Source: a virus
IMG/VR virus record: IMGVR_UViG_3300022751_000017
Location: 27,187-91,186 of that record
Strand: one strand, 5' to 3'
Length of the DNA: 64,000 nt
Shown: positions 1 through 64,000 of the stretch, one piece after another
How the letters are laid out: every line of letters starts with the position of its first letter
Numbering within the stretch: position 1 is the stretch's first letter
The notes under the pieces: generated by a model
What the model saw: the letters and a program-made list of their open reading frames with translations, nothing else
Told to the model about the DNA's origin: nothing
Database searches by the model: none
Made by a program: the position numbers and the translations under genes

Positions 1-393
1 TGGGAGAGGGGGCAAAAATAGCTGTCAGAATTTACAGTATGTGCTTTCTCAGTCGATCTATAAGACACATCCAATAATCATGGGATGCAGTTGCACCCTT
101 TGCAAACAGTAGTGGATGCGGATTCTGGAGAGCTGGCGTATGGATTTGGGATAGTGACTTAGTTTGTACCGCTATTCCCATGGCGGATAGTTTACTTTCA
201 GAAATAGTAATGTCAGATGCCGTCTTTAGTGTGCTTTGCATAACAAAAATGTTTTAAATTTGTGATGCAATTTTATTTAAAGCGAAAAACCTCCCCACCT
301 GCTAAGTGGGGTTTTTCGTTTGTGGCTTAAAGGTAATCATATTTAAAAATACTTTTCAGTTTTTCACCTGTATAAAAATGTGAGAAATATTTT

Positions 394-401
394 TAGCTTT
401 G
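394..401 (+). promoter_or_regulatory. Bacteroidota sigma70 -7 box (TAGCTTTG)
   Basis: Matches TAnnTTTG; intergenic, upstream of the structured leader and OMP gene. Confidence 0.55.
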
Positions 402-539
402 CAAATTACCTTTTAAAATGCTATACGTATGAATATATAAAAAACATTGGCGACTTTTATCTTTTATACGCTTTTCCCTAAATTACCACCTTTACAAAAG
501 CTTATCCACGCTCGATATAAATAGATATGCCTAAATTAT

Positions 540-612
540 GGCGTAACTGTGTCTTTATGCGTGGATGGGTTGTGGTAAACCTAAGGGATGCACAGAGAAC
601 TACAGTTACGCC
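540..612 (+). ncRNA. Structured RNA hairpin, copy 1 (apical loop GTGGTAA)
   Basis: GGCGTAACTGT (540-550) pairs with ACAGTTACGCC (602-612); followed by a T-run; homologous to 811-876. Confidence 0.6.
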
Positions 613-810
613 TTGTTTTTTTCAAACGGCTGCAAGGTAAATGTATTTTGCTAATGCTTTATGTTTAAATTTGCCGGTACACAACAAACCAGATAAACAC
701 ATATGGATAGATAAAAAACTGCATTCCGAGAAGATTATTGCACCTTGAATTACCACAGTTTGAATTGCAAATTCCTTCCTTACACAAATGACTATGACGA
801 TGCGCCGCAT

Positions 811-876
811 GGCGTAGTTGTGTCTTTGTGTAAGAGGCCGTGGTAAGCCTAAGGTGCAAGGAATAACGACTACGCT
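811..876 (+). ncRNA. Structured RNA hairpin, copy 2 (apical loop GTGGTAA)
   Basis: GGCGTAGTTGT (811-821) pairs with ACGACTACGCT (866-876); compensatory changes relative to copy 1. Confidence 0.6.
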
Positions 877-912
877 ATTTTATTTTATAACGGCCACCTT
901 AAATTACCACAA

Positions 913-1566
913 ATGAAGAAGCCACTAATTGCTATCCTGGCGCTGCTCAGCACTGGGGTAAAAGCGCAGGATATTGCGCCAAAGAATCACACCAAAAATC
1001 AACACGTATTTGAGATATATGCAAATTACGGCATAGGGTTAAGTACATCCATGTCCGGGAATGCACTTTCTAATACTACAAATGAAAAATGGACAATTAA
1101 AGATGTTCCGTCCTATTCTGGCGGAGCCTCCATTTACATCATAAAGAGGCTGAATGTCGGTATATCTGCGCGCTCGTCTGTGTGGAATACGACATCTAAG
1201 CTAAGCGACAATATTACGGGTCCTACGGTATCTCCCAGGGTTACTACAGGCAAGACTTCGGTACTCTCTGTTTCTGCCTTTGCAAATTATAATCAGCCCA
1301 TTGGTAAAGGTGTTATCTATGTCGGAGGATCTGTTGGGTATGCCATTGCCAATGGTGACACGAAGCATCTTGCCAAAGGGAAAGGCCGCGATATGAATGG
1401 CCATATAGGCTATGCTCATCCTGTAGTAGGCCAAATATTATGGGTCACAGCTGAAGCCGGTATGTCCCAGGCAAAGATCACTCCCGATGGTCAGGTATTC
1501 TCGATAAAGCGAATATATTCTGTCACTAACTATCCGGTTTCTCTTGGATTAAAGGTCAGGATTTAA
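913..1566 (+). CDS. Outer-membrane beta-barrel protein (small OMP-like)
   Basis: Sec signal ending VKA|Q; amphipathic Gly/Tyr-rich strands; C-terminal strand YPVSLGLKVRI. Confidence 0.7.
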   Translation: MKKPLIAILALLSTGVKAQDIAPKNHTKNQHVFEIYANYGIGLSTSMSGNALSNTTNEKWTIKDVPSYSGGASIYIIKRLNVGISARSSVWNTTSKLSDNITGPTVSPRVTTGKTSVLSVSAFANYNQPIGKGVIYVGGSVGYAIANGDTKHLAKGKGRDMNGHIGYAHPVVGQILWVTAEAGMSQAKITPDGQVFSIKRIYSVTNYPVSLGLKVRI

Positions 1567-1576
1567 AACGTATGGC

Positions 1577-2065
1577 ATGATAGTAAAGATTATTCCAGAG
1601 GATAAGTACAGCCTATTTTATAAAAAGGAGACTTTAGCTGCTCATGTGGGCATTGGGATGATAGTAGCTGGGGGTGTGGTGCTTCCGTTATTAGGGACTA
1701 CACCTGGTATGTTCAGAATGATGTATTTGGGCGCCGGGATATTTTCGGCAATATGGGTCCATGCAATAGCTGAAGATCAAAACAGAGAGCCCTTATGGCT
1801 TTCAATAGCGGCATTCCTGTTCCCTGTATTTATGCTTATTGTGATGGGTTATTCCAGGAAAATGAATCTAGTGTTTTCTATTGATAATTCATATAGCGAA
1901 GAAGACAAGTATTATTCATTGAAGGGCTACGCTGATAAATTTGTAGAAAAAGGAAAGGTTGAAGAGGCGGAGATTGTATACCGCTATATCATCAGCAACC
2001 TTTTACATGATGAGGAAGATGAAGTATTGTATAGTAAACTTTTAAATAAGCTTACGCATGTCTGA
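1577..2065 (+). CDS. Membrane protein, about 3 TM segments plus a TPR-like C-terminal helix pair
   Basis: Hydrophobic segments in the translation; operon-like spacing. Confidence 0.6.
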   Translation: MIVKIIPEDKYSLFYKKETLAAHVGIGMIVAGGVVLPLLGTTPGMFRMMYLGAGIFSAIWVHAIAEDQNREPLWLSIAAFLFPVFMLIVMGYSRKMNLVFSIDNSYSEEDKYYSLKGYADKFVEKGKVEEAEIVYRYIISNLLHDEEDEVLYSKLLNKLTHV

Positions 2066-2789
2066 ATATATAAGTCAACACGATAATAAAGCGTATAATC
2101 ATTATGCTATTTTCGGAGTAATAACAATGGTTGTAACTCAATGCTATCTGAGTTACGTCACCTATCTACATGGAGGCATTAATGGGGTACTTGATGTGTT
2201 TTTATCTATATTCAGTGTTCTTGTTTTATGTGTCGGGATTGCATATATCGCTTTCTGGTCTTTAATAGTTGATAGATTCCCTAAAAAAGGTGATTTAAAT
2301 CATCCCAAAATGATAGTAATATTTGGATTTTATGCTTTTGTGTCAGCTATAGGGTATTTAGTCATGCTGTACTTTTGGAATGATGTTATAGAGGACATAA
2401 GCAATCCCATTTTTATCTACACTATTTTTTCGTTGCTGATATTAGCAATTGAATGTTTTTTAGTACGCAGAAAATTGAATTCAAGAATTAAAGAAGTGCA
2501 CAAAGAGTACATAGATGTGTATTCTTATATTGAAGAAGAAATCGAAAATATAAAAGAAGACAAATTGAGTTACGGCTATGCCTTCCAGCGATTAGTGGAT
2601 AAAAGATTCAAGAAGCATTATGAAGATTATGCAATGGAGCATTTGAGAGTTAATTACTGCATGTTGACTACGGATGAAAAAGTAAAGGATTTCGAAAAAT
2701 TTTCGCAACAATTTGAGTTGTTACATCCTGTAGTCATAAAAAATATTATTTATTTTCCCACGTATGGGTATAGGAAAATAAAGGCATAA
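2058..2789 (+). CDS. Membrane protein, about 4 TM segments
   Basis: Four hydrophobic stretches then a soluble tail; overlaps the upstream gene. Confidence 0.6.
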   Translation: MSEYISQHDNKAYNHYAIFGVITMVVTQCYLSYVTYLHGGINGVLDVFLSIFSVLVLCVGIAYIAFWSLIVDRFPKKGDLNHPKMIVIFGFYAFVSAIGYLVMLYFWNDVIEDISNPIFIYTIFSLLILAIECFLVRRKLNSRIKEVHKEYIDVYSYIEEEIENIKEDKLSYGYAFQRLVDKRFKKHYEDYAMEHLRVNYCMLTTDEKVKDFEKFSQQFELLHPVVIKNIIYFPTYGYRKIKA

Positions 2790-2797
2790 CATTCCAT

Positions 2798-2805
2798 TAT
2801 ATTTG
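2798..2805 (+). promoter_or_regulatory. -7 box TATATTTG immediately before the ATG at 2810
   Basis: Consensus match 4 nt from the start codon. Confidence 0.5.
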
Positions 2806-2809
2806 TAGA

Positions 2810-3310
2810 ATGAAATTCGATAAAATACAGCGGCTATCAAATATTGATTTCATTACTCATTACAGTGAAATGTGGTGGTCATTATCATTATATCCTGCAG
2901 AATATAATCATTCTAAGGTAGGTGAAATATCTATAAAGATAACCAGGGGCGAAGTGACGAGAAAATATCATCCAGTCGACTATTTGAATTACATTATTGA
3001 ATACTATACCCAAAAAATGGGTCAAACAACTAATTTGTATGATCAGCACGTAATGGCGATAACGCTTAGGGCTACCATATCAAATCAAATTGAAAGTTTT
3101 AAAGAATTATTGGTAGGCGCAGATGAGTCGACTGAAAAATATGATTTTTCAAGCCAGATGAATAAGGCTAACAATATAGCTGAGTTATCTAAAGGGAAAA
3201 TAGATATAGCCGGATACAGGCGAGAAAGATACAAGTTTTGGTATGGTGTTTTTACTGGCGCAGCAACTGCGTCCATAGGTTTGCTCACGCTCTATTTCAA
3301 CACAAAATAA
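2810..3310 (+). CDS. Hypothetical protein with C-terminal membrane anchor
   Basis: 166-aa ORF ending in a hydrophobic segment (FWYGVFTGAATASIGLLTLYF). Confidence 0.6.
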   Translation: MKFDKIQRLSNIDFITHYSEMWWSLSLYPAEYNHSKVGEISIKITRGEVTRKYHPVDYLNYIIEYYTQKMGQTTNLYDQHVMAITLRATISNQIESFKELLVGADESTEKYDFSSQMNKANNIAELSKGKIDIAGYRRERYKFWYGVFTGAATASIGLLTLYFNTK

Positions 3311-3472
3311 ACCGCAGTAATTATGATTACGCCAAGAAATCCAATAGTAAATCCTTTAATAAACTGTTTCATATTAGCCCAAAAGAATTAATTCCAGAAT
3401 CCATGAGAAGATGGAGCGGTTATCGTGGAGTGAGTGCCGTAATTTTTACCGAAATAAGATTTGGTAACGACC

Positions 3473-3667
3473 TTATATCTGCCCCTTAATTTCTTCTGGG
3501 GTGAGTAATTTAGCTAAAAAAGTATCTTTCCCTAACGAAAATATTATAATTCTATCTTCTTCAGCTCTCCCAAAGTTGAAGTCAACCATGTGAGTTAGCC
3601 CTTTGGACTGTAGTCCCTTTGTTATAGATTTCATCTTACGCTGCCATCCTGTTTCTTTATCTTCCAT
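3473..3667 (-). CDS. Hypothetical protein
   Basis: 64-aa ATG ORF in otherwise intergenic space. Confidence 0.4.
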   Translation of the reverse strand: MEDKETGWQRKMKSITKGLQSKGLTHMVDFNFGRAEEDRIIIFSLGKDTFLAKLLTPEEIKGQI

Positions 3668-3747
3668 TGGTTAATGTGGGGGTTTGTGAAAATTTAATTC
3701 CGCCAATGGGTTAAAATTAGGTAATTTTATCTTGAAAATAAAAATTT

Positions 3748-6700
3748 ATGCCGTTTAAATTTACGCAGTCTTTTAATAAGGGAATGAATATGGATTTCAG
3801 TGAATTGCGCCTACCACAAGATGCTGTGCAATTTATGAAAAACATGACTGCCAATGTAAACCAGAACACTGGGACTCCTGCCCAGTCTGGAGCAAATATG
3901 GATGTATTCTCTCCTCTGGAAGGGAATGCAGTGCTATCAGTAGCCTTACCTGGTGGGACTAACTATTGTGTGGGGTTCTATAGTAGTGAACAGACAAATG
4001 AGGGATATTTCTTTTTATGGAATAGCAACATGGACCATTCCATATGGGTAATAAGAGGAGATAGTGGACTCTGTGAATTGGTATATCATGGTAATTTGCT
4101 GCCGCTACAGCTGAATCCACTATATTTTATAGCAGAAGGCAGGTGCACTCTGGAGCTCAGGTCTTATGTAGACCCGGTAACAGGGCTTGAAACAAATTTT
4201 AAGTTCCTGATATTCACTAACAATACTATTCAACAATACTATATATCAGTAGAAGATTCTATAAACACAGATTCATTCACTGCACCGACAGGATATTTCG
4301 CCGGCGCCGGCACGTTTTATGATCCAATTACCTTGATACATCTGGGTGTTCCTACGCCTATAAGTGACATAGGAATAATCAAGGTGCCAATATCAGGTGC
4401 TGATGTTGGATTGCAGAATCAAACAATCAATCAGGCATTTCAATTCAGAAATAAAACCGTAGACGTTTTTGGACGAGAAAGCGAGCATGGCATTATAAGT
4501 CAAGTGGCGATAGATCGTGTATCTGGTGGATGCTATGGCAGCAGCAATGCGGAGTCAAGATGTTTTGATATTACGTTTGATGCCGGGAATCCATTGGTGG
4601 ATACCATATCCATAGAATATAGGACATGGGCTGGCAATGATACGGCTGCAGCACTACAAACCGGGTGGATAAAGTACGCCACCATAAATAAGTGGATAAA
4701 TTCTACTGGGCTGCAATGGTATGAGCGGTCTCCCAATACTGTATATTATAATCCAGTAACAAATCTGATTACTTATAGATTTTGTGCGGATCAGCAAAAT
4801 ATTCCCATACCAACAGAAGAAACGGCGCGGACAGAGCCTGGATTACCGAGATTATCCAGTGGGGTATTCTCGGTAAATAAGCGAATAGGTTTAGCTAATA
4901 ACGTAAGGAATTTTGAGCCTATTAGTCCGGTAGAGACTGACAAAATAAGTTACAGTGCTATTATCCCAGAAGCTCCTGATTGCGGGATATTACCTATGCG
5001 TAAAATAGTTGCTTATGCCTACATGTACAATTTTGCTAATGTACAGGCTGGGTATATGCAATACGAATTAATAGATGGGGTCAAGACTTATATATGGGGT
5101 AACCAGCGAGGTCAATGCGGTGATGACACTGGCAATGCGGTGAGATTAGATCAGGTTTTTGGCGATCAGGATAATCCTGGATTTATATTCTATCTGGCTG
5201 GAACCCAATACAACTGTGTTACTCAGTGGGGCGGCTTATTGCCATCTGGTGTTTTTACTCCATCTCCCATAATGGATGGCACCGGGGCATTCAATAGGAA
5301 TATTCTTGGAGAGCCGGTATGCCAAATAACGATAATGGCACCGCCTGGTAAGTATCTCCTGAGGGGCGCCTCTCACAAGGCTAAATTAACAGATCCGGAC
5401 TATCAAAACACCTCTACGTATATAGGAGGAATAATAGAGGTTAATGATCTTTATTCAACAGGGGATCCTTCAAATTATTCTTTCAATCCGATAAAGGAAA
5501 TAGAAATAGATTGTACATCAGGCGATGTTTATTTTAGAAATCCTACAGATCCAGCATTTCTGATTATTGACAATAGCTTTGGTGATACATGTATGGTAGA
5601 TGGATATTTGTGTGAACAGACTGGGGAGGGTGTTCCTGTAGAGATGAACCCGATTAACTTCTCATCATACCCAGATAATGCGATGCCATGCTATGGAAGT
5701 TGGTTTACCGACCATAATGGGTTCTTCTTTGGTGGGTGTCCTACGCAGGGTGTATATTTAGTAATAGCCTCTGATATATGTACGGGAACTTATGCTGTAG
5801 GAACCATTCTCAACAGCGGGATTGATGGAACATTTAAAGGCATATTGCATGGGGATGGTTCTGGAGACGGCAGCTACTGTACCGAATTAAGAAGTGGCAA
5901 TTGGAAAAATAAGGTTTATATATCACGTTCCGGCAATGTATTCCCAGCTAATGCGCGTCGTAAAATAACTCAGCAAATAAACTTGTGTGGTGCTGAAGGA
6001 GGGGTATCCAATGTGCCTGTAGTGATGACTAAGGGTGCTATATCATTTACGGACAGTGAAGGGATAGCAACAGTTATTGCGCATAACCGGACTAACTATG
6101 CAGCTGTGCCCTGGAATACATTGACATATCTCAACCCTATAGGTGTGCCAATATTCACAATAAATATACCGAATTACGGAGTGTCGCCATATGCAGATGA
6201 TAAATTGATAGTGACGCAACGGGGATATTGTCGGTGGACCAATTGCGGTGGCTGCGTACCTGCGGTCCCTGATCAGAATATAATATATCAGCCATGCGGT
6301 GGCTCAAGAGATACTACACTTTCTGATGTCACCATATCTCTTGAAAATATAAATGTTCAAGGGGTGCAGACTGGTGGTAAGTATGCGATGTGTTATTGGC
6401 TGGTTGATAATATTGGCCGGCGCACATTTTCTCAGGTGAGGCAAGGGGAGTCTGGATTTGTCAGCATGCCTAGTTTGAATGATATAGGATATTATAGGCT
6501 GCCCCAGATTGGATATACTATAGACCCGTCATTTACAGTGCCGTCCATTTTTAAGAAATTAATATTCGGGGTATCTGCTAATACTAATTTCACAGACTTC
6601 TTTTCGTGGTCTATTGATTACGTGCAGCAGGTTGATAACACAGGCAATACCAATACGGTCAATCCCACACAGACTAGGATATACTACGGCAGCCTTAATG

Positions 6701-8598
6701 AGTATAATAAGCAAAATAATCTGACGATAAATTGTAACTGGCAATTCATAGCAACTGGTCAAAATGCGCAGGGGCAGCCAGTAATAGGGGATGTTGTACA
6801 GTTCATTGCTAAAGCGGATGGGACATTCTTTCCCCCAGGTCTATTTGCTACCGTAACAAATGATCAGGCTGGGTACTTCTTTACAATAGACTATCAGGCT
6901 GCATTATCTGACCTTACTAATGGTGCGTTGTTCCGTGTCATCCGTCCACAGGCCAATCAGAATAACTATATCTATTACGAACAATGTAAGGTTCTGGATA
7001 TAGTGGATGGACGGATACCTGCAGGTCAACTTACGGGCATAATACCGTATTCCGATAGCTACATGTTATCCAGAGTCTTGCCAGTGCCTATTTTGCAGGG
7101 TCAGCCAGGCGTATTGGCCCCGGGCGCAACGCCACCAAATCCTATACAGTATACTAGTACCAATCAGAATGTTACACTTGATGAGGCTGGTTATTCTACT
7201 TTTAATCCAAACAGTAATGGTGTTTTGATTAAAAGTGTGAATGATGCACAGACTTCTTTCCCTTTCTATTTTGAGAGTCCATCACCATCTGATTTTTGGG
7301 GGAGTCATCTAGCAAACAGAGGGCGGATAGGGGTAGCTAACCCACAAGAGGCACAGCAGCGTATAGGCACAGAGGTAGCCTTATCAGCGGCACTCGGTGA
7401 CCGCGGAACATTCAATGGACTATCTTATTTTGACAGTGCCAATACCCAAGTATTTGACCGTAATACCTGGGGTAACATAACGGTGGTGCTGGTAGAGGTG
7501 GGAGTATGCCTTGTCATCTGCGATAGCGATCACTTCATGGTGCGCTATAATGCTACACAGCTTACTGTAGATGCTGATGGAAATGTAAATGCTAATAACC
7601 AGAATGGTATATTCACTACTCCACAGCGTCCTCCCGGCACGCCTTTCGGTTGTACTATGGAGAACATAAATTCTATACGTAAGTACCTGGGCAAAGTGTA
7701 TTGGATAGATGCTGATGGACGCCTTATACTGAACAACTTCAGCACCTCCCATGACGTAAGCACATATGATGCAGAGAAGGGTATAATAGGGGGATACAAT
7801 GGCTACCTTATGAACAAAGTATCTGCTGTAAACCTACGTAATGCCAATCCTGGCGCAAATGGCGTTTACTACTTTGTAGGAGGTATAGACCCGCGCACGA
7901 ACGAGTACTATCTTACCACGTTTAACATACCATCCCTTGCAGTGCCCAGGTATATCAACATACAGCCAGCAATAGACCTGTACGGCCCGGAGACTATATA
8001 TGTTGACCTTAATACCGGTATGCTAAAGGGTATGGCATCATTTACACCGGAGATGTACGGCATGGTACCGGGTTATATCAGCGGCAGGAACTTCTTTACC
8101 TTCAGAAGAGGGCTACCATACAAGCATCATCAAGGCAGCGCTACTACCACTCCGGCTAAGTACGCTAACTTCTACGGTATACAGTGCCCATGCTATGTCA
8201 TTCCAGTAGCCAATCCGGATAGTGAAAAAGTAAAACGCTATTTCTGGGTAGAGGTGTACACTAAGCAATCAATACCTGGTGCGCCAGGTCAAATGCCTAC
8301 GGCTCTATTCTATTGTGAGCAAATAACCACAGAGAAAGGACAGATGTCACGACTTAAGCCGCTGCGCTGGGACATACGGGATGGATTCCAGACTGCAGAG
8401 TTGCTGTGCGACATGAATACGCCTTTCGATCCAAATCTTCAGCCGCAAACTACAACCAATAAACTTACGGATGGTAATCCTCTCATAGGAAGATGGATGA
8501 AGTTGACACTTAAGACAAATGATTTGTGGGCCGGCACCTATTTTGAAGTGAGTGCGTCAATAGTTGGCATGAATTATATAAAAATAAGTGGAGAATAG
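3748..8598 (+). CDS. Tail stabilisation/muzzle-like protein (P22 gp10 / crAss family), 1616 aa
   Basis: N-terminal FNKGMNMD...P...KNM motif; C-terminal NP...KVKRY and GNPLIGRWMKLTL motifs typical of this family; beta-rich. Confidence 0.8.
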   Translation: MPFKFTQSFNKGMNMDFSELRLPQDAVQFMKNMTANVNQNTGTPAQSGANMDVFSPLEGNAVLSVALPGGTNYCVGFYSSEQTNEGYFFLWNSNMDHSIWVIRGDSGLCELVYHGNLLPLQLNPLYFIAEGRCTLELRSYVDPVTGLETNFKFLIFTNNTIQQYYISVEDSINTDSFTAPTGYFAGAGTFYDPITLIHLGVPTPISDIGIIKVPISGADVGLQNQTINQAFQFRNKTVDVFGRESEHGIISQVAIDRVSGGCYGSSNAESRCFDITFDAGNPLVDTISIEYRTWAGNDTAAALQTGWIKYATINKWINSTGLQWYERSPNTVYYNPVTNLITYRFCADQQNIPIPTEETARTEPGLPRLSSGVFSVNKRIGLANNVRNFEPISPVETDKISYSAIIPEAPDCGILPMRKIVAYAYMYNFANVQAGYMQYELIDGVKTYIWGNQRGQCGDDTGNAVRLDQVFGDQDNPGFIFYLAGTQYNCVTQWGGLLPSGVFTPSPIMDGTGAFNRNILGEPVCQITIMAPPGKYLLRGASHKAKLTDPDYQNTSTYIGGIIEVNDLYSTGDPSNYSFNPIKEIEIDCTSGDVYFRNPTDPAFLIIDNSFGDTCMVDGYLCEQTGEGVPVEMNPINFSSYPDNAMPCYGSWFTDHNGFFFGGCPTQGVYLVIASDICTGTYAVGTILNSGIDGTFKGILHGDGSGDGSYCTELRSGNWKNKVYISRSGNVFPANARRKITQQINLCGAEGGVSNVPVVMTKGAISFTDSEGIATVIAHNRTNYAAVPWNTLTYLNPIGVPIFTINIPNYGVSPYADDKLIVTQRGYCRWTNCGGCVPAVPDQNIIYQPCGGSRDTTLSDVTISLENINVQGVQTGGKYAMCYWLVDNIGRRTFSQVRQGESGFVSMPSLNDIGYYRLPQIGYTIDPSFTVPSIFKKLIFGVSANTNFTDFFSWSIDYVQQVDNTGNTNTVNPTQTRIYYGSLNEYNKQNNLTINCNWQFIATGQNAQGQPVIGDVVQFIAKADGTFFPPGLFATVTNDQAGYFFTIDYQAALSDLTNGALFRVIRPQANQNNYIYYEQCKVLDIVDGRIPAGQLTGIIPYSDSYMLSRVLPVPILQGQPGVLAPGATPPNPIQYTSTNQNVTLDEAGYSTFNPNSNGVLIKSVNDAQTSFPFYFESPSPSDFWGSHLANRGRIGVANPQEAQQRIGTEVALSAALGDRGTFNGLSYFDSANTQVFDRNTWGNITVVLVEVGVCLVICDSDHFMVRYNATQLTVDADGNVNANNQNGIFTTPQRPPGTPFGCTMENINSIRKYLGKVYWIDADGRLILNNFSTSHDVSTYDAEKGIIGGYNGYLMNKVSAVNLRNANPGANGVYYFVGGIDPRTNEYYLTTFNIPSLAVPRYINIQPAIDLYGPETIYVDLNTGMLKGMASFTPEMYGMVPGYISGRNFFTFRRGLPYKHHQGSATTTPAKYANFYGIQCPCYVIPVANPDSEKVKRYFWVEVYTKQSIPGAPGQMPTALFYCEQITTEKGQMSRLKPLRWDIRDGFQTAELLCDMNTPFDPNLQPQTTTNKLTDGNPLIGRWMKLTLKTNDLWAGTYFEVSASIVGMNYIKISGE

Positions 8599-8606
8599 TA
8601 TATTTG
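8599..8606 (+). promoter_or_regulatory. -7 box TATATTTG
   Basis: Consensus match upstream of the 8634 ORF. Confidence 0.6.
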
Positions 8607-8633
8607 CATTTCATCTTTTAAACACACAACAAA

Positions 8634-9215
8634 ATGAACGAAACAGAAATTTATTTAAAATGCATTGAATTAGCATCTCAGCCAGTTCATGGCACATCTT
8701 ACAACTACGATTCGCTATTAGAAATGGCAAATCGAATTCTTCCAGACACAAGTACCGAACTAGAAAAAATTGCATATGCCATGTTGGTATTTAGCAAGAA
8801 TGGGAACGATATGCATCAGTCTTACTCGAACAGTGACGGCAAAATTCCTCTCAATTCATTGAATTTCCCAATAATAAAAACGCTGCCACTTGATGATATT
8901 TTGCAGAAAGCAGATTTGATTTTTGATGCGGTTAAGGCAAAAAGTGTGGCCCGGAATGCATCTATGCGGGAATCTCCCCCCATAGATAAATATGTATTGT
9001 TATTGCCAAATGAAGTGTCATTAATAGAGGACCTATGCAATCAAATAAATACTAAAATTGAATTTATTTGGTCAGAGCACTACCATTTAGATAGGACTAA
9101 GGATCATTTGAGTTGCCATTTCGTAAAGAATGGGGAAGCAATAGTTGTGTATAGTGGAGTGGATAAGTCTCAATTAATATCTGTAATAACTGGCATAAAG
9201 GAGCTTTTGTTTTAG
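8634..9215 (+). CDS. Hypothetical protein
   Basis: 193-aa ORF with its own promoter and AAACACACAACAAA leader. Confidence 0.7.
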   Translation: MNETEIYLKCIELASQPVHGTSYNYDSLLEMANRILPDTSTELEKIAYAMLVFSKNGNDMHQSYSNSDGKIPLNSLNFPIIKTLPLDDILQKADLIFDAVKAKSVARNASMRESPPIDKYVLLLPNEVSLIEDLCNQINTKIEFIWSEHYHLDRTKDHLSCHFVKNGEAIVVYSGVDKSQLISVITGIKELLF

Positions 9216-9223
9216 TATATTTG
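9216..9223 (+). promoter_or_regulatory. -7 box TATATTTG driving the tRNA region
   Basis: Consensus match upstream of the tRNA. Confidence 0.6.
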
Positions 9224-9402
9224 CATTAGTAGTGCGCCGCGATCTGGAGGTTCAAACCCTCATAATATGGATGGTATCTTGGAAGGGGATTCGGTAAGGT
9301 AGGATAGGATACTCAAAACTACAGACACTATAATTTAAAACTCAAACTAAAAAAAAGACGTTTGTGGGCGAGGTGCGTCTATAAAATAACCCGGCCCGTC
9401 AT

Positions 9403-9475
9403 GGGAATGTAGCTCAGATGGTAGAGCGCTTGATTGAAGGTCAAGGCGTCAGCGGTTCAAGTCCGTTCGTTCCCG
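9403..9475 (+). tRNA. tRNA-Phe(GAA), CCA not encoded
   Basis: Acceptor GGGAATG/CGTTCCC; D-arm GCTC-AGATGGTA-GAGC; anticodon arm CTTGA-TTGAAGG-TCAAG; T-arm AGCGG-TTCAAGT-CCGTT. Confidence 0.9.
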
Positions 9476-9610
9476 CAATTTTTAAGATCGTGCCGGTGTG
9501 TGAAAAGAACGCGCAGAGAGAAAATCACACCAAACAGTCTCTCCTTGTGAATCCCGAGAGTAGGATGCCTAAGTTTGAGGGCACAATAGAAAGGATTCTA
9601 TCAAACAGGA

Positions 9611-9642
9611 AAAAGCCCCGCTAAATTAATAGCGGGGCTTTT
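9611..9642. terminator. Bidirectional intrinsic terminator
   Basis: AAAAGCCCCGCTA-aattaa-TAGCGGGGCTTTT between the convergent tRNA and groEL units. Confidence 0.85.
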
Positions 9643-9716
9643 CTTATCAGGCCCATTGGGTAGGTCCACACAACAAAACCGAAACACTGGATGGCTTGAC
9701 TGTGGACGAAGGTATT

Positions 9717-11336
9717 TTATTTTTCTGGAACTTCCACTATTGCGCATTCAGTTGTTAGGAACATCCCGGCAACGGAGCTTGCATTTTCCAGGGACACACG
9801 AAGAACCTTAGCTGGATCTATAACGCCAGTGGCCAATAAGTCTGCATATTCATTTGTTTTGGCATTGTATCCAAAGTTGGGCGCCATTGATGTGCAGATA
9901 TCATATTTTATAGACGATATTTCAGATTGAGTGATGCCGGCGTTTTTTAGTATCTGTATCAAAGGTGCGGCCAATGATTCTACTATAAGATTGTATCCAT
10001 GCACTTCATCTGTAGATTTTGATGAGGTATCTCCTATTGAGTTCTGAGCTTTCAGATAGGCTATGCCGCCACCAGGCACTATACCTTCTTCCAAGGCGGC
10101 CTTCGTAGCACACAGTGCGTCATCTACGCGATCCATCTTTTCTTTCACCTCTATCTCACTGAATCCACCTACATTAATGACCGCCATACCGCTAGTGAGC
10201 TTGGCCAGACGTACCTCCATCTTAGGCCTTTCATAAGCGGTGATCTCTGTTCCATTGATGATGCCGCGGAGTTCTTCGGCTCGTTCAGATATTGCCAATT
10301 GATTGCCTCTTCCGCCTATTATAGTGGTGCTATCACGACCAACAACCACTTTTTCTGCTGACCCCAGCCATGCGTGTGTGCAGTCCTTAGGCTTCATGTT
10401 AAGGTCTTTATCTATAACCGTTCCACCTACCTGGATGGCGATGTCCTGCAGCATTTCTTTCTGAGCCCCGCCGTATCCAGGCATACGTATAGCGCATGCT
10501 TTAATATTGCCTCGGACAGTGTTTATACTAAGGGTTGAGAGGGCTTCGCTGTCGGCATCGCTGCATATAATCAGCAATGAGCGCTTCTTGTCAGGTGTAG
10601 ATCCTTTAGTGCATATTTCCATCACGCTTAGTATGTCAGTGAATGTACTTAGCTTATCCGGGCAAAGCATGATCAGTGGGTTGTCCAATATTGCTTCTGC
10701 TTTTGGCTTATCTGTTATGAATGCCGGGCTCAGATATCCTTTATCAATAGAAAGTCCGGATACTACTGACACAAATGTATCGGTGCTGCGGGACTCCTGT
10801 TTTTGTATCAGTCCATCATTACCTACGCGCAGGACTGCATCAGCTATGTGTTTACCTATTTCTTCATCATTGTTCGCAGATATGGTAGCAATGCTGAGTA
10901 CTTCCTGGCTGTCATTGGCTATCTGCTTTGCCTGTAGCTTAATATTAGCTACAACATCGGCTACGGCATTGTCCATACCACGTTTTAGTTCTACTGGATT
11001 GGCGCCATTGGCAACAAGCTTCATGCCCTCAGTAATGAGGTATTGGGTGAGCACTGTTGATGTGGTTGTACCATCACCGGCTTCGCCTGCGGTTTTACGC
11101 GCTACCGCCTTGATCATCTGTGCTCCGCTATCCTCATAAGGATCTGATAATGTCCTGACGTTCTGCGCCACGGTAACACCATCCTTAGTTATGAATGGGT
11201 TCTGGCCACTATTTTGCTGTATGGTAACATTGCGTCCTTTAGGACCCAGTGTTACTTTTACTGCATCAGCTACCTTGTCTATGCCTGCCTTCATTTTGTT
11301 CCGGGCATCGGAATTAAATTGCAATTGTGTGCTCAT
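9717..11336 (-). CDS. groEL: Chaperonin GroEL (phage-encoded)
   Basis: VKVTLGPKGRNV, ITKDGVTVA, AGDGTTT, EEGIVPGGG and GVIDPAKV motifs; no GGM tail. Confidence 0.98.
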   Translation of the reverse strand: MSTQLQFNSDARNKMKAGIDKVADAVKVTLGPKGRNVTIQQNSGQNPFITKDGVTVAQNVRTLSDPYEDSGAQMIKAVARKTAGEAGDGTTTSTVLTQYLITEGMKLVANGANPVELKRGMDNAVADVVANIKLQAKQIANDSQEVLSIATISANNDEEIGKHIADAVLRVGNDGLIQKQESRSTDTFVSVVSGLSIDKGYLSPAFITDKPKAEAILDNPLIMLCPDKLSTFTDILSVMEICTKGSTPDKKRSLLIICSDADSEALSTLSINTVRGNIKACAIRMPGYGGAQKEMLQDIAIQVGGTVIDKDLNMKPKDCTHAWLGSAEKVVVGRDSTTIIGGRGNQLAISERAEELRGIINGTEITAYERPKMEVRLAKLTSGMAVINVGGFSEIEVKEKMDRVDDALCATKAALEEGIVPGGGIAYLKAQNSIGDTSSKSTDEVHGYNLIVESLAAPLIQILKNAGITQSEISSIKYDICTSMAPNFGYNAKTNEYADLLATGVIDPAKVLRVSLENASSVAGMFLTTECAIVEVPEK

Positions 11337-11363
11337 ATTTTGGTTGTGGGATAAAAATGAAAA

Positions 11364-13049
11364 TTATTCTTCAGTAAAGGTAAGCAGGTCGTTTTGGTGC
11401 ATCACCAGATGCTCGACACCATCTATAGCGATCTCTGCGCCGGCCATGCGTTTAAAGTACACGACATTACCCTCTGATACTATCATAGGTATCTTATCGG
11501 TGCCTGGGCCAACTCTTATAACTCTGCCTTTTACAGGGCGCTCCTTGGCATCCTCTGGAAGTATCAGGTGTGATTCTTTCTTATCTTCTATTGGCAGGAT
11601 AAGAACTTTGTCTCCGAATGGCGTGTGTATTGTGTTGCCCATGTCGTCTTTGTGTGTTTTAAGTAAAATAAAATGTTCGTGTGCTATTATGAAGTTCTCT
11701 CCCAGCAGCGTTATTGGGTATAGTTCCTTAAATGTTGCTACTATCTTTCGGTTACCTTTAATCGGGGTGCAAATGACAGCATGATTCTTATTGACATAGG
11801 CAGCTTTCTCAAGCGCATCCGTCTTTAGTCCTTCTATGCTCGTTTCCAATGCTTGCAATTCTTCTTTCTGTGCAGGGTCTGCAGGGTTAAGCATGCGGTG
11901 CTTGTTGGATAAGCGCTGAAATGTAGCAGTGTACTTACCTGCACCTTCTTTCTTCTTTTCAGCTATTATATTCTGAAGTGCCGGCAGTGTTTTTATATCA
12001 TTGAACGTATAGTCCATGTTATGCAGTTCAGACCTTGGGATTTCTTTTTTCTCAAAAAGTTCAATCTCTGGCTTAAGAAATATGTTCCTGTCAAATGGTT
12101 TGATAGTGCTCAGCTGTGGTATTGGGTTTGTGGATAGATTATTCCTGGATTCCATCATCCCGAAGATTTCTCTTCCGTCATGTGAGAAACAGTTGATCAT
12201 AATGTACGCATACTTTGATTTTCCATCTTTGCCTTTTTTCTCTCGGAGCATGCGGTACTGCTGGTGCTCTACCGTGTGATGGAGTATCGCAAAGCAGCCA
12301 GGGCGAAGCTTAGGGTACATCTTGGCTGCTTCTGAACCTATGCTGACAACTTTAGCATACTGCAGGTTGTACATCATGTGTATATATGCCTCCGGGCGTA
12401 TCAGGCCACTTGCCATTTCAAACCGGCTGCGCTTCTGCTCATTGATGTCTACGCGTACTATTATTTTGTGTGGCGCAGCCTTTTCATTTACTGAGTATAT
12501 ATCACGCTCAAATAATACTTCCATGATGCGGCCATCGACATTAGCTGTGGGGTACATGCCTTGTTCTGCCTTCCTGTATTCTACTGTATCCCCTACCTTA
12601 AATAAAGAGCCTGGAGGGACCGCATGTATTATTCCTTTTTGAGGGACCCCCAGCGTTTCGTCAGGAATGATGATACCGCCATCGCTCACCATTTTGCCAG
12701 ATAGTGGTTCAATGAATAGCCGGTTGAATGGAGTATTATCAACCGACCATATTTCGTTCTCAAAAAGCAGGTCCAGTTCTTCTCCTGCTATCTCTATTCC
12801 GCTGTACCGCTCCTCCGGGTTATTGCGCTCGATCTTGCGATAAGATACGTGTGCACCCACCGGTATTTCTGAGCCTTCGCAGTTGGAAATAACGACACCG
12901 GTTTCGCAAACCACATTTGCATCTTTTGGTATTTCGATACCGTGCTGGTTTACCACTGCAGGATGTTCGTCCGGGCGCACGATAAGGCGCCTTGATATTG
13001 CTCCGCTATTGTTGATGTAGGGGATGCTGGTTAAATTATGTGTGTGCAT
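11364..13049 (-). CDS. groES: Multi-domain (five-repeat) GroES/Cpn10-like co-chaperonin
   Basis: C-terminal canonical Cpn10 (PFGDKVLI...LILP...GRVIRVGPG...IDGVEHLVMHQNDLL), preceded by four degenerate repeats (RRLIVRP..GIEIP; NRLFIEP..GGIIIP; HKIIVRV..SGLIRP; IKPFDRNIFLKP); directly upstream of groEL. Confidence 0.88.
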   Translation of the reverse strand: MHTHNLTSIPYINNSGAISRRLIVRPDEHPAVVNQHGIEIPKDANVVCETGVVISNCEGSEIPVGAHVSYRKIERNNPEERYSGIEIAGEELDLLFENEIWSVDNTPFNRLFIEPLSGKMVSDGGIIIPDETLGVPQKGIIHAVPPGSLFKVGDTVEYRKAEQGMYPTANVDGRIMEVLFERDIYSVNEKAAPHKIIVRVDINEQKRSRFEMASGLIRPEAYIHMMYNLQYAKVVSIGSEAAKMYPKLRPGCFAILHHTVEHQQYRMLREKKGKDGKSKYAYIMINCFSHDGREIFGMMESRNNLSTNPIPQLSTIKPFDRNIFLKPEIELFEKKEIPRSELHNMDYTFNDIKTLPALQNIIAEKKKEGAGKYTATFQRLSNKHRMLNPADPAQKEELQALETSIEGLKTDALEKAAYVNKNHAVICTPIKGNRKIVATFKELYPITLLGENFIIAHEHFILLKTHKDDMGNTIHTPFGDKVLILPIEDKKESHLILPEDAKERPVKGRVIRVGPGTDKIPMIVSEGNVVYFKRMAGAEIAIDGVEHLVMHQNDLLTFTEE

Positions 13050-13066
13050 GAATATGTTTTTGAGTA

Positions 13067-13083
13067 ACCTGCAAAGTGCAGGT
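13067..13083. promoter_or_regulatory. Palindromic operator ACCTGCA-AAG-TGCAGGT, copy 1
   Basis: 18 nt from the groES start codon; three copies found in the window. Confidence 0.7.
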
Positions 13084-13109
13084 AAAGATATTGTAATTAA
13101 TCAGAAGTG

Positions 13110-13117
13110 CAAAGGTA
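13110..13117 (-). promoter_or_regulatory. -7 box TACCTTTG for groES-groEL
   Basis: Reverse complement of CAAAGGTA; consensus match. Confidence 0.55.
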
Positions 13118-13490
13118 TGCGGTTTTTTTTGCAGGGTAAAGCGGTTTTAAATTGTTTCATCCCGCGCAAACTGTGCCAAGCTTGCGAATGAAAGGTTAGC
13201 TATCAACTCAGGAAATCAGTTTAGTTCGATGCCGCAAGGCTGACTTGATAAATTGAAAAGTATTATTCGGTAAAAATGCTGGCAATGTTTGGAAGGTAAC
13301 AACTAGCAACGGACAAGGCAGTGTGTGCTGCACCCAAAACACTGAATACCTATATGAGGAGTAGAAGTTGAGCGTAGCCTGATGTCATCGGCATTAATAC
13401 AAAATGACATAAACTTTTAACTGGTGCCTTACTATAAAGGGACTTGTTTGGAGGAAGACCTTTCTTTGTTGATAATCTAATATAAACCAT

Positions 13491-13498
13491 TATATTTG
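13491..13498 (+). promoter_or_regulatory. -7 box TATATTTG with upstream TTTG (13465-13468)
   Basis: Consensus match in the divergent intergenic region. Confidence 0.6.
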
Positions 13499-13586
13499 CA
13501 CTGCAACTCTTACAAATTGCAGTGTCAGTTCTCGCTGACTTAATCCCCAACTGTGGCACTGGTTGGGGATAATTTTTTCTTTAGTA

Positions 13587-13603
13587 ACCTGCACTTTGCA
13601 GGT
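13587..13603. promoter_or_regulatory. Palindromic operator, copy 2 (ACCTGCA-CTT-TGCAGGT, inverted)
   Basis: Exact reverse complement of copy 1; upstream of the 13668 operon. Confidence 0.7.
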
Positions 13604-13667
13604 GCGACACTCGCCAATCACTATAATCACAATCATTAAAAAGTAGTTTTGTGCATAATACTACTTT

Positions 13668-14159
13668 ATGTCTGCATATAAGAAAGTCACAGCCCCCGTT
13701 CTATGGGATAATGATAGTACATTCCAGGGTGGAAGGTACTACACTGTAAGTTCTTCTGCTATAGTAGTAGGAACTGTAAATAAGCCAACTGGTCCTGTTA
13801 TCCCAGGTGTGAGAACAATACCGGCATTAGTGCCTACGCTGCAGATAAAAGACCCGGAGTATAATGACCTATACCTTGCCATGACCTTTGAAGAGTGGAT
13901 AGCATTAGTAGGTATGGCCAACGGGAGTGCCGGGATACCGGAGTCAGTGACATTCACAGGCGGTGATACAATACCTGCCGGCAATACAATATCATCTCCG
14001 CTGCTTAAAAATATTATTATTCTATCGGTAAACAAGAGCGGCATTAGCATTTACAATTACGTTTACACTAATGGATCTCCGAATGGCACGCTGAATCTAA
14101 CAGCAGATGGTGGATTGGCCGTGGATGAAAAAATACAAATAATCTATAAAAGGGCGTGA
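13668..14159 (+). CDS. Putative virion structural protein
   Basis: Beta-rich 163 aa; first gene of the fibre/lysis operon. Confidence 0.55.
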   Translation: MSAYKKVTAPVLWDNDSTFQGGRYYTVSSSAIVVGTVNKPTGPVIPGVRTIPALVPTLQIKDPEYNDLYLAMTFEEWIALVGMANGSAGIPESVTFTGGDTIPAGNTISSPLLKNIIILSVNKSGISIYNYVYTNGSPNGTLNLTADGGLAVDEKIQIIYKRA

Positions 14160-15883
14160 TGAGAATTATACTGTTGATGTTGTCTTTATTGCTTGTTAAT
14201 TCTCTGTCTTTCGGGCAAATAACTCCTTTTGGTAATAAAAATGGTACCGTGGAGGTATTGGGTGGATTACAGGCTGACAGCGCCTTGGGTATACCGGTTG
14301 TTCCAAAAGGGTATACCGGTTTTCAGAAAGGCATCACCACTACGGCCAGGCTGATTGCGGATATTAATGATACAATGCTGTATTTTATGCGCAAGGGCGT
14401 GTCTGTAAGGACACTCACGCAGTTTGATAGTAATATACTGTATCCAACCCTATTTTTCGTTCGTAATAATTATATCCCCTCGTTCTTTATGGGTGTATCT
14501 AATGGAGTAGCTACACTGGATGCTACCGGGCGTGTGCCTATTGCGCAGATCCCAGCTTACCCTATCGGTACGACATATGTAGCAAGCAGCCTTCCTGAAA
14601 TGTTGGCGTTGCCGGCTACGGTAGGATCCCTATGTGTAAGAACAGATAGTAATTATAGTTTCTCATTGGCCGCTCTGCCGGCTACATCTTATGCGAATTG
14701 GGTTAGGTTGCTTTTCCCTGCTGTGATGTCTTTTAATGGGCGAATGAATGTGGTGACACCTCTGAAGGGTGACTATAATACGGACTCTGTGCTTGAGGGC
14801 CCCATAAACAAATACTTCACAGCAGCCAGGGCACAAGCCGAGATTGTAGCAGATACACCCACGTTCCTTGCTACCAAAAGTAATATTTCTATGCTTACCA
14901 GTGCTACCGGGCAAACTCTTTTGGGTAGATACTCTGCTTCTACGGGCGCTGCGCAGTTTATAACCATAGGTTCGGGTCTTACACTTAATACAAGTACGGG
15001 CGTGCTTTCAGCTACCAATACCGGGAGTGTGACCAGTGTTACAGGGACAACGAACAGGATTACTTCTACTGGTGGCGCAACTCCTGTGATAGATATATCT
15101 GCCCTGTATGTGGGCCAGACCAGCATAACTACACTGGGTACAATAGGTACAGGCACATGGCAAGGTACGGCGATTGCTAATGCATATATTGCCAATCCAC
15201 AGGTTACAGTGAATGGTTCGGCAATATCGCTCGGCGGTTCCGCAACCATATCCGCGGCGCCTAACGGAGCTGCCGGTGGTGATCTTACCGGCACTTATCC
15301 TAATCCAACGCTGACAACCAGCGGCATTACACCGGGCACTTATGGCGGTGCTTCAGCAATCCCTGTTATTACATATAATGGTAAGGGAATTGCCACCAGT
15401 ATTACTACTGTGTCGGTATCAGGAGGTGGCGGATCAGGCGTGACGAGTGTGACATCTACGGATGGCAGCTTATCTGTTACGGGCACAACTATAGTGAATG
15501 TAGCGGTCGCCCCGGTGCCTGTATATACTATAACAGAAACAAGGGCTTTTACGGTTACAGCAACCAATGGCCATGAGCAGCAGGTGACGCTTAATCACAA
15601 CAACCCGACCGATACAATTACATTGGCAGGATTTGGTCCAACAGCTGCCGGTGGTGCCGGGTTCATCAATCAGGTTGTGTTGAACATATACCAGGACGGT
15701 ACAGGTGGTACGGCGGTTTATATAGCCGGTACGAATATACTGATACCCATGAACGGCACCAGCAGGTTAATGCCTGTATCAACCACGGCTAATGCCCTGG
15801 CTGCCCAGTGGGTACTTACCTGGGATAAGCAGCTAAGCAAAGTAAGAGTTCTCTATACCTCAGATTTTATAACACCGCCATGA
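14156..15883 (+). CDS. Tail-fibre-like protein with N-terminal Sec signal peptide
   Basis: Signal ...NSLSFG|Q; fibre motifs GVATLDATGRVP, EGPINKYFTAARA, YVGQTSITTLGTI, GGDLTGTYPNP. Confidence 0.75.
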   Translation: MMRIILLMLSLLLVNSLSFGQITPFGNKNGTVEVLGGLQADSALGIPVVPKGYTGFQKGITTTARLIADINDTMLYFMRKGVSVRTLTQFDSNILYPTLFFVRNNYIPSFFMGVSNGVATLDATGRVPIAQIPAYPIGTTYVASSLPEMLALPATVGSLCVRTDSNYSFSLAALPATSYANWVRLLFPAVMSFNGRMNVVTPLKGDYNTDSVLEGPINKYFTAARAQAEIVADTPTFLATKSNISMLTSATGQTLLGRYSASTGAAQFITIGSGLTLNTSTGVLSATNTGSVTSVTGTTNRITSTGGATPVIDISALYVGQTSITTLGTIGTGTWQGTAIANAYIANPQVTVNGSAISLGGSATISAAPNGAAGGDLTGTYPNPTLTTSGITPGTYGGASAIPVITYNGKGIATSITTVSVSGGGGSGVTSVTSTDGSLSVTGTTIVNVAVAPVPVYTITETRAFTVTATNGHEQQVTLNHNNPTDTITLAGFGPTAAGGAGFINQVVLNIYQDGTGGTAVYIAGTNILIPMNGTSRLMPVSTTANALAAQWVLTWDKQLSKVRVLYTSDFITPP

Positions 15884-16725
15884 TCCGCCTACTCATTATA
15901 TTGCTATTTATAGCAACCAATTCATTTGGGCAGGCTCAGCAAGTGCCAGCCCAGACGCAACGGTTCATGTCCACACTTAATGCTGTAGGGTATGCGCCAA
16001 CGCTGCCAAATTTCAGGGATGCTTACTACTTGGGCATGCATCTATACGGCAATGTGACTCACGAGGGCCAGGTATATGTGGAGACAGATACGTTGCTGTT
16101 CTACTATTTCCCATATATAGGAAATACATCTGCGGCTTTGAGGGTTGATTTCATAACGTTGGCTTCAGGGTCATTCGTTGGTGGAGTTACCATCGGAACT
16201 GATGCATGGAATGGGAATGGGTCTTCAGGGTATTTCAATACGACAATTACGCCACCATCTAATATTGGCAGCTATCATCTTGGTGTATATTCCTTCACAA
16301 ATGAAGCGGCTAACACAAAAGTTGATATAGGTAACTCTACGGGCAATTCAATTGCGCATAGATTCCTGATAAAAACCACGCTGGTGGCTAATCCATGCTT
16401 TATGCTTGCACTATCCATGTCGGCCTCGGTGCCTACCAGTGCGCTGCAGAATGCCCCGGCATCAACAATAGGCCTTTTCATAGCAGCTAGATTAGCCTCA
16501 AACACTTCATTAGTTCAAGGATTTAAGGATGGTGTTGCTCTCCAGGCGGCATCTAATAATGCACCTACAACCGGCACTATTGGGGTGTCTTGGGTAGGGC
16601 ATGACCAATCTGCGACTTTTGGCTACAGCACAAAATCATATGGTGTTGCATTTGCCGGTAAAGCACTTACGACACCCCAGATATTAAGTCTTTCTCAAGC
16701 AGGAACATATAAAGTAACAAAATGA
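15880..16725 (+). CDS. Secreted beta-sandwich (lectin/LamG-like) protein
   Basis: Signal ...TNSFG|Q; GNGSSGYFNT-type motif; beta-rich. Confidence 0.55.
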   Translation: MIRLLIILLFIATNSFGQAQQVPAQTQRFMSTLNAVGYAPTLPNFRDAYYLGMHLYGNVTHEGQVYVETDTLLFYYFPYIGNTSAALRVDFITLASGSFVGGVTIGTDAWNGNGSSGYFNTTITPPSNIGSYHLGVYSFTNEAANTKVDIGNSTGNSIAHRFLIKTTLVANPCFMLALSMSASVPTSALQNAPASTIGLFIAARLASNTSLVQGFKDGVALQAASNNAPTTGTIGVSWVGHDQSATFGYSTKSYGVAFAGKALTTPQILSLSQAGTYKVTK

Positions 16726-17339
16726 AAAAATACATCTATCTGCTGTTAATGATATTGGGAAGTGCCCAGCACACTTTCGCACAGGCGCCACCACCACAAT
16801 ATTGGATAATAATCCCCCCGGACTTTGCTTTATCCATGCGTGATAGCATTGGCTGTAGCGGTGGTTGCGTATTTGCATGCGCAGTGGATACGTTTGGGCG
16901 GTATATAGTGGATACATCTACCTCCCATTATTTTGAGGCAGCATTCGATACGATGTATGCGCATACAGGTGGGAGGCATATGGAACTGATCAATTACTAC
17001 CAGATATGGCAAGGTGATCCTTACCAGGGCCAGATGCTGGTGGACATGCATATAAAAGTAAGGGATGGGTATATCCCACAAAAGGATACTGCAACAATAT
17101 CAGGGAGCACAACCTATGTTCTACCGGCGGGGCGAGTGTTGCTACTATACAGGATAGTGCCGTCAGGGAGCACAACGATCACGGTAGGGTTGACACCCGG
17201 AGGGGATGAAATATTCCCAGCTACTACCACCAGTCAGCCATTGACATTGCAATCCGGCATAACGTTCGATACAAATACAACTATTTATATAACCGTTACA
17301 GGAGGTACATCTTGTAGACACATTCGCCTTAAAGTATGA
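16722..17339 (+). CDS. Secreted hypothetical protein
   Basis: Signal ...HTFA|Q; C-terminal beta domain (VGLTPGGDEI). Confidence 0.6.
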   Translation: MKKYIYLLLMILGSAQHTFAQAPPPQYWIIIPPDFALSMRDSIGCSGGCVFACAVDTFGRYIVDTSTSHYFEAAFDTMYAHTGGRHMELINYYQIWQGDPYQGQMLVDMHIKVRDGYIPQKDTATISGSTTYVLPAGRVLLLYRIVPSGSTTITVGLTPGGDEIFPATTTSQPLTLQSGITFDTNTTIYITVTGGTSCRHIRLKV

Positions 17340-18256
17340 GAAACATATTCATAACCGTTATTACCGTAGTTTGTGTCTGTATTGCGGCATTCATTTATAT
17401 TACGGCCAGGACAGAAGCTCCGGCGCATGCGCAGACATCTGTGTATATGACAGATGTTCTGAAGCTGGGGTCAAAAATGGCTACATCACTCAGTGACGAT
17501 ACTACCGGTGCCAACTGGACTACTCAATCACTAATTGAGGGCTATGCAATCAAGCGATATGTCGCAGGAAGGGTTGCTGCGACTGTAGCCTTGATACCAA
17601 CCAACAATAATACGCTGTCCAATGGTGCCGGTTATATTACCGCAAGCTCAGCCTCGGCACTGACCAATAAGAGCGGGAATATATCTATGTGGACGAATGA
17701 CATAGGCTATATTACCGGCATAACAAATGCCCAGGTGGTATCTGCTTTGGCGTATACTCCTACACCTACAACCCGGAATCTCACTATAAATGGCTCTACT
17801 CAGTCATTGGCCTCTGATAGAACATGGACATTGACTACTGCAACTGTGGCGGAGAGTGGTAATCTATATTATACTGATACACGTAGTAGAGCAGCTGTAT
17901 CTTTGACTACTACCGGTACCGGAGTTGCGACTTATAATCCTGCTACAGGTGTACTAAATATTCCGGCACCAAATTCCTACAAAATACCTGTACCTTATTC
18001 TGGAATTACTAATGGGTCTGGAGATTATACAGTTACATTTCCGGTTTCTTATTCAGTAGCTCCAAATATACAGGCTAATATAGTAGGTGGTACTGACTTG
18101 CAGCGATCCACAATAACCACAATAACAACTACTGGATTTACAGTACATGTTGTTGTGCAGAATACTACAACCGTTGCGCTTGTAGGTCTTGTGCTTATAC
18201 CCGGAACTGCTGCCGTGGTTGGAGCTAAGGTAGATGTGCTTATAACTGAGAAATAA
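17336..18256 (+). CDS. Tail-fibre-like protein with signal peptide/anchor
   Basis: Hydrophobic N-terminus then AHA|Q; fibre motifs IPTNNNTLSNGAGYIT, TNDIGYITG, ESGNLYYTDTR; C-terminal VTFPVSYSVAP domain. Confidence 0.7.
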   Translation: MRNIFITVITVVCVCIAAFIYITARTEAPAHAQTSVYMTDVLKLGSKMATSLSDDTTGANWTTQSLIEGYAIKRYVAGRVAATVALIPTNNNTLSNGAGYITASSASALTNKSGNISMWTNDIGYITGITNAQVVSALAYTPTPTTRNLTINGSTQSLASDRTWTLTTATVAESGNLYYTDTRSRAAVSLTTTGTGVATYNPATGVLNIPAPNSYKIPVPYSGITNGSGDYTVTFPVSYSVAPNIQANIVGGTDLQRSTITTITTTGFTVHVVVQNTTTVALVGLVLIPGTAAVVGAKVDVLITEK

Positions 18257-18287
18257 TTATAACTAAACAATAAAATCGACCAAGCAC

Positions 18288-18614
18288 ATGTGCAAAGCAA
18301 CTCGTTTAATGAAGATTAAAGATTTCAACCTGTTTTCAGATGATGTGACAGGAATTAATGGTGATGGCATACCAGTAGGCAAGCTGCCATTTTTGCTTGC
18401 CGCATACCCTACTATGTTTGCTATAGCACCAGATACTGATGGTCAACCTACATTATTTGCGGAGGTGCCGGTAGGTGAAGGCTTGACGTTGAACACTACC
18501 TCTATGGATCGCGTGGCTACTGAGGTACATTCTGTAGAATTTAATGGTGATAATGTACCACTGCTTATCAGACTATTTGGTGCATGGACTAAGCCAAAAC
18601 CTAAAGTATCGTGA
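18288..18614 (+). CDS. Hypothetical protein (start may be 18309)
   Basis: ORF in the operon. Confidence 0.6.
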   Translation: MCKATRLMKIKDFNLFSDDVTGINGDGIPVGKLPFLLAAYPTMFAIAPDTDGQPTLFAEVPVGEGLTLNTTSMDRVATEVHSVEFNGDNVPLLIRLFGAWTKPKPKVS

Positions 18615-18937
18615 GGAGATGGGAGCCATTTGTCTGGTGGGGTGTTCTTGCATGTGGGTTCCTCATGGAATATTATAAGGGAACTGACAAAGTCCCTGTT
18701 TTTGATGCCATGGGGAGTGCAATGTTGATTTTTGTCGGACTATTTGGGAAAAACAACAATCTTGTAATTGCATGGTATATATTATTCTTAGGGATAGGCA
18801 AGGCATTTGACGCAATACAATACCCTTATTTACAAATAGATCATAATGTAGCAGAGATAGTTAACATTATATTTAGCACGATTGGAGCGATAATACTATG
18901 GATTAGGAGAAATTATCACCATGATACAACAACATAG
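18611..18937 (+). CDS. Membrane protein, about 4 TM segments (holin/antiholin candidate)
   Basis: Hydrophobic; within the lysis cluster. Confidence 0.5.
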   Translation: MRRWEPFVWWGVLACGFLMEYYKGTDKVPVFDAMGSAMLIFVGLFGKNNNLVIAWYILFLGIGKAFDAIQYPYLQIDHNVAEIVNIIFSTIGAIILWIRRNYHHDTTT

Positions 18938-19310
18938 AAGAATGGATACTCCTAAAGCCCATGTTACAGATATATTAATGAGGATACTTGCATGGGCCTG
19001 GATGGTTTTACCTCCGGTGATTATAGGTAATCTCACACTATGGTCTGCAATGGAGGTTTCAGAGAAACGCTTATCCTGGAGAGGCAGGTTTTTCATAGTT
19101 CTAGGATCTCTAGGTCTTGCATCAGTGATGCATAGGGTTTGTGAAACGTACCAGCTGCAAAGGCATGAGTGGATATGTATATTCCTTATAAGCTTCGTGA
19201 GCCAGCATATCCTAAAATTTGCCTACGCTGAATTGGGTGGCATAATGAAGGATGCGGTAAGAGCGCAGCTGCAGCGATTTGTTAAGGGTCTTGATAAAGA
19301 AAAAGAATAA
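18921..19310 (+). CDS. Holin-like membrane protein
   Basis: 3 TM segments and a charged C-terminal tail. Confidence 0.55.
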   Translation: MIQQHRRMDTPKAHVTDILMRILAWAWMVLPPVIIGNLTLWSAMEVSEKRLSWRGRFFIVLGSLGLASVMHRVCETYQLQRHEWICIFLISFVSQHILKFAYAELGGIMKDAVRAQLQRFVKGLDKEKE

Positions 19311-19321
19311 AAACAATAATC

Positions 19322-19657
19322 ATGCATAGTGACTTAACTTTACTGGGTCTTGGAATGGCAGGGGTGTTATTGCACTGTCTTATCAAGATAAGCAAATTAA
19401 AAAAGACGAATAGTTTCAAGTTCGCTACCTATTTTAGTATGGAGTGGCCGACCATATGTATATCAGCTATAGTTGTCGCTATAGCCATAGTGTGCAAGCA
19501 TGAGGTTACTCAGCTGGATCAGGCGAAAAACTGGCTCGGTATCGGGTTTGTATCTATTGGCTATATGGGTCAGTCCATATTGATAACCGTGATGGGTCGT
19601 GCAGAAGCTATATTGACAAGAAAAAAAGAAGAAATTGAAATTAAAACAGGTCTATGA
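19322..19657 (+). CDS. Holin-like membrane protein
   Basis: 3 TM segments and a charged C-terminal tail; just upstream of the spanin. Confidence 0.55.
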   Translation: MHSDLTLLGLGMAGVLLHCLIKISKLKKTNSFKFATYFSMEWPTICISAIVVAIAIVCKHEVTQLDQAKNWLGIGFVSIGYMGQSILITVMGRAEAILTRKKEEIEIKTGL

Positions 19658-20229
19658 GATACATTACAGATAGAGCTTACTCCAGGTTATTATTGTTCGC
19701 ATGCTTGTTTGTAGCGGTGGTAGTTGTTTTTGCCTCATGTAAAGGAACGAAGGACTACGCTACTGCATTTGATCAACTGAAGAATAAGGCTGAAGCGAGC
19801 AAGGTTGATGATGATCATGCCATACCGGCTGCGAAGTGCGCTGCGTGGTACCCTGTTCATACTAAGATAGTGACATTGCCGGCTCGTATAATAAAAGGTA
19901 AAAGTGACACAACGGTATTGCCGGGAGAGGTACGATATGTAGATTGCGACAGCGTTAAATCTGCTAATGGCAGTAGCAAGGTAGTTGTGAAATGTCCTCC
20001 GGCTCAAATTGTGCATGATATAGACACTGTAGTGAAGGAGACTATAAAATTGGTAGAGAACACAGCGCGAGTGCATGAGCTTGAAGTGAAGTTGTCCAAT
20101 ACAGAAAAAAAATCGGAGAGTATGTACCAGTCTCTGAAAACTTATAAAAAGGTTAGTGCATGTGAGGGAATAATTCTTGCGCTCATTGGTATTTACGGGG
20201 TATACAAATTATACAATAAAGTAGTCTAA
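19654..20229 (+). CDS. Putative unimolecular spanin (lipoprotein plus C-terminal TM)
   Basis: Lipobox FASC after a hydrophobic signal; periplasmic region; C-terminal TM IILALIGIYGVY. Confidence 0.65.
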   Translation: MRYITDRAYSRLLLFACLFVAVVVVFASCKGTKDYATAFDQLKNKAEASKVDDDHAIPAAKCAAWYPVHTKIVTLPARIIKGKSDTTVLPGEVRYVDCDSVKSANGSSKVVVKCPPAQIVHDIDTVVKETIKLVENTARVHELEVKLSNTEKKSESMYQSLKTYKKVSACEGIILALIGIYGVYKLYNKVV

Positions 20230-20243
20230 AATATAAATCTAAC

Positions 20244-20891
20244 ATGAGAAAGTCATTCACGGTTCTTGCATGGCAGGATAGCGCTGGTACATTTTTCCCT
20301 GCGGGTGCTCAGCGGACTATTAGCTGCGATCATATTAATGAGGGTAATTACGGATTGGCACTAAATGGGCAGATAACCAAATTGCCTACAAGTACGGTAC
20401 CAATAGGGTTTACAGGCACTGACTTTCAGCACCAGGTGGCAAGCATACACCCAGGCACTTTACTAAGCGATCCTACAGCGTATACAAATTCCAGCTTTAA
20501 GGTTGTTACGAGGGTGAAAGACTTGTCCAATAACAATGTTACGTATGTCGATGCAGCTGACTACCTGGCTAAATTTGGTGATTGCAATAAATGCTGCACA
20601 CCGATCAACTGCACACCGATATTGAATGTGCGTACTACAGCATTGGGTACAACTACCGCGACTGTTGCATGGGATGCGTCAAGCCAGGCTACAGTGTATG
20701 AATATGTGAATGTCATAAGGTCTGGCTCATGTGTTACGCCAGCCGGCACCGGCACTATAACCACGGCCACGAGTGTGTCATTTACCGGACTTACAGGCGG
20801 GTCGGTTTATTGTTTTGCGGTAAGGCAGCGATGCAGCGCCACAAATTTTAGTGCATGGACATTGTTCCAATATACCACTGTAGCGCCTTAA
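20244..20891 (+). CDS. FN3-domain virion/decoration protein
   Basis: C-terminal TTATVAW...YEY...GLTGGSVYCFAVR...SAW fibronectin type III pattern. Confidence 0.7.
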   Translation: MRKSFTVLAWQDSAGTFFPAGAQRTISCDHINEGNYGLALNGQITKLPTSTVPIGFTGTDFQHQVASIHPGTLLSDPTAYTNSSFKVVTRVKDLSNNNVTYVDAADYLAKFGDCNKCCTPINCTPILNVRTTALGTTTATVAWDASSQATVYEYVNVIRSGSCVTPAGTGTITTATSVSFTGLTGGSVYCFAVRQRCSATNFSAWTLFQYTTVAP

Positions 20892-20900
20892 AATATTAAT

Positions 20901-21407
20901 ATGGCGACTTCAATAGGTTATTTAAAGGGTATGCTTCTGGATACGGATATTAAGGCCGTACTAAGAACCATCAGGCGCGGCGAAGGTACCATAGCGCCTG
21001 ATGGTTACAGTTATTTATTCGGCAGCTCGCCAAAAAATAACAGGCGCTTTACTGATTTTTCTACGCACCCCAATCAACGCTTTACCTTCACCATAAACGG
21101 TGTTACAAATATCACAAGCGCTGCCGGAGCCTACCAGATATTAAAGAAGACATTTGATACCCTTTGCTTCAAATATGGGTTTAAAGACTTCACGCCGCAG
21201 ACGCAGGATTTGATGGCATTGGCTCTTTTCGATACCCGTGGATGCCTCAAGGCTGTAGCAGATGGAAATTTCTTCGACCCTGAAATAATGGACCGGTTGA
21301 ACAATGAATGGGCCAGTCTTCCGATGGCCGGATACGGACAGCCTGAAAAGAGCATGGACCAGGTAAAGAGGTGGTACATTATGGAAGGTGGAATTATAGC
21401 TAAATAA
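20901..21407 (+). CDS. Endolysin, lambda R-like lysozyme/transglycosylase
   Basis: IRRGEGT, HP, SAAGAYQIL, DFTPQTQD and EWASLP motifs. Confidence 0.93.
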   Translation: MATSIGYLKGMLLDTDIKAVLRTIRRGEGTIAPDGYSYLFGSSPKNNRRFTDFSTHPNQRFTFTINGVTNITSAAGAYQILKKTFDTLCFKYGFKDFTPQTQDLMALALFDTRGCLKAVADGNFFDPEIMDRLNNEWASLPMAGYGQPEKSMDQVKRWYIMEGGIIAK

Positions 21408-21416
21408 AAATAGAGC

Positions 21417-24062
21417 ATGTTCTTATTAAGGGAATGGATTGAGACCAACGAGGGTGAAAAAAATATTGAGTGGGCTAACCGTATCATCTCATTTGTGCGG
21501 ATGTATATGTCGCCATTGGTCAATCTTGATTCTGCTGAGATGGGTATGAACTACCTGCTCGGGCGCCAGGATATGTCTCCTATACGCAACCTGTTCCAGA
21601 ATCCTATAGCCCTTAATCTGAACAACACCACATACGGTAATACAGGATACGGTAGAGTGTTTGGCCCCAATGGGCAGCCGGTAAAGCCCGAAGAGCGCAA
21701 TCTGCATCCTGAGATGTTAGGTGTTGAATTCCGCTCATTACCTGTAATGGAAAAGCTGAGGAACATGCTGGTGGCGGAGATGAAAAAAATGGGGGTAGTG
21801 CTCACCGTGAAAAGCGATGACCCTACCGCTACCATCAACAGGAAAAAGGACGAGGCGTTCATTAAGGACAGGCACAATATAGAAGGGCTTTTAAATTATA
21901 TTTATACCTCCATAGGCGAAGCCCCGTTCAAGATAGAAGAGCACGAGGCAAGGTTCGGGGAGAAGCCAGACAATGGCAACACTCAGGATTTTCAGCGTAT
22001 GAGTCTAAATCCTGGGAATCCATCTGATGTGGATTTCTTTATGCGTAATTTCCATAAGCTGGATGCGGAAATGGCGGCGGAGAATCCTATTAATTACTTC
22101 ATGAGATTTAATGAGGTAGAGGATATATTCTTTGAAAACTGGACTACAGACCTGGTGGCAAAAAAAGCTATTGCCGGGCAGCAGTACGTAAGTAAGCTAA
22201 ATGGAGCAATAAAGTTTGATTATCTCACTCCGGAGACAACGTACATATACGGTGGTGGGAGGAGAAAGGATTTTGATGATGCAAATGCCAAGGCATACCA
22301 GCAGAATATTACCATAAAAGATCTACTTGACAGGATAGGTGATGAATTCGATTTTAATAAAGAGCTTAATCTGCTTTTTCAGGCAGTTTATACCTGCAGC
22401 CAAGGATCAATTGATATTACCGGTATAGGTACAGACGCCCGTAATGGATGGTTTTGTTCAGCGCGCACAGGCACTAAGTACTCCTACCGGGATTTTATGG
22501 ACTTTAAGGTGTCTTTCGGATACATGGAGTGGATCAGCGCAAATGAGACAGATTATGGTGCTGAAGCAAACCTAACAGGTGACAGAAAGTTCGATGAGGA
22601 CAAGAGCACATTTTCTTATGGTGGGTCTGGAGGGGAAGAGTCTCCTGAAAAAAGGTACGCAAAAAAAGCGCGCTACGAGGTGCCTACATACAAGGCCTAC
22701 TATCTTGTTCTTAGTTCTTATGAGCAGCGGATATTTGATTTTGGCAAAGTAACTTACCAGCAGATAGAAGGGTACAATGACTTTAACTCAAACTGGACCA
22801 TACTCACTTACAAAGAGATAGGAGATAGTATTGCTATCAACTGCGCCCCTTTTGTAGACATCATCAATGAGTGCTGGTATAAATGGAAGTACGAGGTTCG
22901 CAAGGCAAAGCCCAGGGGGACTGATTACAACTATGACAGCCTTCTGGATATTGCTGAGGATACCTTTTCTGATACCAACATGACCCAGGCAGATAAGATA
23001 CAGAAGATGGTGTCTTGGCTAGATGCATCTGCCAATGGTATGTGGAAATTTCCGCAGATAGATGGGAAGATAGTAGCTATGTCCAACAATGCGCTGAATA
23101 TAGATAAGCCAAACGGACTGACTGCAGAGATCATGCGCTGGTGGGAAATGCTCATCAAGTCATGGGAGCAGATGCTATCGGTAGTAGGCCTTGATGCGCC
23201 CCTAAGGCAGGGTGATCCCGGCAATGCAAGGGATAGTATGAATAATCAGTTCAAGGCTCTGGAATATAGCCAGAACAATACTTATTATATCCCGGACAGC
23301 CTTACGTATATGGCGCAGAAGCTGGCTACGCGTACTATGCTGCAGGTTCAAGACATTATTCAGTTCAAAGATCATGATACCCTGGCATTTAAATTCCTTG
23401 CGGATGCTGTTGGAGAGGATTGTCTTGCCAGGATATCGCAGCTAGGCAAGAAGGCCATGCACCGGTATGGTATATTCGTGGAGAGCCTTAACCAGGCGCC
23501 ACAGAAGGCTAAGCTGGATGCGAGAATAGATGCCGCAATACAGAATGGTAAGATCAGCAATGCGGAAGCGCTAATGCTGGATGAAATAAAAAGCCTCAAG
23601 AGCAAGGCGCTAATGCTGGCCTATTTTGAGCAGCGCAATGCATCTCTTGTGCAGAAGAACGCTATGGAAATGCAGCAAGCCCAGGCGCAGCAAGCCCAGG
23701 CGCAGCTTCAGGGTGAAAAGGAAAACATTTTGCTCAAGGGCAACCTTGAGATTGAGAAGGCAAAGGTTGAAGGTAGCTTCGCGCTGCAAGGGCACATGAT
23801 CACACAGCAAGGCGGCATGGCTAAGCAGGAGATGAAGCATAGTGCAGATAGCAGGCAGATATACGAACAGGCTCAAGCCAATGTGATGGAGCAGCAACAG
23901 AGCCTTAATGATACCGGCAAGACTACACCGCCGGCGCAATCCGCAATAGTGCCTACGCCATACAGCAACCCTATTAACCAGATACCGCATCAGTCCGGCA
24001 TCCAGCAGTCGATGGCTGATTCCCAGCCGATGAGTACTGAACAGGCTGCGATGATTCCATAA
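21417..24062 (+). CDS. Portal protein (crAss-like)
   Basis: 881 aa, helical, Gln-rich C-terminal barrel (QQAQAQQAQAQ); position upstream of scaffold and MCP. Confidence 0.82.
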   Translation: MFLLREWIETNEGEKNIEWANRIISFVRMYMSPLVNLDSAEMGMNYLLGRQDMSPIRNLFQNPIALNLNNTTYGNTGYGRVFGPNGQPVKPEERNLHPEMLGVEFRSLPVMEKLRNMLVAEMKKMGVVLTVKSDDPTATINRKKDEAFIKDRHNIEGLLNYIYTSIGEAPFKIEEHEARFGEKPDNGNTQDFQRMSLNPGNPSDVDFFMRNFHKLDAEMAAENPINYFMRFNEVEDIFFENWTTDLVAKKAIAGQQYVSKLNGAIKFDYLTPETTYIYGGGRRKDFDDANAKAYQQNITIKDLLDRIGDEFDFNKELNLLFQAVYTCSQGSIDITGIGTDARNGWFCSARTGTKYSYRDFMDFKVSFGYMEWISANETDYGAEANLTGDRKFDEDKSTFSYGGSGGEESPEKRYAKKARYEVPTYKAYYLVLSSYEQRIFDFGKVTYQQIEGYNDFNSNWTILTYKEIGDSIAINCAPFVDIINECWYKWKYEVRKAKPRGTDYNYDSLLDIAEDTFSDTNMTQADKIQKMVSWLDASANGMWKFPQIDGKIVAMSNNALNIDKPNGLTAEIMRWWEMLIKSWEQMLSVVGLDAPLRQGDPGNARDSMNNQFKALEYSQNNTYYIPDSLTYMAQKLATRTMLQVQDIIQFKDHDTLAFKFLADAVGEDCLARISQLGKKAMHRYGIFVESLNQAPQKAKLDARIDAAIQNGKISNAEALMLDEIKSLKSKALMLAYFEQRNASLVQKNAMEMQQAQAQQAQAQLQGEKENILLKGNLEIEKAKVEGSFALQGHMITQQGGMAKQEMKHSADSRQIYEQAQANVMEQQQSLNDTGKTTPPAQSAIVPTPYSNPINQIPHQSGIQQSMADSQPMSTEQAAMIP

Positions 24063-24105
24063 ATAAAAGTGCCCTCAATATTGAGGGCACTTTTATTTAT
24101 GGAAT
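24054..24105. repeat. Perfect 52-bp palindrome (probably also a bidirectional terminator)
   Basis: ATTCCATAAATAAAAGTGCCCTCAAT|ATTGAGGGCACTTTTATTTATGGAAT; spans both convergent stop codons. Confidence 0.95.
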
Positions 24106-24386
24106 TTCCTGACCGTTTTCTTTTCAGGGACATGTGCCCTGCTTATATCACGGAGAGCCCTGCTTGATTTATTTTTCCTATAGTCTATATAGTTTCTATT
24201 GTTGCTGCAACCTTTATTCAGATTGCATGAATGGCATAGCGTCTGCAGGTTTGTATAGTAATTGGTGCCTCCTTTTGACAAGGGTATTATGTGGTCTATA
24301 GTAAGATTGAATCTGGCGTTGCAAAGCAGACACATGTTATTATCTCTCTTGAAAATTGCCTCTCTTACTGCTTTGCGTATGGGCAT
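24093..24386 (-). CDS. HNH endonuclease
   Basis: CLLC...DHIIPLSKGG..Y..NLQTLCHSCN..K. Confidence 0.92.
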   Translation of the reverse strand: MPIRKAVREAIFKRDNNMCLLCNARFNLTIDHIIPLSKGGTNYYTNLQTLCHSCNLNKGCSNNRNYIDYRKNKSSRALRDISRAHVPEKKTVRKFHK

Positions 24387-24390
24387 AGCG

Positions 24391-24693
24391 TTAGTCTATT
24401 TTTTTACCTTTGATAGCTAAGGATATGAGTGCAGAGAAGGATATGCCGGTATCGTATGATTTACAAAGTATCTTATCGGATACGAATTTAGGGATATCAA
24501 TTTCGTGAGACTTTTCTATCTTATCTATGGCTATACCATGGCATGGGGCACACTTGGATACAGACCCGTACTCTTTCATTATCTTATGGTGAATGTACAT
24601 GCCAATAGATATCTTCATTTCGGCAGCTTCTGCATAGAAAATGGCCCATTCTGCCTCTGTATACCGGAGCCTGAGTTTAAAACTATTATTCAT
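24391..24693 (-). CDS. Putative tandem ribbon-helix-helix DNA-binding protein
   Basis: Two RHH-like patterns, KLRLRYTEAEWAIF...KISIGMYIH and HEIDIPKFVSDKI...GISFSALI, linked by CAPC. Confidence 0.55.
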   Translation of the reverse strand: MNNSFKLRLRYTEAEWAIFYAEAAEMKISIGMYIHHKIMKEYGSVSKCAPCHGIAIDKIEKSHEIDIPKFVSDKILCKSYDTGISFSALISLAIKGKKID

Positions 24694-24710
24694 TAAGGAA
24701 GTTGTGAGTT

Positions 24711-24727
24711 ACCTGCAAAGTGCAGGT
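24711..24727. promoter_or_regulatory. Palindromic operator, copy 3
   Basis: ACCTGCAAAGTGCAGGT, 18 nt from the 24693 start; 24705-24731 matches 13061-13087 at 26/27 nt. Confidence 0.7.
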
Positions 24728-24767
24728 AAAGCTATGCAAATTCATTCTTATTACCAATAGTGGTTTA

Positions 24768-24775
24768 TACTTTTG
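24768..24775 (+). promoter_or_regulatory. -7 box TACTTTTG for the capsid operon
   Basis: Consensus match upstream of 24792. Confidence 0.5.
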
Positions 24776-24791
24776 ATATGAATTATATTTT

Positions 24792-25841
24792 ATGGCAGTC
24801 ACAGACACGAACACACAACCAGGTCAGGCGGCGGAACAGGTAAATGCACCAGCAGTAGATAACACTACAGTTGTTGCAGATACTGCTATTCCAGCCCAGG
24901 AACCTGCGGATGCTGAAAAGCCGAAGATTGATATTGACGCAATAGATGAGGATACTCAGCTGCGCCTTATCAATAAAGCGCTTGGCTCAAATTATAAAAC
25001 TCTGGATGAGGCTAAGCCGAAGGCTGTAAGGTCCCCGGAAGATATAGCTGCAGAGAAAGAAGCTAAGAAACAAAAAGCGCTGGAGTGGGCTCTAGGTACC
25101 GGCAAGACAAAGAAGGATGAATATGAGAGAGCAATCATAGAGCGCTCTAAGAATACCCGGGATATTGCCATGGCGTTATTTGCAGAGCAGGAGCGCGCAG
25201 AAAATCCAAAGATCAGTGAAGAAGAGATCGCGGCGCAATTTTCTGATGAATACCATGAAGACCTGGATATTGACTCTCCTCTCCGTAAGCGTGCTCTGGC
25301 AAGAATGGATAAAGTTGCAAAAAGTTACCTCGCAGAAATCACCGGTCCTATTGATAACATAGAAGCTGAATACGACAACTACATTTCAGATACAGAGAAG
25401 TACACCGGCTACCAGAAGCAGATAAAGAATGTCGCAAGTGCATTGCCCAAGGAGTTAGTGGTTTCAATACCATACACAGGGGCGGATGGCACCGAGACAA
25501 CATTGGAATATAAAGTCCCGGTTGAAGATAATGTGATGACTGCAGTGCGCAAAGAGTTCCTGGACGCCAATACATACCTGGCTATTTCCGGGTCTGGCAG
25601 AGAGATAAAGGATGCTGACATTGCCAACGAAATGACCGCGGCTATCGAAAACCGGATATTGCGCAAGGCGATACCTAAGATGCTGGCCGATCATGGCGAA
25701 AAGGTTGCCAAAGACTTCGAAGCGCATCTTAAGGCTATACCAAATACAGGGAATAACCTCGGATTTGGGAATACCGCACGCCCCGGGGAGGCAAAAAAGC
25801 CACCTGAATATACAGCACTCCGCGCGCATCAGAAATACTAA
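24792..25841 (+). CDS. Scaffold-like protein preceding the MCP
   Basis: Acidic, helical, disordered N-terminus; position between portal and MCP. Confidence 0.6.
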   Translation: MAVTDTNTQPGQAAEQVNAPAVDNTTVVADTAIPAQEPADAEKPKIDIDAIDEDTQLRLINKALGSNYKTLDEAKPKAVRSPEDIAAEKEAKKQKALEWALGTGKTKKDEYERAIIERSKNTRDIAMALFAEQERAENPKISEEEIAAQFSDEYHEDLDIDSPLRKRALARMDKVAKSYLAEITGPIDNIEAEYDNYISDTEKYTGYQKQIKNVASALPKELVVSIPYTGADGTETTLEYKVPVEDNVMTAVRKEFLDANTYLAISGSGREIKDADIANEMTAAIENRILRKAIPKMLADHGEKVAKDFEAHLKAIPNTGNNLGFGNTARPGEAKKPPEYTALRAHQKY

Positions 25842-25889
25842 AAAATAACACCCATAAAATAATACAATAACTAAAACAATTTAAAAACG

Positions 25890-27464
25890 ATGATAACCTA
25901 CGCTTTAACTCCCCAGCATGCTCCACGTCAGATATTTTCCGTTGGTGAGGCACAGACTCAGTTCCAGCCGTTCTCAGATGTCTACAGGCAACTGTGGGAT
26001 TTCGTGGAAGATGGCGGATTAGATGCCTTCGGGATAAACAAGGAAGACCTGGCGCGTTGGCGTAAAAACTTCCGTGAGGGAGTGGTGAACATTGGTGGTA
26101 AGCCATCAGAGATAGACTTCTTCCGTATGATGATGGGTGGCACTCCTAAGGAGACAAACGCCTCTTCAATCAGCGTAGAGTATAACAGTGCGTTGGACTA
26201 CAACATATACGCAGAGAATGATGCTACCGGCACCAACGGCGCTGTCACCAATGCATACTTTGGAGACCTGATAAACGGCACTTACAATGGTAACTACGTG
26301 GTGTTCGACATTGCGGTTGATACTTATGCAGATAACGGTACCAAGTCCAATATAAATGTTGGCGACCAGATATTCAACTACATAGATGGTAAGTATCTGG
26401 TGGTGATCAAGAAGGATGTAACCACTCCTTTTGCGCACCATATCTACTGCGCACCTTTCGATGGTAACTATACGCCTCAGATATATGCGAAGCAGCCAAT
26501 GCAGCCCAACCATATACAGCTGGTGTCTGGTTATAGCGATGCTACTACATCTGCGCCGCACAGTGAGTGGGAAACCCTCGGTTACATCAAGGAGTATAAC
26601 CCATTCTCTCTTCGTACAGACTGGGAAACACCGCGTAACCTGGAGAAGCCATACAAGGATATTCTGCAGTTCCCGATCATATTCGATATGCATACCGGTG
26701 CAGAGATGGACTCATGGGACTTCAAAGCGATGGCTGATGGCCGCGAGCGTATGATCATGGGTGAGAACATGATGTTCTTCACAGGTGAGCAGCTGACCAA
26801 TGTAAGCCTGATATCAAATACATATACAAACCAGTATAACGGTTTTGAAGGGCTTCTGACCACCATCTGGTATGGCGGCGGCAATATACAGCAGTATGAC
26901 AATAGCTATGGTTACGACCTGGATGTTGACTTCATGCAGATGGTATTCTCAAACGATGCACTGAAGAAATCTCAGGAGTTCCTGTTCCTGGCCGCAAAGC
27001 GCTGGATATACATGATGGAGCGCCGTAGCCAGGATATGTTTAAGAATAACTCAGGGGCATGCACTTTTGATACGTTTGAGCGTATGGGTGATGAGCGTGC
27101 CGATCTGAAGCGCCTGGGCATCAACTCATACGAGTGGAGAGGTTCAACAATGCATATCAAGGAAGTCGGTGCATGGTCTGACAGCCGCTGGGTAGGTAAT
27201 GCTTATTTCCCCGCTATGGCTATAGTTCTGCCAGGCGATGGTCTTACAGACAGCAAGGGCAATAAAGTATCTCCGGTTGAGTACTGGATACCAGCAGGCC
27301 GTAGAGTGTCTGGAACATGGCAGGAAGAGTGGAGAGACCACATGAAGCTTTCAGATAAGGCTGATAAGTTCTCAGGTACCATTACTCATGACATTATGAT
27401 GAGCGTGAACGGAGTGGAAAATATGTGGGCAGTGATGCCGAAATACATTGTGAGCAATTCTTAA
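25890..27464 (+). CDS. Major capsid protein (HK97 fold, crAss-like)
   Basis: 524 aa; position; ENMMFFTG...GFEGLLTTI..GG motif; strongly C-ending codon bias suggesting high expression. Confidence 0.8.
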   Translation: MITYALTPQHAPRQIFSVGEAQTQFQPFSDVYRQLWDFVEDGGLDAFGINKEDLARWRKNFREGVVNIGGKPSEIDFFRMMMGGTPKETNASSISVEYNSALDYNIYAENDATGTNGAVTNAYFGDLINGTYNGNYVVFDIAVDTYADNGTKSNINVGDQIFNYIDGKYLVVIKKDVTTPFAHHIYCAPFDGNYTPQIYAKQPMQPNHIQLVSGYSDATTSAPHSEWETLGYIKEYNPFSLRTDWETPRNLEKPYKDILQFPIIFDMHTGAEMDSWDFKAMADGRERMIMGENMMFFTGEQLTNVSLISNTYTNQYNGFEGLLTTIWYGGGNIQQYDNSYGYDLDVDFMQMVFSNDALKKSQEFLFLAAKRWIYMMERRSQDMFKNNSGACTFDTFERMGDERADLKRLGINSYEWRGSTMHIKEVGAWSDSRWVGNAYFPAMAIVLPGDGLTDSKGNKVSPVEYWIPAGRRVSGTWQEEWRDHMKLSDKADKFSGTITHDIMMSVNGVENMWAVMPKYIVSNS

Positions 27465-27520
27465 GCTCACAATGTATTTATATAAATCAGTAAAAAATCA
27501 CACAACAAAAATAAAAAATC

Positions 27521-28531
27521 ATGAGTACTACAACATTGCCAAGGGAAGTCGCAGAAGTAGCTAATATTCATCAGAACATGGTGTTTGAAATGATCAGCCG
27601 GTCAACATCCGGATTTATCCGCAAGGATGACGTAGGCAAAGTCAATCCGCGCAAAATGAATTCAGCGAAGCGCTTCGACCTCCCGGTTACATCAAGGCAC
27701 CATATAGGTAAGGGTAAGGGGTATATTAAAACACAGTATGTTCCTGGCGCCGATACTATATATGTGGATGATTATGTAGATGCAGATGGTAAAATACAGT
27801 CCGGACTTAAAAAGCAGGGGATAAATCTGGAACTGGAGCGTGAGCGTGCAATACAGATGAATATCCATTTTAAGTTCGGCATACTTGATCTCAGGCAATA
27901 TGGAGAAGATCCAATGCTGGTAGAGTTCGTGAATAAACATGAGATGAATGCGGAATCTGCAGCCGGCAAAAACCCTGACCGTACCGTAAGCCGCATGTTC
28001 CAGTTCCAGCCAATGCGTAAAGAGGAGAAGGCTGCTAAGCGCACTGTAGGCTTTGAAGAGCAGTATGAGGCGATGTCAATTATAAAAGCACTTCGTACAA
28101 AGACGGCGGCTGGATTTGAATATGACGTAGCACAGGTTGATGCGATCATTAATGTGCTGGGCCTTAAGACAGCCGATCTCGGTGACAGCGACACTGCGCA
28201 GAAGTTTGAGATAATACTCAAGGCCGCATCTCAGGATGGCATTGAGTTCCTTAAGATAGTGAATGATGCACTGAACAGTACGCGCTTGACAATAGCAAAG
28301 GCATTGGGTATGGGTATCGTTAAGATAAGCAGCAAAGGAGCTGATATAAAGGCTGGTGAAGGTGCGCAGACTAGGGAGGTTTTAAAATTCAAAAACGGAA
28401 TGGATGAATCTGCGCGCATGCAGGCGCTCGCTATTCATTTGCTTGGCGGAAGCCCACAGGCGCAAAACGATCTTAATACCATCATCAGCGAGGTAGAGAT
28501 CGGAGAGATAAGTGCGCTCTCAAAGAAGTAA
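27521..28531 (+). CDS. Conserved post-capsid protein
   Basis: IHFKFGIL...DPMLVEFVNKH pattern resembles the gene that follows the MCP in crAss-related phages. Confidence 0.6.
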   Translation: MSTTTLPREVAEVANIHQNMVFEMISRSTSGFIRKDDVGKVNPRKMNSAKRFDLPVTSRHHIGKGKGYIKTQYVPGADTIYVDDYVDADGKIQSGLKKQGINLELERERAIQMNIHFKFGILDLRQYGEDPMLVEFVNKHEMNAESAAGKNPDRTVSRMFQFQPMRKEEKAAKRTVGFEEQYEAMSIIKALRTKTAAGFEYDVAQVDAIINVLGLKTADLGDSDTAQKFEIILKAASQDGIEFLKIVNDALNSTRLTIAKALGMGIVKISSKGADIKAGEGAQTREVLKFKNGMDESARMQALAIHLLGGSPQAQNDLNTIISEVEIGEISALSKK

Positions 28532-28566
28532 TACAATAAAATAAAAAAACATAATAATATTATACC

Positions 28567-29508
28567 ATGTCCATCCAATTAGTTCAATCAAATCAGCTAG
28601 CTGAAGTTAACGGAGAGACCTTCGTTAACAGCTTTTATCCTAACGGGCTACAGAAAGCAATCCCATGTCGCAGCCAGGTAGTCGGGGCGTACTGGAAAAT
28701 ACCGGTAACACTTGGTAACCGAGTGGTGAGCTATAATGAACTGGTGGCTACCGATGCTACGAAGCCAGTGCCTGATGCCTTCAAGATACTGCGTCTTAAA
28801 GATGCTCTGGATGCAAATACCGAGTATGGTATCGTAATTGCGGATGCAGATGCCGTAACTACTAACTCATTTGTGGACAACTGTAACGGCTGCTGCGGCG
28901 CTACACCTGTGATGGCTACGGTGACAATCCCTCAGCCAATACAGGAAAGTGATCCACAGACTGCCATTGCTGGTGTGAACTCATTCATTTTTGCCTTCCC
29001 GCAAAATCCAAACAGCCTCCTGTTCTCTATACCATTCCCATGGTTCAATGGTGCCGGCCCTGTATCTCCTTATGCGCCAACTGGCATCACTACTGCTGCG
29101 CAGTTTGTTACCTGGGCGAATACTAACTGGGAAGAATATGGTACCTGGTCAAGCCCTGCAGCTAATGTAGTGAAGCTTGTGTCCACTCCGAGTGCGGCTA
29201 TATATGTCCTCAGGTCTGGTATGCAGGTAGCATTGACTCCGGCCAATTTCTGTTTTACACTGACGTCATTCTCTACACCCGCAGCAATTAACGGAGTGGG
29301 ATTTGGTGCTGGTCTGCCTCAGAAGTTCCCATCATTTGCGCTGACCAATGCGAATCAGGCAACTCTTATACAGCGCTTGAAGCCACTTATGCCCGGTGCT
29401 ACATTTACCATTACGACAAATCACCTGCAGATAGCAACAGTTCAGGCGCAGCCCAAACTGTATAACAATGCGAGCGTGATAGCAACGGCAGCCACCGGTG
29501 TTTGCTAA
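28567..29508 (+). CDS. Putative auxiliary capsid/structural protein
   Basis: 313 aa, Ala/Thr/Pro-rich with a CNGCCG linker; followed by a terminator. Confidence 0.55.
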   Translation: MSIQLVQSNQLAEVNGETFVNSFYPNGLQKAIPCRSQVVGAYWKIPVTLGNRVVSYNELVATDATKPVPDAFKILRLKDALDANTEYGIVIADADAVTTNSFVDNCNGCCGATPVMATVTIPQPIQESDPQTAIAGVNSFIFAFPQNPNSLLFSIPFPWFNGAGPVSPYAPTGITTAAQFVTWANTNWEEYGTWSSPAANVVKLVSTPSAAIYVLRSGMQVALTPANFCFTLTSFSTPAAINGVGFGAGLPQKFPSFALTNANQATLIQRLKPLMPGATFTITTNHLQIATVQAQPKLYNNASVIATAATGVC

Positions 29509-29541
29509 TAATATACAAGCTAATAAAAATAATTAACCCAA

Positions 29542-29572
29542 TAAAGGGATACCTTAAACGGGTATCCCTTTA
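29542..29572 (+). terminator. Intrinsic terminator
   Basis: TAAAGGGATACC-ttaaacg-GGTATCCCTTTA. Confidence 0.75.
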
Positions 29573-29584
29573 ATAATTTATACA

Positions 29585-31972
29585 ATGCCAGCACTACCAA
29601 TTACAACATCACCTGATATTACATCGCTTAATTTCGGGATACTATACGATATCTCTGCCGGTACGCCGTCAATTACACTGACTAACTTATCCGTGGGTAA
29701 TCCATCCGGATCTACCCGGCTGAATAATTGTACCTGGTGGTATAAAATATACTCTCCTAATGGTGTAGCTATTCATGAGGGTTCTGAATCTACACCGGAT
29801 GTTGATAATAATACATGGTCAACATTGACAATCCCTGCAGGTTCATGGCCAACGCCTTTCGGTATACCTCCATATGGGCAGGTTGAGTTCAGCTGCGCAG
29901 TGCCATATGTGGCTACATTGTTTGTAAAGGACGGTGTAGGCAACATATACAGTACGGCACCCAAGTCAACACTTCTGTGCCGGCCAAATGGCAATACCGA
30001 TAAGACAAAGGGGAACTTTGGCGCAGCAGAAGTGGGAATGCAGACACAGTGTGCCCAGGCAAAAATATATTCTTCAGATACCACCAATTACACTTATCAG
30101 GGCATAATTGGTAGTTCACAGGCGAGTACCTGGACGCTTGCATATCCAATGGATGCGGATGGTAATCTGCCTGACCCTGTAGTAGTCCTTAATAAGCCTA
30201 CGGTAATATTCCCTGTAGGATATAGCTCTGAAGGTTACCAGCTATATCTCAATACATTTTGTACATACAATACAGGCGACAATGGCGCCGTAAAAATACA
30301 GTACAAATTTAAGGAAGTGTTCTCTGTATTCTGTAATGTAGACCTGTGTGCTATACAGTGTGAAATAGACAAGCTATATGCACAGCTGTCACCTAAATGC
30401 GGTACTGTGACCAATCCTGAATTGCAGGACAGGCTGTTCCGTATAGGTGTGCTAATGGATAAGTGCCTTACTGGCATAGCACAGCCTTTATGCGGCATAG
30501 ACGTACCGGCAACCATACAGGAGATAAAGCGCATAGGTTGCTTTGACTGTGATTGCATGTGCGGTACAGGAGGGGGGATCAATCCGGTAGGGAATACTAC
30601 GGGCATAATCACTTTCGACACAGAAACGGTAGGTGATATCACCGCAGTTATAACCAATGTAGGTGACAACTATCTCTTGCATCTGGAAGTGCCGAATAGT
30701 GGAGGTGTTCCTAATCTGCAGCAGGTAAGCCAGGTAGGTAATGTGACCAACAGGCCTTTATATAGCGGAGTGCAGGCATCATATTATTCAAGTATTGCCT
30801 CAAGAAATGTAAATGTCGCCAATGGTGCGGACATCCTTATTGCACTTGATAGCTCTACAGGTACCAATTACCTGCGTATAAAGGGTGCTACATCTGGTAT
30901 TGTTCAGCTTACAGCTGCAGATGTTACTACCCCATATACTATGAAGCTGCCAGCGGCGCAAGGTACCGGGTATTTGAAGAACCCGGGAGATGGGTTGCTT
31001 GTGTGGGATGCAAGTGGCGGCGGCGGATCTCAGAACCTGCAGCAGGTTACTACTGTAGGCAATGAAACTACCAACCCTATAAACCTTAAGGGTGCAGGAA
31101 CAAAGCTTATGCAGCTAACATCAGGCGGGTTTGCTGTATACCAATCTACCGGTGACCTGTGGGCTGGGCTTGATACATCTCTGGGGATAGCAAGATTTAT
31201 CTTGAGGGGAGGCGCCGCAGGTACAGGAACTGTTAATATGCAAGCGCCGAGCGCAATATCCGCTTCGTATGACTGGATATTCCCGGCTGCGCAGGGAGGC
31301 GCTAATACGTTGCCGCTGAATGATGGTACGGGCCAGCTGTCATGGTGGCTCGCAAATTTACAGAATGTAACAAATAATGGGTCAATAACAACAAATACGA
31401 TCACAGTAGGTGCCTCTGCAGGTTCTAATGCAAAGCTATCTGCGACTGATGTGACAGTGTATAATGCTTCTGTCGTTGTTGCTAGATTGTTAGGGGTAGG
31501 AGGTATTGGTATTTTGACATTAAGAGAATTCACTGGGTTCATTGTCAACTTGAGGGCAGACCCCGGCGGGATGACTTCTAATTTGGATTTTTTCTTCCCG
31601 AGATTTAAATCTGGCACATTGGCATTGAGTGGTGCCGGAACTGCTGTGACCTTTGCGTTGAATGTCGGTGCCGGCACTGGTGCCACTGTAGTAGATAATT
31701 TATCAAATGATAACGGTGGATCTTTCACAATTACAACAGGTACAAGTCCTGCAGTAGGGAGGGTCATTTTAGTATCATACTCTATGACATATCCTACAAC
31801 ACCGTATAGGCATGTTGTGATATGCCCTGGTAATGCTGCTACGGCAGCGTTAAGTGGCGCGCAGAATGTATATGCGAATGAAGGCTCTTTGAATAGTTTT
31901 GAAATTATATCCGGTGCCACCCCATTGGCTGCAAGTACAGTATATCGCTGGAATTATGTAGTTAGTAACTAA
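29585..31972 (+). CDS. Tail fibre/hub protein
   Basis: Cys-rich attachment domain, then three NLQxVxxxGxxT fibre repeats and a beta-rich tip. Confidence 0.7.
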   Translation: MPALPITTSPDITSLNFGILYDISAGTPSITLTNLSVGNPSGSTRLNNCTWWYKIYSPNGVAIHEGSESTPDVDNNTWSTLTIPAGSWPTPFGIPPYGQVEFSCAVPYVATLFVKDGVGNIYSTAPKSTLLCRPNGNTDKTKGNFGAAEVGMQTQCAQAKIYSSDTTNYTYQGIIGSSQASTWTLAYPMDADGNLPDPVVVLNKPTVIFPVGYSSEGYQLYLNTFCTYNTGDNGAVKIQYKFKEVFSVFCNVDLCAIQCEIDKLYAQLSPKCGTVTNPELQDRLFRIGVLMDKCLTGIAQPLCGIDVPATIQEIKRIGCFDCDCMCGTGGGINPVGNTTGIITFDTETVGDITAVITNVGDNYLLHLEVPNSGGVPNLQQVSQVGNVTNRPLYSGVQASYYSSIASRNVNVANGADILIALDSSTGTNYLRIKGATSGIVQLTAADVTTPYTMKLPAAQGTGYLKNPGDGLLVWDASGGGGSQNLQQVTTVGNETTNPINLKGAGTKLMQLTSGGFAVYQSTGDLWAGLDTSLGIARFILRGGAAGTGTVNMQAPSAISASYDWIFPAAQGGANTLPLNDGTGQLSWWLANLQNVTNNGSITTNTITVGASAGSNAKLSATDVTVYNASVVVARLLGVGGIGILTLREFTGFIVNLRADPGGMTSNLDFFFPRFKSGTLALSGAGTAVTFALNVGAGTGATVVDNLSNDNGGSFTITTGTSPAVGRVILVSYSMTYPTTPYRHVVICPGNAATAALSGAQNVYANEGSLNSFEIISGATPLAASTVYRWNYVVSN

Positions 31973-31980
31973 TCAAAAAC

Positions 31981-32763
31981 ATGACACCAATCAACATATT
32001 CACTATCTGGCAGGCATTAATGTCTGAGGTAAATGTACAGCAGGGCGGCCAGATACGCCCTGTGCAGGATTTCCAGAACTGGTATAATGCCGTATCACTG
32101 GAACTGTTCCGTGAGAAGGTAGCAAAGGCAGAAATCAATCAGATGACTGATGATGACCTGTCTCCGTTCCTGCTCTCAATGAATATATCGGTAGGCCAGG
32201 TATCTGGGCAGAGATACGGGCTTGTCCCATATCCCGCCAATTATGAGGGATTCTCTAACATGCGCGTGCTCAGGCCTAAGGGTGCTACAGCATGCGCGTG
32301 TGATGGCTCATTGCCTATTATGGACAAAGGGAAATGCGTACAGGTAGTAGATCCAGATTATGCAGAGATGGCAGCGCGATTCGCCGGTACTAACCTTGCC
32401 GAGTTCACAATGAATAAGGTGGATAATCAGGCGTGGGGTAATTGCCTTCAGCATGACACTAAGGGGCCGACTTTTGACAGCCCAAAGCTTACGCAATACT
32501 CTTCTGGGTTCCAGGTGGCGCCGGCAGGAATTTCCATCGTGGTACTGGATTATTACAGGCTACCCCGCAGTGCTGTATTTGCATATACGGTATCCAATGA
32601 TGATATTGTTATTTATGACAGCAATAATAGCGTGCAGCTAGAATGGAGCTCTACGCTGGAGAATGAATTCCTTACGCGCCTGAAGAAAAAGTATGCATTG
32701 CATGTTCACGACAGCGAAACATACCAGATGGCTGTTAATGATAAAAAAGAACTGGTACCTTAA
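31981..32763 (+). CDS. Tail ring/adaptor protein
   Basis: NVQQGGQI...FQNW, PANY, LDYYRLP...FAYTV...SVQLEW pattern of crAss-type ring proteins. Confidence 0.7.
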   Translation: MTPINIFTIWQALMSEVNVQQGGQIRPVQDFQNWYNAVSLELFREKVAKAEINQMTDDDLSPFLLSMNISVGQVSGQRYGLVPYPANYEGFSNMRVLRPKGATACACDGSLPIMDKGKCVQVVDPDYAEMAARFAGTNLAEFTMNKVDNQAWGNCLQHDTKGPTFDSPKLTQYSSGFQVAPAGISIVVLDYYRLPRSAVFAYTVSNDDIVIYDSNNSVQLEWSSTLENEFLTRLKKKYALHVHDSETYQMAVNDKKELVP

Positions 32764-32789
32764 ATTAATTGTATTAATTTTATACCCAC

Positions 32790-33464
32790 ATGGCAACATC
32801 ATTAAAGCAAGCGGCGGCAAGGGCAATGGACCTGTACTATCAGGACTATGCTCCGCGTGACTCATTTTTTGATGTTCCTGATTTTAAGTTTCATTTCGCC
32901 TCGGTATACAGTGATCTGTTCGATGCCGATTTCCAGATGTTCAGAAAGATGACAAGGCAGGAAACGGGATTTAGTAATGTAGAGATAACTGCGCAGTGGC
33001 TTGTAAAGGAGAAAGTGAAAGTAGAGATTTCAGAACATGAGCCGGTGTATTATGCAACTCCTTCAAGCTGTGTATTTGGGTTCGGGTATGATGCCTTCTC
33101 TTATTCTCTGGATTCTGTCAGGCCAGCGAGCCCATGTGGCTGCCGGCTGCAGAAGATATCGAGAGATGAGGTGCCATACTTGGATATTGCCCCTACTACC
33201 TCTCTTTGCTATTATTGGCTAGAGGCTAATAATAAAATATCGTTTCTTAATGATGTCAAGGAGGTCTTCATATCGTACATCCCATCTGTAGATGCGAATA
33301 ATGATGATTGTGTGATCAGTGACCTGATAGTTAGCAAGGCTATACGGGCGACTCTTGATATCATGTTTAAATCAAAAAATGGCAATGTTATAGACGTTGT
33401 CAATGACGGTAATTCAAATCCTACAGCACAGAACCAGCAAAACCCAGCACTAAATAAACCATAG
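32790..33464 (+). CDS. Tail ring/tubular protein
   Basis: Position and helical-beta-helical pattern ending DVVND. Confidence 0.6.
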   Translation: MATSLKQAAARAMDLYYQDYAPRDSFFDVPDFKFHFASVYSDLFDADFQMFRKMTRQETGFSNVEITAQWLVKEKVKVEISEHEPVYYATPSSCVFGFGYDAFSYSLDSVRPASPCGCRLQKISRDEVPYLDIAPTTSLCYYWLEANNKISFLNDVKEVFISYIPSVDANNDDCVISDLIVSKAIRATLDIMFKSKNGNVIDVVNDGNSNPTAQNQQNPALNKP

Positions 33465-33466
33465 CC

Positions 33467-33733
33467 ATGAGCAACGAAAACATAAAACTGAACTACTTTC
33501 AAGCCAGGTCAAATATATTTGCCGGTACCATGATGCGCAGGGAATCCTGGGCGGAGTGTCGTAAGGTACGTAAATGGGAACAGTCAGATGCAGAGTATGT
33601 GGGGTACTTCCCGGATATGATCGTTGAAGACTGTCCAAAAAAATGTGATTGCCAGATTGGTCCATTCATTCCCACAAGTGAGGATGAGAATGGTATCGAC
33701 TGGATTATTGTTGAAGCAGACCAAAAAATATAA
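33467..33733 (+). CDS. Tad2/DUF2829-like protein (candidate immune-signal sponge)
   Basis: LNYFQA....AG..MRRESW ... FIPTSED....DWIIV matches the F.EA...G..V.R..W ... PS..D.LA.DW family pattern. Confidence 0.65.
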   Translation: MSNENIKLNYFQARSNIFAGTMMRRESWAECRKVRKWEQSDAEYVGYFPDMIVEDCPKKCDCQIGPFIPTSEDENGIDWIIVEADQKI

Positions 33734-33738
33734 TCATC

Positions 33739-34053
33739 ATGGGCAGAGAACTACCGCAAGAGAAAGTACAACGCATTATTAACCAGAATTCAAGCGGCCT
33801 GGAAGAAGAGAATAAGACTTTGCGTGATCAGATACGCTCTATAGAGGAGTCTAATGACACAATAAAAGGACTGTCGGATATCTGTGAAGGGCTCAATGCT
33901 AAGATTAGCCTGCTTGAGTCGGACATTGCAGAAAAAGATGCGCTCATAGAGAAGCTGAACCAAGCCAATTTTGAACTCATTGAAACTGCCAAGAAATCAC
34001 CAGCAGAAGACAGTGCAGAATCAAAGAAGACCGCCACGAAAAATAAAAAATAA
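33739..34053 (+). CDS. Coiled-coil protein
   Basis: Heptad pattern across most of the 104 aa. Confidence 0.6.
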   Translation: MGRELPQEKVQRIINQNSSGLEEENKTLRDQIRSIEESNDTIKGLSDICEGLNAKISLLESDIAEKDALIEKLNQANFELIETAKKSPAEDSAESKKTATKNKK

Positions 34054-34059
34054 ATTCAG

Positions 34060-35148
34060 ATGCCTACCCAGTACGGAAAACAGGTAAAGACCATAAGCGA
34101 TTTTGTACGCACCTTCAGCCTTAAGCAAGGTAACACGAAGGCTGCGTACTTTGTGCGTAACCTGGAGTTTGCCGCATGGGCTTGGAAAGAAATGTTCAGG
34201 AAGAGCATCTGGGAGATAAAAACAGTAGTGCTTACCTTGGATAAAGATCATAATATCCGTATCCCGGATGATTGTGAGCGAATGGTAAATGTCAGTGTGG
34301 TAGACCGATTTGGCAAGCTGCAGCCGCTGTCGTACAACCCCAATATGAGCACTGTGGAAGTGATGTGTGAAACTAATTCTTGCGCATGTACTCATTGTCA
34401 TGGGAAGGATACCTTATGTGCGGCGGTGGAGAACATCTCAGTTGTATTTGAGGATATAATCATAGATGGGGAGACTTACCAGAAGGTCACTTATATAAAG
34501 GCAGATGGCTGCGGGAATATTATTAAAGAAGAGCACGTACCTGTAACAGAGGCGATATCCGAGAAAGTTGTTACAACAATTGTGACTACTTCTTTGTGTA
34601 AGGTAGAGGTAAGTGATAAGGGGTGTATATTGCCAACTGCCCCAAATATTAATATGTTGCAGACCTATTGCGGCTATAATGGGTCCATGCTGAATAATGG
34701 ATACCGTGGTAATGGGTTGGGTTATAACGCTTACCGCAGTTTAATACCGGTGCCATATAATTATTATGGACACTGGAACTGGAATGCTGCATGCCAGGAT
34801 ATTATCCATATATTCCGTAGCGCTGCAAATAACTGTACTTATATCAACCAGCAGGATACATGCACTGTAAACTGCGCCCAGGAACAGAATGACATTCATA
34901 AAGTTATTTTATCGTACCAGACCATAGGAGCAGAACCTGGCGTTGAAATATTAATACCGGAATATGCAGAGATGGCCATCAGTATAGGTATATTATACCA
35001 GCAGGCATTATTCAACCCTAAGGACATGGATAGGAATAATGCAATGCTCTACAAATTCAGGGCCGCAAAGAAAGACGTTGACCGGCATCTCAACCCTATC
35101 CGCATGGATGACATCATTAAAATTCAAACACAGCCACATTTGTGGTAA
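34060..35148 (+). CDS. Tail ring/tubular protein with a Cys-rich insertion
   Basis: IKTVVL...IPDD...VSVVDRFGKLQPL and ILSYQTIG...IPEYAEMAI motifs. Confidence 0.7.
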   Translation: MPTQYGKQVKTISDFVRTFSLKQGNTKAAYFVRNLEFAAWAWKEMFRKSIWEIKTVVLTLDKDHNIRIPDDCERMVNVSVVDRFGKLQPLSYNPNMSTVEVMCETNSCACTHCHGKDTLCAAVENISVVFEDIIIDGETYQKVTYIKADGCGNIIKEEHVPVTEAISEKVVTTIVTTSLCKVEVSDKGCILPTAPNINMLQTYCGYNGSMLNNGYRGNGLGYNAYRSLIPVPYNYYGHWNWNAACQDIIHIFRSAANNCTYINQQDTCTVNCAQEQNDIHKVILSYQTIGAEPGVEILIPEYAEMAISIGILYQQALFNPKDMDRNNAMLYKFRAAKKDVDRHLNPIRMDDIIKIQTQPHLW

Positions 35149-35160
35149 AAACAGGAGCGC

Positions 35161-35433
35161 ATGTATTTCATAGAAGTAAAGACCACAGGCCATATAGACA
35201 GGCCAGAGATAGTTCATCGCGAGCATATAGAGAAACTGAATAACTACCTGCAGACTGGTGTTTCTATTGAGTTCGGGCGGTATGAGAAACTGGCAGAAGA
35301 CCGGCGCGGCAATACAAGCATCATAAGAAATGTATGTAGCCATAGCACTACTAACTATCAATACAATTTTGTACTTACCCTGATAACTACTTTGTGTTGC
35401 GAAGGCGAGCATCCAGATAAATTTTTGCCATAA
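35161..35433 (+). CDS. Hypothetical protein
   Basis: 90-aa ORF filling the gap. Confidence 0.5.
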   Translation: MYFIEVKTTGHIDRPEIVHREHIEKLNNYLQTGVSIEFGRYEKLAEDRRGNTSIIRNVCSHSTTNYQYNFVLTLITTLCCEGEHPDKFLP

Positions 35434-35444
35434 AATATAATATC

Positions 35445-36191
35445 ATGCTACCATTAGGACTTATAGGCGGAGGATTGCTTGGCGCAGGGGAAATTGCATA
35501 CGGGCTCATCAACCAGTCAAAGGCAAGAAAGGCCGCGGCAGCAAACATCCGGCCGAAATACGAAATACCTGACGAAGAGCGCCAGGCTGAAAATCTTGCT
35601 CAGGCGGAGAGTATGGCGGGGCAGGGCATGTCGGCAGCATCGCGTCAGCAGCTGTATCAGAACACCGCCAACATGCAGGGGCAGTCAATAGATGCTATAC
35701 TCCGCGCCGGTGGCGACCCGAATGCTATAAGCAACCTGGCTAATAACACGCAGAACCAGCTCAACCAGAGTTCTATCTATGACAACCAAGCTAGGTTGCA
35801 AAATCTGGGTAACCTGCAGGCCTTACGTTCGCAGATATCATCAAGGAGGTCTGCAAGTAAAGATAAGGCATGGCAGCTCAATCACTACCAGCCATGGGCG
35901 GACCGTGCACAAGCTATTGCCCAGCAATCGCAGGGTGCGCAGAATATGATCAACTCGGGCGTGAACCAGTTGGGTATGGGCTTGGTAAGCGGCCTCGGCA
36001 GCCTGTCAAAGCCTGCTGGAATACCATCGCAACCGCAGGGCATGCCGCCATCACCATGGCAGATGCCTATGCAGCCACAGGCGGACTATTCTCAGGGCAA
36101 TAATTTTTACCCAACACAGCCATTTGGTATGATGGCTGACAACAATACAGAACAGGGCGGCCCTTCATGGAATGGCTGGTCATTTCAATAA
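35445..36191 (+). CDS. Internal virion/ejection protein 1
   Basis: Gly-rich hydrophobic N-terminus; Ala/Gln-rich helices; no Cys. Confidence 0.7.
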   Translation: MLPLGLIGGGLLGAGEIAYGLINQSKARKAAAANIRPKYEIPDEERQAENLAQAESMAGQGMSAASRQQLYQNTANMQGQSIDAILRAGGDPNAISNLANNTQNQLNQSSIYDNQARLQNLGNLQALRSQISSRRSASKDKAWQLNHYQPWADRAQAIAQQSQGAQNMINSGVNQLGMGLVSGLGSLSKPAGIPSQPQGMPPSPWQMPMQPQADYSQGNNFYPTQPFGMMADNNTEQGGPSWNGWSFQ

Positions 36192-36197
36192 ATAAAC

Positions 36198-38081
36198 ATG
36201 GCTGACGCACCTTTTATCACAGGCTCTGACCTGACATCAAACCCCGGCAATGCAGCATTAGGATATAGTTCCGGAATAGCATATAATGCGAACCCGGAGA
36301 TACAGAATCCTTTTGCCGGCATCCAGAGCTCGCTTAGTAGCCTTCAGAACGAAGAGGTGTATCGTAGGCAACTTGCTGCGCAGCAGGCCCAGAAAGAAAA
36401 AGACGAACTTGCTGCTCATCTTGCAGAGACCGGTCAGAGCGTGTTCAACATGAAAGGTGAGAATGGACAGAATATGTCCTTCAGTCCACTACAGGAAGAC
36501 TATGATATAATGAGGGGTGGCGCAGATGAAATACGCAAGAGTACAATGGGCAACCCTACCGGTTGGAAATTTGACCTGGACCGTATTGCCAAGGAGCAGC
36601 GCCAGCAGCAGCTGGTGAGGCATGCAGGCGTAAGGGCGGTTGAGGTTGCAAAACTCCAACAGGCCGCCGCAGCCACTAACGACCCGCAGGAGCGCGCGGA
36701 TATCCTGAATCACATATCAAAAATAAAATCGCAAAAAGTAGATGACTTCATCTCTCCTGATCCCTATATGCCTAAGGCTAAGTATGATGTAAATAAATTC
36801 ATACAGGAAGATGTCATAAACGGGAAGAACAAGGAGGCCTGGCAGACATTTGACGTGAACTCTGTAGATGATAAAGGGGCGCAGAAGACGGAGTCATTGT
36901 CTGGCATCAGCAATAATGTGCTGAACTGGAAAACAAAGGCGCAGCCTGGATCTGAATTATATGCCAACGCAGTCAACATGGCTAATGGCTTCTATAATAG
37001 TAATGTAGCCAGAGACCCACGCGCATTGTTGGCGCAAAACAAGCGCAATGCAGAGATAAATGCCTTCCGCGGATTCAAGCCAGGGGATAGTGGGTACGTA
37101 CAGAATATAGCAGAGGTGCTTCCCAATGGCCAGATACAATACACAGGTCTGTCACCGGTGGAGACTGCATACACACTTACGGCAGAGGCTTATGGCGGTC
37201 CGCAAGTCAATCGCGAACTCAAAAAGACTGCAGCGGAAACTACGAAAGAAAAACTTGATATAGCTGGCAAAAGGGCAGACATCGCAAAGACCTATGCCGA
37301 TATTGAGAACGCAAGAAAGCGACTTGAAGTGGATAAGGATAAAATGACCAAAGCTGATTATGATAATCAGAATGACATTTTAGAGGCGAAGACTGCAGCT
37401 CTGAACGTGCAGAAAAACTTGACATCTGCCGGTAATTTCATGGGTATACCTGAAATCATAAATTCGGTACCCGAAGGCAACCGCTCTGGCTTAAGCACTA
37501 CATTAGCTAATAATGGCATAGACCCATCTACATATGAGATGGCCATATTAAACAGGAACGACCAAACAATAAAGCACATATCGGGTGTTCAATCTCAAAA
37601 GCAGGATGGCACTTATTCTTCTGGGGTGTCTGCTCCACAGTATACCTACCTGTTAAAGCCAAAGTCCGGTAACCTGGCTGATTACCGGTATCTTATAGGA
37701 TTCAAAGAGCTGCAGGAGATGAAGAACCAAGATGATGGTACGGTCATCATAAACAAAAAGACTAACAAGCCTCAAATGCAAGAGGTAATGCAGTGGAAGA
37801 CCGTATCTCCGCAAGAGGCCATAGGAAACTCTGTTAAGGCCGCAAAGAATTTCTACAATATAACTGATAAGACCGGAGAGAACATCAATCGTGCAGTAGA
37901 TTATTTCGACAAGCTATCTGGTGCAGCAGAGCCGGCTGCACCAAAGGAAAATAATTCTGATGCGCAGCCAGCGGTAGAAGGCGCAAAGAAGATGGAAGGC
38001 GGCAAACGTATGTTATTTACAAATGGTGTCTGGAAAACAGTGAAAGGGAAGGATAAAAAAGGTAATTTCGTCTTTGAATAA
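36198..38081 (+). CDS. Internal virion/ejection protein 2
   Basis: 627 aa, helical, no Cys; position. Confidence 0.65.
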   Translation: MADAPFITGSDLTSNPGNAALGYSSGIAYNANPEIQNPFAGIQSSLSSLQNEEVYRRQLAAQQAQKEKDELAAHLAETGQSVFNMKGENGQNMSFSPLQEDYDIMRGGADEIRKSTMGNPTGWKFDLDRIAKEQRQQQLVRHAGVRAVEVAKLQQAAAATNDPQERADILNHISKIKSQKVDDFISPDPYMPKAKYDVNKFIQEDVINGKNKEAWQTFDVNSVDDKGAQKTESLSGISNNVLNWKTKAQPGSELYANAVNMANGFYNSNVARDPRALLAQNKRNAEINAFRGFKPGDSGYVQNIAEVLPNGQIQYTGLSPVETAYTLTAEAYGGPQVNRELKKTAAETTKEKLDIAGKRADIAKTYADIENARKRLEVDKDKMTKADYDNQNDILEAKTAALNVQKNLTSAGNFMGIPEIINSVPEGNRSGLSTTLANNGIDPSTYEMAILNRNDQTIKHISGVQSQKQDGTYSSGVSAPQYTYLLKPKSGNLADYRYLIGFKELQEMKNQDDGTVIINKKTNKPQMQEVMQWKTVSPQEAIGNSVKAAKNFYNITDKTGENINRAVDYFDKLSGAAEPAAPKENNSDAQPAVEGAKKMEGGKRMLFTNGVWKTVKGKDKKGNFVFE

Positions 38082-38089
38082 TATAAGTC

Positions 38090-41000
38090 ATGGGCGATAA
38101 GAATAAAAAGACCAGCACGGATGCGTGGAGCGACAATGATCTTCCGGTAGTCAGCAACCCTAATGCGTCAGCCAGTCAATCATCATGGGATGACAATGAC
38201 CTCCCATTGATAGAAGATGCTCAAAAAAAAAGCCCTGTCGGTTCCGCATATGGCTTGGCAAACTCTTCGCAAGGTGGTCAGCCAGGCTACTCGCAGGCAG
38301 CGCCGATTGAGAAGGTAGACTGGAATACACCTTCTGCCACTATTGATATGCCTGAAGTGCGAGGCATCACTGTAAATAATTCAGGGAAGCCAATGGCTCA
38401 GGCACTTCCAGCCCAGCAGCCAGCCTCAGTGCCTAAGAAAGTGCGTCCGGCAGCCCACGATGCCACGTCACATATTGCTCAGGACTTTGTAGATAACATG
38501 GATAATCTTGCTCCGCAGTATAAATCTGCGGATGATTTGCATTACAGTGATGTCAACAACCCAATAAATAAGATAACCAATCCGCACGGAGATCCTGAGT
38601 ACACTGCTGGATATATTACATCGCGTCTGGCCCAGGCAAGGCAGGAGTATGAACAAGCCCGTAAGGACATGCAAGCTAGGGCTCTTCATGGAGAACTTCC
38701 TACTCAGGAACAACAAGAGGCGTTTGGTAATTTTACCAGGCAGATGGGAGAGTTGAATAAACTGAAGACATCTGCCGGTGAAATAGTCGCGCTGCAGCTG
38801 TTCAATAAGGACTATTCTACCAAGCATCACGATGAGTCAACCGCCAATACAGCTATCCAGGCTCTCCGAAACCAGAGGGAGGCTGCTATATCAGATATAG
38901 ATAAGAAAATACAGGGCACTTACAAGTACGAGCACCCAGACGGTACATATGCCCAGAAAGAGCGCAATCAGCTGGAGCGACAGAAGGCAGAAATAGCAAA
39001 GCACTATAACCAGCAACAGGCAGAGGTATGGAACCAGACTAAGTATAATCCCATAAATCTTGGTGCGGAATATGCCGCACTCATGGGTGATGCAAAAGCA
39101 AAAGAGGATGTCGAAAAACTCAGGCAGGGCAAGTCTATTGACCCAGCGGCCCAATATAAATATAACCAGCGAGGTGATGAGATTATCAAGTCCGGTACTG
39201 CCGCCGCAACCAATGAAAAAGCAAAGGAGGAGGGGACAAAACATCTGGACGTTTCAGGTGAAAGATTATTCAACAATAACAAGGACTACTTAATTAACCA
39301 GGCGCGGCAAAAAATAGGAAATAAGCGTTATAAGGATGAAAGTGCTCTTCTGCATGCTATAGTTCCATCTGTATTCTTGCCTAATATTTCAAAGGCTGAG
39401 ATCAAGAAGTATGCAGAGGAGGAAGGGCTGGACGAACGGACTACCCAGGAATTGCTTAAGGAACCTGGAGAGATACCTAAATCAGCCAGTTTTCTCCAGC
39501 AGATGGGTAAGTCCATGCTGAACACCGCTGCGCCAATTTACGAGCAGGGAATACGCAATGCAGTACGAATTGTCGGTGGTGATGAAGAGGCTGTAAATGA
39601 GCGCTTCCAGCCAGGATGGGAAGATAATGCCGGTATAGGATCTGTTATTGCTGGGAATATGCCAACTGAGCAGAATAGTTTCAGAAATATCCGCGGTGCG
39701 GTTGGCCAGATACTTGGTGGCGCAGCAGGACTATCCACATTTGCTGGCGAAGTTGGCATTGCAGAGAAGGGCCTGGCAGCACTAGGTATGACCGCCGGTA
39801 AAGCAGAGAAACTTGCTAATTTCGGCGTGATGGCCTTCAGTGGATACAATAATGCTTACCATGAATCTAAGGAAATAATAGGTGATAAACCGGAAGATGA
39901 GTCTAAGCGTCAGTTGTATTCTATGGTGCGCGGTCTTGCTGAAGGGTCTATATTTTCTATCCACCCACCATCCAATCTCGTAAAGAATGCGCTGGGTGAT
40001 ATGGAGAAGTCCGGCGAGCAGTTTTTAAATGAGCTCAAGAGCAAGCCTGTTGCTGAAGTGTTACGTAATAAGCCTGCAATAGCAGACTATGTGGTAAATA
40101 TGGCAAAGGATCTGGGCGTGCAGGTAACACTAGCCGAGGGCAACCAGATAGCTACCAACATCATCAATACCATATCCGACAACAAGAAGCACGACTTAGA
40201 TGAGGGTGTGGTAGAAACCGGCATAAGCACTGCGCTATCAATGGCCATACCTTCTGTAATGAGCGGGTTCCAGCATACGCACATGCAGACGCCACTCAAC
40301 AAGGCTGCCATATTTGAAGTGGGCTCACACCCGGAACAGTATGTTGACCATATCATGCAGATGCGTAATGAGGGCAAGCTTACAGATGCTGAAGCCAACA
40401 AATTGTACCAGGACATTCAAACGATAAATAAAACAGTACAGGTAACCCCAACACACAATACAGATGGAGAGCCACTTACGCCAGATCAGATAAAAGATTA
40501 TGCATTCAACCTGTTACAAGAGGGAGTGCTTACCAAGCGTGTGGATGAGATAAATAAAAAGGCGGAGTCTGCTGGAGTCATTCCTGATAAGGCGCAAACA
40601 TCGCCATTAGAGAAAGGAATATCTGAGCTCACTAAGCAGAGAGAGGAGATTATGAAAACTGCTGGTCAGGGCAGGCCTGTGGAAACACCGGTAGAACAGG
40701 AAGCGGAAGAAAATATTCCTGAAGAAACAAAAGAAAATAATATACCTTTATCATCTGATAATTCCTCATCTAAAAAAGAAGAAAATGAAAGCATCACCAG
40801 CATCAAAGACAATGAAGGGCGGCAAGATGGCCCCGAAATCGAGCGGAGCGAAGAAGACGGGTCCGAACCCGAGCTTCGGAGCGCAGCCGACAGTGAAGGG
40901 CGGAGCCAACAAGAAGAAGATCGGGTACTAAGTTCCGAAAAAGGGAACGAGAAAGAGGCTGCTCAAACTGAGCAGCCTTCTGTCGTTAGGCAAAGAAGTA

Positions 41001-43351
41001 AGCGTAAGTATGCATCTGATAAAGAGGTAGTGTCAGATCTTGGACAGGAGCCATCGAAAGAGCCTATTGAAATACCTGCAGAGGAACCGAGCCAAACCGA
41101 TGCCGCAGTTCCTGAGAAAGCAGAAGAGAAGCCCATCGAAGAACCAGCCGTACAAGAGATCGTTGCAACGAAGGCAAGTGAAGATCCGCTTCCGGCACCC
41201 AAAGAAAGTATTCCTGTATCAGAATTAAACCAAGAAACAGATGCCAGTCCGCAAGCCCAAGCCCAACAGCGAGAAGGGCTTCAACCAAGCGGTGAGCAAG
41301 AACCTGCACGAGTTGAACCAGCCGGAAGTGAAGAAGCGTCCGCAAGCGCAGAAAGTAGCAATAGCGCTGAGCGAGGCGAGGCGAAAGAAATAACCCTACC
41401 TGAAGGCTTCACCACCCGTAAAACCAACGAGACCCGCAAGGACGGCAAGAAAATATTTACTAAAACTGAAGGAGATACCACGCATACGGTTACAGTAAAA
41501 AAAGATGGAACTGCAGTAGTGGAGTCCGTAGATAAATCATCTGGTATTGGTGTAGGTGAGCATTCAAAAACATATGCTGCAGATATCCAGGACTTTGACT
41601 CTCTTGAATCCGCTATAAAGCACGTTAATGAGTATGGTAAAGAAGTGCAAGCGGAAGCGCCGGTAGAAGATACGCATACCACCCGGATTAAAGAAATAGA
41701 CGAAGACCTGCTACGGCAGCGCGCTTCGCAAAAACTGGAGGCCGACAAGCGCAACAAAGCGGATAAGGCCAACAACATAGAAGCCTTCAACAAGGCTAAT
41801 GAGAACTGGTATAAGAAGCAGGAAAGAATAGATAAGCTTGAGGCTGAAAAGTCTAAGATGATTGCTGATCGCAGGTTAAAAGAGCGAGAGGTGCAAATCA
41901 AGGAGTCTTATAGTGCTGCCGCGGATAAGATAAGCTCTATGTATGAGCGTAATAAAAAAAGGCATAAAGGTATTGCTACTGCAAGTTTTACCGGGCTATC
42001 TCATAAAATAGCAGATCACGTCATGGACTTTCTGGTTGCTCGTGTAGTGGATGGGGTGAAAGAGCTAGGGAATATACATGTAGCTATTGACAGGGCCATA
42101 CGAATGGCTAAGGAAAAATATGGCGATGAAGCAAAAAAAATATCCCAGGAGGATGCGCTTAAAATAAAGGAGCATATAGGATATGAGATGCCTCCACAGG
42201 ACAGTGAGCCCGTACTATCCCTGCAGGATGAGGAGGTTGCCAAGCTTGATATAGCGGATATTGAAGCCGGAGTACCATATATAGAAGTAGTGAATGACAT
42301 ATTGAATGATGAAGGGCTAACTGACAAGAAGAAATCAAAAATCCTTAATTACATAGACTGGCATGTACAGGATAGAGATTATCACAATTCGCAGACACTA
42401 AGGGGTAAGAAGTACGATGGTAAATATCTTACAGGCTATGAATTAAAAAATTCCGATCAGATAAGCCCATATTTATCCGGCCACACATTGAAAGATGTGC
42501 ATGATCAGGATGTTCAGTTTGCTGTGAATTCAAAGGAAACGCAGCTGCTCAAAGGCTTGGTAGAAGATACTGCAAATATGGTAGGCCTTGCCAAAAGTCA
42601 TTCCGGGAGCGATGATGTTCTGGTGTATGGCACCGAGATGCTGGGCCACATTAAGAGCATGCCTGATGGTCCAGATGGACTTACGGTAAAGAAGCTGCTT
42701 GCCGTATCCGGGCTGAACAATGAACTGCACGGAGAGCGCATGCGCCTTGAGGAAGAAGCGATTAAAGCCAAGCCGGAGAGAAAAAATGAAATCAGTAACC
42801 GGCTGAATCAGATAAATAAGATGATTGCCCAGGCAGAGATCATGTACCGGGATATCACGAGCAATGCATCCAATGTACTTAATGCGGCCAGGGCAAATCG
42901 TATATTCAGAAACACATACTTTGCAGAGGAATTTGCAAACAAGATATTATCAGAGCAGCAGCTTTCAGCAAAAGAGGACATAGAGGGTGCGATGAGCAAT
43001 ACTACCATACCGGATAAGATAGTAGAGCAAGGTGCCACTGTAGATGCCAGGAAAGCAGAAAAAGACATTGAAGATATTATAGAGCAGAAGAGCAAGTCAG
43101 AGGCAGGACAGAACGTAGAGAGTGATATTACCAGCCAGAAAGAAACAACCAAGCCTAAGAGCAAGGGAAAGTCCCAAGGGGTAGTCGATAAATTACGTGA
43201 GCGCATCCGTAAAAAGAAGAAAGAGGGAGATGCGCGCGAAGAGGTGATAGATAAGAAGACTGCAGAAAAAAAGGCTAATGATTATCTTGCAGGCGCCACA
43301 CTTGAGGATTTATTTAAGAAAGCTAAAGAACAAACCAAGAAGCCATGCTAA
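38090..43351 (+). CDS. Large internal virion/ejection protein 3
   Basis: 1753 aa; Gly/Ala membrane-insertion-like region; acidic linker; single Cys as the last residue. Confidence 0.7.
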   Translation: MGDKNKKTSTDAWSDNDLPVVSNPNASASQSSWDDNDLPLIEDAQKKSPVGSAYGLANSSQGGQPGYSQAAPIEKVDWNTPSATIDMPEVRGITVNNSGKPMAQALPAQQPASVPKKVRPAAHDATSHIAQDFVDNMDNLAPQYKSADDLHYSDVNNPINKITNPHGDPEYTAGYITSRLAQARQEYEQARKDMQARALHGELPTQEQQEAFGNFTRQMGELNKLKTSAGEIVALQLFNKDYSTKHHDESTANTAIQALRNQREAAISDIDKKIQGTYKYEHPDGTYAQKERNQLERQKAEIAKHYNQQQAEVWNQTKYNPINLGAEYAALMGDAKAKEDVEKLRQGKSIDPAAQYKYNQRGDEIIKSGTAAATNEKAKEEGTKHLDVSGERLFNNNKDYLINQARQKIGNKRYKDESALLHAIVPSVFLPNISKAEIKKYAEEEGLDERTTQELLKEPGEIPKSASFLQQMGKSMLNTAAPIYEQGIRNAVRIVGGDEEAVNERFQPGWEDNAGIGSVIAGNMPTEQNSFRNIRGAVGQILGGAAGLSTFAGEVGIAEKGLAALGMTAGKAEKLANFGVMAFSGYNNAYHESKEIIGDKPEDESKRQLYSMVRGLAEGSIFSIHPPSNLVKNALGDMEKSGEQFLNELKSKPVAEVLRNKPAIADYVVNMAKDLGVQVTLAEGNQIATNIINTISDNKKHDLDEGVVETGISTALSMAIPSVMSGFQHTHMQTPLNKAAIFEVGSHPEQYVDHIMQMRNEGKLTDAEANKLYQDIQTINKTVQVTPTHNTDGEPLTPDQIKDYAFNLLQEGVLTKRVDEINKKAESAGVIPDKAQTSPLEKGISELTKQREEIMKTAGQGRPVETPVEQEAEENIPEETKENNIPLSSDNSSSKKEENESITSIKDNEGRQDGPEIERSEEDGSEPELRSAADSEGRSQQEEDRVLSSEKGNEKEAAQTEQPSVVRQRSKRKYASDKEVVSDLGQEPSKEPIEIPAEEPSQTDAAVPEKAEEKPIEEPAVQEIVATKASEDPLPAPKESIPVSELNQETDASPQAQAQQREGLQPSGEQEPARVEPAGSEEASASAESSNSAERGEAKEITLPEGFTTRKTNETRKDGKKIFTKTEGDTTHTVTVKKDGTAVVESVDKSSGIGVGEHSKTYAADIQDFDSLESAIKHVNEYGKEVQAEAPVEDTHTTRIKEIDEDLLRQRASQKLEADKRNKADKANNIEAFNKANENWYKKQERIDKLEAEKSKMIADRRLKEREVQIKESYSAAADKISSMYERNKKRHKGIATASFTGLSHKIADHVMDFLVARVVDGVKELGNIHVAIDRAIRMAKEKYGDEAKKISQEDALKIKEHIGYEMPPQDSEPVLSLQDEEVAKLDIADIEAGVPYIEVVNDILNDEGLTDKKKSKILNYIDWHVQDRDYHNSQTLRGKKYDGKYLTGYELKNSDQISPYLSGHTLKDVHDQDVQFAVNSKETQLLKGLVEDTANMVGLAKSHSGSDDVLVYGTEMLGHIKSMPDGPDGLTVKKLLAVSGLNNELHGERMRLEEEAIKAKPERKNEISNRLNQINKMIAQAEIMYRDITSNASNVLNAARANRIFRNTYFAEEFANKILSEQQLSAKEDIEGAMSNTTIPDKIVEQGATVDARKAEKDIEDIIEQKSKSEAGQNVESDITSQKETTKPKSKGKSQGVVDKLRERIRKKKKEGDAREEVIDKKTAEKKANDYLAGATLEDLFKKAKEQTKKPC
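40785..40931 (+). CDS. Overprinted (+1 frame) 48-aa Lys-rich basic protein
   Basis: MKASPASKTMKGGKMAPKSSGAKKTGPNPSFGAQPTVKGGANKKKIGY; A-rich leader; upstream TACCTTTA; downstream 10-bp hairpin. Confidence 0.65.
   Translation: MKASPASKTMKGGKMAPKSSGAKKTGPNPSFGAQPTVKGGANKKKIGY
40956..40978 (+). terminator. Hairpin after the nested ORF
   Basis: AGGCTGCTCA-aac-TGAGCAGCCT; weak U-tract. Confidence 0.5.
41241..41393 (+). CDS. Overprinted (+1 frame) 50-aa basic protein, DUF6496-like
   Basis: MPVRKPKPNSEKGFNQAVSKNLHELNQPEVKKRPQAQKVAIALSEARRKK; ends in the Q..AIALSEAR signature. Confidence 0.75.
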   Translation: MPVRKPKPNSEKGFNQAVSKNLHELNQPEVKKRPQAQKVAIALSEARRKK

Positions 43352-46300
43352 GGATAGATTGTCTATTGTTAAATACGGAAGTCGCAGATACTGTGCGCAA
43401 AATAGTCGGATATCTGGGGCACAAGGGTATATCCGAAGGCAAGGATGTTTCATTCCGCTCCATGTACAAGGAACTTCGCAAAAACGGGGTAGAGGTTGAC
43501 TTGGAAACTGCTGCCAAAATATATTCCGATGAGCTGCCATTGCATGATCAGCGGTTCACCTCAGAGGCCGATCTTAAATACGATACAGGACATTGGTTTG
43601 ATGATGTAGTGCGCGCCCTGGTTCTTCGTAAGCCAAAGACCGGTGAGAAGGAGATAGGCGAACTATCCCCGGCCCAGGCTGTTGTAAAAGGTATAGCTGA
43701 TGCATTCTCTAACAACGTGCGTGATGATGAAACCACAAAGAGTATCCTGAAGACATTGGAAGATACTTATCGCAAGGGTGCTCAGCGCATGCTGGGGGAA
43801 AAGTCAAACAAGGAAAGCGCAGAAGATACGAGAACAACTGCAGAAATAGTTCAGGAGGCAGTTGATAAAGAGGCGCTGGGCTATCGTAATATAAAGGATG
43901 GGACCATTAACGGTATCGCCAAAATGCATGAAGAAGTCAGAAAGGAGATTGCAGAGCTCACGAGACAAATGGAGGCTTCCGGTGATCACGACAAAGCAGA
44001 GCAGTGGAAAAACTACGCTAAATCACTTGAGGATGCATCATACACACTGATGTTTAGTACTGCAGAGGGGAAGAAGATACTCAATGAGTCCTTAATGGAT
44101 GGCGGCTTCGTGCGTACTACGAAAGAAGGAAAGAGACTACTTGATTGGCAGAAGCTTGCCGGCAATATCAATAGTTATGAGCAGCTACGCCAAAACGTAG
44201 TAGAAGGGCTCACAAAGCAGGGCATCCCGGAAGATACAGCGCACAGGGTTGCAGACAGCATGAGCAAAGAGTTCCGTGACATGCGCGGCAAGATATTGGA
44301 GACCGCAGTAAAGAAATATGAGCGTACAGCTGACTCATGGACAGATGCGGAGCGAAAGGTAAAGGATACGTTGCCGGAGACTGTAGAAAAAAATGTTAAG
44401 GCTTGGCAGAACCTCATAAAGTTTGAGGGCCGTGAAAACAATCCTCTAAAGTTCAATAAAAAAGATGCACAGCGTGTTGTAGGCGATGCGCTTAAGAATA
44501 GCGAACAATATGGCATGGATTTCGGTAAAGATGGCCGCGCCATAGATTGGGTGAATATGTCCCAGGAGCCGCCAACCCAGCAGGCTGTACAGGTCATGGT
44601 AGAAGCGAGACTGCAGGAGCAGGGATTATCTGCAGAGACAGCAGCCCTTACCGCAGAATCTGTATCAGCTGATTATCATAAAGTACTTATGGAAGATATA
44701 GCCTCCAATGCCCAGCGTCTGCTGGACAACCGGCAAGCAGCATTAGATAGGGAGTCCGGGCGCAGCAAGTCAGATTATACACGTCTTGCAGAGCTTCATG
44801 ACCTTGGGGTGTTCAATGGTGCCCACGATAAGCTATTGGCAAAACTACTAGGCATAGAAGAACATGACAGGCAGGCCATGAACGATGTACGTCAGTTTGC
44901 GGAGCAGATGTCTAAGCTACGCCATTTAATGGATGGCAATGACTTCCTTGTGCCTTCCATGCAGCGTGAAGTAGCCCACCAGATACACCAGATAGTAGCA
45001 AGAACAGTAGAGAACAAGACACGCATGCTAAAGGTGATGTCTTCATTGAATAAGGTATACCAACTGGAAAACAGCTCTCTTGTATCAGGGTACCGCAATA
45101 TACTGGAGAACCACCTATCAGGATTTCAGGAGTATATGACCACCAAGGCGAACATGCGCATCAAGTTAGGTGATCTTGCGAAGAGTAAAAAAGACTTGAG
45201 GCAACTTATGGGTGACACATGGAAAGCTATAGCACAAGGCGGGAATGAGTTTGGCCTGGCACCTTACCAGGTTACCGGCAATCAGTTGCGCATCAGCGAT
45301 GAGTACAACCTCAACAAAATGAAGGATATAGACTGGAAGAGCGCCAAGGGTATAGCCAAGGGTGCCGCCAGTGCGATACTTACGGTGCCCAGGGCATTTT
45401 TAAGCGGAACCGATGGCATGTTCAAGACTGGATTATTCCGGCTTCATTTTCTATCAGGCATGCATGATGCGCTAGTACGTACCGGGGAGTATACCCATGA
45501 GCAGGCGCTGGCAGTTCTTAATGATGCATTCTACGGACCTGGGCAGTTGGAGAAGGCCAGGATAAGAGCAAAGGAACTATACGACAAATCCGGAATTAAC
45601 TACGTAAGCAAGAAAGATATCAATATCACCGCAAATGAACTATTGCACGAGAACCTGCTCCAGGAATCTGTGGTAACTCCGGAGATGATTATGGAGGTAC
45701 AGGAGGCAGCATTCAAAATGGCTGGTCTAGGGATGGGTCATGAGAGCAACAACCCGGTTGCCAAGTTGATGCAATCCAGCAAGCGCCATTTCAATATGGC
45801 GGAGCAGCAAGCATTTAATGATGGGCAGTATGGTAAAGCCGCATCTAACCGCATGTTGAATACGATCATCAATAGTGTAGCGCTCCGTTTTGCAGCATCC
45901 CAGGCAAACTGGGCATGGATAAAAGTAGAGCAGTCAGGGGTAGGGATTATATCCGGGTTCACTCACTATATGATGGGTAAGTCTATCAAAGTGGAAGATA
46001 TGTTTGATACAAAAAGAGTCCAAGAACAAGCGGAGCACTACCTCAAAGCACGGCAGTCAGCTGCGCGAGGCGTACTTGGACTTATGGTAAATGCAGCCCT
46101 AACAAATCTTGCCATCCCTGCACTGGCAAAAGCCATATATGGAGATGATGAGGATGCTGTTGATGAACTTTTTGAGAACATGGGAGACAACTACCTGGCT
46201 AAGGCATTATTTCTTAAGACTGTTCCTATATGGGGCCTTGCAGACTATTATAAACACACCACAAAAAGTGGAGCGCCCTCATTGTCTGTAACCGGAGATA

Positions 46301-46641
46301 TCATAAGCAATGTAACCGGATTTGGAGGAACTCATAATAATGCAACTCAATTCGCAGAGGCTATAAAATACCTGCATAGCCCAAAAGAGAACATGAACGA
46401 GCGAGGGTATGCAAAGCTTGGCTCTCTGCTATCAAATAACTTGCCTCATGTTCCATTCTACAAGACAGGGAAGGACGTATTGCAGACCGCTAAGTACTTC
46501 AGCACCGGACATCAGCCTATGTATAATTACCCTCAAAACTTCATGCAGGGGCTGTATGGTGGTGGTGTAACAGAAGATGTTGCGCCATTAATCCCAAGAA
46601 AATGGCAACCTGAGTGGATGGAAGAGTGGAGTGGGGATTAA
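43345..46641 (+). CDS. Large internal virion/ejection protein 4
   Basis: 1098 aa, helical; FLSGTDGMFK motif common in large ejection proteins; single Cys at residue 6. Confidence 0.7.
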   Translation: MLRIDCLLLNTEVADTVRKIVGYLGHKGISEGKDVSFRSMYKELRKNGVEVDLETAAKIYSDELPLHDQRFTSEADLKYDTGHWFDDVVRALVLRKPKTGEKEIGELSPAQAVVKGIADAFSNNVRDDETTKSILKTLEDTYRKGAQRMLGEKSNKESAEDTRTTAEIVQEAVDKEALGYRNIKDGTINGIAKMHEEVRKEIAELTRQMEASGDHDKAEQWKNYAKSLEDASYTLMFSTAEGKKILNESLMDGGFVRTTKEGKRLLDWQKLAGNINSYEQLRQNVVEGLTKQGIPEDTAHRVADSMSKEFRDMRGKILETAVKKYERTADSWTDAERKVKDTLPETVEKNVKAWQNLIKFEGRENNPLKFNKKDAQRVVGDALKNSEQYGMDFGKDGRAIDWVNMSQEPPTQQAVQVMVEARLQEQGLSAETAALTAESVSADYHKVLMEDIASNAQRLLDNRQAALDRESGRSKSDYTRLAELHDLGVFNGAHDKLLAKLLGIEEHDRQAMNDVRQFAEQMSKLRHLMDGNDFLVPSMQREVAHQIHQIVARTVENKTRMLKVMSSLNKVYQLENSSLVSGYRNILENHLSGFQEYMTTKANMRIKLGDLAKSKKDLRQLMGDTWKAIAQGGNEFGLAPYQVTGNQLRISDEYNLNKMKDIDWKSAKGIAKGAASAILTVPRAFLSGTDGMFKTGLFRLHFLSGMHDALVRTGEYTHEQALAVLNDAFYGPGQLEKARIRAKELYDKSGINYVSKKDINITANELLHENLLQESVVTPEMIMEVQEAAFKMAGLGMGHESNNPVAKLMQSSKRHFNMAEQQAFNDGQYGKAASNRMLNTIINSVALRFAASQANWAWIKVEQSGVGIISGFTHYMMGKSIKVEDMFDTKRVQEQAEHYLKARQSAARGVLGLMVNAALTNLAIPALAKAIYGDDEDAVDELFENMGDNYLAKALFLKTVPIWGLADYYKHTTKSGAPSLSVTGDIISNVTGFGGTHNNATQFAEAIKYLHSPKENMNERGYAKLGSLLSNNLPHVPFYKTGKDVLQTAKYFSTGHQPMYNYPQNFMQGLYGGGVTEDVAPLIPRKWQPEWMEEWSGD

Positions 46642-46670
46642 CAAGGAGTTATCCAGTGCCCCTGAAAATA

Positions 46671-46701
46671 AGTAAAGCCACTCGGATTGAGTGGCTTTAC
46701 T
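46671..46701 (+). terminator. Intrinsic terminator
   Basis: AGTAAAGCCACTC-ggatt-GAGTGGCTTTACT. Confidence 0.75.
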
Positions 46702-46807
46702 GCGTAAGATAGTTTTACCCATCCGATATGTAAAAAGTGCCTTTGGCTGTCACAAACATACTTCGAATTTATTTACCGTGCAAGTGAAATACTATTTTAT
46801 TTATCAC

Positions 46808-46815
46808 TATATTTG
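46808..46815 (+). promoter_or_regulatory. -7 box TATATTTG
   Basis: Consensus match about 250 nt upstream of 47067. Confidence 0.55.
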
Positions 46816-47066
46816 TAACTGTCATTTCCCATAGGGGAAAGGACTTGGCGGCCCACATTGCCGTAATTGTGGGATATCTCGGCAACCATGCGCAATATCA
46901 GTAAGCGTTGAAGGAGTATAGAAGTCGTATTGTTTTAGTGCGATTTCGGAAATTAGTTGACCACTCAAATGAGTGGAACAAATCTTAAAATGCATACCCA
47001 CGATGGTATGCATTTTAAGATTAGATTTGTGCCGCCGCAATGGTGCGGTAAAAAAACTTACACAAG

Positions 47067-47345
47067 ATGAATGCAACCGACAAAAAGATTTTCGAGTACG
47101 CCTCTAAGATAAATGAAGCTATTGCTGAATTGTTCAGCGAGGACAGCGATATGCATATTAAAGATTTAGGTGAGGATGATAACCTGACGCTATTTATTCA
47201 CGCAATGGCTACAGTTGCCCCATGTAGTATAGCCAACAAAATTACAGGTCAGGAAATGAATCAATTGGAATTCAACAATGATGCTAATACGTTGATATTT
47301 CAGTACGCAAAACAAGCGGATAAAGAAGATACAGACAATCCGTAG
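47067..47345 (+). CDS. Hypothetical acidic protein
   Basis: 92-aa ORF with leader and terminator. Confidence 0.65.
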   Translation: MNATDKKIFEYASKINEAIAELFSEDSDMHIKDLGEDDNLTLFIHAMATVAPCSIANKITGQEMNQLEFNNDANTLIFQYAKQADKEDTDNP

Positions 47346-47371
47346 TTTCCGTAAGTTTCTACGGACAACAG

Positions 47372-47400
47372 GCCGACACTATCATGGTGTCGGTTTTTTT
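47372..47400 (+). terminator. Intrinsic terminator
   Basis: GCCGACAC...GTGTCGGT followed by a T-run. Confidence 0.8.
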
Positions 47401-47509
47401 ATTATCTTTACAATTCAAATAGCGCTGGAACCGCTAATCAACTTACTGCCTTACATGATATTGCTATGTTCCAGATAGCAATGGATTGTAGGGCATTGTT
47501 AATTTTATT

Positions 47510-48403
47510 ATGAAAATGTCACCATTAGTTATCAGTTTTTCAGGTGGTCGCACAAGCGGCATGATGACGAAATTGTTACTCGATAAATACAGAGGGAAAC
47601 GGGAGATAGTCGTAATATTCTCAAATACCGGCAAGGAGTACGAGGAAACACTGCAATTTGTACATAACTGCGACACGTATTTCGGTTTTAATACCGTATG
47701 GATTGAGAGTGTACAGAACCACGGCCAGCGTAAAAGCGCAGGATATAGGGTTGTTTCATTTGAAACCGCTGACCGAACTGGCGCACCATTCGAGGACATG
47801 ATTAAAAAACATGGCATACCCAATAAGCCTTTCCCGCATTGTAGCCGGGAGCTTAAAAATAAGCCCACTCTCAATTACATAAAAGAAGTGCTTAAATGGG
47901 ATTGGTACGAAATAGCGTTAGGTATGCGTATTGACGAACCCGCAAGGCTCACTGTTAAAGAAAATGTAGGTTACCCAATGGCTTACGAATGGCCGACAAC
48001 TAAGCTAATGGTAAATAAATGGTGGCTTAAACAACCATTTGATTTAGATATGTCTCGCTTTACAGGCGGTACACCATTCCCTGAATACATGGGTAACTGC
48101 GATAGATGCTGGAAGAAATCAAAGAGAAAATTACTAACACTTGTAAAGGAAGGGGCGCATCGGAATGATTGGTGGAATGACATGGAAATAAAATACGGGC
48201 ATTTCGTGCCTGAAGGGCAGAAAGAAAAAAGGATAGTTCCGATAACATTCTTTCGAGAGAATGAAAGCATGCAAGACCTTATAGAAGATTGTAAGTTCCC
48301 TTTTGAAAAAGCATCAGATACATTCACACTTCAACAGCTTATGTTTTCGGATCCGGAATTAGATTTTACTGATGGATGCGAAGAAAGTTGCGAAGCATTC
48401 TGA
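47510..48403 (+). CDS. PAPS-reductase-family (PP-loop) protein, phage type
   Basis: ISFSGGRTS PP-loop; FSNTGKE; CSRELK; GMRIDE; GNCDRCWKK; C-terminal GCEESCE. Confidence 0.88.
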   Translation: MKMSPLVISFSGGRTSGMMTKLLLDKYRGKREIVVIFSNTGKEYEETLQFVHNCDTYFGFNTVWIESVQNHGQRKSAGYRVVSFETADRTGAPFEDMIKKHGIPNKPFPHCSRELKNKPTLNYIKEVLKWDWYEIALGMRIDEPARLTVKENVGYPMAYEWPTTKLMVNKWWLKQPFDLDMSRFTGGTPFPEYMGNCDRCWKKSKRKLLTLVKEGAHRNDWWNDMEIKYGHFVPEGQKEKRIVPITFFRENESMQDLIEDCKFPFEKASDTFTLQQLMFSDPELDFTDGCEESCEAF

Positions 48404-48492
48404 TATTTCATATCTTTACCACATGCAAAGTATCGAAATAGGCATGGATGCCGACTGCCGTTAAAAAATTAAAAATATTCACACACACAACA

Positions 48493-48645
48493 ATGAGCGA
48501 CTACCACAACCAAACAGAATACGGTAATATACCACCATCCCCAATACCTCCTCCACCTCCCACGGGTAAATATATAGCAGTGGTGACATGTGCTGTACTT
48601 TTGGCCTTTGGTGCAATTTATCAACTGCTAAAACATGGACATTAG
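48493..48645 (+). CDS. Small Pro-rich membrane protein
   Basis: ATG after an ACACACACAACA leader; poly-Pro stretch then one TM. Confidence 0.5.
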   Translation: MSDYHNQTEYGNIPPSPIPPPPPTGKYIAVVTCAVLLAFGAIYQLLKHGH

Positions 48646-48648
48646 TGT

Positions 48649-49344
48649 ATGACAACATCAATACTTAATGATGCGCTCCTGCTTCGTGCTGAGCCTGTAG
48701 ATAAGCTAAGAGAATATTTTAGCTCTATAAACGTCACTATATTCGATGATATCTTAAGCCGTGCACCTGTAGAGGGCAAGAACACAATCAGAACCCAGGA
48801 GCCTAAGCAGATAGTATTGTTTATCCTCACAGCCTACAGCGAGGACAGCCCATTGGTAATACTGCGTCAGGATGCAAAGGAAGAGAAAGAGGGTATCTGC
48901 GAGTACCTGGGCATTCCGGATTATATGCGCAGTGACCTGATCAACCTGAAAGACCCTATGGTTAGGAGTGCGGTTACCCAATACCTGGAGCAATTTGCGG
49001 GTTTTGAGTTCAAAAATCTGATGTTCATGAAGATCCAGCTCAGTGACTTTGAGAGTGACATCACCAACCGGCGCTACCGGTCAGAGAGCGTAGTAGAGGC
49101 CGGGAAAGACGGAGAAGGCAATTCTATAAAGACAATTGAGTATTACTACGACATCAAGGAGCATGGCAAGGCTGTCTCAGAGACCCTGCGCCTATCCAAG
49201 AGCATCAATGCATTGGAAAAGGAGATAAAGGCCAGCCAGGGCACCTACAAGGCCATAGATGAAATAAGGGAGTGGAAGACACATTCTAATCATAAGGGTG
49301 GCAAGACAGTGAAGCGCGGCGGGGCAGAAAACTATATACGCTAA
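48649..49344 (+). CDS. Putative terminase small subunit
   Basis: Translationally coupled to TerL; helical, basic C-terminus VKRGG. Confidence 0.5.
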   Translation: MTTSILNDALLLRAEPVDKLREYFSSINVTIFDDILSRAPVEGKNTIRTQEPKQIVLFILTAYSEDSPLVILRQDAKEEKEGICEYLGIPDYMRSDLINLKDPMVRSAVTQYLEQFAGFEFKNLMFMKIQLSDFESDITNRRYRSESVVEAGKDGEGNSIKTIEYYYDIKEHGKAVSETLRLSKSINALEKEIKASQGTYKAIDEIREWKTHSNHKGGKTVKRGGAENYIR

Positions 49345-51635
49345 TGGTCAAAACATATAACGAGGGAGACAGGATAGAGATACAGATAGGAGAGCACATA
49401 TTCACTACGCCGCCTATCCCTCCTAAGAAAGAAATACTATTTCACGACAAGAAGAAAGAGGATCAATACTGGGTGCGCCAGCGCGACCTGCCGCAGATAT
49501 TCTACGACTGGCATGACGACCCACATTCACTTGGGCATGGAGTAGAGGAAGATTGTAAAAAGACCAGGTACCACCCAGACACCAACATACTTATTGAACT
49601 AAGCAAGGAAGATACCATACTATTATTCGGGAATAAAGAAGAGGATGGCATAGAGGGATTCCTACCCAGGGAGATGCGGCGCCGTAAAGAAGGTGTCTGG
49701 TTTTTCAACAATGGCGAGCCTACCTATCTTACCGGTAATCATTATTATGCCCTACAGTGGGGCGCTATGCTTGGTTGCGATAACTCCGTGGAGCCAGGTA
49801 GCAGCTATGGTCAGTATTACCAGTTTCAGAGAGATGGCATCTTCTACTATTTTGAGATATGCAAGACTACTCCTAATGGCAGAGGTGGTTTATTAATGAA
49901 ACCGAAGAAGACAGGTGCTACACAGGCCGCTTCGCTCGTACTGGCCAATGAAGCATCTACCGTGAGGGAGAAGAACATCCGCATGATGTCCATAACGGAA
50001 AGCCTGGCTAAGGAATCCAACTTCTCATTTATAAAATATGCGCTGGGCAAGATGCCGGCGATACTGCTACCATCGAGATCCAAGCAAAATGAAGGGGAAG
50101 TTGTGTTCGGGCCGCCAAACTCATCCCGTAATCCACTCAAGAAGCGCAAGAAGTCAGATACCGAGTACCTGCATACCTGGCTGTGCACAGTCCCTACTAC
50201 CAAGACTGCATTCGACTCATTCACCAATTATATAGCGCTTATAGATGAGTTCCCTAAGATAAAGGAGAACACATACCCAGAGGAGCTGTTCCTGACTACC
50301 ATAGTAACTGTAATGGAGGGATTCCGGCGCAAGGGGACTATATGGGCCATGTCCTACACGCCAGAGCAAACAGACCGAAGCTTTTATGAGGCGAGGCAAT
50401 TATATAAGGACAGCAAGCTTAAGACGATAAAAAAAGAAGGCGGAGAAACACAATCAAAACTCATATGCCATACGCTCACTGTTCAGGAGGGTATGTTTGG
50501 TTGCTGCGACAAATATGGTAAGCCAATCTTACCTAAAATATGGGCTGCTATCAACCAGGAGATGGATGATGTTAAGCACGATCCAATAAAACTTCAGGCA
50601 GTAAAACGCCAGTACCCGACAAATGAGAATGACCCTTGGCAGGAGGGCAGCAGGGAAGATTCACTATTCGATAACATGAGGATAGGCTTACAGATGCAGG
50701 AACTTGAAGAGATGCAGTCCATGGGTGTATTTCCTTACGAGGATTTTAACCTGGAGTATGATAGCGATCCGGTAAAAGATCCTAAGTCAAAAAAATATAT
50801 TTTCAAAGGAGACATTAAGTATATCCCCGTAACCGATGATCAGAAGCGTGCAGGTGCAGCACATGGGAAATACAAGTGGTACGATAAGCATTGGACCCCT
50901 GAGTGGTTTCTGCAAAGGCATTTGAACAAGCTGATTATCCATAAAAAGAATGGATTGCTTGCTCCGAGGCTGGATTCTCCGTTCTTTATATCTATTGATC
51001 CTACTGCATGGAAAACTAAGAAGACGACAGGTGTGGGCAGCTATAATGCAATACAGGCATTTATTTTGCCAAATCCAGAGTTAGATTCAGCGCTCGGAGA
51101 CAGAGTTACCAATAAGCGATTGATGATAGAATACTTGTACCGGGAAGATAAGCCGAGTGAGACCTTGCATGCCATGATAAAACTCATTCTCTATCTTGGA
51201 TGTATGGTACAAATAGAGTCTAATATGGCAACTTGGGCGGAGTCTCTTGAAGAAATGGGGCTTGGCAATTTTCTGTTAGTAATTGATGATGAAACGGGGG
51301 TATTAAGGCCATGGCGCGAAGGGGCCAAACAGCATTGGTTTACTTCCCAAAAGGATACTATAGGATGGTATGTAACCACTGGGAAGGAGCATTTGGGCGC
51401 GCCGGTAAAGCCGGAAGATATTGACAACATTAAATATAACAAAAGTGTTGCTGTATTATCGCAGCTGGCCAGGTTTAAAATAGAAGATACAAAGGAGTTT
51501 GATGCTGCAGTGGCTTACCTGGAAGGAATCATGGGAATAAATGCATGGATAGGATGGAAAAGCGCAGAGGAGCAAAGAAGGAGTAAAAGAGGAGATGGAT
51601 CTATGAGACAGATGATGGGTATATTTGGCAGATAG
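49344..51635 (+). CDS. terL: Terminase large subunit
   Basis: GVWFFNNGEPTYLTG.HY..LQW; Walker A-like MKPKKTGAT; Walker B LIDEFPK; RQYP; nuclease ISIDP, IES, FDAAVA. Confidence 0.92.
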   Translation: MVKTYNEGDRIEIQIGEHIFTTPPIPPKKEILFHDKKKEDQYWVRQRDLPQIFYDWHDDPHSLGHGVEEDCKKTRYHPDTNILIELSKEDTILLFGNKEEDGIEGFLPREMRRRKEGVWFFNNGEPTYLTGNHYYALQWGAMLGCDNSVEPGSSYGQYYQFQRDGIFYYFEICKTTPNGRGGLLMKPKKTGATQAASLVLANEASTVREKNIRMMSITESLAKESNFSFIKYALGKMPAILLPSRSKQNEGEVVFGPPNSSRNPLKKRKKSDTEYLHTWLCTVPTTKTAFDSFTNYIALIDEFPKIKENTYPEELFLTTIVTVMEGFRRKGTIWAMSYTPEQTDRSFYEARQLYKDSKLKTIKKEGGETQSKLICHTLTVQEGMFGCCDKYGKPILPKIWAAINQEMDDVKHDPIKLQAVKRQYPTNENDPWQEGSREDSLFDNMRIGLQMQELEEMQSMGVFPYEDFNLEYDSDPVKDPKSKKYIFKGDIKYIPVTDDQKRAGAAHGKYKWYDKHWTPEWFLQRHLNKLIIHKKNGLLAPRLDSPFFISIDPTAWKTKKTTGVGSYNAIQAFILPNPELDSALGDRVTNKRLMIEYLYREDKPSETLHAMIKLILYLGCMVQIESNMATWAESLEEMGLGNFLLVIDDETGVLRPWREGAKQHWFTSQKDTIGWYVTTGKEHLGAPVKPEDIDNIKYNKSVAVLSQLARFKIEDTKEFDAAVAYLEGIMGINAWIGWKSAEEQRRSKRGDGSMRQMMGIFGR

Positions 51636-51636
51636 T

Positions 51637-51671
51637 CAAACGGGGTGCAGTTGATAGCTGCACCCCGTTTG
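51637..51671. terminator. Bidirectional terminator at the convergence of late and early blocks
   Basis: CAAACGGGGTGCAG-ttgatag-CTGCACCCCGTTTG. Confidence 0.85.
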
Positions 51672-51676
51672 TGTTG

Positions 51677-51823
51677 TTATTTACCTCTTGACATTATAAG
51701 TCCTACGTTCATTCCAAGGAACCCTATATTCGTAAATATCAAAACAGGGCTATGAATCCACGCAGCAATTATTGCCACTAAAATATGAAAAACAACCCCG
51801 AATTTATTCCAATCCCATTTCAT
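51677..51823 (-). CDS. 48-aa two-TM membrane protein (not in ORF track)
   Basis: MKWDWNKFGVVFHILVAIIAAWIHSPVLIFTNIGFLGMNVGLIMSRGK fills the gap between dut and the terminator. Confidence 0.55.
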   Translation of the reverse strand: MKWDWNKFGVVFHILVAIIAAWIHSPVLIFTNIGFLGMNVGLIMSRGK

Positions 51824-51860
51824 AATCATTCCGCCGGTTACGATCCGAAACGTTTAGTTA

Positions 51861-52295
51861 TTATTTACCTGTACTTCCAAAACCACCGCTACCACGTTCA
51901 CTATCCGGCAGTTGCTCAACTTCTACAAAAACAGCCTGTTCGCGCTTTGCGAATACCATTTGAGCGATGCGGTCACCGTTGCTGATGTGGTAAGGTTCTG
52001 TTCCGTGATTTATCAGCAGCACTTTTATTTCTCCACGGTAATCACTGTCTATGGTGCCGGGTGAGTTCAGTACCGTTACTCCTTTGACAGCAAGTCCGCT
52101 CCTTGGGCGTATCTGAGCCTCATAGCCTTCGGGTATGGCAATGTATAGGCCGGTGGGTATTAGTGTCGGTATATGAGGCTGTAATGGGATCGGGATCGGC
52201 CATTCAATATCAGCCGTAAGATCCACCGCTGCGGCTCCTGATGTCTGGTATGCGGGGAGCGGGTGTGCGGACTTGTTTATTATTTTTATTTCCAT
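51861..52295 (-). CDS. dut: dUTPase (trimeric)
   Basis: [28 protein letters not shown] and [10 protein letters not shown] motifs. Confidence 0.97.
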
Positions 52296-52325
52296 GTTAT
52301 TTTGCTGATTAAGAAGTATTTTTTG

Positions 52326-52697
52326 TTACTGGTTTTTAATACGTTTAAAATCTCTACAATCCCCCATCCTGTCAAGATATTTACTAAATGCATATTTCGC
52401 ACTACAGCTATCATTGAACAATGCTATATCGCCTCCCATTTCTTCATAAAAGCAGTATCCAAGATCATTAACACTTCTCATGATGCGAGTTCCTAGTTCC
52501 CCCCTGTATATAACCGCATATTTTCGCCTACATTCACTATATTCTATTTGCGTTTCTACAGGCATTTTAAAATCACATGAATATATGCACTCATTGTTTT
52601 CTACGGTATCAACCGATTTTGCGGGTTCAATATTTTGATTTGTTCTGCATCCGCTCACCGTCACGGCAAGCAGTAGTAATGTTAGTGTGTATTTCAT
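52326..52697 (-). CDS. Lipoprotein
   Basis: Lipobox VSGC after a hydrophobic signal. Confidence 0.65.
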   Translation of the reverse strand: MKYTLTLLLLAVTVSGCRTNQNIEPAKSVDTVENNECIYSCDFKMPVETQIEYSECRRKYAVIYRGELGTRIMRSVNDLGYCFYEEMGGDIALFNDSCSAKYAFSKYLDRMGDCRDFKRIKNQ

Positions 52698-53092
52698 AGC
52701 TCGATGTTTAACGGGTGACCGAGAGATTGCATGAGATTCTGTAATTGGTGTAGGTATTTGATATGTTTAAAGTATTGGTATATAGTGTTTATGTCGCTGT
52801 CAAACCCAACTGAAACTCCCTGCACAATATGCCAGCATACTTCGATATCATTGAATGGGATATACCAATCTACGGGTCGCTTCACAAAGCCACACTTATC
52901 CAGTATCTCAGGCGATAACGGGATTTCCTGAATACTTTCAACATTAGTCATTAAAAAGCCGCCTTTAGTGAAAATCTGGACGTTTATTTTGCTTTCATCG
53001 TCAGCCCTTCGACCAACACCATGCACTTTTACTATCTCGTTATGGAATGGGAATAGCACCCAGTTCCCGATCATTAATTCGTTTGCGTTCAT
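52694..53092 (-). CDS. Conserved Bacteroidota-phage protein (paralogue of 56045-56407)
   Basis: ELMIGNWV...IPLSPEILDKCGF...IKYLHQLQNL. Confidence 0.75.
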   Translation of the reverse strand: MNANELMIGNWVLFPFHNEIVKVHGVGRRADDESKINVQIFTKGGFLMTNVESIQEIPLSPEILDKCGFVKRPVDWYIPFNDIEVCWHIVQGVSVGFDSDINTIYQYFKHIKYLHQLQNLMQSLGHPLNIEL

Positions 53093-53469
53093 TTGTTTTG
53101 TTTGGATTTAAAAAGTTCATTAAAATCAGTCTTGCTTATATCGGCCTTCAATTTTAACGATTTCAGTTTATTCCTAATGAGCCATGATGCTCCTAGGTAG
53201 CCAATTGGAGACAAGATAAAGCCTATATTTTTAATCTTAAAGATACTTGCATGCATTTTGCTTCTTGTATAAAGGCACTGTAGCGATTCGTATTTGCCCA
53301 TCCTTTCCCAATTAACACTTTCAAATGCTGTCTTAAATTCTTCGTATGTGGAATGGTATTGCCTTTCGGTATTTTCTCTAGTCATTTCTATGTACGTCAT
53401 ATAGCTTACGCTCCAAAATATTAGGGCAATAGATATAACTACCAACGGCATTATTAATAATAGTATCAT
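53089..53469 (-). CDS. Membrane protein
   Basis: N-terminal TM; 4-nt overlaps with neighbours. Confidence 0.6.
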   Translation of the reverse strand: MILLLIMPLVVISIALIFWSVSYMTYIEMTRENTERQYHSTYEEFKTAFESVNWERMGKYESLQCLYTRSKMHASIFKIKNIGFILSPIGYLGASWLIRNKLKSLKLKADISKTDFNELFKSKQNK

Positions 53470-53936
53470 TTGCTATCTTTTAATTGGCTTATGCGCCTGT
53501 TTAAATAAAATGCTGCTTTCTCAAGGTCTTGCAGCTCTGTTTCTTTGCTCTTCTTACCGGCACGCAGGAAGTACTTCAATACATTCCCATCGCTGAAATT
53601 AAGCCCGTAATGCTCGATTATCTTGATCGCCTCATACGGGTTATCAGCACCGCCGTAATGTGTAGGGTGGTTAACTGGGTCGGTGGTTTCGGGGAGGAAG
53701 TCGGAGAGGGTTAGTATGGTGTATGTCGATGGGCCATCGACATTACCAAAAACGCCATAAAACGGCCTGTAGTATGTTTTATTTTTATGAGTTTCCCATT
53801 TTTCGGCTAATTTATATGTTTTACCTGAAGCCCATGTTTTACCCGACCTATCCAGCATCTCGCAAAATGCCGTTGCCTCTTCCTGCGTCTTGCAGTGTAC
53901 AACTTCGTTTGGCTGTATGCTTTCGATTGTTCTCAT
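53466..53936 (-). CDS. DUF3310/SaV-like domain protein with N-terminal extension
   Basis: DPVNHPTHY...EAI.II...GNVLKY..RAGKK...DLEKA.FYL. Confidence 0.85.
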   Translation of the reverse strand: MRTIESIQPNEVVHCKTQEEATAFCEMLDRSGKTWASGKTYKLAEKWETHKNKTYYRPFYGVFGNVDGPSTYTILTLSDFLPETTDPVNHPTHYGGADNPYEAIKIIEHYGLNFSDGNVLKYFLRAGKKSKETELQDLEKAAFYLNRRISQLKDSK

Positions 53937-53943
53937 TTGTTTA

Positions 53944-54150
53944 TTATTTCTGGTTAATAATTTTGTTTACTTCATTTACTGCCCTCTGCTGTTCGTCTCC
54001 TATAGCAGCCGCTGATGCCATGTACTCACATATATCGGCACAATCTGATATTCTCATTTCGCTATTCCAGTCCTTGCGACCATCATTGTACAGCATCCAG
54101 CGCTTAGCAAATATCAGCCGGTAAATGGCTTTTAGTTTTCTCATTTGCAA
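53944..54150 (-). CDS. Hypothetical protein
   Basis: ORF in a co-oriented block. Confidence 0.55.
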   Translation of the reverse strand: MQMRKLKAIYRLIFAKRWMLYNDGRKDWNSEMRISDCADICEYMASAAAIGDEQQRAVNEVNKIINQK

Positions 54151-54201
54151 GTTTAGTTTTATTGGTGAAAGTAATCTTATCTGTACCTTAGTTTACTTAT
54201 G

Positions 54202-54444
54202 CTAATCCATCTGGTGTACATCATCCCGCCAATATTTTTCAATAATCGGATTTGTTATTTCGGTGTGTAGACAACATATAAAATATACATCGCAAACTAA
54301 GTAGAACAACATCGCGCAGACATGCTTGGCACTTAAGCCATTGACGCATAGATCATACGCAAGGATAGGCACAAAACAGCTTGTAGTTAATATGCCGAAA
54401 CAGATGATTATCATTCTATAGATATTATATTTTATCTTTCTCAT
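54202..54444 (-). CDS. Small membrane protein
   Basis: Two hydrophobic segments. Confidence 0.5.
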   Translation of the reverse strand: MRKIKYNIYRMIIICFGILTTSCFVPILAYDLCVNGLSAKHVCAMLFYLVCDVYFICCLHTEITNPIIEKYWRDDVHQMD

Positions 54445-54617
54445 TGCTCACGGTTTAGGAACATGGTGAATAATTCGGATGCGGTACGAAATAGGGAACT
54501 ACGTCCTATAACATCTCTTCTATAGTAGCCAGCATTACCTTCAATTGGGCTGTACTCAAAGACAACACACTCTGGCCATTTAAAATCAAGTGGTACTCTT
54601 TTAAGTTCTCTTCCCAT
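54441..54617 (-). CDS. 58-aa hypothetical protein (not in ORF track)
   Basis: MGRELKRVPLDFKWPE...; fills the gap, with a 4-nt overlap into the next gene. Confidence 0.5.
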   Translation of the reverse strand: MGRELKRVPLDFKWPECVVFEYSPIEGNAGYYRRDVIGRSSLFRTASELFTMFLNREQ

Positions 54618-54622
54618 GATAA

Positions 54623-54931
54623 TTATTTATTTAAGAATTTATTCCTGAATACTTCCTTTTCTGTTGCGATAGCCAGATCGCTCTGTTCTTTACTGTATAC
54701 TTGGGTAAGTATATCAATACCTGTTTTGAAATACTCTGCAGTCTCTTCAGTGCTCCATGCCTCATAGCGCCCTTTTAATTCTTCTCTGTACTCACTGTCT
54801 GTGTTGTTAGCTATTAGTAGCTTAACGGCATGTGTATGGGCATTGATCTCACGTTCCAGTAGTTGGTAGTATCTGGAGATATAGTACTGTACTAGGTCAG
54901 TAATGTTGTGATGCTTAGTTTTTCGTGCCAT
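54623..54931 (-). CDS. Hypothetical protein
   Basis: ORF in a co-oriented block. Confidence 0.6.
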   Translation of the reverse strand: MARKTKHHNITDLVQYYISRYYQLLEREINAHTHAVKLLIANNTDSEYREELKGRYEAWSTEETAEYFKTGIDILTQVYSKEQSDLAIATEKEVFRNKFLNK

Positions 54932-54937
54932 AAAGTC

Positions 54938-55153
54938 TTAAATTGTCCCTATTGTATGCGTACTGACAATGCTTTTGAGATAGTTCAGGTGTTTCTTCAG
55001 CCACATACACCCTGGCAGAGCAGCACATCTCATTTCATAGTGAGGAATAAGAGAGGAGTACATGGCATCTTCCTGTAGTGTGGTTGTTCGCTTAGCAGCC
55101 GGCATGCCCACCTGGTGGGTCGGTGTTTTCAAGAAATTCGCGGATTGGGTCAT
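54938..55153 (-). CDS. Hypothetical protein
   Basis: ACACACCATG leader; co-oriented. Confidence 0.5.
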   Translation of the reverse strand: MTQSANFLKTPTHQVGMPAAKRTTTLQEDAMYSSLIPHYEMRCAALPGCMWLKKHLNYLKSIVSTHTIGTI

Positions 55154-55379
55154 GGTGTGTAGTGTGGGTGGTTTGTGAATGATGTTTACTTCCTTCTTCG
55201 TCCTGATCCAGCAGGTTCTGTAGTTCTGTTATCGTATCCCACATACCTGCAGCACATGAGGATCTTATGTCTGATATTGAAGGGAAGTCTCCGCTGTTAT
55301 CATCATTTACCGGAGCGAGGTACTGTGCATGGATTTCTTTGAGTTCTGAAATACGATTGATTATTAGTTGTCGTAGCAT
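55092..55379 (-). CDS. Hypothetical protein
   Basis: Co-oriented ORF. Confidence 0.5.
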   Translation of the reverse strand: MLRQLIINRISELKEIHAQYLAPVNDDNSGDFPSISDIRSSCAAGMWDTITELQNLLDQDEEGSKHHSQTTHTTHHDPIREFLENTDPPGGHAGC

Positions 55380-55385
55380 GTGTTT

Positions 55386-55577
55386 CTATTTTTTGGAGAA
55401 TAATTTGTTATATCGTTTTTGTGCTTGTTGCATATTTACAGCCTCTATGTTGACTCCATTTATTTGGAAGGTATACATATCCCCTTTTCTTTTTGGCATT
55501 GATCTACGCCTGGCAGGAGGCTGAGTATTAAGTGATGCAGACATTGCCAGTAGTGCAGTTAGTAATTGCTTGCTCAT
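55386..55577 (-). CDS. Hypothetical protein
   Basis: Co-oriented ORF with 4-nt overlap. Confidence 0.55.
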   Translation of the reverse strand: MSKQLLTALLAMSASLNTQPPARRRSMPKRKGDMYTFQINGVNIEAVNMQQAQKRYNKLFSKK

Positions 55578-55855
55578 TGGCTGTGGTATTGTTTCAAGCT
55601 GTTATCTTCAGGCTTGAACTGTGAGTAATATTGATCGAATGTGGATATAGGTCGATCTTCTATTAAGTTCCAAGCGTTTAACCCATTGTTCCAGGTTCTA
55701 TTCGCGAACTTCTCCTCATCTGGCAGCAGGTCGATGAGAATTTCTATGGCTTCATCTAATGCGTCATCATGCGTGTCTGAACGATCCATTCTGATGTCGT
55801 CCCATTTTTTAGTCCTTATACGCTCAATGGCGATTTGTATTGGTGTCTGTGGCAT
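55574..55855 (-). CDS. Hypothetical protein
   Basis: Co-oriented ORF. Confidence 0.6.
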   Translation of the reverse strand: MPQTPIQIAIERIRTKKWDDIRMDRSDTHDDALDEAIEILIDLLPDEEKFANRTWNNGLNAWNLIEDRPISTFDQYYSQFKPEDNSLKQYHSQ

Positions 55856-55856
55856 A

Positions 55857-56048
55857 TTATTGCTTTTTATTTGTTAACTTTTGTAATGCGGATTCCCATG
55901 TCTTATATCTTTCAGATAAATCACTTATTGGTACTCCATAGCTCATGTGGCTGGTAAATATTACCCAACCGCATAATTGACCTTCTGTTACGTGCCAAAT
56001 ACACACCGCATCAGGGTACACCTGCCTTACTTGCTCTTCTGGGGTCAT
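55857..56048 (-). CDS. Hypothetical protein (probable start MTPEEQ)
   Basis: Internal ATG gives an ATGA overlap with the upstream gene. Confidence 0.5.
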   Translation of the reverse strand: MTPEEQVRQVYPDAVCIWHVTEGQLCGWVIFTSHMSYGVPISDLSERYKTWESALQKLTNKKQ

Positions 56049-56407
56049 AGTATAAGATTTGCCGGGTGCCCAAGTGAATGAAGTAAGTTTTGTAGTTGGT
56101 GAACATACTTGATGTTCCATGCGAAATACTGTATCCCGCTTTCCATATCATGTATGCCAAAGGTATAATCGCCTAATTTATTTCCAAATATATAATATTC
56201 AGAACGCTCGGTATCTAGTCGCCATCTGGTATAGCTATTTGATTTTATAAACCCAAACTTTATAAGTATTTCAGCGGTAAGTGGTACTCCAAACAGAGTA
56301 AGTGTATTATTAGCTACATTTTCAAATGAAGTAGCCTTTACGGTATAGTATTCACCGTTTATGTCTTTGGTGATATTGCCCACCATAAGCACTTTGGATG
56401 ATAGCAT
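56045..56407 (-). CDS. Conserved Bacteroidota-phage protein (paralogue of 52694-53092)
   Basis: LMVGN...VPLTAEILIKFGF...IKYVHQLQNL. Confidence 0.75.
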   Translation of the reverse strand: MLSSKVLMVGNITKDINGEYYTVKATSFENVANNTLTLFGVPLTAEILIKFGFIKSNSYTRWRLDTERSEYYIFGNKLGDYTFGIHDMESGIQYFAWNIKYVHQLQNLLHSLGHPANLIL

Positions 56408-56421
56408 GTAGTGTGATTGTT

Positions 56422-56655
56422 TTAGCTGTAAAATTTCTCTTTTTGAATAGACAATGTTGTGATTGCAATCTGGATAGCTGCCTGTAACCCATCAGGCCTA
56501 TTAACTTCGCATAATACTATTTTATCTTCCGCATAATTAGTGAATGGGTTAATTATCTTCCACATCATAGCATCTGTATGAGAGTAGTATTCAGGGAATA
56601 TAAATCTACCTGTTAATTCAACCAGATATTGTGTTTGTTCTTCTATGTGTGTCAT
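56422..56655 (-). CDS. Hypothetical protein
   Basis: Co-oriented ORF. Confidence 0.55.
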   Translation of the reverse strand: MTHIEEQTQYLVELTGRFIFPEYYSHTDAMMWKIINPFTNYAEDKIVLCEVNRPDGLQAAIQIAITTLSIQKEKFYS

Positions 56656-56668
56656 AATTGGTAGTCAT

Positions 56669-56944
56669 TTATTGTGCGCTCAGGCGCTGGTTACTTTCTG
56701 TGAGTTGCTTAATAATGAGATCCTTCTCTTTTATTATTTTCAAGAGTTTTATCTCTTTTGGAGAGGTGCGCTTTATTGCTTTAAGATCCAAATCTTTGTA
56801 TTGCTCCAGGTCAATCAGTTGCTTATCGGCTATTAGGGTAGGTACTATATCTCCGGATACAAAGAACTCATATATTCGCTCTCTACGGACGTTCTTAAGC
56901 TTTGCATACTGGGTTACGGTGACATATTTCTCGTTCAGGTCCAT
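56669..56944 (-). CDS. Excisionase/MerR-like HTH DNA-binding protein with coiled-coil tail
   Basis: YVTVTQYAKLKNVRRERIYE...G.I pattern. Confidence 0.65.
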   Translation of the reverse strand: MDLNEKYVTVTQYAKLKNVRRERIYEFFVSGDIVPTLIADKQLIDLEQYKDLDLKAIKRTSPKEIKLLKIIKEKDLIIKQLTESNQRLSAQ

Positions 56945-57011
56945 ATCTTCAAAAAACTATTTGTTTATGTGTAAATGTACAAAATGTTTATCAAATAAAG
57001 AAGCGTTTGTG

Positions 57012-57473
57012 CTAATTTATTTCTCGTGATGCGAGCCAAGTATTAATGTATTTCGGTATTGCTGACTGGTCATTAGTAGCAAGGGCCAGATTATCTTTCA
57101 TTTTATTTATCAACAGCATGGCTTCTGTTGTGCTGATATTTTCACGCTGCATCTCTGCAAATATCATTATGCGATCTGCTGTCCATCCCATAAAATTTGG
57201 TTGCGGTGGGCATTTAAGCGCTATCGCTATACTCTCCATGAGGATAACAAGTTGCTCAGCTTCCTGGGCGGTGGGAGCGCCAAATATGAAGTGTTCTGCA
57301 GGCTTTCTATTATCTAGGATCAGCACTGCCATAATAGCAAATGTGTGGGCATTTTCTGGTTCGCATTTCTCCGGCTCATTCATGCTGAATCTTACCGGGT
57401 ATATTCTGAATCCTGCGATGGAGGAACCTACTGGTATTTTGTCTCCAGCCCATAAGCGTTTTATCTGGTTCAA
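57012..57473 (-). CDS. Hypothetical protein
   Basis: Co-oriented ORF. Confidence 0.55.
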   Translation of the reverse strand: MNQIKRLWAGDKIPVGSSIAGFRIYPVRFSMNEPEKCEPENAHTFAIMAVLILDNRKPAEHFIFGAPTAQEAEQLVILMESIAIALKCPPQPNFMGWTADRIMIFAEMQRENISTTEAMLLINKMKDNLALATNDQSAIPKYINTWLASREIN

Positions 57474-57623
57474 TGTTGTGTTATTTTAAAAATGAGGGAA
57501 GAGATACAGGTGCATTCCCGGCAGTAGTTACCTTGCGTGCCTGTTTCTTTTTTGTCACATTATGCGCTACTCTCAGGTAAGCGTAGAAGGTGTACATGAG
57601 ATCTGATTTCTTTTGCTGGCGAT

Positions 57624-57869
57624 TCATGATGTAGTAAATTTGTCTATGCGAATATTGTTTATAATGTATGTCTTTATTGCGTTTGGAATATCAAGTGCGA
57701 TAACTGCCCGAGCGACAGCTCCCTCGCTCAGTATGATATTGTTTCGCATTATGTAAACTTCATTCCATGTCTCTAGTCTGTTGTATGCCATTTCTGCAAA
57801 CTGAGCCCAGGAGTTAGCGTGTCCTACTTGTACGGGGAATCCTTGATTCTCGAATACTGTAATTTCCAT
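57624..57869 (-). CDS. Hypothetical protein (probable start MEITVF)
   Basis: ATG after an AT-rich leader within the 57624-57935 ORF. Confidence 0.5.
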   Translation of the reverse strand: MEITVFENQGFPVQVGHANSWAQFAEMAYNRLETWNEVYIMRNNIILSEGAVARAVIALDIPNAIKTYIINNIRIDKFTTS

Positions 57870-58064
57870 AAAATAATATTTTAACTGCGCCTCGTTCAAG
57901 GTGGTAAGCAAGAGCCGAGAGCGCAGGGGCATCACTGCCCAAATGAGGTTAATAAAAATAGTATAGTAAAAGGCCTGTTCCTATCCCATCAATCACTAAG
58001 GATATAAGAAGAGCTAGTAAAAACTTATCCTCCTTCAGCGTAGAGAATGCAAGCGTGTATATTG

Positions 58065-58340
58065 TCAGCATGGGATACCTGATTTAGCCATGGCCCATAA
58101 TATTGCGTCCTCATCATCTGTCAGCGCCGGCATATTAATTTGGTTGTTGATGCAGCATTCTACCATAGTGTAGTCTGTTTCTCTATCCCATATAGAGGTT
58201 ACTGTGAACTCAGCAGTATACTGTGCCCCCTCTTTAGAGAATGTTATATTTACCGCTGTGGTAGTAGTCGTGCTGGTGATTTTTGAGTTTGCTGTTACGT
58301 TATTCATCTGAAGGTATTTTATGGTTATTATTTTGGCCAA
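58065..58340 (-). CDS. Hypothetical protein
   Basis: Co-oriented ORF. Confidence 0.5.
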   Translation of the reverse strand: MAKIITIKYLQMNNVTANSKITSTTTTTAVNITFSKEGAQYTAEFTVTSIWDRETDYTMVECCINNQINMPALTDDEDAILWAMAKSGIPC

Positions 58341-58388
58341 ATTGCCCTTATTTTAAACCCGAATATTTTTAGCTATTTCGCATGAAAG

Positions 58389-58892
58389 TTATTGCCTGTA
58401 ATTCTTCAGCGCCTTGTATATATCTTTAGCAATGGTATTATCTGAAGATGTATAACCTTTCAGGTATCCGTTGTTGCTAAATTTAAGGTTCTCGATATAG
58501 CTATGCATCCAGCCATTACCACATATACTATCATAAAACATGGGGCCGCACAGGCTTATTTTGCCTTCTTTTAGGTGTATATATGCTTGGCAATCTTCGG
58601 GGATCATCTGCCTTACCTTCTCGAACGTTTTATTAATTCGCTGGGCATATTGAACACTGTATAACACCTTATCCACTTTACGCACGGTAACAGATGGGTT
58701 ACCGGGATTATTGCCTATTGCAATACTATTGTATGCTCCAGTGAATGCAAGTAAATCAGAAGATATTATTTGCCTCATTTTATCGGTTATTATAGCCCCT
58801 GCTTTATTCACCCAGTAAAATACATCGTTTGTATTTTTTACAAAGGCTGTAGTATTCTTAAATGTCATTTGATATGTTACCATAACTTCCAT
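58389..58892 (-). CDS. Hypothetical protein
   Basis: 167-aa co-oriented ORF. Confidence 0.65.
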   Translation of the reverse strand: MEVMVTYQMTFKNTTAFVKNTNDVFYWVNKAGAIITDKMRQIISSDLLAFTGAYNSIAIGNNPGNPSVTVRKVDKVLYSVQYAQRINKTFEKVRQMIPEDCQAYIHLKEGKISLCGPMFYDSICGNGWMHSYIENLKFSNNGYLKGYTSSDNTIAKDIYKALKNYRQ

Positions 58893-58961
58893 TTTTTAAG
58901 TGAACCTCCCCGGTAAAGGGGAACGCACGGTTTATTACGCCTTAATCACTATTTAAAATCT

Positions 58962-59156
58962 TTAACTTTCGGGGTCAAACTGCAATTTCTCTATGTATTC
59001 TTTAAGTCCTTCATTAGTCATTACGCTATCTGGCTGATAAGTGCTTTTATCCTGCCAATTTTCATCGTGATTTATTAGTGTTATTTTTACATTCTCATCA
59101 TTTGTAGCTATGCAGGCAATCTCACCTTGTTTAATTTCTATTACTATGTGTGTCAT
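58962..59156 (-). CDS. Hypothetical protein
   Basis: Co-oriented ORF. Confidence 0.6.
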   Translation of the reverse strand: MTHIVIEIKQGEIACIATNDENVKITLINHDENWQDKSTYQPDSVMTNEGLKEYIEKLQFDPES

Positions 59157-59168
59157 AATATTTTGATT

Positions 59169-59627
59169 TTAAGATAAAAATAATAGTTGTGGTATATAAT
59201 CAGTTATTGTTGTGGTATCGTTATCCTCAACCATTTTAAATCTGATATTGCAATCATCATTGAGACAGGTATGTATTTGATAATGCCCCGCATGGTCTGA
59301 ACTATCAGTAAATTCTGTTCTTCCACCACATAATGGGCAGGTAGCAGGCTGATCGCCTAAAATATAGGTGTCTGCGCCACATTCTAAAAGGTATTCGCAA
59401 GGGTCAAAGGCCGGGTTTTCAAGGCTGTAAATATCTATCATCAAGCTATTGAGTTGCGCGGCCTCTTCAGGTGAGAATAAGCCCACAAAATTACCTTTTT
59501 GGTCTGTCCACCCTATATCTTGCGCTGGGTCTTCAGGGTGATATGATTCTCTATTTACAAAAAGGGCATGCAGGAATATTTGCGCCTCTGTTACATTGGT
59601 TATTTTTGCTGGTATTGTGGTTTTCAT
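59169..59627 (-). CDS. Zn-ribbon-containing protein
   Basis: YHPEDPA.DI motif and CPLCG...HTC....C. Confidence 0.65.
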   Translation of the reverse strand: MKTTIPAKITNVTEAQIFLHALFVNRESYHPEDPAQDIGWTDQKGNFVGLFSPEEAAQLNSLMIDIYSLENPAFDPCEYLLECGADTYILGDQPATCPLCGGRTEFTDSSDHAGHYQIHTCLNDDCNIRFKMVEDNDTTTITDYIPQLLFLS

Positions 59628-59628
59628 G

Positions 59629-60003
59629 TTAAGATATTTGTATAGCTACATTGCAGCCGTAAAATGATATTGATGTCTTGTTTTTATGGGTTGTAACTTT
59701 AAAATGAAGTGGGGTAAGTCCTAGAAAGTGACAGGCATTATTTTTAACCGCCTCTTCAATTTCTGTTAGTGATACAGCACCGTTTTTACTAATTATTTGG
59801 GAGTAGAAAGTTCCCAGCGCATCAATAGCTTTGGCAAATTCCGACATCTTTAAACATTCTTCAGCATATGCCCTTATTGCCTGGGCGGTATCTGATATAT
59901 TTGTTAGTGGCTTGCCGTGCTTATTGTATAACCCGGCACCATCATTTTGATATGACTCAGCAAATGCTGTATTTATTGTGAATTTTATTTGTATATGTTT
60001 CAT
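59629..60003 (-). CDS. Hypothetical protein
   Basis: Co-oriented ORF. Confidence 0.6.
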   Translation of the reverse strand: MKHIQIKFTINTAFAESYQNDGAGLYNKHGKPLTNISDTAQAIRAYAEECLKMSEFAKAIDALGTFYSQIISKNGAVSLTEIEEAVKNNACHFLGLTPLHFKVTTHKNKTSISFYGCNVAIQIS

Positions 60004-60060
60004 AGAGCATGTATTAATAGTGAAAACTTAAAAATGATAGGGTTACAGGCTTACAACGTC

Positions 60061-60369
60061 TTAATTCCCAAATGTTATACGCCAATGTTTTATTGCTGCG
60101 GCCCACCATATAGAGTATTTGGTAACCGGACCATATATTTCATAAACTAATTTTGTGATTTTCGTTAATTCTACATCCGTTGGCATATGCTTACAGGTAT
60201 AATTTCCTAATATGCCGTCCCAATCTTTTATAAATTCCGTCCCAAAAAAATCAGATGATCTTTTTTCCCATGTATGACCCTTCAGCAGCTTTAATTCTTC
60301 TGACGGGTCAATTCTTTTAACTTGTATAGTAATAAATAAATCCTGGTAAATGCTATTAGTAGTATTCAT
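60061..60369 (-). CDS. Hypothetical protein
   Basis: Co-oriented ORF. Confidence 0.6.
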   Translation of the reverse strand: MNTTNSIYQDLFITIQVKRIDPSEELKLLKGHTWEKRSSDFFGTEFIKDWDGILGNYTCKHMPTDVELTKITKLVYEIYGPVTKYSIWWAAAIKHWRITFGN

Positions 60370-60479
60370 AAAATAGATATTATTTGTTGTAAGTTATTAC
60401 CCATCTGCTATTTATAGAGGCTTTGGACTCTCACCCGTTCTGGCGTGGCTGCATTAGTAAGGGGGATAAACCCCAAACG

Positions 60480-60890
60480 TTATTTATTTAGTTTTTTATG
60501 AAGCTGGAAGAACTTGTTTGATATGTAGTTAAACCAGTTACCTATAATCTTATTTTGTTGTCCTGATGTTGGATTGCTTGACAGGCTGCCCCACTCTTTG
60601 GCTATTTCTATTATTCTATAATTCTCAAAGTCTATATTTATAATACTAGGCAATCCAGCAAGCCAATCTGCAAAACGATCTATTTCATTAGGTAGGCGCT
60701 TTATATTGTCGGGATAATTAGCTATGGCTTCAAATTCAGACATTACAAAGTTTACTTTGCTTTTATCATCGGTCAATACTACATCTTCATAACCGGCGGC
60801 ATCTATGGTGTCAAGTATGTATTTATTGATCTTATCGGCCAATTCTTTGCGGCTTAATACTACTGTGGTAACTGTGTTTAAAGTGCTCAT
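60480..60890 (-). CDS. Hypothetical early protein (probable start MSTLN)
   Basis: FADWLAGLPS.I.I.F motif; ATG downstream of the promoter at 60929-60936. Confidence 0.65.
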   Translation of the reverse strand: MSTLNTVTTVVLSRKELADKINKYILDTIDAAGYEDVVLTDDKSKVNFVMSEFEAIANYPDNIKRLPNEIDRFADWLAGLPSIINIDFENYRIIEIAKEWGSLSSNPTSGQQNKIIGNWFNYISNKFFQLHKKLNK

Positions 60891-60928
60891 GCTGTAAGTA
60901 TTTAAATTGTTAGTGATTAATAACACCA

Positions 60929-60936
60929 CAAAGATA
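60929..60936 (-). promoter_or_regulatory. -7 box TATCTTTG heading the early minus-strand block
   Basis: Reverse complement of CAAAGATA. Confidence 0.65.
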
Positions 60937-61029
60937 AGCAACTATTAAACATATTGTACATTATTTATTTCATATTTGTTTACATAATGTATTAATACTT
61001 GAAGTCCATGTTAAAACCCCAATATTTAT

Positions 61030-61320
61030 TCTCCCCTTTCCCGGTGCCATCGCCACCGCTGCCCTATAGCACCCCGAACCCTGACCCCCCAAAGAAACAA
61101 CCCCCACAAAGCGAAGCACCACACCTACCCAGGCACCACCACAGAGCACAAGAGGCAAGAGACAGAGGAGCGGAACACATCCACAGAGAGACCAGGAGGC
61201 AGCCAAGGAACGCGGCAAGGAACGGAAGGAGGCAAGGCACTTGGAGGAACTACTTCACACCCGAGGGAGGCCGGAAGGAAGGGGAGGGGGTCCACCGAAG
61301 GGGGAGGGGGGAGGGCGGAA
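61030..61320. other. Strongly skewed non-coding strand-switch region (C-rich, then T-depleted, then G-runs)
   Basis: Only 2 T in 61083-61240; five G-runs in 61281-61315. Confidence 0.75.
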
Positions 61321-61398
61321 TTGTACTGGTGGGTATAGCGATTTCGTATGCACTATAAAAAAATATAATTTTCAGAAGCCAAAATTTTTTCAGAAAAA

Positions 61399-61884
61399 AT
61401 GAACACACTTTTCGAACGCACAACAGATGGTAAGGATGAATGGCTTACCCCGCCAGAGATAGTTAGATCCTTAGGTATCTTCGATTTAGACCCATGCAGC
61501 CCGATAAATAGGCCTTGGGACACGGCAAAACAGCATCTTACCATTGAAGATGACGGACTTAGCGCAGCGTGGGCGCAGGAGCACCGAATTTGGTGCAACC
61601 CTCCGTATGGCAACCAATGTAGCCTATGGATAAAGAAACTGGCGGGACACGGGAACGGTATCGCCCTAACATTCGCCAGGACAGAAACTAAGATGTTCTT
61701 TGAATCCATTTGGAATAAGGCTCATGCGGTGCTTTTTATAAAGGGAAGAATCAGGTTTTACCATGTAAGTGGAGAGCAGGGAGGCACTGCCGGAGCACCA
61801 AGTATCCTCATCGCTTATGGTCAAGAAAATGCCGAAGCACTAAAAAATTGTGCTATAAAAGCCAAATTTATAACACTCAAGTGA
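61399..61884 (+). CDS. Phage DNA N6-adenine methyltransferase (phage Dam family)
   Basis: DEWLTPP, FDLDPC, DGL...W, IWCNPPYG, ARTET, FIKGRIRF. Confidence 0.92.
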   Translation: MNTLFERTTDGKDEWLTPPEIVRSLGIFDLDPCSPINRPWDTAKQHLTIEDDGLSAAWAQEHRIWCNPPYGNQCSLWIKKLAGHGNGIALTFARTETKMFFESIWNKAHAVLFIKGRIRFYHVSGEQGGTAGAPSILIAYGQENAEALKNCAIKAKFITLK

Positions 61885-61915
61885 AATAATATTCTTATTA
61901 TTCGCACAATAATGC

Positions 61916-61923
61916 TATATTTG
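61916..61923 (+). promoter_or_regulatory. -7 box TATATTTG
   Basis: Consensus match; implies the HTH gene starts at 61945. Confidence 0.55.
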
Positions 61924-61944
61924 CTCGAATTAATAGCACATCAA

Positions 61945-62142
61945 ATGCAAAAAGTACTTGAAGGCATAATGAAGCGAGAAAATGTGTCAGCTGAAAAGCT
62001 ATCCGATTGGTGTAAATTTTCTCCTACAACCTTTCGCCGGCAGTTACGCAGAGAAATAAAAATGGACGTCTCCGTTTTTAGCGAAGCCCTGGGAAAGTTA
62101 GGGTACAAAATACTGATCGTTAAAAATGAAGATATAGTTTAA
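61945..62142 (+). CDS. Cro/CI-like HTH protein
   Basis: MKRENVSAEKLSDWCKFSPTTFRRQL...LGKLGYKI pattern. Confidence 0.7.
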   Translation: MQKVLEGIMKRENVSAEKLSDWCKFSPTTFRRQLRREIKMDVSVFSEALGKLGYKILIVKNEDIV

Positions 62143-62147
62143 CTTTG
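62140..62147 (+). promoter_or_regulatory. -7 box TAACTTTG followed by two leader hairpins
   Basis: Consensus match; hairpins TAACCACTC/GAGTGGTTA and ATGGGGTGCG/CGCATCCCAT plus T-run before 62251. Confidence 0.5.
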
Positions 62148-62250
62148 TGAACAATAACCACTCACTTCCTTGGCCGGCGAGAGTGGTTAGCAATAACCTC
62201 CAAATGGGGTGCGTAGTAGGCCAAGTGCTGCGCATCCCATTTTTTATTTT

Positions 62251-62721
62251 ATGCCAAGAATATCAAGGATAGTTAAAAAATTTTTGGATAGCGGCGCCAA
62301 GTTCCATTCTGGCAGTGGATTATATGTATGGAGCAACGGAGATATAAATGCTGATAAAATATACCAGTCAGGTAAATATCCACAAGTGATAGACTGGGAT
62401 GGCAGAAAATGGATGGTTCATCGATTGATTGCGGAGTGCTTCATTCCAAATCCAGATAACAAGCCTGTAGTTAATCATATAGATGGTGATAAGTACAACT
62501 ATAAAATCGAAAATCTGGAATGGGCAACACATAAAGAAAACGTATGCCATGCCCGGCGCACCGGATTAAATAAGGGGCCGGCAAACTTCAAGCCAGACCA
62601 AATATTAAGAATCAGGGAACTAAATGCAAATCTATACGACTTAGCTGCAGAGTATAAAGTTCCATATCATGTAGTCCATAATGCCCATTTTCTAAAAACT
62701 TATAAAAACAAATTCAAATGA
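62251..62721 (+). CDS. HNH homing endonuclease (I-HmuI/NUMOD4-associated type)
   Basis: VHRLIAECFIPNPDNKPVVNHIDGDK.N...ENLEW.T..EN. Confidence 0.92.
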   Translation: MPRISRIVKKFLDSGAKFHSGSGLYVWSNGDINADKIYQSGKYPQVIDWDGRKWMVHRLIAECFIPNPDNKPVVNHIDGDKYNYKIENLEWATHKENVCHARRTGLNKGPANFKPDQILRIRELNANLYDLAAEYKVPYHVVHNAHFLKTYKNKFK

Positions 62722-63185
62722 AGCCAGCACAGTTAATTGTAACAAAAAAGTATCCAATAGAGCTACCATCAGTAAGCTATTATGGAGCCCCTTCTGTATA
62801 TAAAGTATGGTTTGGTAAATCTTATTTTATATGGAAGGGTAAGTCGCTGAAGCAGTCTGCAGAGCAGCTGTCTGAAAGCATAGAAAGATACCTTCGATTG
62901 GGTAAAGACGATCCGGACAGCGTATTGTATGTGCTGGGAGCATTTATTCGTAAGACCAGGTGTCTGAGAGGTAAGATAGAAATGGTAGACTCAGATATGA
63001 GGAAAGAAGGGTCATCCGTGGCCATTGATATATATAGGATGCTTAGACTGGAGCAGGACTTGCTTAATGAGGCCATGGAGAACAAGAAATGCCTAAACTA
63101 TAACCAACAGGCATATATTCCCAAATGGATGGAGAATGAGGCGCCTGGTGAAGTTCAAAAATTCTTAAGAAACTGGAAGAAATGA
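62718..63185 (+). CDS. Hypothetical protein, possibly a degenerate GIY-YIG fold
   Basis: SVYKVW....YFI.KG...LEQ.LL...CLNYN pattern. Confidence 0.5.
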   Translation: MKPAQLIVTKKYPIELPSVSYYGAPSVYKVWFGKSYFIWKGKSLKQSAEQLSESIERYLRLGKDDPDSVLYVLGAFIRKTRCLRGKIEMVDSDMRKEGSSVAIDIYRMLRLEQDLLNEAMENKKCLNYNQQAYIPKWMENEAPGEVQKFLRNWKK

Positions 63186-63718
63186 AACCTATAAAAATAA
63201 CATCGATACCCATTTTCCCTTCTACAAATGTAAGAAGCACGCAAAATGAAAAATGGCTTTTTAGAGTATCTGAAGAATACCTAAAGCAGCTGGATGACAA
63301 TAGAGTTGATACACATGGCAAGCCAGGCCATTTAGCGGCAAGGAAGCGGCAGCTTGAGAAGTACAACGCATATAAGGAAGAGCTCAGGAACTGGGCTAAG
63401 AAAAATGAATTTATAATGCCTATTGGATATTTTGCTGTACACTTTCATGTACCCTTCCCGAAATCGTGGAGAAAGCCCAAGCGAGCCAAAATGCTGCATT
63501 CGCCACACATGAATACTCCTGATGCCGATAACTACATTAAAGCGCTATTCGATGGCATTATGCCCAGGAGGAATAGAGTAGCCGGCCAACAAGGGTCTGA
63601 TGACCGAAAGATACACTGCTACTCAATGTTCAAGGTGTGGGTTGAGGAAGGGGATGAAAAGATAGTCATTGCAGAGTATGATCCATCAGAATATAGCATG
63701 GTCTTCAGCCTCCATTAG
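63182..63718 (+). CDS. rusA: RusA-family Holliday junction resolvase
   Basis: F.VPFPKSW...H..TPDADNYIKALFDG...DDRKI. Confidence 0.85.
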   Translation: MKPIKITSIPIFPSTNVRSTQNEKWLFRVSEEYLKQLDDNRVDTHGKPGHLAARKRQLEKYNAYKEELRNWAKKNEFIMPIGYFAVHFHVPFPKSWRKPKRAKMLHSPHMNTPDADNYIKALFDGIMPRRNRVAGQQGSDDRKIHCYSMFKVWVEEGDEKIVIAEYDPSEYSMVFSLH

Positions 63719-63739
63719 ATACCAACAATAATGCCTTTA

Positions 63740-63771
63740 AAAAATAGCTGCCAAATATGGCGGCTATTTTT
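63740..63771 (+). terminator. Intrinsic terminator
   Basis: AAAAATAGCTGCCA-aata-TGGCGGCTATTTTT. Confidence 0.75.
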
Positions 63772-63834
63772 ATGCCAAATAAAATACCTTAAAATAAAAT
63801 AAATAAAACAGAAAATTTGGAAATGTCGAATATA

Positions 63835-64000
63835 CTACTCCGCACTTCGCACAATGTGTTTTGCCCAATTGAGTATGTGTGCGAGATGTATTCTGTAAGT
63901 AGTATCCCTACGGGAATATATTCGAAGAATTACTACTTACAGAATACATCTCGCACACATACTCAATTGGGCAAAACACATTGTGCGAAGTGCGGAGTAG
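63835..64000. repeat. Perfect inverted repeat with arms of at least 70 bp and a 26-nt two-hairpin tip (cut by the window end)
   Basis: 63835-63904 is the exact reverse complement of 63931-64000. Confidence 0.95.

Follow-up and report, generated by a model that had tools for sequence, protein, structure and literature searches.

An uncatalogued leader RNA family of Bacteroidota, tandemly repeated upstream of a phage gene, with the features of a terminator/antiterminator switch

The closest functional analogues of the RNA analyzed here are the C4 RNA of phage P1 and the CI RNA of phage P4, which resemble it by analogy and are not homologues. C4 is co-transcribed with its target and is complementary to it through bipartite elements a' and b', one part of which covers the downstream ribosome-binding site (RBS), and a few co-varying nucleotide differences set specificity between relatives (PMC5320573). 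In P4, the CI antisense segment lies between upstream and downstream copies of its target within one transcript, and premature transcription termination is involved (PMC4825925). IsrK of the Gifsy-1 prophage is made as a short terminated RNA and a read-through mRNA, the former affecting how the latter is translated (PMC4825925). Finally, GibS and FopS of Bacteroides thetaiotaomicron are multi-copy RNAs, with phage copies too, that pair near the start codons of envelope mRNAs; FopS has a single-stranded 5' seed (R1) and a terminator hairpin and acts in trans on susC mRNAs with RbpB (PMC11697453).

Here, we analyze a leader in a phage window, by which we mean the whole stretch of DNA that was analyzed, 64,000 nucleotides in length. 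The sequence-only reading of this leader saw two homologous hairpins, 540-612 and 811-876, and inferred an unrecognized cis-regulatory RNA, either an attenuator or a loop-target switch, controlling a host-surface protein. All of the sequence features that it saw are present at their coordinates, and the inference proved essentially right, with no Rfam match to the element. The hairpins were correctly identified, but the element is larger than was supposed, and the hairpin belongs to a pair of folds that exclude each other, the second being a long antiterminator hairpin that draws on upstream sequence. Likewise, the 7-nt box stands as described but is actually bipartite, pairing beyond the loop with the strand on the 3' side of the apical stem. 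We conclude that each hairpin is the terminator fold of a ~190-nt promoter-to-terminator unit, of which there are two in tandem. Measured from its box, a unit extends about 140 nt to the U-run; counted from the probable transcription start, which is inferred from motifs, it is about 190 nt long. The features are as follows.

394-401, + strand: unit 1 promoter-like -7 box TAGCTTTG, an exact TAnnTTTG 75 nt before the unit 1 box; promoter role inferred
425-445, + strand: unit 1 conserved 5' block ACGTATGAATATATAAAAAAC, 86% identical to 699-719
475-489, + strand: unit 1 decoy box (box A), with b5' UCCCU at 475-479, AAA at 480-482, and b3' UUACCAC at 483-489
504-566, + strand: unit 1 antiterminator hairpin P1, pairing S 504-511 with S' 559-566 and e1 526-531 with e2 540-545
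540-622, + strand: unit 1 terminator fold T1 (hairpin 540-612; -35.8 kcal/mol, z -5.4) and U-run 613-622
645-673, + strand: unit 2 promoter-like elements, TTTG at 645-648, 17 nt, and TAAATTTG at 666-673; promoter role inferred
699-719, + strand: unit 2 conserved 5' block ACATATGGATAGATAAAAAAC, direct repeat D4 with 425-445
740-756, + strand: unit 2 decoy box (box B), with b5' GCACCUUG at 740-747, AA at 748-749, and b3' UUACCAC at 750-756
779-834, + strand: unit 2 antiterminator hairpin P1, pairing S CUUACACAAA at 779-788 with S' UUUGUGUAAG at 825-834
801-806 and 811-816, + strand: inner helix of unit 2 P1, e1 UGCGCC with e2 GGCGUA
811-886, + strand: unit 2 terminator fold T2 (hairpin 811-876; -30.9 kcal/mol, z -3.6) and U-run 877-886
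894-915, + strand: start-codon box (box C), CCACCUU-AAA-UUACCAC, then AA and the AUG at 913
913-1566, + strand: regulated gene, encoding a 217-aa secreted protein with a signal-peptide-like N-terminus

How the leader compares with the known systems depends on which property is considered. Like C4 of P1/P7 (RF01695), it is a structured RNA with bipartite complementarity to the RBS of a co-transcribed downstream gene, a property found in 12 family members, and it is associated with phages and mobile elements and is multi-copy in some bacterial genomes. There is no sequence or structure match to RF01695, however. C4 is a ~77-nt RNA of three stem-loops released by RNase P, whereas the leader family has no known processing, uses one loop and its 3' flank as the complementary region, and has a built-in intrinsic terminator with which an antiterminator hairpin competes. 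Moreover, C4 is found in Pseudomonadota and the leader family in Bacteroidota. As in P4 CI, there are upstream and downstream target copies, the upstream box being present in all members and the downstream box in 13 of 47, phage unit 2 included. CI, however, acts in trans after processing, with termination at sites in the target transcript, whereas the terminator of the leader family lies within the RNA fold and its downstream copy is placed at the start codon. Homology was not detected. IsrK differs in that it activates translation by opening an inhibitory structure, and its architecture and phylum are unrelated. In contrast to FopS and GibS, the leader family has its seed in a hairpin loop, which a decoy in cis masks, and the target is the adjacent gene. 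Identity with FopS/GibS was rejected because the architecture differs and because that family is in Rfam yet gave no match.

The phage leader is organized on the + strand. The hairpins at 540-612 and 811-876 are real by their folding energies, and the same segments fold more weakly on the minus strand (-28.4 and -18.3 kcal/mol); G-U pairs, from which the + strand orientation had been argued, are frequent, with 13 at the first terminator pair alone. Between the two copies, the basal stem carries the three compensatory changes that had been claimed (A-U to G-C, C-G to U-A, and U-A to U-G), and the apical stem carries another, U-A to C-G (compared by hand on alignment and folds). The loop GTGGTAA is found at 572-578 and 840-846, its complement TTACCAC begins at 483, 750, and 904 with the third copy adjoining the ATG at 913, and T-runs follow the hairpins at 613-622 and 877-886. 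The 91-kb genome has exactly three copies of the extended box AATTACCAC, all within this leader. Box A is predicted to pair with loop 572-578 and AGGGA at 584-588 (-16.8 kcal/mol; 8 of 500 shuffles equal), and its homologous columns covary in 32 sequences. Box B is predicted to pair with loop 840-846 and UAAGGUGC at 850-857 (-25.2 kcal/mol; 0 of 500 shuffles equal); RNAalifold predicts these pairs, and they covary in the family. Against box C, the loop and flank of unit 2 are predicted to form a bipartite duplex of -19.4 kcal/mol and those of unit 1 one of -18.2 kcal/mol, values equaled by 0 and 1 of 500 shuffles, respectively.

Each unit also contains the alternative hairpin. In unit 1, P1 is inverted repeat I2, and RNAfold of the 5' part gives -24.6 kcal/mol; in unit 2, it is inverted repeat I20, 10/10 complementary and -27.1 kcal/mol by RNAfold, and it cannot form together with the lower stems of hairpin 811-876. 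The apical hairpin P2 of T1 spans 566-583 with loop GUGGUA at 572-577, and that of T2 pairs 835-838 with 847-850 around loop CGUGGUAA at 839-846 and is followed by the anti-b5' strand at 851-857; the 3' arm of the T2 terminator lies at 867-876. The Bacteroidota-type promoter box TAnnTTTG occurs once per phage unit and also upstream of many homologues, at 40 to 50 nt in many of the bacterial ones. In unit 2, the exact match TAAATTTG lies 70 nt before the box, and the promoter-like region 645-673 is a direct repeat (D11) with 253-262. The 5' block of unit 1 resembles ACATATnnAATAT blocks upstream of bacterial copies. The gene upstream of the phage leader is divergent, and no same-strand gene ends just before it. 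Thus, a plain intrinsic terminator was rejected, as ~60 nt of upstream sequence also covaries with the hairpin. The leader region is a ~270-nt tandem duplication with 73% identity. The two phage copies are therefore not independent events, and what decides against chance is the set of about 50 homologues found elsewhere.

The two phage hairpins alone were enough to find relatives. A covariance model built from them (R1) matched one copy each in 14 of 151 Chitinophagaceae genomes, and an extended model (R2) gave 34 matches in 24 of the 151 and further matches in 12 other Bacteroidota genomes from a phylum-wide sample, with named Galbibacter, Parabacteroides, Parapedobacter, and Ferruginibacter genomes among the carriers. 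Cultured carriers include Galbibacter orientalis DSM 19592, Parapedobacter soli KCTC 12984, and Parabacteroides sp. PF5-6. T1 scores 106.6 bits with R1 and 95.5 bits with R2, T2 scores 87.8 and 98.6 bits, and the basal stem of T1 covaries in the family. Among viral contigs, a first exact-pattern scan gave no matches, and a second pattern gave nine loci of which only one was a true member. Two phage contigs, the window's and one other found with R2, carry the RNA, but the family is mainly bacterial and not phage specific. The phage and Flavipsychrobacter loci were considered for synteny, which was rejected, as they have only an IS transposase in common at 68% nucleotide identity. The leader RNA family is uncatalogued, with no counterpart in Rfam 15: cmscan found no match over the element at an E value of ≤10 in window positions 1-3000, and none over the element in 14 bacterial loci at an E value of ≤1. 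This agrees with the earlier inference that the RNA was unrecognized. The only real Rfam match was to an unrelated tRNA, and a tRNA/tmRNA scan found none.

Comparison of homologues shows that compensatory change maintains four predicted structures: the pseudoknot of box, loop, and flank around P2; P1; the terminator stem; and the pairing of the start-codon box with loop and flank. In 32 homologues, loop and upstream box covary completely, as the loop-target pairing claimed from the phage sequence would have it; box and loop are paired in 100% of cells and box and flank in 95.5%, and double changes are seen at every one of the 14 pairs, a result equaled by 0 of 500 shuffles, while slid controls lie at 33 to 41%. 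The alignment used (A6) was made to a model containing the box pairs and so favors them. RNAalifold on a MAFFT alignment predicted the long-range box pairs unprompted, however, and cognate box-loop duplexes were far more stable than noncognate ones (-21.8 versus -8.9 kcal/mol), two results without the A6 bias. The basal stem of the terminator, which lies outside the covariance model structure, is paired in 99.2% of cells with double changes at five of eight pairs, and a U-tract (at least five T in 8 nt) follows in 47 of the 47 members checked. The attenuator half of the earlier inference was also supported, as hairpin and U-run form a covarying terminator. P1 folds in 32 of 32 sequences (-20 to -37 kcal/mol), its outer helix has 4 to 11 contiguous pairs with all four Watson-Crick pair types at every position, and its cognate duplexes again exceed noncognate ones (-14.9 versus -7.2 kcal/mol). 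In the P1 region, MAFFT and RNAalifold recovered only e1:e2 because the variable S and S' strands misalign, and per-sequence folding with helix tabulation was used instead.

The start-codon box is restricted to part of the family. The exact 7-mer recurs within 80 nt downstream in the 13 of 47 members already mentioned, where ~0.005 is expected per sequence, and an ATG follows 1 to 4 nt later in 12 of the 13, across six codes and again with phage unit 2 included. In those 12, the bipartite duplexes reach -16 to -25 kcal/mol, and covariation of this box across six loop sequences further supports loop-target pairing. About 70% of the members analyzed, including all of subfamily II, lack it. Thus, translational control is not the universal function of the family.

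How the leader acts is inferred. We lean toward a Bacteroidota-wide family RNA that works as a two-state terminator/antiterminator switch, with start sites, termination, and read-through all inferred from motifs. The predicted layout starts at the 5' end with a decoy box in two parts (b5'-AAA-b3') and the 5' arm of P1. A central strand leads to the small apical hairpin P2, complementary to the box through its 7- to 8-nt loop and 3' flank, and after it come the 3' arm of the terminator and the U-tract; in the subfamily of the phage, a second copy of the box would lie 1 to 4 nt before the start codon of the next gene. Terminator and antiterminator helices both use e2/f/S', and since P1 and the lower terminator stems share this one central strand, they are mutually exclusive. 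P1 would be transcribed first, and while it stood the terminator could not form. P1 would also hold the decoy box beside the loop, such that the anti-RBS loop would be covered and the start-codon box left open (transcription ON, translation ON). Were P1 prevented or displaced, the terminator fold would form and the transcript would end at the U-run, and in transcripts that escaped, the loop would capture the nearby start-codon box (OFF, OFF). Since the pseudoknot may be compatible with either fold, passage of the loop from decoy to start-codon box in the terminator state rests on arguments from proximity only. In the phage, two units of the same code may act in series before the outer membrane beta-barrel gene: unit 1 would probably yield a short terminated RNA, and its loop could also pair with box B and the start-codon box, tightening repression. 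Nested thermodynamic folding gives the read-through fold as the minimum in 32 of 32 sequences. Thus, the terminator fold may need a factor to form, and the default state is not established.

Alternatively, the leader may be an immunity RNA of the C4/CI type, a terminated or processed hairpin RNA that acts mainly in trans, which we regard as unlikely but the best of the alternatives. Loop and flank would pair with the upstream and start-codon boxes of the same code on nascent or full-length transcripts to give a self-reinforcing, code-specific shutoff of the downstream gene, similar to the action of P1/P7 C4 on a2/b2 and of P4 CI on seqA/seqC, and the variable codes would be specificity determinants, much as in heteroimmunity. 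The layout resembles seqA upstream and seqC downstream of P4 CI (PMC4825925) and the a'/b' loops of C4 that occlude an RBS (PMC5320573), although the leader is not homologous to the C4 family of Rfam. The tandem units on both phage contigs have one code in common, but the tandem bacterial copies L136 and L144 carry differing codes. The loop of unit 1 pairs with boxes B (-18.5 kcal/mol) and C (-18.2 kcal/mol) about as well as with its own box A (-16.8 kcal/mol); in an unprocessed RNA, however, the loop would be masked by the stronger box in cis (-25.2 kcal/mol in unit 2), and no processing signal was identified. Distinct codes are many, the commonest is common to phage and several bacteria, and downstream genes are accessory or exclusion-like (Imm_superinfect, AIPR, HEPN, Acyl_transf_3). 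Nevertheless, in five carrier genomes a box with an ATG after it did not exceed a reversed control in frequency, and a large genome-wide trans regulon was rejected, as the box is not enriched before ATGs elsewhere in them. Moreover, a trans RNA bound to the upstream box would not itself stop P1. Trans binding thus leaves P1 forming and the conserved competition between P1 and terminator unexplained.

Riboswitch and attenuator platforms have two exclusive helices with a common central strand and a U-tract after the terminator, and in pseudoknotted aptamers of the SAM-II and preQ1-II type an A-rich strand crosses a short G-C helix. The leader family resembles these platforms in its exclusive helices, its U-tract, and its A-rich strand crossing a G-C helix. 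Perhaps a ligand or protein recognizes the pseudoknotted fold (box, P2, and AAA linker) and sets the balance of P1 and terminator, in which case the box-loop pairing would be purely architectural and the start-codon box a by-product of duplication of flanking repeats. We consider this doubtful, and more so than action in trans. Besides the terminator/antiterminator design, it would account for a pseudoknot that every member keeps, even the ~70% that lack a start-codon box, and for the near invariance of the AAA linker and two G-C pairs of P2 (30 of 32), which a tertiary contact would lead one to expect. The conserved nucleotides lie almost exclusively in helices, however, and no conserved bulge or junction pocket was seen in the alignment; the pseudoknot is hypervariable, and an extra copy of its strand lies at the start codon. 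Downstream genes are heterogeneous and without a common pathway, unlike those of metabolite riboswitches, and a metabolite riboswitch was rejected on these grounds. A same-strand open reading frame (ORF) lies within 1 to 160 nt downstream in 30 of 32 members, and besides the genes named above the products include RDD proteins, a response regulator, a histidine kinase, an ECF sigma factor, and orphan lipoproteins. Finally, both halves of the start-codon box are complementary and fixed 1 to 4 nt from the ATG in 12 members and six codes. Thus, a neutral by-product is unlikely.

Leader peptide attenuation, in which ribosomes starting in the 5' arm of P1 (at 788 or in mini-ORFs) would block P1 or the terminator, has still less to recommend it and seems improbable. 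The minimal ORFs seen at the start of each hairpin (ATG-GCG-TAA/TAG) and the ORF at 788-817 do exist, and the latter stops within the 5' arm of the terminator, but they are not conserved: ATG-GCG-stop mini-ORFs, with an ATG at that place, are found in only 4 of the 16 subfamily I homologues. By eye, an ATG lies 9 to 13 nt before e1 in about 11 of the 16, but it is absent from 5 of the 16 and most of subfamily II, and the ORFs range from ~2 to ~55 codons without a conserved peptide or stop position. Least credible of all is a DNA-level element (repeats bound by a recombinase or repressor) or a lack of function (recently duplicated ordinary terminators), for while the region is tandemly duplicated, transposases are frequent neighbors, and direct and inverted motif copies would also covary if the specificity of a DNA-binding protein changed, the element has many G-U pairs and a clear strand asymmetry, a linker conserved as noncomplementary (AAA opposite GCC of P2), three further covarying helices (P1, P2, and the terminator stem), and a fixed orientation to promoter box, U-tract, and downstream ATG in about 50 loci, and in the phage no same-strand gene ending just upstream.

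Post-transcriptional control in Bacteroidota is poorly charted, and ribosomes there largely ignore Shine-Dalgarno sequences. To our knowledge, few cis-regulatory RNAs have been described for the phylum. The leader family is common, being present in 16% of sampled Chitinophagaceae, in at least four orders, and on two phage contigs, and its support is an unusually clean three-way covariation of decoy, loop, and start-codon box. With one short code written three times beside a terminator/antiterminator toggle, the leader is a compact device that can apparently be reprogrammed. Moreover, the family sits before accessory surface, exclusion, and defense-type genes in transposase-rich islands, and it may explain how "moron"-type cargo genes of Bacteroidota phages and mobile islands are silenced and then released. 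It is conceivable, though we think it a long shot, that the loop/box code is an address system common to phages and hosts, a code-specific layer of RNA immunity and anti-immunity in Bacteroidota. If so, the two tandem RNAs of the phage bear the code that is commonest in hosts (AAUUACCAC/GUGGUAA), and its abundant short RNAs could base pair with leaders of matching code in the host or a prophage, silencing some that precede genes of exclusion or defense type (Imm_superinfect, O-antigen-type acyltransferase, and lipoproteins). Conversely, resident copies could silence the outer membrane protein gene of an incoming phage.

Pfam and PHROG searches with the 217-aa protein of the regulated gene were without match, and it is an orphan in a search of 5.8 billion proteins. 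Homologues sought as a route to orthologous leaders were accordingly not found, and the first 8 kb had no blastn match in a phage database; the only related phage, found via its portal protein, has neither the gene nor the leader RNA. A single-sequence AF2 model was unusable (pLDDT of 29). The product is probably an outer membrane beta-barrel, and the host-surface protein that the leader had been supposed to control is to this extent supported: its ESM Atlas feature score is 0.98, and its structural TM to OMP_b-brl clusters is 0.71 to 0.77.

The phage leader RNA belongs to an uncatalogued family. The window, the final 64 kb of a 91-kb IMG/VR phage record, carries two tandem leader-RNA copies (units 1 and 2) ahead of the OMP gene, at a locus laid out as follows.

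Features of the leader locus (window positions unless stated)
241-32, minus strand: possible divergent 69-aa ORF
242-912: non-coding stretch between the divergent ORF and the 217-aa ORF
293-318: G+C-rich hairpin CCCCACCTGCTAAGTGGGG, T-runs on both strands
394-401: unit 1 promoter-like -7 box, perfect Bacteroidota TAnnTTTG
504-511 and 559-566: strands S and S' of the outer helix of P1 (antiterminator hairpin), unit 1
666-673: unit 2 promoter-like -7 box, perfect Bacteroidota TAnnTTTG
758-772: extra small hairpin GUUUG-AAUUG-CAAAU, in the linker between the unit 2 box and P1
779-788 and 825-834: strands S and S' of the P1 outer helix, unit 2, a perfect 10-bp repeat
894-910: start-codon box (further box copy at the ATG), -19.4 kcal/mol with loop 2, -18.2 with loop 1
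913: start of the 217-aa ORF (OMP gene)
genome 24233-25228 (L004:7234-8229): IS with DDE_Tnp_1, about 2.9-2.0 kb upstream of the window start

The sequence-only reading had described two hairpins with complementary target sites, and all of the features it listed are found at the positions given. Hairpins are present at 540-612 and 811-876 (-35.8 and -30.9 kcal/mol; z, -5.4 and -3.6), each is followed by a T-run, and the + fold is clearly stabler than the - fold for both. The loop GTGGTAA occurs at 572 and 840, and TTACCAC occurs at 483, 750, and 904; the copy at 904 ends two bases 5' of the ATG. Moreover, AATTACCAC has exactly three copies in the whole 91-kb genome, all at the leader locus. 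The compensatory differences between the hairpins are real, both in the basal stem (A-U to G-C, C-G to U-A, and U-A to U-G) and in the apical stem (U-A to C-G); coming from two paralogous copies only, they are insufficient to carry the argument alone. The leader region is a ~270-nt tandem duplication with 73% identity and blockwise conservation, and the phage genome has just two copies of the RNA. The inferred cis-regulatory RNA is supported in corrected form: the hairpins are part of an element that is larger than was described, has two folds, and includes a bipartite box. The ATG-GCG-stop mini-ORFs thought to begin each hairpin exist but are incidental, being found in 4 of 16 members of subfamily I, the branch that includes the phage.

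Searches of the phage region with Rfam (E ≤ 10) and ARAGORN gave no match, and at 14 bacterial loci, too, no Rfam family matched at the element. A literature search found no description of the leader-RNA family. Identity with Bacteroides FopS/GibS was ruled out, as the architecture differs and FopS/GibS is in Rfam. The downstream 217-aa protein is an orphan, and the one related phage found is without this locus. An IS sits ~2.5 kb upstream in the phage, and the best relatives of its transposase come from Chitinophagaceae (Flavipsychrobacter, 67% aa; Terrimonas; Ferruginibacter), which suggests that family as host, and bacterial genomes were chosen for the search on that basis. A covariance model from the two phage hairpins only (R1) matched a Flavipsychrobacter MAG (E, 4e-12) and found one site each in 14 of 151 sampled Chitinophagaceae genomes. 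An extended model, from the upstream box through the U-run (R2), gave 34 matches in 24 of the 151 genomes, with as many as four in one genome, and in a phylum-wide sample reached 12 further genomes, some with tandem copies. R2 also matched a second phage contig, IMGVR_UViG_3300023076_000006 (103.6 bits), and copies were verified in Galbibacter orientalis, Parabacteroides sp. PF5-6, Parapedobacter soli, and a Ferruginibacter MAG. In the Flavipsychrobacter MAG, a 68%-identical copy of the phage IS lies 1.5 kb away from that genome's RNA copy; phage and Flavipsychrobacter loci share nothing besides the IS.

By covariation, the loop pairs with a box further upstream in each unit. Comparison gives the order, 5' to 3', as a b5'-AAA-b3' box, a short linker, the P1 5' arm (S, d, e1), the P1 loop, a central strand (e2, f, S'), the apical hairpin P2, its 3' flank (strand i), the terminator 3' arm (j, k), and a U-tract. 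P2 has 4 to 6 bp and a loop of 7 to 8 nt; b3' pairs with that loop and b5' with strand i, and the A-rich linker faces the P2 stem. Run on a plain MAFFT alignment, RNAalifold predicts the long-range box pairs, with 14 showing double changes. Across 32 sequences, loop-box positions are paired in 100% of cells and flank-box positions in 95.5%, all 14 box pairs change on both sides, none of 500 shuffles was as good, and slid controls gave 33-41%. The loops are highly diverse (GUGGUAA, UUCGACA, UUCCAGA, GUCGUAG, GUCGCAG, UCCGACG, CUGGCGA, and others), and each time the box has changed to match. P2 also covaries. It has two nearly invariant G-C pairs, which, taken with the conserved A-rich linker, suggest by inference a minor-groove contact.

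The hairpin first noticed is the terminator fold. Its basal stem, which the alignment model did not include, is paired in 99.2% of cells and has double changes in 5 of 8 pairs, and a U-tract (at least five T in 8 nt) follows the hairpin in all 47 members examined. G-U pairs are frequent (e.g., 13 at the first terminator pair), and thus the RNA strand is +, as originally proposed. The central strand alternatively pairs upstream to form P1, a long three-tier hairpin that folds in 32/32 sequences (-20 to -37 kcal/mol). Its outer helix has 4 to 11 contiguous pairs, with all four Watson-Crick pair types at every position, and duplex energy is -14.9 kcal/mol for cognate versus -7.2 for non-cognate strands. 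Because P1 and the lower terminator stems share nucleotides, they are mutually exclusive. On these comparative grounds alone, the leader is a terminator/antiterminator design. Terminator energies are -26 to -40 kcal/mol, versus -20 to -37 for P1, and in all 32 the nested fold of lowest energy is the read-through one.

In the phage's subfamily (GGCGUA...UACGCY), a second box copy lies a short way 3' of the U-tract. Of 47 members, 13 repeat the exact 7-mer in the next 80 nt (chance expectation, ~0.005 per sequence), with an ATG 1 to 4 nt after it in 12 of those 13; within 400 nt, it recurs in 14 of 51, counting four members added later. Both halves are complementary to the member's own loop and flank, forming bipartite duplexes of -16 to -25 kcal/mol in which the cognate ranks 1 or 2, across six codes (loop/box sequences) and unrelated downstream genes. 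For the phage's upstream unit 2 box, pairing with loop 2 is -25.2 kcal/mol. In five carrier genomes, the box was not enriched before ATGs elsewhere, and thus the target is local. The start-codon boxes of the members give the loop-target idea direct comparative backing. Subfamily II (GGCGUGGGCG...ACCCACG), the second branch, keeps the pseudoknot and the switch; the start-codon box is absent.

How the RNA might control the gene is proposed here. With a -7 box before it, each unit looks like a separate promoter-to-terminator module, and many bacterial copies have TAnnTTTG 40 to 50 nt upstream. Hairpin 2 and ATG 913 leave no space for a promoter between them, and the OMP mRNA therefore has to cross unit 2. 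Sequence comparison shows the four pairing sets, that P1 and the terminator exclude each other, the U-tract, and where the start-codon box sits. We infer that P1 emerges ahead of the terminator's 3' arm and that the two folds are of comparable stability. In the read-through state, P1 would stand, the decoy box would be brought next to the loop, and the anti-RBS loop would be masked, such that the gene would be transcribed with its start codon free. In the terminator state, most transcripts would stop at the U-tract, and any running past it would have their loop taken by the nearby start-codon box. Phage unit 1 would supply a further, short RNA of the same code, able to occupy the unit 2 decoy box or the start-codon box. 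No conserved ligand-like pocket was found in the family, nor was a conserved leader peptide; by eye, ORFs vary from ~2 to 55 codons, and an ATG lies within P1 in ~11 of 16 subfamily-I members.

Alternatively, the short RNA may act chiefly in trans, like the antisense RNAs C4 (phages P1/P7) and CI (satellite P4). This main rival draws on a layout strikingly like the P4 seqA-cI-seqC and phage P1 c4 a'/b' systems, but the likeness is without homology, and trans binding to the box leaves the P1/terminator competition unexplained. A DNA-level element is disfavored by the G-U pairs and strand asymmetry, the conserved non-complementary linker, and three further covarying helices. We favor the terminator/antiterminator switch, whose mode of action would resemble that of attenuators and co-transcribed antisense immunity RNAs, although the architecture is distinct.

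Tandem copies share one code in the two phages, whereas those at bacterial loci L136:915-1639 and L144:1501-1906 have different loop/box codes. The second phage contig (L155:960-1330) has two units with the code UCGCCAG/CUGGCGA; unit 1 is a diverged variant (stem GGCGGCAAC/GUUGCCGCU) followed by a box and a 7-codon ORF, and unit 2 is followed by a start-codon box and a small membrane-protein gene. Same-code tandems may come from unequal recombination between flanking boxes. In our phage, the 758-772 hairpin is missing from unit 1 and most homologues. The CCCCACCTGCTAAGTGGGG hairpin resembles a bidirectional terminator just 3' of a promoter-like box, TAAATTTG, at 255-262, and the flank after it (324-344) is similar to that after hairpin 1 (628-648). 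This hairpin may be what is left of a third unit upstream, or it may mark a very short transcript.

The genes downstream are varied. The phage protein has a signal-peptide-like N-terminus and, in the ESM Atlas, resembles OMP_b-brl barrels (features, 0.98; TM, 0.71-0.77; the AF2 model was unusable). Bacterial downstream genes are heterogeneous and accessory-like (AIPR, Acyl_transf_3, Imm_superinfect, HEPN, RDD), with others encoding a response regulator, a histidine kinase, ECF sigma factors, and many orphan secreted proteins or lipoproteins. An IS1595-type transposase lies within ~2 kb in 5 of 10 bacterial loci examined (L147, L149, L151, L152, L154) and a DDE_Tnp_1 transposase in two more; KilA-N, DUF3987, AAA_15, and UvrD genes are also close. 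Thus, the family lives in variable, mobile regions. Proximity to transposases possibly goes beyond such an island effect, and the hairpin could be an insertion target or the cassettes could be passengers. Several subfamily-II copies (L115, L117, L121, L124, L126) precede homologous proteins, mostly ~100 aa (one ORF, 297 aa), that share a ...(E/Q)DFF..(F/Y)HL... motif and, in the three scanned (L115, L117, L126), have no Pfam match; this protein may be a conserved partner of RNA subfamily II. In subfamily-II copies (e.g., L116, L117, L119, L123), the box is also preceded by a conserved small hairpin on its 5' side, either AGCGUGUUUGCU or the variant GCAGC-UUCG-GCUGC, and by an AAUAUU-rich block, and the subfamily-II RNA may thus start ~30 nt 5' of the region in the model.

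Follow-up and report, generated by a model that had tools for sequence, protein, structure and literature searches.

A concatenated co-chaperonin of five Cpn10-like units, encoded next to groEL in an uncultured phage, with a probable internal start for free GroES

INTRODUCTION

In textbooks, the lid of the chaperonin cage is a symmetric heptamer of GroES. To our knowledge, the two-domain Cpn20 is the only natural exception, and its fit to a seven-fold ring is a matter of continuing debate. The phage locus studied here raises the question of what lid would be built if more than two such domains were carried by one chain, and whether the same gene would also supply free GroES. A preliminary description had divided the 561-aa product of one open reading frame (ORF) into five Cpn10-like units and had proposed that an internal start releases the last of them. 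The window, that is, the whole stretch of DNA analyzed here, spans 64,000 nucleotides; its parent IMG/VR virus record (IMGVR_UViG_3300022751_000017) is 91,186 bp long, with an estimated completeness of ~70%.

RESULTS

The 561-aa ORF and groEL look like one operon

This phage stands very far from the cultured ones. Among nine neighboring genes tested, the large terminase was the sole product recognized by PHROG, and the large structural-region ORFs of 881, 524, 336, 795, and 627 aa (21417-38081) did not match any PHROG at a threshold of E 1e-5. The host of this uncultured phage is probably a member of the Bacteroidota. Gene starts in the window are preceded by A-rich leaders, without a Shine-Dalgarno sequence. 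The phage groEL product is a canonical group I chaperonin without the C-terminal GGM tail, and its best PDB match was 9rwr, a reconstructed ancestral Fibrobacteres-Chlorobi-Bacteroidetes chaperonin (E 2.8e-154).

The groEL gene begins 27 nt downstream of the 561-aa ORF (Table 1), in the order that the preliminary description had given, and it also follows in 7/7 related loci with downstream sequence. A near-identical 19-mer, GCACTTTGCAGGTWACTCA, was found at 13061-13079(-) and at 24705-24723(-), each time 12 nt upstream of a minus-strand gene start, the second copy preceding a 100-aa gene at 24693; two copies compare with 0.02 expected. Together with its flank, the 19-mer contains an internal inverted repeat (ACCTGCA/TGCAGGT). 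Judged from its sequence and placing, this box is probably an operator or promoter element of the groES-groEL operon, common to the gene at 24693. Given this upstream box and a shared terminator after groEL, the 561-aa ORF and groEL look like one operon. A count of internal sigma-70-type promoters (11 sites versus 9.0 expected) was uninformative, Bacteroidota promoters being different from the sigma-70 type. On the other strand, a tRNA-Phe(GAA) gene (9403-9476(+)) lies just past the groEL terminator. A second Cpn10 gene was not found elsewhere in the 91-kb record, which is estimated to be ~70% complete.

Table 1. Features of the groES-groEL locus, in coordinates of the window
Feature	Coordinates	Strand	Size, evidence, or remark
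Concatenated co-chaperonin, five Cpn10-derived units	11364..13049	-	561 aa, 63.5 kDa; Pfam, hhalign
Unit 1, aa 17-104, Cpn10-like, motif GIEIP	12738..13001	-	Pfam 14.7 bits; hhalign
Unit 2, aa 105-188, Cpn10, motif GIIIP	12486..12737	-	Pfam 28.2 bits; hhalign
Unit 3, aa 189-300, divergent Cpn10 fold with extra helices	12150..12485	-	T4 gp31 Z 7.5; bridge hhalign 93%
Unit 4, aa 315-466, Cpn10 barrel interrupted by hairpin	11652..12107	-	Cpn20 7ekq_S Z 8.9; bridge hhalign 95%
Insertion of ~90 aa in unit 4 at the mobile-loop position, aa 332-421	11787..12056	-	AF2
A-rich, unstructured leader-like coding stretch before the internal ATG	11643..11666	-	PWM, MFE fold
In-frame ATG of Met470, probable internal start	11640..11642	-	Junction Met in 27/27 five-unit representatives
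Unit 5, aa 470-561, canonical GroES	11367..11642	-	92 aa, 10.2 kDa; Pfam 65 bits; 1wnr Z 10.5
groEL, 539 aa	9717..11336	-	Pfam Cpn60_TCP1 1.7e-62
19-nt box with inverted repeat, 12 nt upstream of the 561-aa ORF start	13061..13079	-	Motif count
Intrinsic terminator, 14-bp stem and T run, downstream of groEL	9610..9643	-	End of two-gene operon

Five Cpn10 units follow one another in a single chain

The 561-aa chain almost certainly has five Cpn10 domains. Relative to the gathering cut-off of Pfam Cpn10/GroES (PF00166), which is 21.1 bits, units 5 and 2 scored above and unit 1 below (Table 1), and units 3 and 4 had no direct Pfam Cpn10 match. Profiles of the units, drawn from an alignment of 16 homologs, were then compared with hhalign. 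Units 1, 2, and 5 matched one another closely (u1-u2, 99.6%; u1-u5, 97.6%; u2-u5, 98.0%), and direct comparison with unit 5 was weak for the middle units (72% for unit 3 and 4% for unit 4). These were bridged by a stand-alone family of two-unit proteins, equivalent to units 3 and 4: its unit-3-like half aligned at 100% with unit 3 and at 93% with unit 5 (E 3e-7), and its unit-4-like half at 98.6% with unit 4 and at 95% with unit 5 (E 3e-8). In one protein of this family, P0047, the part following the hairpin scored 26.2 bits for Pfam Cpn10. Thus, the segment-by-segment assignment to Cpn10 held directly for units 1, 2, and 5; for units 3 and 4 it failed when tried directly and held by way of the two-unit family.

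By sequence, unit 5 was the only part of the chain to match the PDB (phmmer, 3.8e-15), and the chain showed no specific sequence affinity to Cpn20. Weak Pfam matches to TTD and Nitrophorin (E 0.01-0.07) were taken as noise. The units almost abut, with gaps of 0-3 residues at the 1-2, 2-3, and 4-5 junctions and a 14-residue linker between units 3 and 4.

Predicted structures led to the same division. From shallow input alignments, of 9 and 17 sequences, AlphaFold (AF2) returned a model of the whole chain with a pLDDT of 76 and a pTM of 0.64, and a model of residues 189-469 with a pLDDT of 86 and a pTM of 0.77; their strand patterns fit five small beta-barrels. The unit 5 model superposed on Thermus Cpn10 (1wnr) over 80 residues with an rmsd of 2.3. 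For unit 3, the best single-domain match was T4 gp31 (97 of 107 residues, model 1..112), and unit 2 matched a GroES-like ER domain (Z 5.2). When the model of units 3-4 was compared with 48,161 PDB chains, the tandem Cpn20 7ekq_S ranked first, and the superposition, which took in both units, covered 163 of 194 residues. The whole-chain model likewise matched Cpn20 7ekq_R (Z 9.9, 174 residues) over two adjacent units within 227..560. These pairwise Cpn20 superpositions, with rmsd values of 4.6-5.1 Å, suggest that unit pairs 3-4 and 4-5 are arranged as neighbors in a ring would be.

In a Foldseek search of the PDB with units 3-4, only co-chaperonins came out on top, at weak E-values (best, 6e-3). 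In BFVD, the top matches were two-domain phage proteins of 183-200 aa (E 1e-5 to 3e-6), one of them from Cellulophaga phage phi18:3, with dozens of phage GroES below them, and almost all matches were co-chaperonins. Look-alikes in the ESM Atlas were viral clusters of ~195-250 aa, some with Cpn10. Collectively, the division into five Cpn10-like units made in the preliminary description was borne out by Pfam for units 2 and 5, by hhalign for units 1, 2, and 5, and by the two-unit bridge and AF2 for units 3 and 4.

Three units keep a mobile-loop motif and one carries a predicted hairpin in its place

The mobile loop of Cpn10 holds a hydrophobic tripeptide that binds GroEL. The four loop motifs reported at the outset, GIEIP (aa 37-41), GIIIP (aa 125-129), GLIRP (aa 215-219), and HLILP (aa 494-498), are present and conserved across homologs. 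The motif G-[ILV]3-P is shared by 17 homologs in units 1, 2, and 5, which probably keep GroEL-binding mobile loops. The loop of unit 3 is altered across homologs and reads SG[ILV]xLSP, followed by a conserved helix.

Unit 4 has at this position the helical insertion of ~90 aa that had been noticed before. In the AF2 model, it is made of a coil and two antiparallel helices of ~30 residues each (aa 355-386 and 392-419), which would be roughly 45 Å long if regular. Its sequence is poorly conserved save for N388-P389 in the inter-helix loop, P389 being invariant or nearly so. Structural matches of the hairpin to the RNAP beta insertion, MacA/AcrA, and TRIM5 (Z 6-7.4) reflect generic coiled coils and were set aside as functionally meaningless.

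The most conserved unit is unit 3, in which 23 columns reach at least 90%. H258 and E261, in a motif HHxxE that follows the GD strand (12267-12278(-)), are invariant not only in five-unit proteins but also in the distant two-unit family. Do they form a metal site, or do they make a contact with unit 4?

An internal ATG at the unit 4/unit 5 junction resembles a true start

As the preliminary description stated, Met470 is encoded by an ATG directly preceded by the 20-mer quoted there. A start-context PWM was trained on the 63 gene starts of the window; it ranked the Met470 ATG 4th of 420 in-frame internal ATGs, with a score about that of the median true start. When only the related loci were used to derive the PWM, each of the eight junction ATGs was within the top 0.2-9.6%. 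Hydrophilic linkers are naturally A-rich, a caveat to any such leader signal. Every codon position of the ORF was scanned, and the u4/u5 junction was among the top five in 5/7 DNA sequences, the highest scores in the window's own ORF falling in the junction region; since the whole ORF was scanned, this indicated that the signal is not general to inter-domain linkers. The MFE fold left positions -45 to -5 relative to the ATG unpaired, and the coding leader resembles the leader of the separate groES gene at the split locus L007 (see below).

Comparison among homologs pointed in the same direction. A Met lies within 15 residues of the u4/u5 boundary in all 27 representatives of the five-unit protein, most of them drawn from 50%-identity clusters. 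At the other unit starts, a Met was present in 3, 3, 2, and 5 of the 27, the background being 0.27 per 15-aa window. The 27 sequences are related, and so the count does not amount to 27 independent trials. The linker around the junction Met is unconserved, and the position of the Met drifts. Four fused relatives of other architectures (P0098, P0124, P0143, and P0146) have no junction Met.

One part of the original proposal did not stand, namely that a specific leader is shared between this ATG and other starts. The octamer ACACACAA occurs five times in the window versus 2.1 expected, 7/100 shuffles doing as well, and ACACA was found within 25 nt of only 4/63 gene starts. Lacking enrichment, ACACACAA was ruled out as a specific leader motif, which leaves the A-rich leader without Shine-Dalgarno sequence as the general signal. 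The internal start itself gained strong comparative support: the junction Met is conserved, its leader is start-like, split forms end at this very point, and L007 has its own groES. On these sequence grounds, it is likely that the conserved in-frame ATG470 is used as an internal start and gives a free 92-aa GroES from the 561-aa ORF.

The hairpin-bearing pair is the constant element of a family shaped by fusion and fission

A profile of units 1-4 retrieved 243 relatives from 1.84 billion representatives, among which >70 clusters of ~265-aa proteins correspond to units 3 and 4 alone. In this wider family, the number of fused units is 2, 3, 4, or 5, and some members have a PDZ domain. Besides the five-unit form, the architectures include u3-u4 alone, Cpn10-u3-u4, u3-u4-GroES, u3-u4-GroES-GroES, and PDZ-u3-u4-GroES. 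Such variety indicates that the constant element is the hairpin-bearing pair u3-u4 rather than the number five. In P0076 and P0122, the order from the N-terminus is PDZ, hairpin-bearing Cpn10 pair, and GroES; judged by their domain make-up, these would be co-chaperonins with a peptide-binding module. Contigs for the two-unit and PDZ relatives were found neither in the viral_contigs and genome_contigs scans nor by tblastn against phages.

At the split locus L007, units 1-4 end at a stop codon and are followed, after a 41-nt spacer, by a separate 93-aa groES and then groEL. Four more four-unit proteins stop at the same u4/u5 junction. The split forms are scattered over a quick maximum-likelihood tree, whose well-supported branches force at least four fusion/fission changes. 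Another homolog, L003, has an extra C-terminal extension of ~80 aa after its GroES unit (L003:9639-9884).

DISCUSSION

A lid made of one long chain and free subunits

The 561-aa chain is very probably the lid partner of the phage GroEL. We propose that five Cpn10 barrels are joined head to tail, in the manner of Cpn20, and are co-transcribed with the phage groEL, the transcription unit having its own promoter/operator and its own terminator. On the same mRNA, ribosomes would also initiate at ATG470 and produce the free 92-aa GroES. The abutting units, together with the Cpn20-like geometry of the 3-4 and 4-5 pairs, lead us to infer that the long chain could take five adjacent places of a seven-place lid. 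Two free GroES subunits made from Met470 would then fill the remaining two places; in the split relatives, a four-unit chain would go with three free subunits. Such a lid would be intrinsically asymmetric, with a single hairpin per lid; it would be lopsided and only partly single-chain because the internal start would also release the last domain. The hairpin may tether the lid to GroEL or serve as a client-contacting arm. The preliminary description went further and suggested a lid tailored to large virion proteins; such clients, the 524-aa protein among them, are conjectural candidates. Taken as a whole, a concatenated co-chaperonin with an internal start and a lid of one chain plus free subunits is the account that we consider probable on balance.

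The precise 5+2 ring is a more tentative part, to which we give somewhat less than an even chance. Family members differ in how many units they fuse (2 to 5) and must differ as well in how many free subunits would complete a lid, so that "5+2" is at best one case of a hairpin-bearing chain completed by enough free GroES for seven places. Exact filling of seven places is not even obligatory, since engineered single-chain GroES/Cpn20 concatamers of 6-8 units function with GroEL, according to the account of Guo et al. given in PMC5780408.

Could the full-length chain be the only product? It would then cap GroEL alone, occupying 5/7 sites and leaving a gap, or do so with host GroES, and the junction Met would be a relic of fusion. 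The host surely has GroES, concatamers with a wrong unit number still work with GroEL (PMC5780408), and some fused relatives do without the junction Met. However, the Met is kept in 27/27 representatives while the linker is unconserved and the position of the Met drifts, and the junction is among the most start-like contexts of the ORF in 5/7 DNA sequences. Moreover, repeated fission at this junction is easier to tolerate if the downstream cistron is already translatable. For these reasons, we regard an exclusively full-length product as unlikely.

Two further readings would change the role of units 1-4. In one of them, seven chains make an ordinary GroES heptamer through unit 5, with units 1-4 lying outside the dome, for example as a client-recruiting or assembly-scaffold arm. 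It draws on unit 5 being the only fully canonical GroES and on relatives that bear other N-terminal modules such as PDZ, but it sits badly with the GroEL-binding loop motif retained by units 1 and 2, with units that abut almost without linker as in Cpn20, with neighboring units that superpose on Cpn20, and with the split relatives, whose units 1-4 carry no GroES. This makes it distinctly improbable. The other reading sees in units 1-4 no productive lid but a multivalent binder of GroEL, which would block the host GroEL or re-target it. Several mobile loops on one chain would give high avidity, and the hairpin could jam cycling; yet a phage groEL, to all appearance fully functional, always accompanies the gene, and in many architectures the module is joined to a true GroES, so that we hold this reading to be very improbable indeed.

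The concatenated chain with an internal start may also be placed in a broader frame, which is speculative and in our view has a rather low chance of holding in full. The u3-u4 pair, with one coiled-coil hairpin, would be the core of a large undescribed viral family, completed by 0-2 N-terminal Cpn10 units and 0-2 C-terminal GroES units, or by PDZ. It would create one special lid position, its hairpin acting as a permanent GroEL tether or hinge, or as a prefoldin-like client arm, and internal initiation would set how much free GroES is made per long chain. If this is true, asymmetry and the delivery of clients would be built into the chaperonin lid of this family.

A natural five-domain chain, with one domain specialized and a free subunit probably made from the same gene, would offer a compact two-gene system in which to study the working of an asymmetric lid, the number of GroEL-binding loops required, and the possibility that a lid bears an arm for tethering or for binding clients. 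Gene fusion and fission can also be followed cleanly in this family, at a point where both states seem to be kept viable by an internal start, in a host group without Shine-Dalgarno signals.

Comparison with known co-chaperonins

In-frame internal initiation yields a long and a short product from E. coli ClpB and IF2 and from phage lambda C/Nu3. As in these cases, the products proposed here would be nested in one ORF, share a common C-terminus, and co-assemble, the phage start being a candidate from sequence. The differences are that the present host group has no Shine-Dalgarno signals and that the internal start would set the stoichiometry of a ring.

Among phage co-chaperonins, T4 gp31 and RB49 CocO resemble the lid proposed here in that they remodel the GroEL cage; gp31 differs as a single-domain homo-heptamer that uses the host GroEL, whereas the phage described here brings its own. 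Tandem Cpn10 proteins exist in phages of Bacteroidota, such as the "Chaperonin cpn10" of Cellulophaga phage phi18:3 (UniProt S0A356, 200 aa) and phrog_13932. Unit 5 matches phrog_13932, whereas a search of the phage collection gave no sequence match to units 1-4. These two-domain proteins differ from the five-unit chain by having two units in 183-200 aa, which is too short for the insert of ~90 aa. Engineered concatamers have in common with the lid proposed here that covalently linked Cpn10 domains serve as a lid, but they are artificial and made of identical units, with no specialized unit. The literature covered, which included few subscription journals, contained no report of more than two natural Cpn10 units in a chain, of a hairpin-bearing unit, or of a GroES internal start.

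The closest parallel is the plastid/apicoplast Cpn20 and the Chlamydomonas Cpn11/20/23 lid (PDB 7ekq; PMC5780408). In both systems, Cpn10 domains stand head to tail in one chain, and the Chlamydomonas lid is, like the one proposed here, a mixed lid in which multi-domain and single-domain subunits together reach seven places. Cpn20 has two units and belongs to the plastid lineage, whereas the phage chain has five, with a hairpin of ~90 aa in place of one mobile loop and with highly divergent units 3-4. Its free subunit, moreover, would come from the same gene by putative internal initiation and not from a separate gene. We rate the 561-aa chain as a new variant among tandem, Cpn20-like co-chaperonins.

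Follow-up and report, generated by a model that had tools for sequence, protein, structure and literature searches.

Why should four consecutive genes of an uncultured tailed phage of a Bacteroidota host, each encoding a probable host-recognition protein or a partner of such proteins, begin with what looks like the secretion signal of the host, when in the textbook view tailed phages are assembled wholly in the cytoplasm? The question is raised by a cassette of translationally coupled genes (positions 14159-18256, + strand; Table 1) in the window, i.e. the whole 64,000-nt stretch of viral DNA that was analysed. A sequence-only reading had proposed that the four products are exported to the periplasm, from where they would join virions at lysis, or act as released decoys or surface adhesins. 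The cassette is part of a late operon that begins after a terminator-like hairpin, the next gene start being at 13668. All four ORFs are present, and the N-termini quoted for them were exact when the translations were checked. The start of protein 1, however, had been placed at a GTG (14156) that is less likely than the ATG at 14159, which overlaps the upstream stop codon by 1 nt (TGATG); the 4-nt overlap (ATGA) attributed to the genes is thus found at the other three junctions but not at the first. Whichever the overlap, each of the four ATG starts overlaps the preceding stop codon, and the first in-frame start past the hydrophobic segment is located 22-39 codons downstream in all four genes.

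Table 1. Features of the cassette and of the surrounding operon (positions in the window)
Feature	Position	Strand	Description
Terminator-like hairpin	13543..13570	+	11-bp stem, then T run; closes the upstream region
First operon gene, 163 aa	13668..14159	+	without leader, TM-like segment or family match; stop overlaps protein 1 start
Protein 1 (P0001), 574 aa from ATG	14159..15883	+	leader, conserved N-terminal module, minor-tail-protein-like domain, shaft repeats, C-terminal domain
Predicted leader of protein 1	14159..14215	+	MRIILLMLSLLLVNSLSFG↓Q, by inspection; homologue P0059 has MKKILFLTIFIALSSIAIA↓Q
Minor-tail-protein-like domain of protein 1	14525..14800	+	phrog_23595; tblastn
Protein 2 (P0002), 281 aa	15880..16725	+	leader, helical hairpin, ConA-like lectin jelly roll, C-terminal helix
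Predicted leader of protein 2	15880..15930	+	MIRLLIILLFIATNSFG↓Q, by inspection
Protein 3 (P0003), 205 aa	16722..17339	+	leader; mature part beta-rich, 4 Cys; near-orphan
Predicted leader of protein 3	16722..16781	+	MKKYIYLLLMILGSAQHTFA↓Q, by inspection; relative P0267 has MRYTLIVLMLIFSTCAHA↓Q
Protein 4 (P0004), 306 aa	17336..18256	+	long leader or signal-anchor, fibre repeats, C-terminal tip domain
Long leader or signal-anchor of protein 4	17336..17431	+	19-residue hydrophobic stretch and 10-residue c-region TARTEAPAHA↓Q
C-terminal tip domain of protein 4, H-type-lectin-like	17996..18253	+	residues 221-306; PF09458 below cut-off, phrog_17509
108-aa ORF	18288..18614	+	between cassette and membrane-protein genes; without hydrophobic segments
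Three small membrane-protein genes, holin/antiholin candidates	18611..19657	+	108, 129 and 111 aa; 3, 2 and 2 TM-like segments
Spanin-like protein, 191 aa	19654..20229	+	lipobox-like N-terminus VVFASC↓K and C-terminal hydrophobic tail
Endolysin	20901..21407	+	phrog_90 endolysin, E = 8.4e-34

Leaders were called by inspection of their n-, h- and c-regions and from conservation among homologues. All four have the canonical n/h/c layout, with a positively charged n-region (MR-, MIR-, MKK- and MRN- in proteins 1 to 4), small residues at -3 and -1 and Gln at +1 of the predicted cleavage sites (SFG↓Q, SFG↓Q, TFA↓Q and AHA↓Q, respectively). The hydrophobic core, for which about 7-15 residues are expected, comprises 10-13 residues in proteins 1-3 and, atypically, 19 in protein 4. 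The earlier claim of a Sec signal on all four proteins therefore stands as regards leader and Gln, with the reservation that protein 4, given its long hydrophobic stretch and c-region, could instead have a signal-anchor. A loose leader heuristic flagged 7 of the 81 ORFs of the window, three of them in the cassette; protein 4 is missed because of its long c-region. For a run of at least four among 7 flags placed randomly in 81 ORFs, P = 0.0016, but to arrive at four in the cassette, protein 4 has to be included on visual inspection. Applied to 488 internal protein segments, the heuristic gives 7 hits. Leaders of this kind are absent from all ORFs of the capsid/tail block (24792-46641). The Gln at +1 agrees with the Bacteroidetes Q-rule, a property of signal peptidase I substrates specific to that phylum (PMC5837995). 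The large terminase (TerL), nearest to those of Cellulophaga and Flavobacterium phages, suggests a host of the Flavobacteriia type. It counts against exported virion fibres that in phi38:1, the closest cultured phage by TerL, the fibres are without leaders.

One could object that the hydrophobic N-termini do not function in export, either because translation starts downstream or because the segments stay uncleaved on what would be ordinary cytoplasmic virion fibres. Since Bacteroidota genes are without strong Shine-Dalgarno sites, their starts are hard to call; the public protein collection has protein 3 only in a form (P0266) that begins at Met10, inside the leader, and the hydrophobic stretch of protein 4 has the length of a TM helix. 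Against this, it is the upstream ATGs that overlap the preceding stops, and downstream starts would leave open-frame gaps of 60-115 nt that happen to encode canonical leaders. Furthermore, each protein has a homologue 41-51% identical (P0059, P0244, P0267 and P0147) in which the leader build (small residues at -3 and -1, Gln at +1) is retained while the leader sequence has diverged: identities to homologues are 4/19, 6/17 and 4/20 positions in leaders, as compared to 41-47% in the mature parts. An illustration is the pair formed by P0059 and protein 1, with 4/19 leader positions and 55/120 of the first mature residues identical. In P0147, the ITA(R/H)TE(A/T)PAHA↓Q segment of protein 4 is kept, and the host-specific Gln at +1 recurs in more than 50 further relatives. 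Because this build persists in the closest homologue of each protein although the sequences have diverged, the leaders appear to be real, and we consider it very improbable, the least probable of the alternatives discussed here, that they are not functional.

Protein 1 has leader and N-terminal module in common with P0059, leader and C-terminal domain in common with P0025, and the family of protein 2 includes members with and without a leader. The sequence-only reading had suggested a survey of fibre homologues for signal peptidase I signals; about half of 119 protein 4 homologues (at least 57) bear a leader followed by Gln, and 3 a lipobox. Inspection of 18 loci with a protein 4 homologue (the 15 best matches and three weaker ones) revealed a leader-bearing homologue in 10, nine of the signal peptidase I type with Gln and one with a lipobox. 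A hidden Markov model (HMM) of mature N-termini from leader-bearing relatives picked up further proteins with leaders, whereas N-termini of leaderless fibres went unmatched, and so gave no evidence of a module docking on the virion tail. Leader conservation in the closest homologue of each protein and in many relatives, coupled starts, agreement with the Q-rule and the Flavobacteriia-type TerL all argue, at the level of sequence, for the predicted export.

What then would be exported? Proteins 1, 2 and 4 are fibre- or lectin-like. The statement that two of the proteins are built from fibre shaft motifs is correct for proteins 1 and 4, protein 2 being a lectin jelly roll. Residues 124-215 of protein 1 match phrog_23595 'minor tail protein' (E = 1.1e-9), and its tblastn hits in 133 phage records are minor tail and tailspike proteins; tail proteins matching this domain occur in Arthrobacter, Gordonia, Rhodococcus, Xylella and Pantoea phages. 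Its shaft repeats have 820 relatives, and a PDB sequence search gave no matches. Protein 4 consists of fibre repeats and of a tip domain in common, by exchange, with leaderless fibre proteins of other phages. In alignments A3 and A4 this tip shows strong conservation, and it matches phrog_17509 (3.2e-7); with PF09458 it scores 15.9 bits (E = 0.014), under the family cut-off of 24, whereas homologue P0150 passes it with 25.2 bits. The single-sequence fold of protein 4 is poor, except for an N-terminal helix (residues 2-26). Protein 2 has no Pfam sequence match, but its AF2 model (18-sequence alignment; pLDDT 81, pTM 0.84) is a jelly-roll beta-sandwich superposable on solved members of the Concanavalin A-like lectin/glucanase fold, to which we assign it on the strength of the model: carbohydrate-binding domain 4 of AbnA (Z 16.5, rmsd 2.8, 185 residues), trans-sialidase lectin domains (Z 15.7) and, over its full length, the solved structure of the cyanopodophage Pan3 tailspike 9vyh_p (Z 14.0, 227 residues). 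The predicted fold is also matched by many phage proteins of ~270 aa (TM 0.70-0.76). For protein 3 there is no fibre, spike or minor tail homology or fold evidence, and the sole relative found is P0267 (47-51% identical).

A similar layout, i.e. a signal peptide, right after it a conserved domain, ~130 aa long and rich in beta structure, a fibre shaft and exchangeable glycan-binding adhesive tips, characterizes the phage-tail-fibre-like mosaic adhesive trimer (MAT) fibres of Bdellovibrio bacteriovorus (Caulton et al. 2024, PMC10769870). The likeness is one of layout: MAT fibres are bacterial and stand on the predator's own surface, while the cassette proteins are products of a lytic-type phage operon, and a Pfam search revealed no S74 chaperone domain in them. 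A closer counterpart is provided by two cultured Cellulophaga phages, whose hosts are Flavobacteriia, as is predicted for the present phage. In phi10:1 (KC821618), five consecutive genes (gp091-095) encode leader + Gln proteins and are followed by TM genes; four of the five are annotated as structural from MS/MS. In phi18:3 (NC_021794), three such genes (gp085-087), all annotated from MS/MS, precede TM genes and an endolysin. In both, the run ends the tail/fibre region, the leaders are of the MKK type with Gln at +1, TM and lysis genes come next, and the products are fibre- or spike-like, including spikes of the pectate-lyase type. The arrangement alone is comparable: no similarity to the four proteins is detectable in sequence, and phi18:3 matches the window only in TerL (24% identity). 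Seven of the eight leader-bearing products are thus annotated as virion proteins from MS/MS, although envelope material may co-purify and the annotations are silent on leader cleavage. No discussion of these leaders was found in the papers searched. By analogy, the two phages lend indirect support to the idea that the cassette proteins join virions.

The four proteins could then be appendages of the virion that are exported and attach to particles at about the time of lysis, a reading to which we give about an even chance. Unlikely, but the most serious alternative, is that they are exported without becoming part of the virion, to act in or on the envelope of the infected cell or to be released at lysis. 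They might exclude superinfecting phages, cover or bind receptor glycans and thereby prevent progeny from sticking to debris, or remodel the host surface; lectin-type domains would suit glycan binding, and phage proteins acting in exclusion or in the envelope typically have export signals. The lipoproteins Llp of T5 and Cor of T1/phi80 are small, carry a lipobox and target a protein receptor. They are reported to act in receptor blocking and exclusion, to protect progeny and to prevent superinfection, and their genes adjoin those of receptor-binding proteins (PMC9586334). They resemble the cassette in being exported and encoded beside host-recognition genes, but differ from its large, fibre- or lectin-like products with signal peptidase I type leaders. 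Porphyromonas gingivalis phages, also infecting Bacteroidota, have five genes for proteins in which predicted signal peptidase I cleavage exposes Gln, taken as a sign that the host general secretion system is used (Matrishin et al. 2023, PMC10367356). These phages are temperate, and their proteins, to which no function is assigned, were interpreted as altering the outer membrane of the host; fibre nature, a tandem cassette or a virion link were not reported (PMC10367356). The description of the route as new is hence fair for fibres, but not for Q-rule leaders on Bacteroidota phage proteins as such.

The position of the genes can be viewed in the same way, since the cassette is outside the main structural block and adjoins lysis genes, and in most of the related contigs read the leader-bearing gene comes after a large leaderless gene in fibre position, so that a conventional receptor-binding protein may already exist. 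A separate fibre had been proposed at 29585; a leaderless ORF of 795 aa is indeed there (29585-31972) and could be the real receptor-binding protein of the phage, but its identity as a fibre was not confirmed. On the other side, no lipobox (Cys at the cleavage site) was found in proteins 1-4, nor any T9SS C-terminal sorting domain (TIGR04183 or PF18962 type; Pfam and NCBIfam, E <= 0.1), which leaves surface adhesins with no known route to the cell surface. Comparison of proteins 1-4 with the remaining ORFs of the window revealed no sequence in common, which gives no support to decoys built on the receptor-binding domain of the phage itself, and for a soluble protein set free by lysis export would be superfluous. 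Finally, virion spikes and fibres are where such folds and domains belong, and the analogous phi10:1 and phi18:3 genes yield proteins annotated from MS/MS as part of the virion.

Proximity to lysis genes suggests still another function, that of periplasmic regulators or effectors of the lysis programme, e.g. an antiholin-like superinfection sensor or a helper binding the outer membrane or cell wall, co-transcribed with holin, spanin and endolysin. The tightly packed operon does run from the cassette into TM-protein, spanin-like and endolysin genes, not directly as had been stated but after a 108-aa ORF. In most related contigs read, the protein 4 homologue is likewise placed just upstream of holin, endolysin and lipoprotein genes. 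The N-terminus of protein 4 resembles an N-in/C-out anchor, and a reported precedent is antiholin RI of T4, which regulates lysis from the periplasm and whose signal can be cleaved off (PMC8385771). We nevertheless regard such a function as quite improbable: no part in lysis is known for shaft repeats, for a minor-tail-protein domain or for a lectin fold of the tailspike kind, leaderless fibre proteins of other phages share the tip domain by exchange, and a separate gene is already there whose product, with no family match, is by its layout a putative unimolecular spanin.

Returning to virion appendages, we infer export, cleavage and late docking as follows. The cassette would encode proteins of host-recognition type, namely two fibres, one spike protein resembling lectins and one small partner, made late and together with the lysis proteins. 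They would be translocated by the Sec system of the host and cleaved by signal peptidase I before Gln, which according to the Q-rule would be cyclised to pyroglutamate; having passed these two steps, they would acquire their fold in the periplasm, in a compartment separate from the cytoplasm where capsids and tails are being assembled. Docking would most likely have to wait until the inner membrane is opened by the holin, or until release, and protein 4 may first reside in a form tethered to the inner membrane. Since all four genes carry the host's own secretion signal, it is very likely, judging from these predicted signals, that probable host-recognition parts mature in the periplasm and not in the cytoplasm. 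A virion adsorption protein with a Sec signal sequence, matured in the envelope, is reported in g3p of filamentous phages (PMC8310372). However, these inoviruses assemble at the membrane by extrusion, whereas here a large terminase, tailed-phage genes and a lysis cassette are present. More speculative, and a shade less probable than the reading of the cassette itself, is the extension to many Bacteroidota tailed phages, whose fibres or spikes would be Sec-exported, capped with pyroglutamate, perhaps further modified, and attached to cytoplasmic particles after holin opening, the window being a four-gene example.

If fibres do travel through the periplasm, the last step of assembly would be tied to lysis, and the way in which fibres are expressed for host-range engineering or structural studies would need revision. 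Such genes would be mislabelled by gene callers that cut off leaders, as seems to be the case for protein 3, and a leader with Gln at +1 would be a ready marker of host phylum for uncultured phages. The fibres could also gain modifications of the host envelope, e.g. pyroglutamate and possibly disulfides or O-glycans; the O-glycosylation sequon, however, is only weakly enriched (9 observed versus 4.6 expected).

The cassette comprises four ORFs arranged head to tail, and each of the four N-termini displays a short charged stretch, a hydrophobic core, small residues at positions -3 and -1 and a Gln at +1. Four consecutive genes with a Sec-type leader and Gln at +1 is what the sequence-only reading had claimed, and the layout is indeed found in all of them, with an atypically long core in protein 4. 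There the core spans 19 residues and is followed by TARTEAPAHA and the Gln, and for this reason the N-terminus of protein 4 may be a signal-anchor. Overlaps of 4 nt had also been reported; they exist as ATGA at the three junctions, while the first gene, whose start is most likely the ATG at 14159, overlaps the upstream stop as TGATG. One objection foreseen was that the true starts lie downstream of the hydrophobic segments, but the in-frame starts past the cores are located 22-39 codons downstream and their use would abolish the stop-start coupling. In the public protein collection, protein 3 is found only from Met10 onwards, with its leader cut (P0266, 196 aa; window 16722-16751), which suggests a miscall, the gene caller having picked a downstream start. 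Leader signals of this kind may be systematically hidden by annotation pipelines.

The reality of the leaders was judged by their conservation among homologues. The closest full N-terminal relative of protein 1 (P0059) begins with MKKILFLTIFIALSSIAIA before the Gln, two relatives of protein 2 with MKLIYAILLFALPASA (P0244) and MRQLIILLLFCSTSYG (P0249), and the sole relative found for protein 3 (P0267) with MRYTLIVLMLIFSTCAHA, Gln again following in each case; in a relative of protein 4 (P0147), the long hydrophobic stretch is kept and the c-region is nearly the same (TAHTETPAHA, then Gln). Identity between leaders and those of homologues is only 4/19, 6/17 and 4/20, whereas identity amounts to 41-47% over the first 120 residues of the mature parts. 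Leaders that have diverged in front of conserved mature parts point to selection on a property rather than on a sequence. Export of the proteins is, from these sequence features, very probable.

Features of the contig discussed in the text (window coordinates unless stated)
Feature	Position	Strand	Remarks
Leader + Gln ORF	913-1566	+	217 aa; MKKPLIAILALLSTGVKA followed by QD; no family match; far from cassette
GroEL and GroES-like genes	9717-13049	-	GroEL: phrog_5725, E = 1.7e-142; neighbour: 561-aa protein
Terminator-like hairpin	13543-13570	+	cassette operon begins 3′ of it
Protein 1 gene	14159-15883	+	
Protein 2 gene	15880-16725	+	
Protein 3 gene	16722-17339	+	
Protein 4 gene	17336-18256	+	
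Spanin-like gene	19654-20229	+	191 aa; lipobox-like N-terminus, LLFACLFVAVVVVFASC followed by KG; C-terminal hydrophobic tail IILALIGIYGVY
FN3-like gene	20244-20891	+	215 aa; weak FN3 match; Cys-rich stretch CNKCCTPINC
Lipoprotein-like ORF	52326-52697	-	MKYTLTLLLLAVTVSGC followed by R
Lipoprotein-like ORF	contig 19998-20786, outside window		MKKTIMALLSACVLLASC followed by E

Protein 1 carries a virion minor tail or tailspike protein domain (phrog_23595, E = 1.1e-9; tblastn, 133 phage records) and shaft repeats common to hundreds of fibre proteins. For protein 2, the model built with 18 relatives (pLDDT 81, pTM 0.84) is a ConA-like lectin jelly roll with helices on both sides; it resembles carbohydrate-binding domain 4 of AbnA (Z 16.5), the tailspike of cyanopodophage Pan3 (269 aa, matched from end to end, Z 14.0) and many other phage proteins with lengths near 270 aa. 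In the sequence family of protein 2, some members have a leader and others lack one. Protein 3 is a near-orphan. In protein 4, fibre repeats precede an 85-residue tip, which falls below the Pfam threshold for H-type lectins, one homologue being above it; the single-sequence AF2 model of this protein (pLDDT 40) was unusable. Scanning of viral and metagenome contigs for relatives of proteins 2 and 3 and of their homologues gave no matches, and sequence searches of the PDB were empty. An 8338-bp ENA contig seems to carry homologues of proteins 3 and 4. Since the cysteines are few, oxidative folding is no obvious driver. A reading as T9SS cargo or as lipoproteins was rejected, no sorting domain and no lipobox having been found in any of the four. 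The suggestion of released decoys, in the form of proteins that carry the phage's own receptor-binding domain, gained no support either: blastp at E < 1e-3 detected no similarity between the four proteins and any other window ORF, or between nine leader-bearing relatives and their own neighbours.

The 64-kb window belongs to a 91-kb IMG/VR viral contig with an estimated completeness of 70%. Its large terminase (TerL) has its nearest cultured relatives in Cellulophaga and Flavobacterium phages, and at the DNA level no match was found among cultured phages. The main structural ORFs gave almost no matches in Pfam and PHROGs, and the fibre identity of the 795-aa ORF gained no support. The plus-strand late region is tightly packed. 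A 163-aa protein without a leader is encoded by the first gene of the cassette operon. Contrary to the claim that the cassette leads directly into the lysis genes, which do belong to the same operon, a 108-aa ORF lies between; it is followed by three small membrane-protein genes, the lipobox-like gene, the FN3-like gene and the endolysin gene. The lipobox-like gene, which follows the TM-protein genes and precedes the endolysin gene, is without family match and its product has the layout of a putative unimolecular spanin; the FN3-like gene is inside the lysis cassette, flanked by the spanin-like and endolysin genes. In the 561-aa protein beside GroEL, two or more stretches give GroES-like matches (multi-domain GroES). 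A PAPS-reductase-like gene (47510-48403, plus strand; phrog_424, E = 1.2e-39) is found directly upstream of the terminase region.

A loose leader heuristic flagged 7 of the 81 window ORFs. Three of these belong to the cassette, whose protein 4 was missed because of the long c-region, so that the run of at least four among 7 flagged of 81 ORFs (P = 0.0016 by permutation) counts protein 4 by inspection. Only one other ORF of the contig, at the beginning of the window, has the same kind of leader; a few ORFs are lipoprotein-like, and none in the capsid/tail block has a leader. Two of the lipoprotein-like ORFs sit in early or accessory regions and are candidate exclusion proteins.

How widespread the trait is was addressed with 119 database homologues of protein 4. 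Leaders are frequent among them: at least 57 of the 119 bear one that is followed by Gln at +1, three have a lipobox and the others are fibre proteins of the ordinary kind, without a leader. Among 18 homologues on viral contigs (the 15 best matches and three weaker ones), 10 have a leader; in nine it is of the signal-peptidase-I type, and in one it has a lipobox. In the neighbourhoods inspected, the leader-bearing gene comes after large leaderless genes in fibre position and is usually directly 5′ of holin-like, endolysin and lipoprotein genes. The tip domain occurs once in 185,579 species genomes, in Paraflavitalea pollutisoli (Chitinophagaceae), where a prophage-like region (L080:2552-6345) encodes a 1057-aa protein with leader and Gln and then a leaderless 202-aa protein with the tip domain, followed by a few ORFs and by membrane-protein genes; an N-terminal motif, IRNSAVDAFTN(L/V)RLNS, recurs in a 97-aa ORF downstream. 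The trait thus belongs to phages of Bacteroidota, which fits the restriction of the Q-rule to that phylum (PMC5837995; PMC10653852).

Exported proteins need not be virion proteins. They could act in the host envelope, as proposed for Q-rule proteins of unassigned function from P. gingivalis prophages, which were read as envelope modifiers (PMC10367356). Two cultured Cellulophaga phages bear on this choice. In phi18:3, three consecutive products, gp085 (MKNKITIIMILMSISFGYS), gp086 (MKKTIYILSILLLTISGVSA) and gp087 (MKHTFSIVLFFILSIGLNA), all with Gln next, are annotated as structural, ‘based on experimental MS/MS proteomics analysis’, and their genes are followed by small membrane-protein genes and an endolysin gene. 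In phi10:1, gp091-095 are encoded by five consecutive leader + Gln genes, of which four have an MS/MS-based annotation and one encodes a pectate lyase; here, too, membrane-protein genes follow. The arrangement is that of the window, although only a distant TerL is common to both sides. Together with the MS/MS annotation, it favours virion appendages over non-virion envelope proteins. Virion presence is here a record annotation, which gives no information on leader removal, and envelope material can co-purify with particles in MS/MS detection. By analogy, we give incorporation of the cassette proteins into virions a little better than an even chance. On inspection a shared virion-docking N-terminus seemed plausible, yet it received no support from HMM searches, in which the mature N-termini of leader-bearing proteins had no detectable similarity to those of leaderless fibres. 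In gp086, an N-terminal part of 118 residues that includes the leader recurs with 82-83% identity in phi10:1, phi19:1, phi19:3 and phi13:2 (e.g. L081:4545-4898 and L082:6001-6354), Cellulophaga phages that differ from phi18:3 in family and genome size, while the remainder of the protein differs; this part looks like a mobile module of leader plus N-terminus. GroEL/GroES genes are present, as in the window, in phi18:3 and in phi38:1, the nearest TerL relative, whose GroEL/GroES and late-operon layout is that of the window but whose fibres have no leader.

For virion appendages, the cassette would be co-expressed late with the lysis genes, and its products would be exported by Sec, cleaved before Gln and folded in the periplasm. 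Docking to particles, whether it follows permeabilisation of the inner membrane by the holin or takes place after release, is conjecture. The route had been put forward as a candidate for an undescribed way of virion assembly, and our literature search found no description of Sec leaders or signal peptides on fibres of tailed phages; Q-rule phage proteins had already been noted in the prophage study, and Bdellovibrio has secreted adhesins that resemble fibres and carry a signal peptide (PMC10769870). The cassette proteins are accordingly placed as a probable variant of tail fibres and receptor-binding proteins, a known kind. Finally, the O-glycosylation sequon D[ST][AILVMT] occurs 9 times in the four proteins against 4.6 expected from shuffles (6.6 per 1000 residues versus 2.8 in other ORFs), a weak enrichment, and the case for a role of glycosylation is weak here; gp085-087 of phi18:3 have one such sequon each.

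Follow-up and report, generated by a model that had tools for sequence, protein, structure and literature searches.

A candidate nested gene for a small basic protein in the linker region of a giant phage gene

Nested genes within long phage genes escape standard annotation and, to our knowledge, few are known beyond small-genome phages and the lambda Rz/Rz1 type. The locus described here raises the question of whether the DNA for the acidic linker in a giant virion protein also encodes, in its +1 frame, a small basic protein. The analysed window comprises 64,000 nt and is a section of a 91-kb IMG/VR virus record. From the letters of this DNA, an original prediction had proposed that the linker hosts a hidden transcription unit, with its own promoter and terminator, for a Lys-rich, histone-tail-like peptide that condenses or packages DNA. 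The two reading frames concerned are the following:

38090-43351, + strand: host gene P0002, an open reading frame (ORF) of 1753 aa in which a variable acidic linker separates a conserved N-terminal part (~870 aa) from a C-terminal part
40785-40931, + strand: P0001, an ORF of 48 codons in the +1 frame, from ATG to TAA, inside the P0002 gene

The giant gene and its +1 frame

P0002 has around 20 homologues of 1900-2600 aa with 33-53% identity, and an alignment revealed that the N-terminal ~870 aa and the C-terminal part are conserved, while the middle is a variable acidic linker. Some of these homologues harbor histidine-phosphatase, ParB-like, acetyltransferase and Pfam PolyVal-type domains (PF00300, PF02195, PF18763, PF18760 and PF18762 in precomputed Pfam matches). 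Such an architecture of exchangeable domains is that of the polyvalent proteins of phages (Iyer et al. 2017, PMC5512222), the main text of which does not contain the term 'overlapping'. Like the polyvalent proteins of phages and conjugative elements, the P0002 homologues are giants of virion gene clusters with changeable enzyme domains; unlike them, P0002 itself has no match in Pfam or PHROG. At the DNA level, protein and alignment queries found no relatives of the host gene in viral, metagenome and genome contigs, and neither did megablast and tblastn against GenBank phages. Back-translated patterns of the two conserved islands of the linker, described below, gave chance matches only (one of the patterns allowed Arg alone at a Gly/Arg position), the pattern of the GDKPEDE motif gave zero matches, and a search with host residues 893-952 recovered the query alone.

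The ORF that the original prediction had placed in this linker is present: it runs from ATG 40785 to TAA 40931, in +1 relative to the P0002 frame, and encodes a low-complexity peptide rich in Lys, Gly, Ala, Pro and Ser, with 11 Lys and neither Asp nor Glu. Its T content is 9%, against 20% in the host gene. When the host amino acids were kept and the synonymous codons resampled, 34-39% of the resamplings gave an ATG ORF that overlaps 40785-40931 and is 48 aa or longer, so that the length of P0001 is no evidence of a gene. Eight +1 ATG ORFs in the host gene reach 30 aa or more, 73, 50, 48 and 42 aa being among their lengths, and the third +1 ORF of the linker (41100-41228) is not conserved.

Homology searches, which had been proposed as a check of the prediction, returned no homologue of the peptide in the libraries searched, IMG/VR included. 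There was none in Pfam and PHROGs up to an E value of 10, none by a word search of 5.8 billion proteins, none by phmmer run in full on 1.84 billion representatives, and none within the phage's own genome.

Start context, codon choice and conservation

How the +1 frame could be read depends on the context of its ATG, which is preceded by the A-rich leader that had been predicted, and on the island of the linker that it overlaps:

40771-40784, + strand: A-rich unstructured leader TAAAAAAGAAGAAA, directly 5' of ATG 40785, a candidate internal translation-initiation region without Shine-Dalgarno sequence
40796-40930, + strand: host-frame island 1, residues 903-947, with a GC content of 0.57-0.61 and 9% T

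With a weight matrix derived from 53 gene starts, ATG 40785 obtained a start-context score of 10.1, which ranks it first among the 836 out-of-frame internal ATGs of the window (the runner-up scores 5.9) and exceeds the score of 96% of the true starts. This score was reached in 0.5% of the synonymous resamplings with host residues fixed, and only 3.7% of the out-of-frame internal ATGs are followed by an ORF of 48 aa or more. The mRNA around this ATG is also open, its folding energy from -30 to +30 being -1.7 kcal/mol, against medians of -3.5 at true starts and -10.4 at internal ATGs; none of 400 sampled internal ATGs was as open. By inspection, the gene starts listed in the window have no obvious Shine-Dalgarno sequence and sit in A/T-rich leaders, which is the pattern of Bacteroidota-type hosts.

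As a single-sequence proxy for synonymous-site constraint, host-frame codon usage was compared across 597 windows, and its value over the P0001 ORF was the lowest of all (z -4.2). In this stretch all five Arg codons of the host frame are CGG (9% usage), all Gln codons are CAA and all Ile codons are ATC. The codon usage of P0001 in its own frame is unexceptional (z -1.5, with 46 of the 597 control windows lower). A penalised scan across all 53 genes located the single most atypical segment at 40793-40912, within P0001 (family-wise p 0.02). The anomaly is not due to RNA structure, because folding over P0001 did not differ from that of shuffled controls (z 0.0) and Rfam gave no accepted family, its sole match (E 0.36) lying under the gathering score. 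Both the start context and the synonymous-site pattern of P0001 exceed chance. Start context, openness and codon choice may nevertheless share one compositional cause, namely a T-poor island behind an A-rich stretch.

Island 1 coincides with the P0001 ORF. Its mean host-frame identity is 0.56, compared with 0.35 upstream and 0.13 downstream, and its conservation ends at Leu-947, the codon of which overlaps the +1 stop of P0001. The island is conserved in six homologues (P0004, P0005, P0006, P0008 and P0009 among them) and is lost in P0003. The island-bearing homologues are available as proteins only; in all of them the residues are compatible with Asn plus a G-initial codon at both Met positions, and with Leu plus an A-initial codon at the stop.

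These proteins also allow an upper-bound test, in which the highest +1 identity that any codon choice permits is calculated for each homologue and compared with control windows of the same protein. Against P0004/P0005, the maximal +1 identity of P0001 is 0.89, where 0.71 is expected (z 3.9), and none of 109 control windows is as high. The excess is no higher than in control windows against P0006 (z 1.2) and P0008 (z -0.5). In P0004/P0005, 12 of the 17 replacements can be explained by changes at the first codon position, which are mostly silent in the +1 frame. When only single-base replacements are counted, this share is 12 of 14 against 0.59 (p ~0.03), which is marginal, and therefore it is not relied on alone. 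P0008 and P0009 differ by three second-position changes, which, like the loss of the island in P0003, speaks against the gene. If the P0001 gene is real, it would be restricted to part of the family, or else fast-evolving.

A second nested frame in the same linker

Downstream in the same linker, another +1 frame offers a point of comparison:

41241-41393, + strand: P0022, a 50-aa ORF in the +1 frame, a full-length homologue of phrog_2423/DUF6496-like proteins

P0022 begins 310 nt downstream of P0001, and its extent coincides with that of the second conserved island in the linker. Its Pfam match to DUF6496 is weak, and it matches phrog_2423 with an E value of 0.005. Its relatives in IMG/VR amount to 19 loci with 44-61% identity, some of them standing alone as genes of 45-57 aa and the others forming the N-terminal domain of a longer protein. 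Of the 1818 segments of 20 aa or more in a six-frame translation of the window, a profile HMM of these relatives matched the P0022 frame alone (50.6 bits, E 1.4e-14), with start and stop placed as in full-length family members. No synteny was found between the free-standing relatives and the giant gene.

The upper-bound test gave a +1 excess for P0022 in all four homologues tested, with z values of 6.9, 6.0, 3.0 and 2.3, and the +2-frame control was flat. This constraint, read from protein sequences, indicates that the linker of the host gene family does harbor a +1 gene, nested and under selection. As P0022 lies in the same linker and in the same frame, it alters the prior for P0001. The two ORFs share the host gene, the +1 frame and a G+C-rich, T-poor conserved island, and both begin with an ATG of their own in open mRNA and encode ~50 basic-type residues. 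They differ in that P0022 has numerous free-standing relatives and is constrained in each homologue tested, whereas P0001 has no relatives and shows constraint in the closest clade only. P0001 is not itself a member of phrog_2423/DUF6496 (PF20106): it does not match the family HMM, the AIALSEARR-type motif is absent from the peptide, and comparison with the loci and proteins of the P0022 family (tblastn and blastp) yielded noise only.

Expression of P0001 and competing explanations

The proposed hidden transcription unit includes two flanking elements:

40743-40750, + strand: TACCTTTA, the proposed -7 box, which encodes Ile-Pro-Leu of NIPLS, a small conserved host-frame motif
40956-40978, + strand: perfect hairpin with arms at 40956-40965 and 40969-40978, 10 bp, 100% complementary, with a 3-nt loop

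Both elements exist as described, the box 34 nt 5' of ATG 40785 and the hairpin starting 25 nt 3' of the P0001 stop, and this arrangement is what an autonomous internal unit has in its favor. Bacteroidota-type promoters are composed of a -7 box TAnnTTTG and a -33 TTTG located 17-23 nt upstream. TACCTTTA does not match this pattern, since it ends in A instead of G and TTTG is absent 17-23 nt upstream of it. All seven full two-element matches elsewhere in the window have TAnnTTTG, while TAnnTTTA occurs 76 times on both strands, and TAnnTTT[ACT] 92 times on the + strand. A sigma-70 scan found no promoter around 40743-40750 either. As for the hairpin, an intrinsic terminator would have a G+C-rich stem with a T-run behind it on the transcribed strand; this 10-bp stem lacks a T-run on the + strand, where its tail is CTGTCGTT, and in the scan it was terminator-like on the minus strand only. 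The intergenic terminators of this phage at 9611, 24054, 46671 and 51637 have A/T flanks, of which this hairpin has none. Perfect hairpins of 9 bp or more occur three times within genes, where chance would give ~1.4 for the whole window; the host-frame residues over this one are not conserved in homologues. Moreover, termination inside a gene of 5.3 kb would cut the host mRNA short. A hidden transcription unit is therefore unsupported, and an autonomous unit is a most improbable explanation for P0001.

The preferred and still tentative explanation is that P0001 is maintained as a nested gene and that its translation starts by internal initiation. Translation would take place on the late mRNA of the giant gene and not from a promoter of its own; we infer this because the gene starts listed in the window lie in A-rich, unfolded mRNA and have no obvious Shine-Dalgarno sequence, and ATG 40785 surpasses almost every annotated start in this respect. 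The product, of 5 kDa, would probably be a disordered polycation that could bind either nucleic acid or the acidic linker, to judge by its composition, and it is likewise composition alone that suggests the DNA-condensing role put forward originally. Regarding its origin, the acidic linker may be an alternative reading of small basic-protein genes that were crossed by the long ORF, which would explain its conserved, T-poor and G+C-rich islands. What the sequences show is the ORF itself, its start context, the anomalous synonymous sites, the conserved island and the nested neighbour, while translation, function and origin of P0001 are inferred from them. The signals for the gene (start context, openness, codon anomaly, island and nested neighbour) are individually moderate. 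Those against it (chance-level length, the lack of relatives, and no +1 excess in distant homologues) are real, and they are not decisive for a product that would be short and disordered. The overprinted small basic protein gains independent support from the positive signals; it falls short of demonstration because a +1 constraint is seen against the closest homologues only and no relatives of the peptide were found.

It could also be argued that P0001 is an untranslated by-product, and that the island is kept for the sake of the host protein, for instance as a short motif for docking or processing within an acidic, disordered linker. T-poor coding for Glu, Gly and Arg would then keep stops out of the +1 frame and make it Lys-rich, and the preceding stretch, rich in Lys, Glu, Asn and Ser, would resemble a start by chance. 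This is a serious possibility, if somewhat doubtful. It accommodates the low T content of the ORF (9% against 20% in the gene), the frequency of ORFs of at least 48 aa among the resamplings (34-39%), the eight +1 ORFs of at least 30 aa, the unconserved frame at 41100-41228 and the lack of a P0001 homologue in the libraries searched; against P0006 and P0008, host-frame conservation alone suffices. It leaves unexplained, however, why the most atypical host synonymous choices of the window fall exactly at P0001, why the choices upstream of ATG 40785 maximise its likeness to a start, and why the replacements against P0004 are biased to the first codon position.

Two other explanations invoke neither a by-product nor initiation at ATG 40785. 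Rare-codon clusters at domain boundaries can slow translation, and residues 899-947, just past the conserved N-terminal part, contain five CGG, two CCC, three ATC and three CAA codons, so that a translational pause ~30-80 codons past the 870-aa N-terminal domain might aid its folding. Another element acting at the nucleotide level could be a DNA site marked by a 15-nt direct repeat, GACARTGAAGGGCGG, at 40808 and 40889 (spacing 81 nt). A rare-codon cluster would predict neither an optimal, unfolded ATG at the upstream edge nor a stop at the downstream edge of conservation, and such elements find no RNA structure signal or Rfam family at this place; explanations of this sort, without a second coding frame, are unlikely. 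Ribosomal frameshifting at AAA AAA G (40772-40778) would instead yield a truncated N-terminal domain extended, as far as 40931, by a basic tail of ~50 residues. Already from 40695, before ATG 40785 is reached, the +1 frame is open, and the six A followed by G lie 7 nt before the ATG in a phase that would permit tRNA-Lys to re-pair on AAG. There is no stimulatory structure, stop codon or known +1 shift signal at this site, the hairpin being 180 nt downstream, and the start-context evidence favors initiation, all of which makes a frameshift very unlikely.

Beyond P0001 itself, a joint reading can be proposed, in which both +1 ORFs are functional and the acidic linkers of the family arose as the read-through, by a long ORF, of basic-protein genes that are still active. 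This broader reading is possible, and we hold it with some doubt. If it is true, the conserved islands of the linker would be nested genes that gene callers never report, and the same DNA would yield a giant protein with a polyanionic linker together with its own small polycations. Expression of both P0001 and P0022 would provide a testable case of giant multi-domain virion proteins that grow by reading through small genes, it would mean that conserved stretches of 'disordered linkers' can be second genes, and it would show that a phage of a Bacteroidota-type host can use internal initiation independent of Shine-Dalgarno sequences. If P0001 is not expressed, it would be an ordinary compositional by-product.

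Known nested phage genes provide a frame for this comparison. Rz1 of lambda is nested in the spanin gene Rz, and gene E of phiX174 in gene D, each with its own start in the +1 frame; P0001 would likewise be a small same-strand +1 phage gene wholly within a larger one. The products of Rz1 and E are membrane or lysis proteins of demonstrated expression, whereas P0001 is a predicted disordered polycation known from sequence alone, and, unlike in lambda Rz or phiX174 D, the part of the larger gene around it encodes an acidic linker within a giant virion protein. Small basic DNA-condensing peptides of virions include mu and VII of adenovirus, with which the tails of histone H1 may be compared. P0001 is alike to them in composition only, being rich in Lys, Ala, Pro and Gly, non-acidic and probably disordered, and no sequence relationship was found. 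In the Atlas, a look-alike of P0001 appears at 0.92 with low recognition, which provides a weak lead only.

Neighbouring +1-frame ORFs of the acidic linker

Two further +1-frame ORFs lie in the variable linker of the 1753-aa virion-protein gene, downstream of the 48-codon Lys-rich ORF:

41100-41228 (+), ATG ORF of 42 aa, between the two conserved linker islands
41241-41393 (+), P0022, ORF of 50 aa

P0022 is homologous over its full length to the phrog_2423 / DUF6496-like small phage proteins, and the 91-kb record yielded no other copy of the family. The residue that carries its ATG is D, N or H across the homologues of the host protein, with NAT codons throughout, and constraint on its +1 frame was found in all four homologues tested. 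Some phages (IMG/VR loci L012, L013, L021, L024 and L029) encode proteins of 190-456 aa whose N-terminus is the phrog_2423-like domain; these proteins have in common a conserved C-terminal region, HTGPIHSPVAGRTDHLP ... PIVAAGGEYVI ... GH..LD.F.

The start context of the 42-aa ORF is poor (score -12.3), its host-frame conservation is 0.19, and a search for a family match to it gave none. Therefore, it is probably a chance ORF, and provides an internal negative control.

Upstream region and direct repeats of the Lys-rich ORF

The following elements lie around or within the Lys-rich ORF (40785-40931):

40707-40721 and 41202-41216 (+), 15-nt direct repeat AAGAAARTATTCCTG, one mismatch
40733-40753 (+), NNIPLS, small conserved host-frame motif in an otherwise variable linker
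40772-40778 (+), AAAAAAG run, 7 nt upstream of ATG 40785
40808-40822 and 40889-40903 (+), direct repeat GACARTGAAGGGCGG within the ORF, spacing 81 nt

The -7 box of the original prediction, proposed as a promoter element, falls inside the NNIPLS motif. The +1 frame is open from 40695 onward, that is, already upstream of the ATG, and a putative +1 slip at the AAAAAAG run would produce the N-terminal domain with the basic peptide attached to its end. The AAGAAARTATTCCTG copies, read in the host frame as (E/K)(E)(N/S)IP, are located 78 nt upstream of ATG 40785 and 39 nt upstream of ATG 41241.

The host-frame translation of the GACARTGAAGGGCGG repeat is D(N/S)EGR, and its +1-frame translation is T(M/V)KGG. 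CGGAGC is present three times; this threefold occurrence suggests an internal duplication, so that the five CGG codons of the ORF are not fully independent events.

Intergenic hairpins and a second dip in synonymous usage

Long perfect intergenic hairpins follow gene ends at six places in the window:

9611-9642
24054-24105
29542-29572
46671-46701
46981-47022
51637-51671

With stems of 12-24 bp, and A/T-rich flanks on several, they look like the real and in part bidirectional terminators of the phage.

Host-frame synonymous usage shows a second, milder dip (-0.12) in a G+C-rich stretch of the 1753-aa gene (41642-41790, +), which overlaps a minus-strand ORF of 206 aa (41281-41901).
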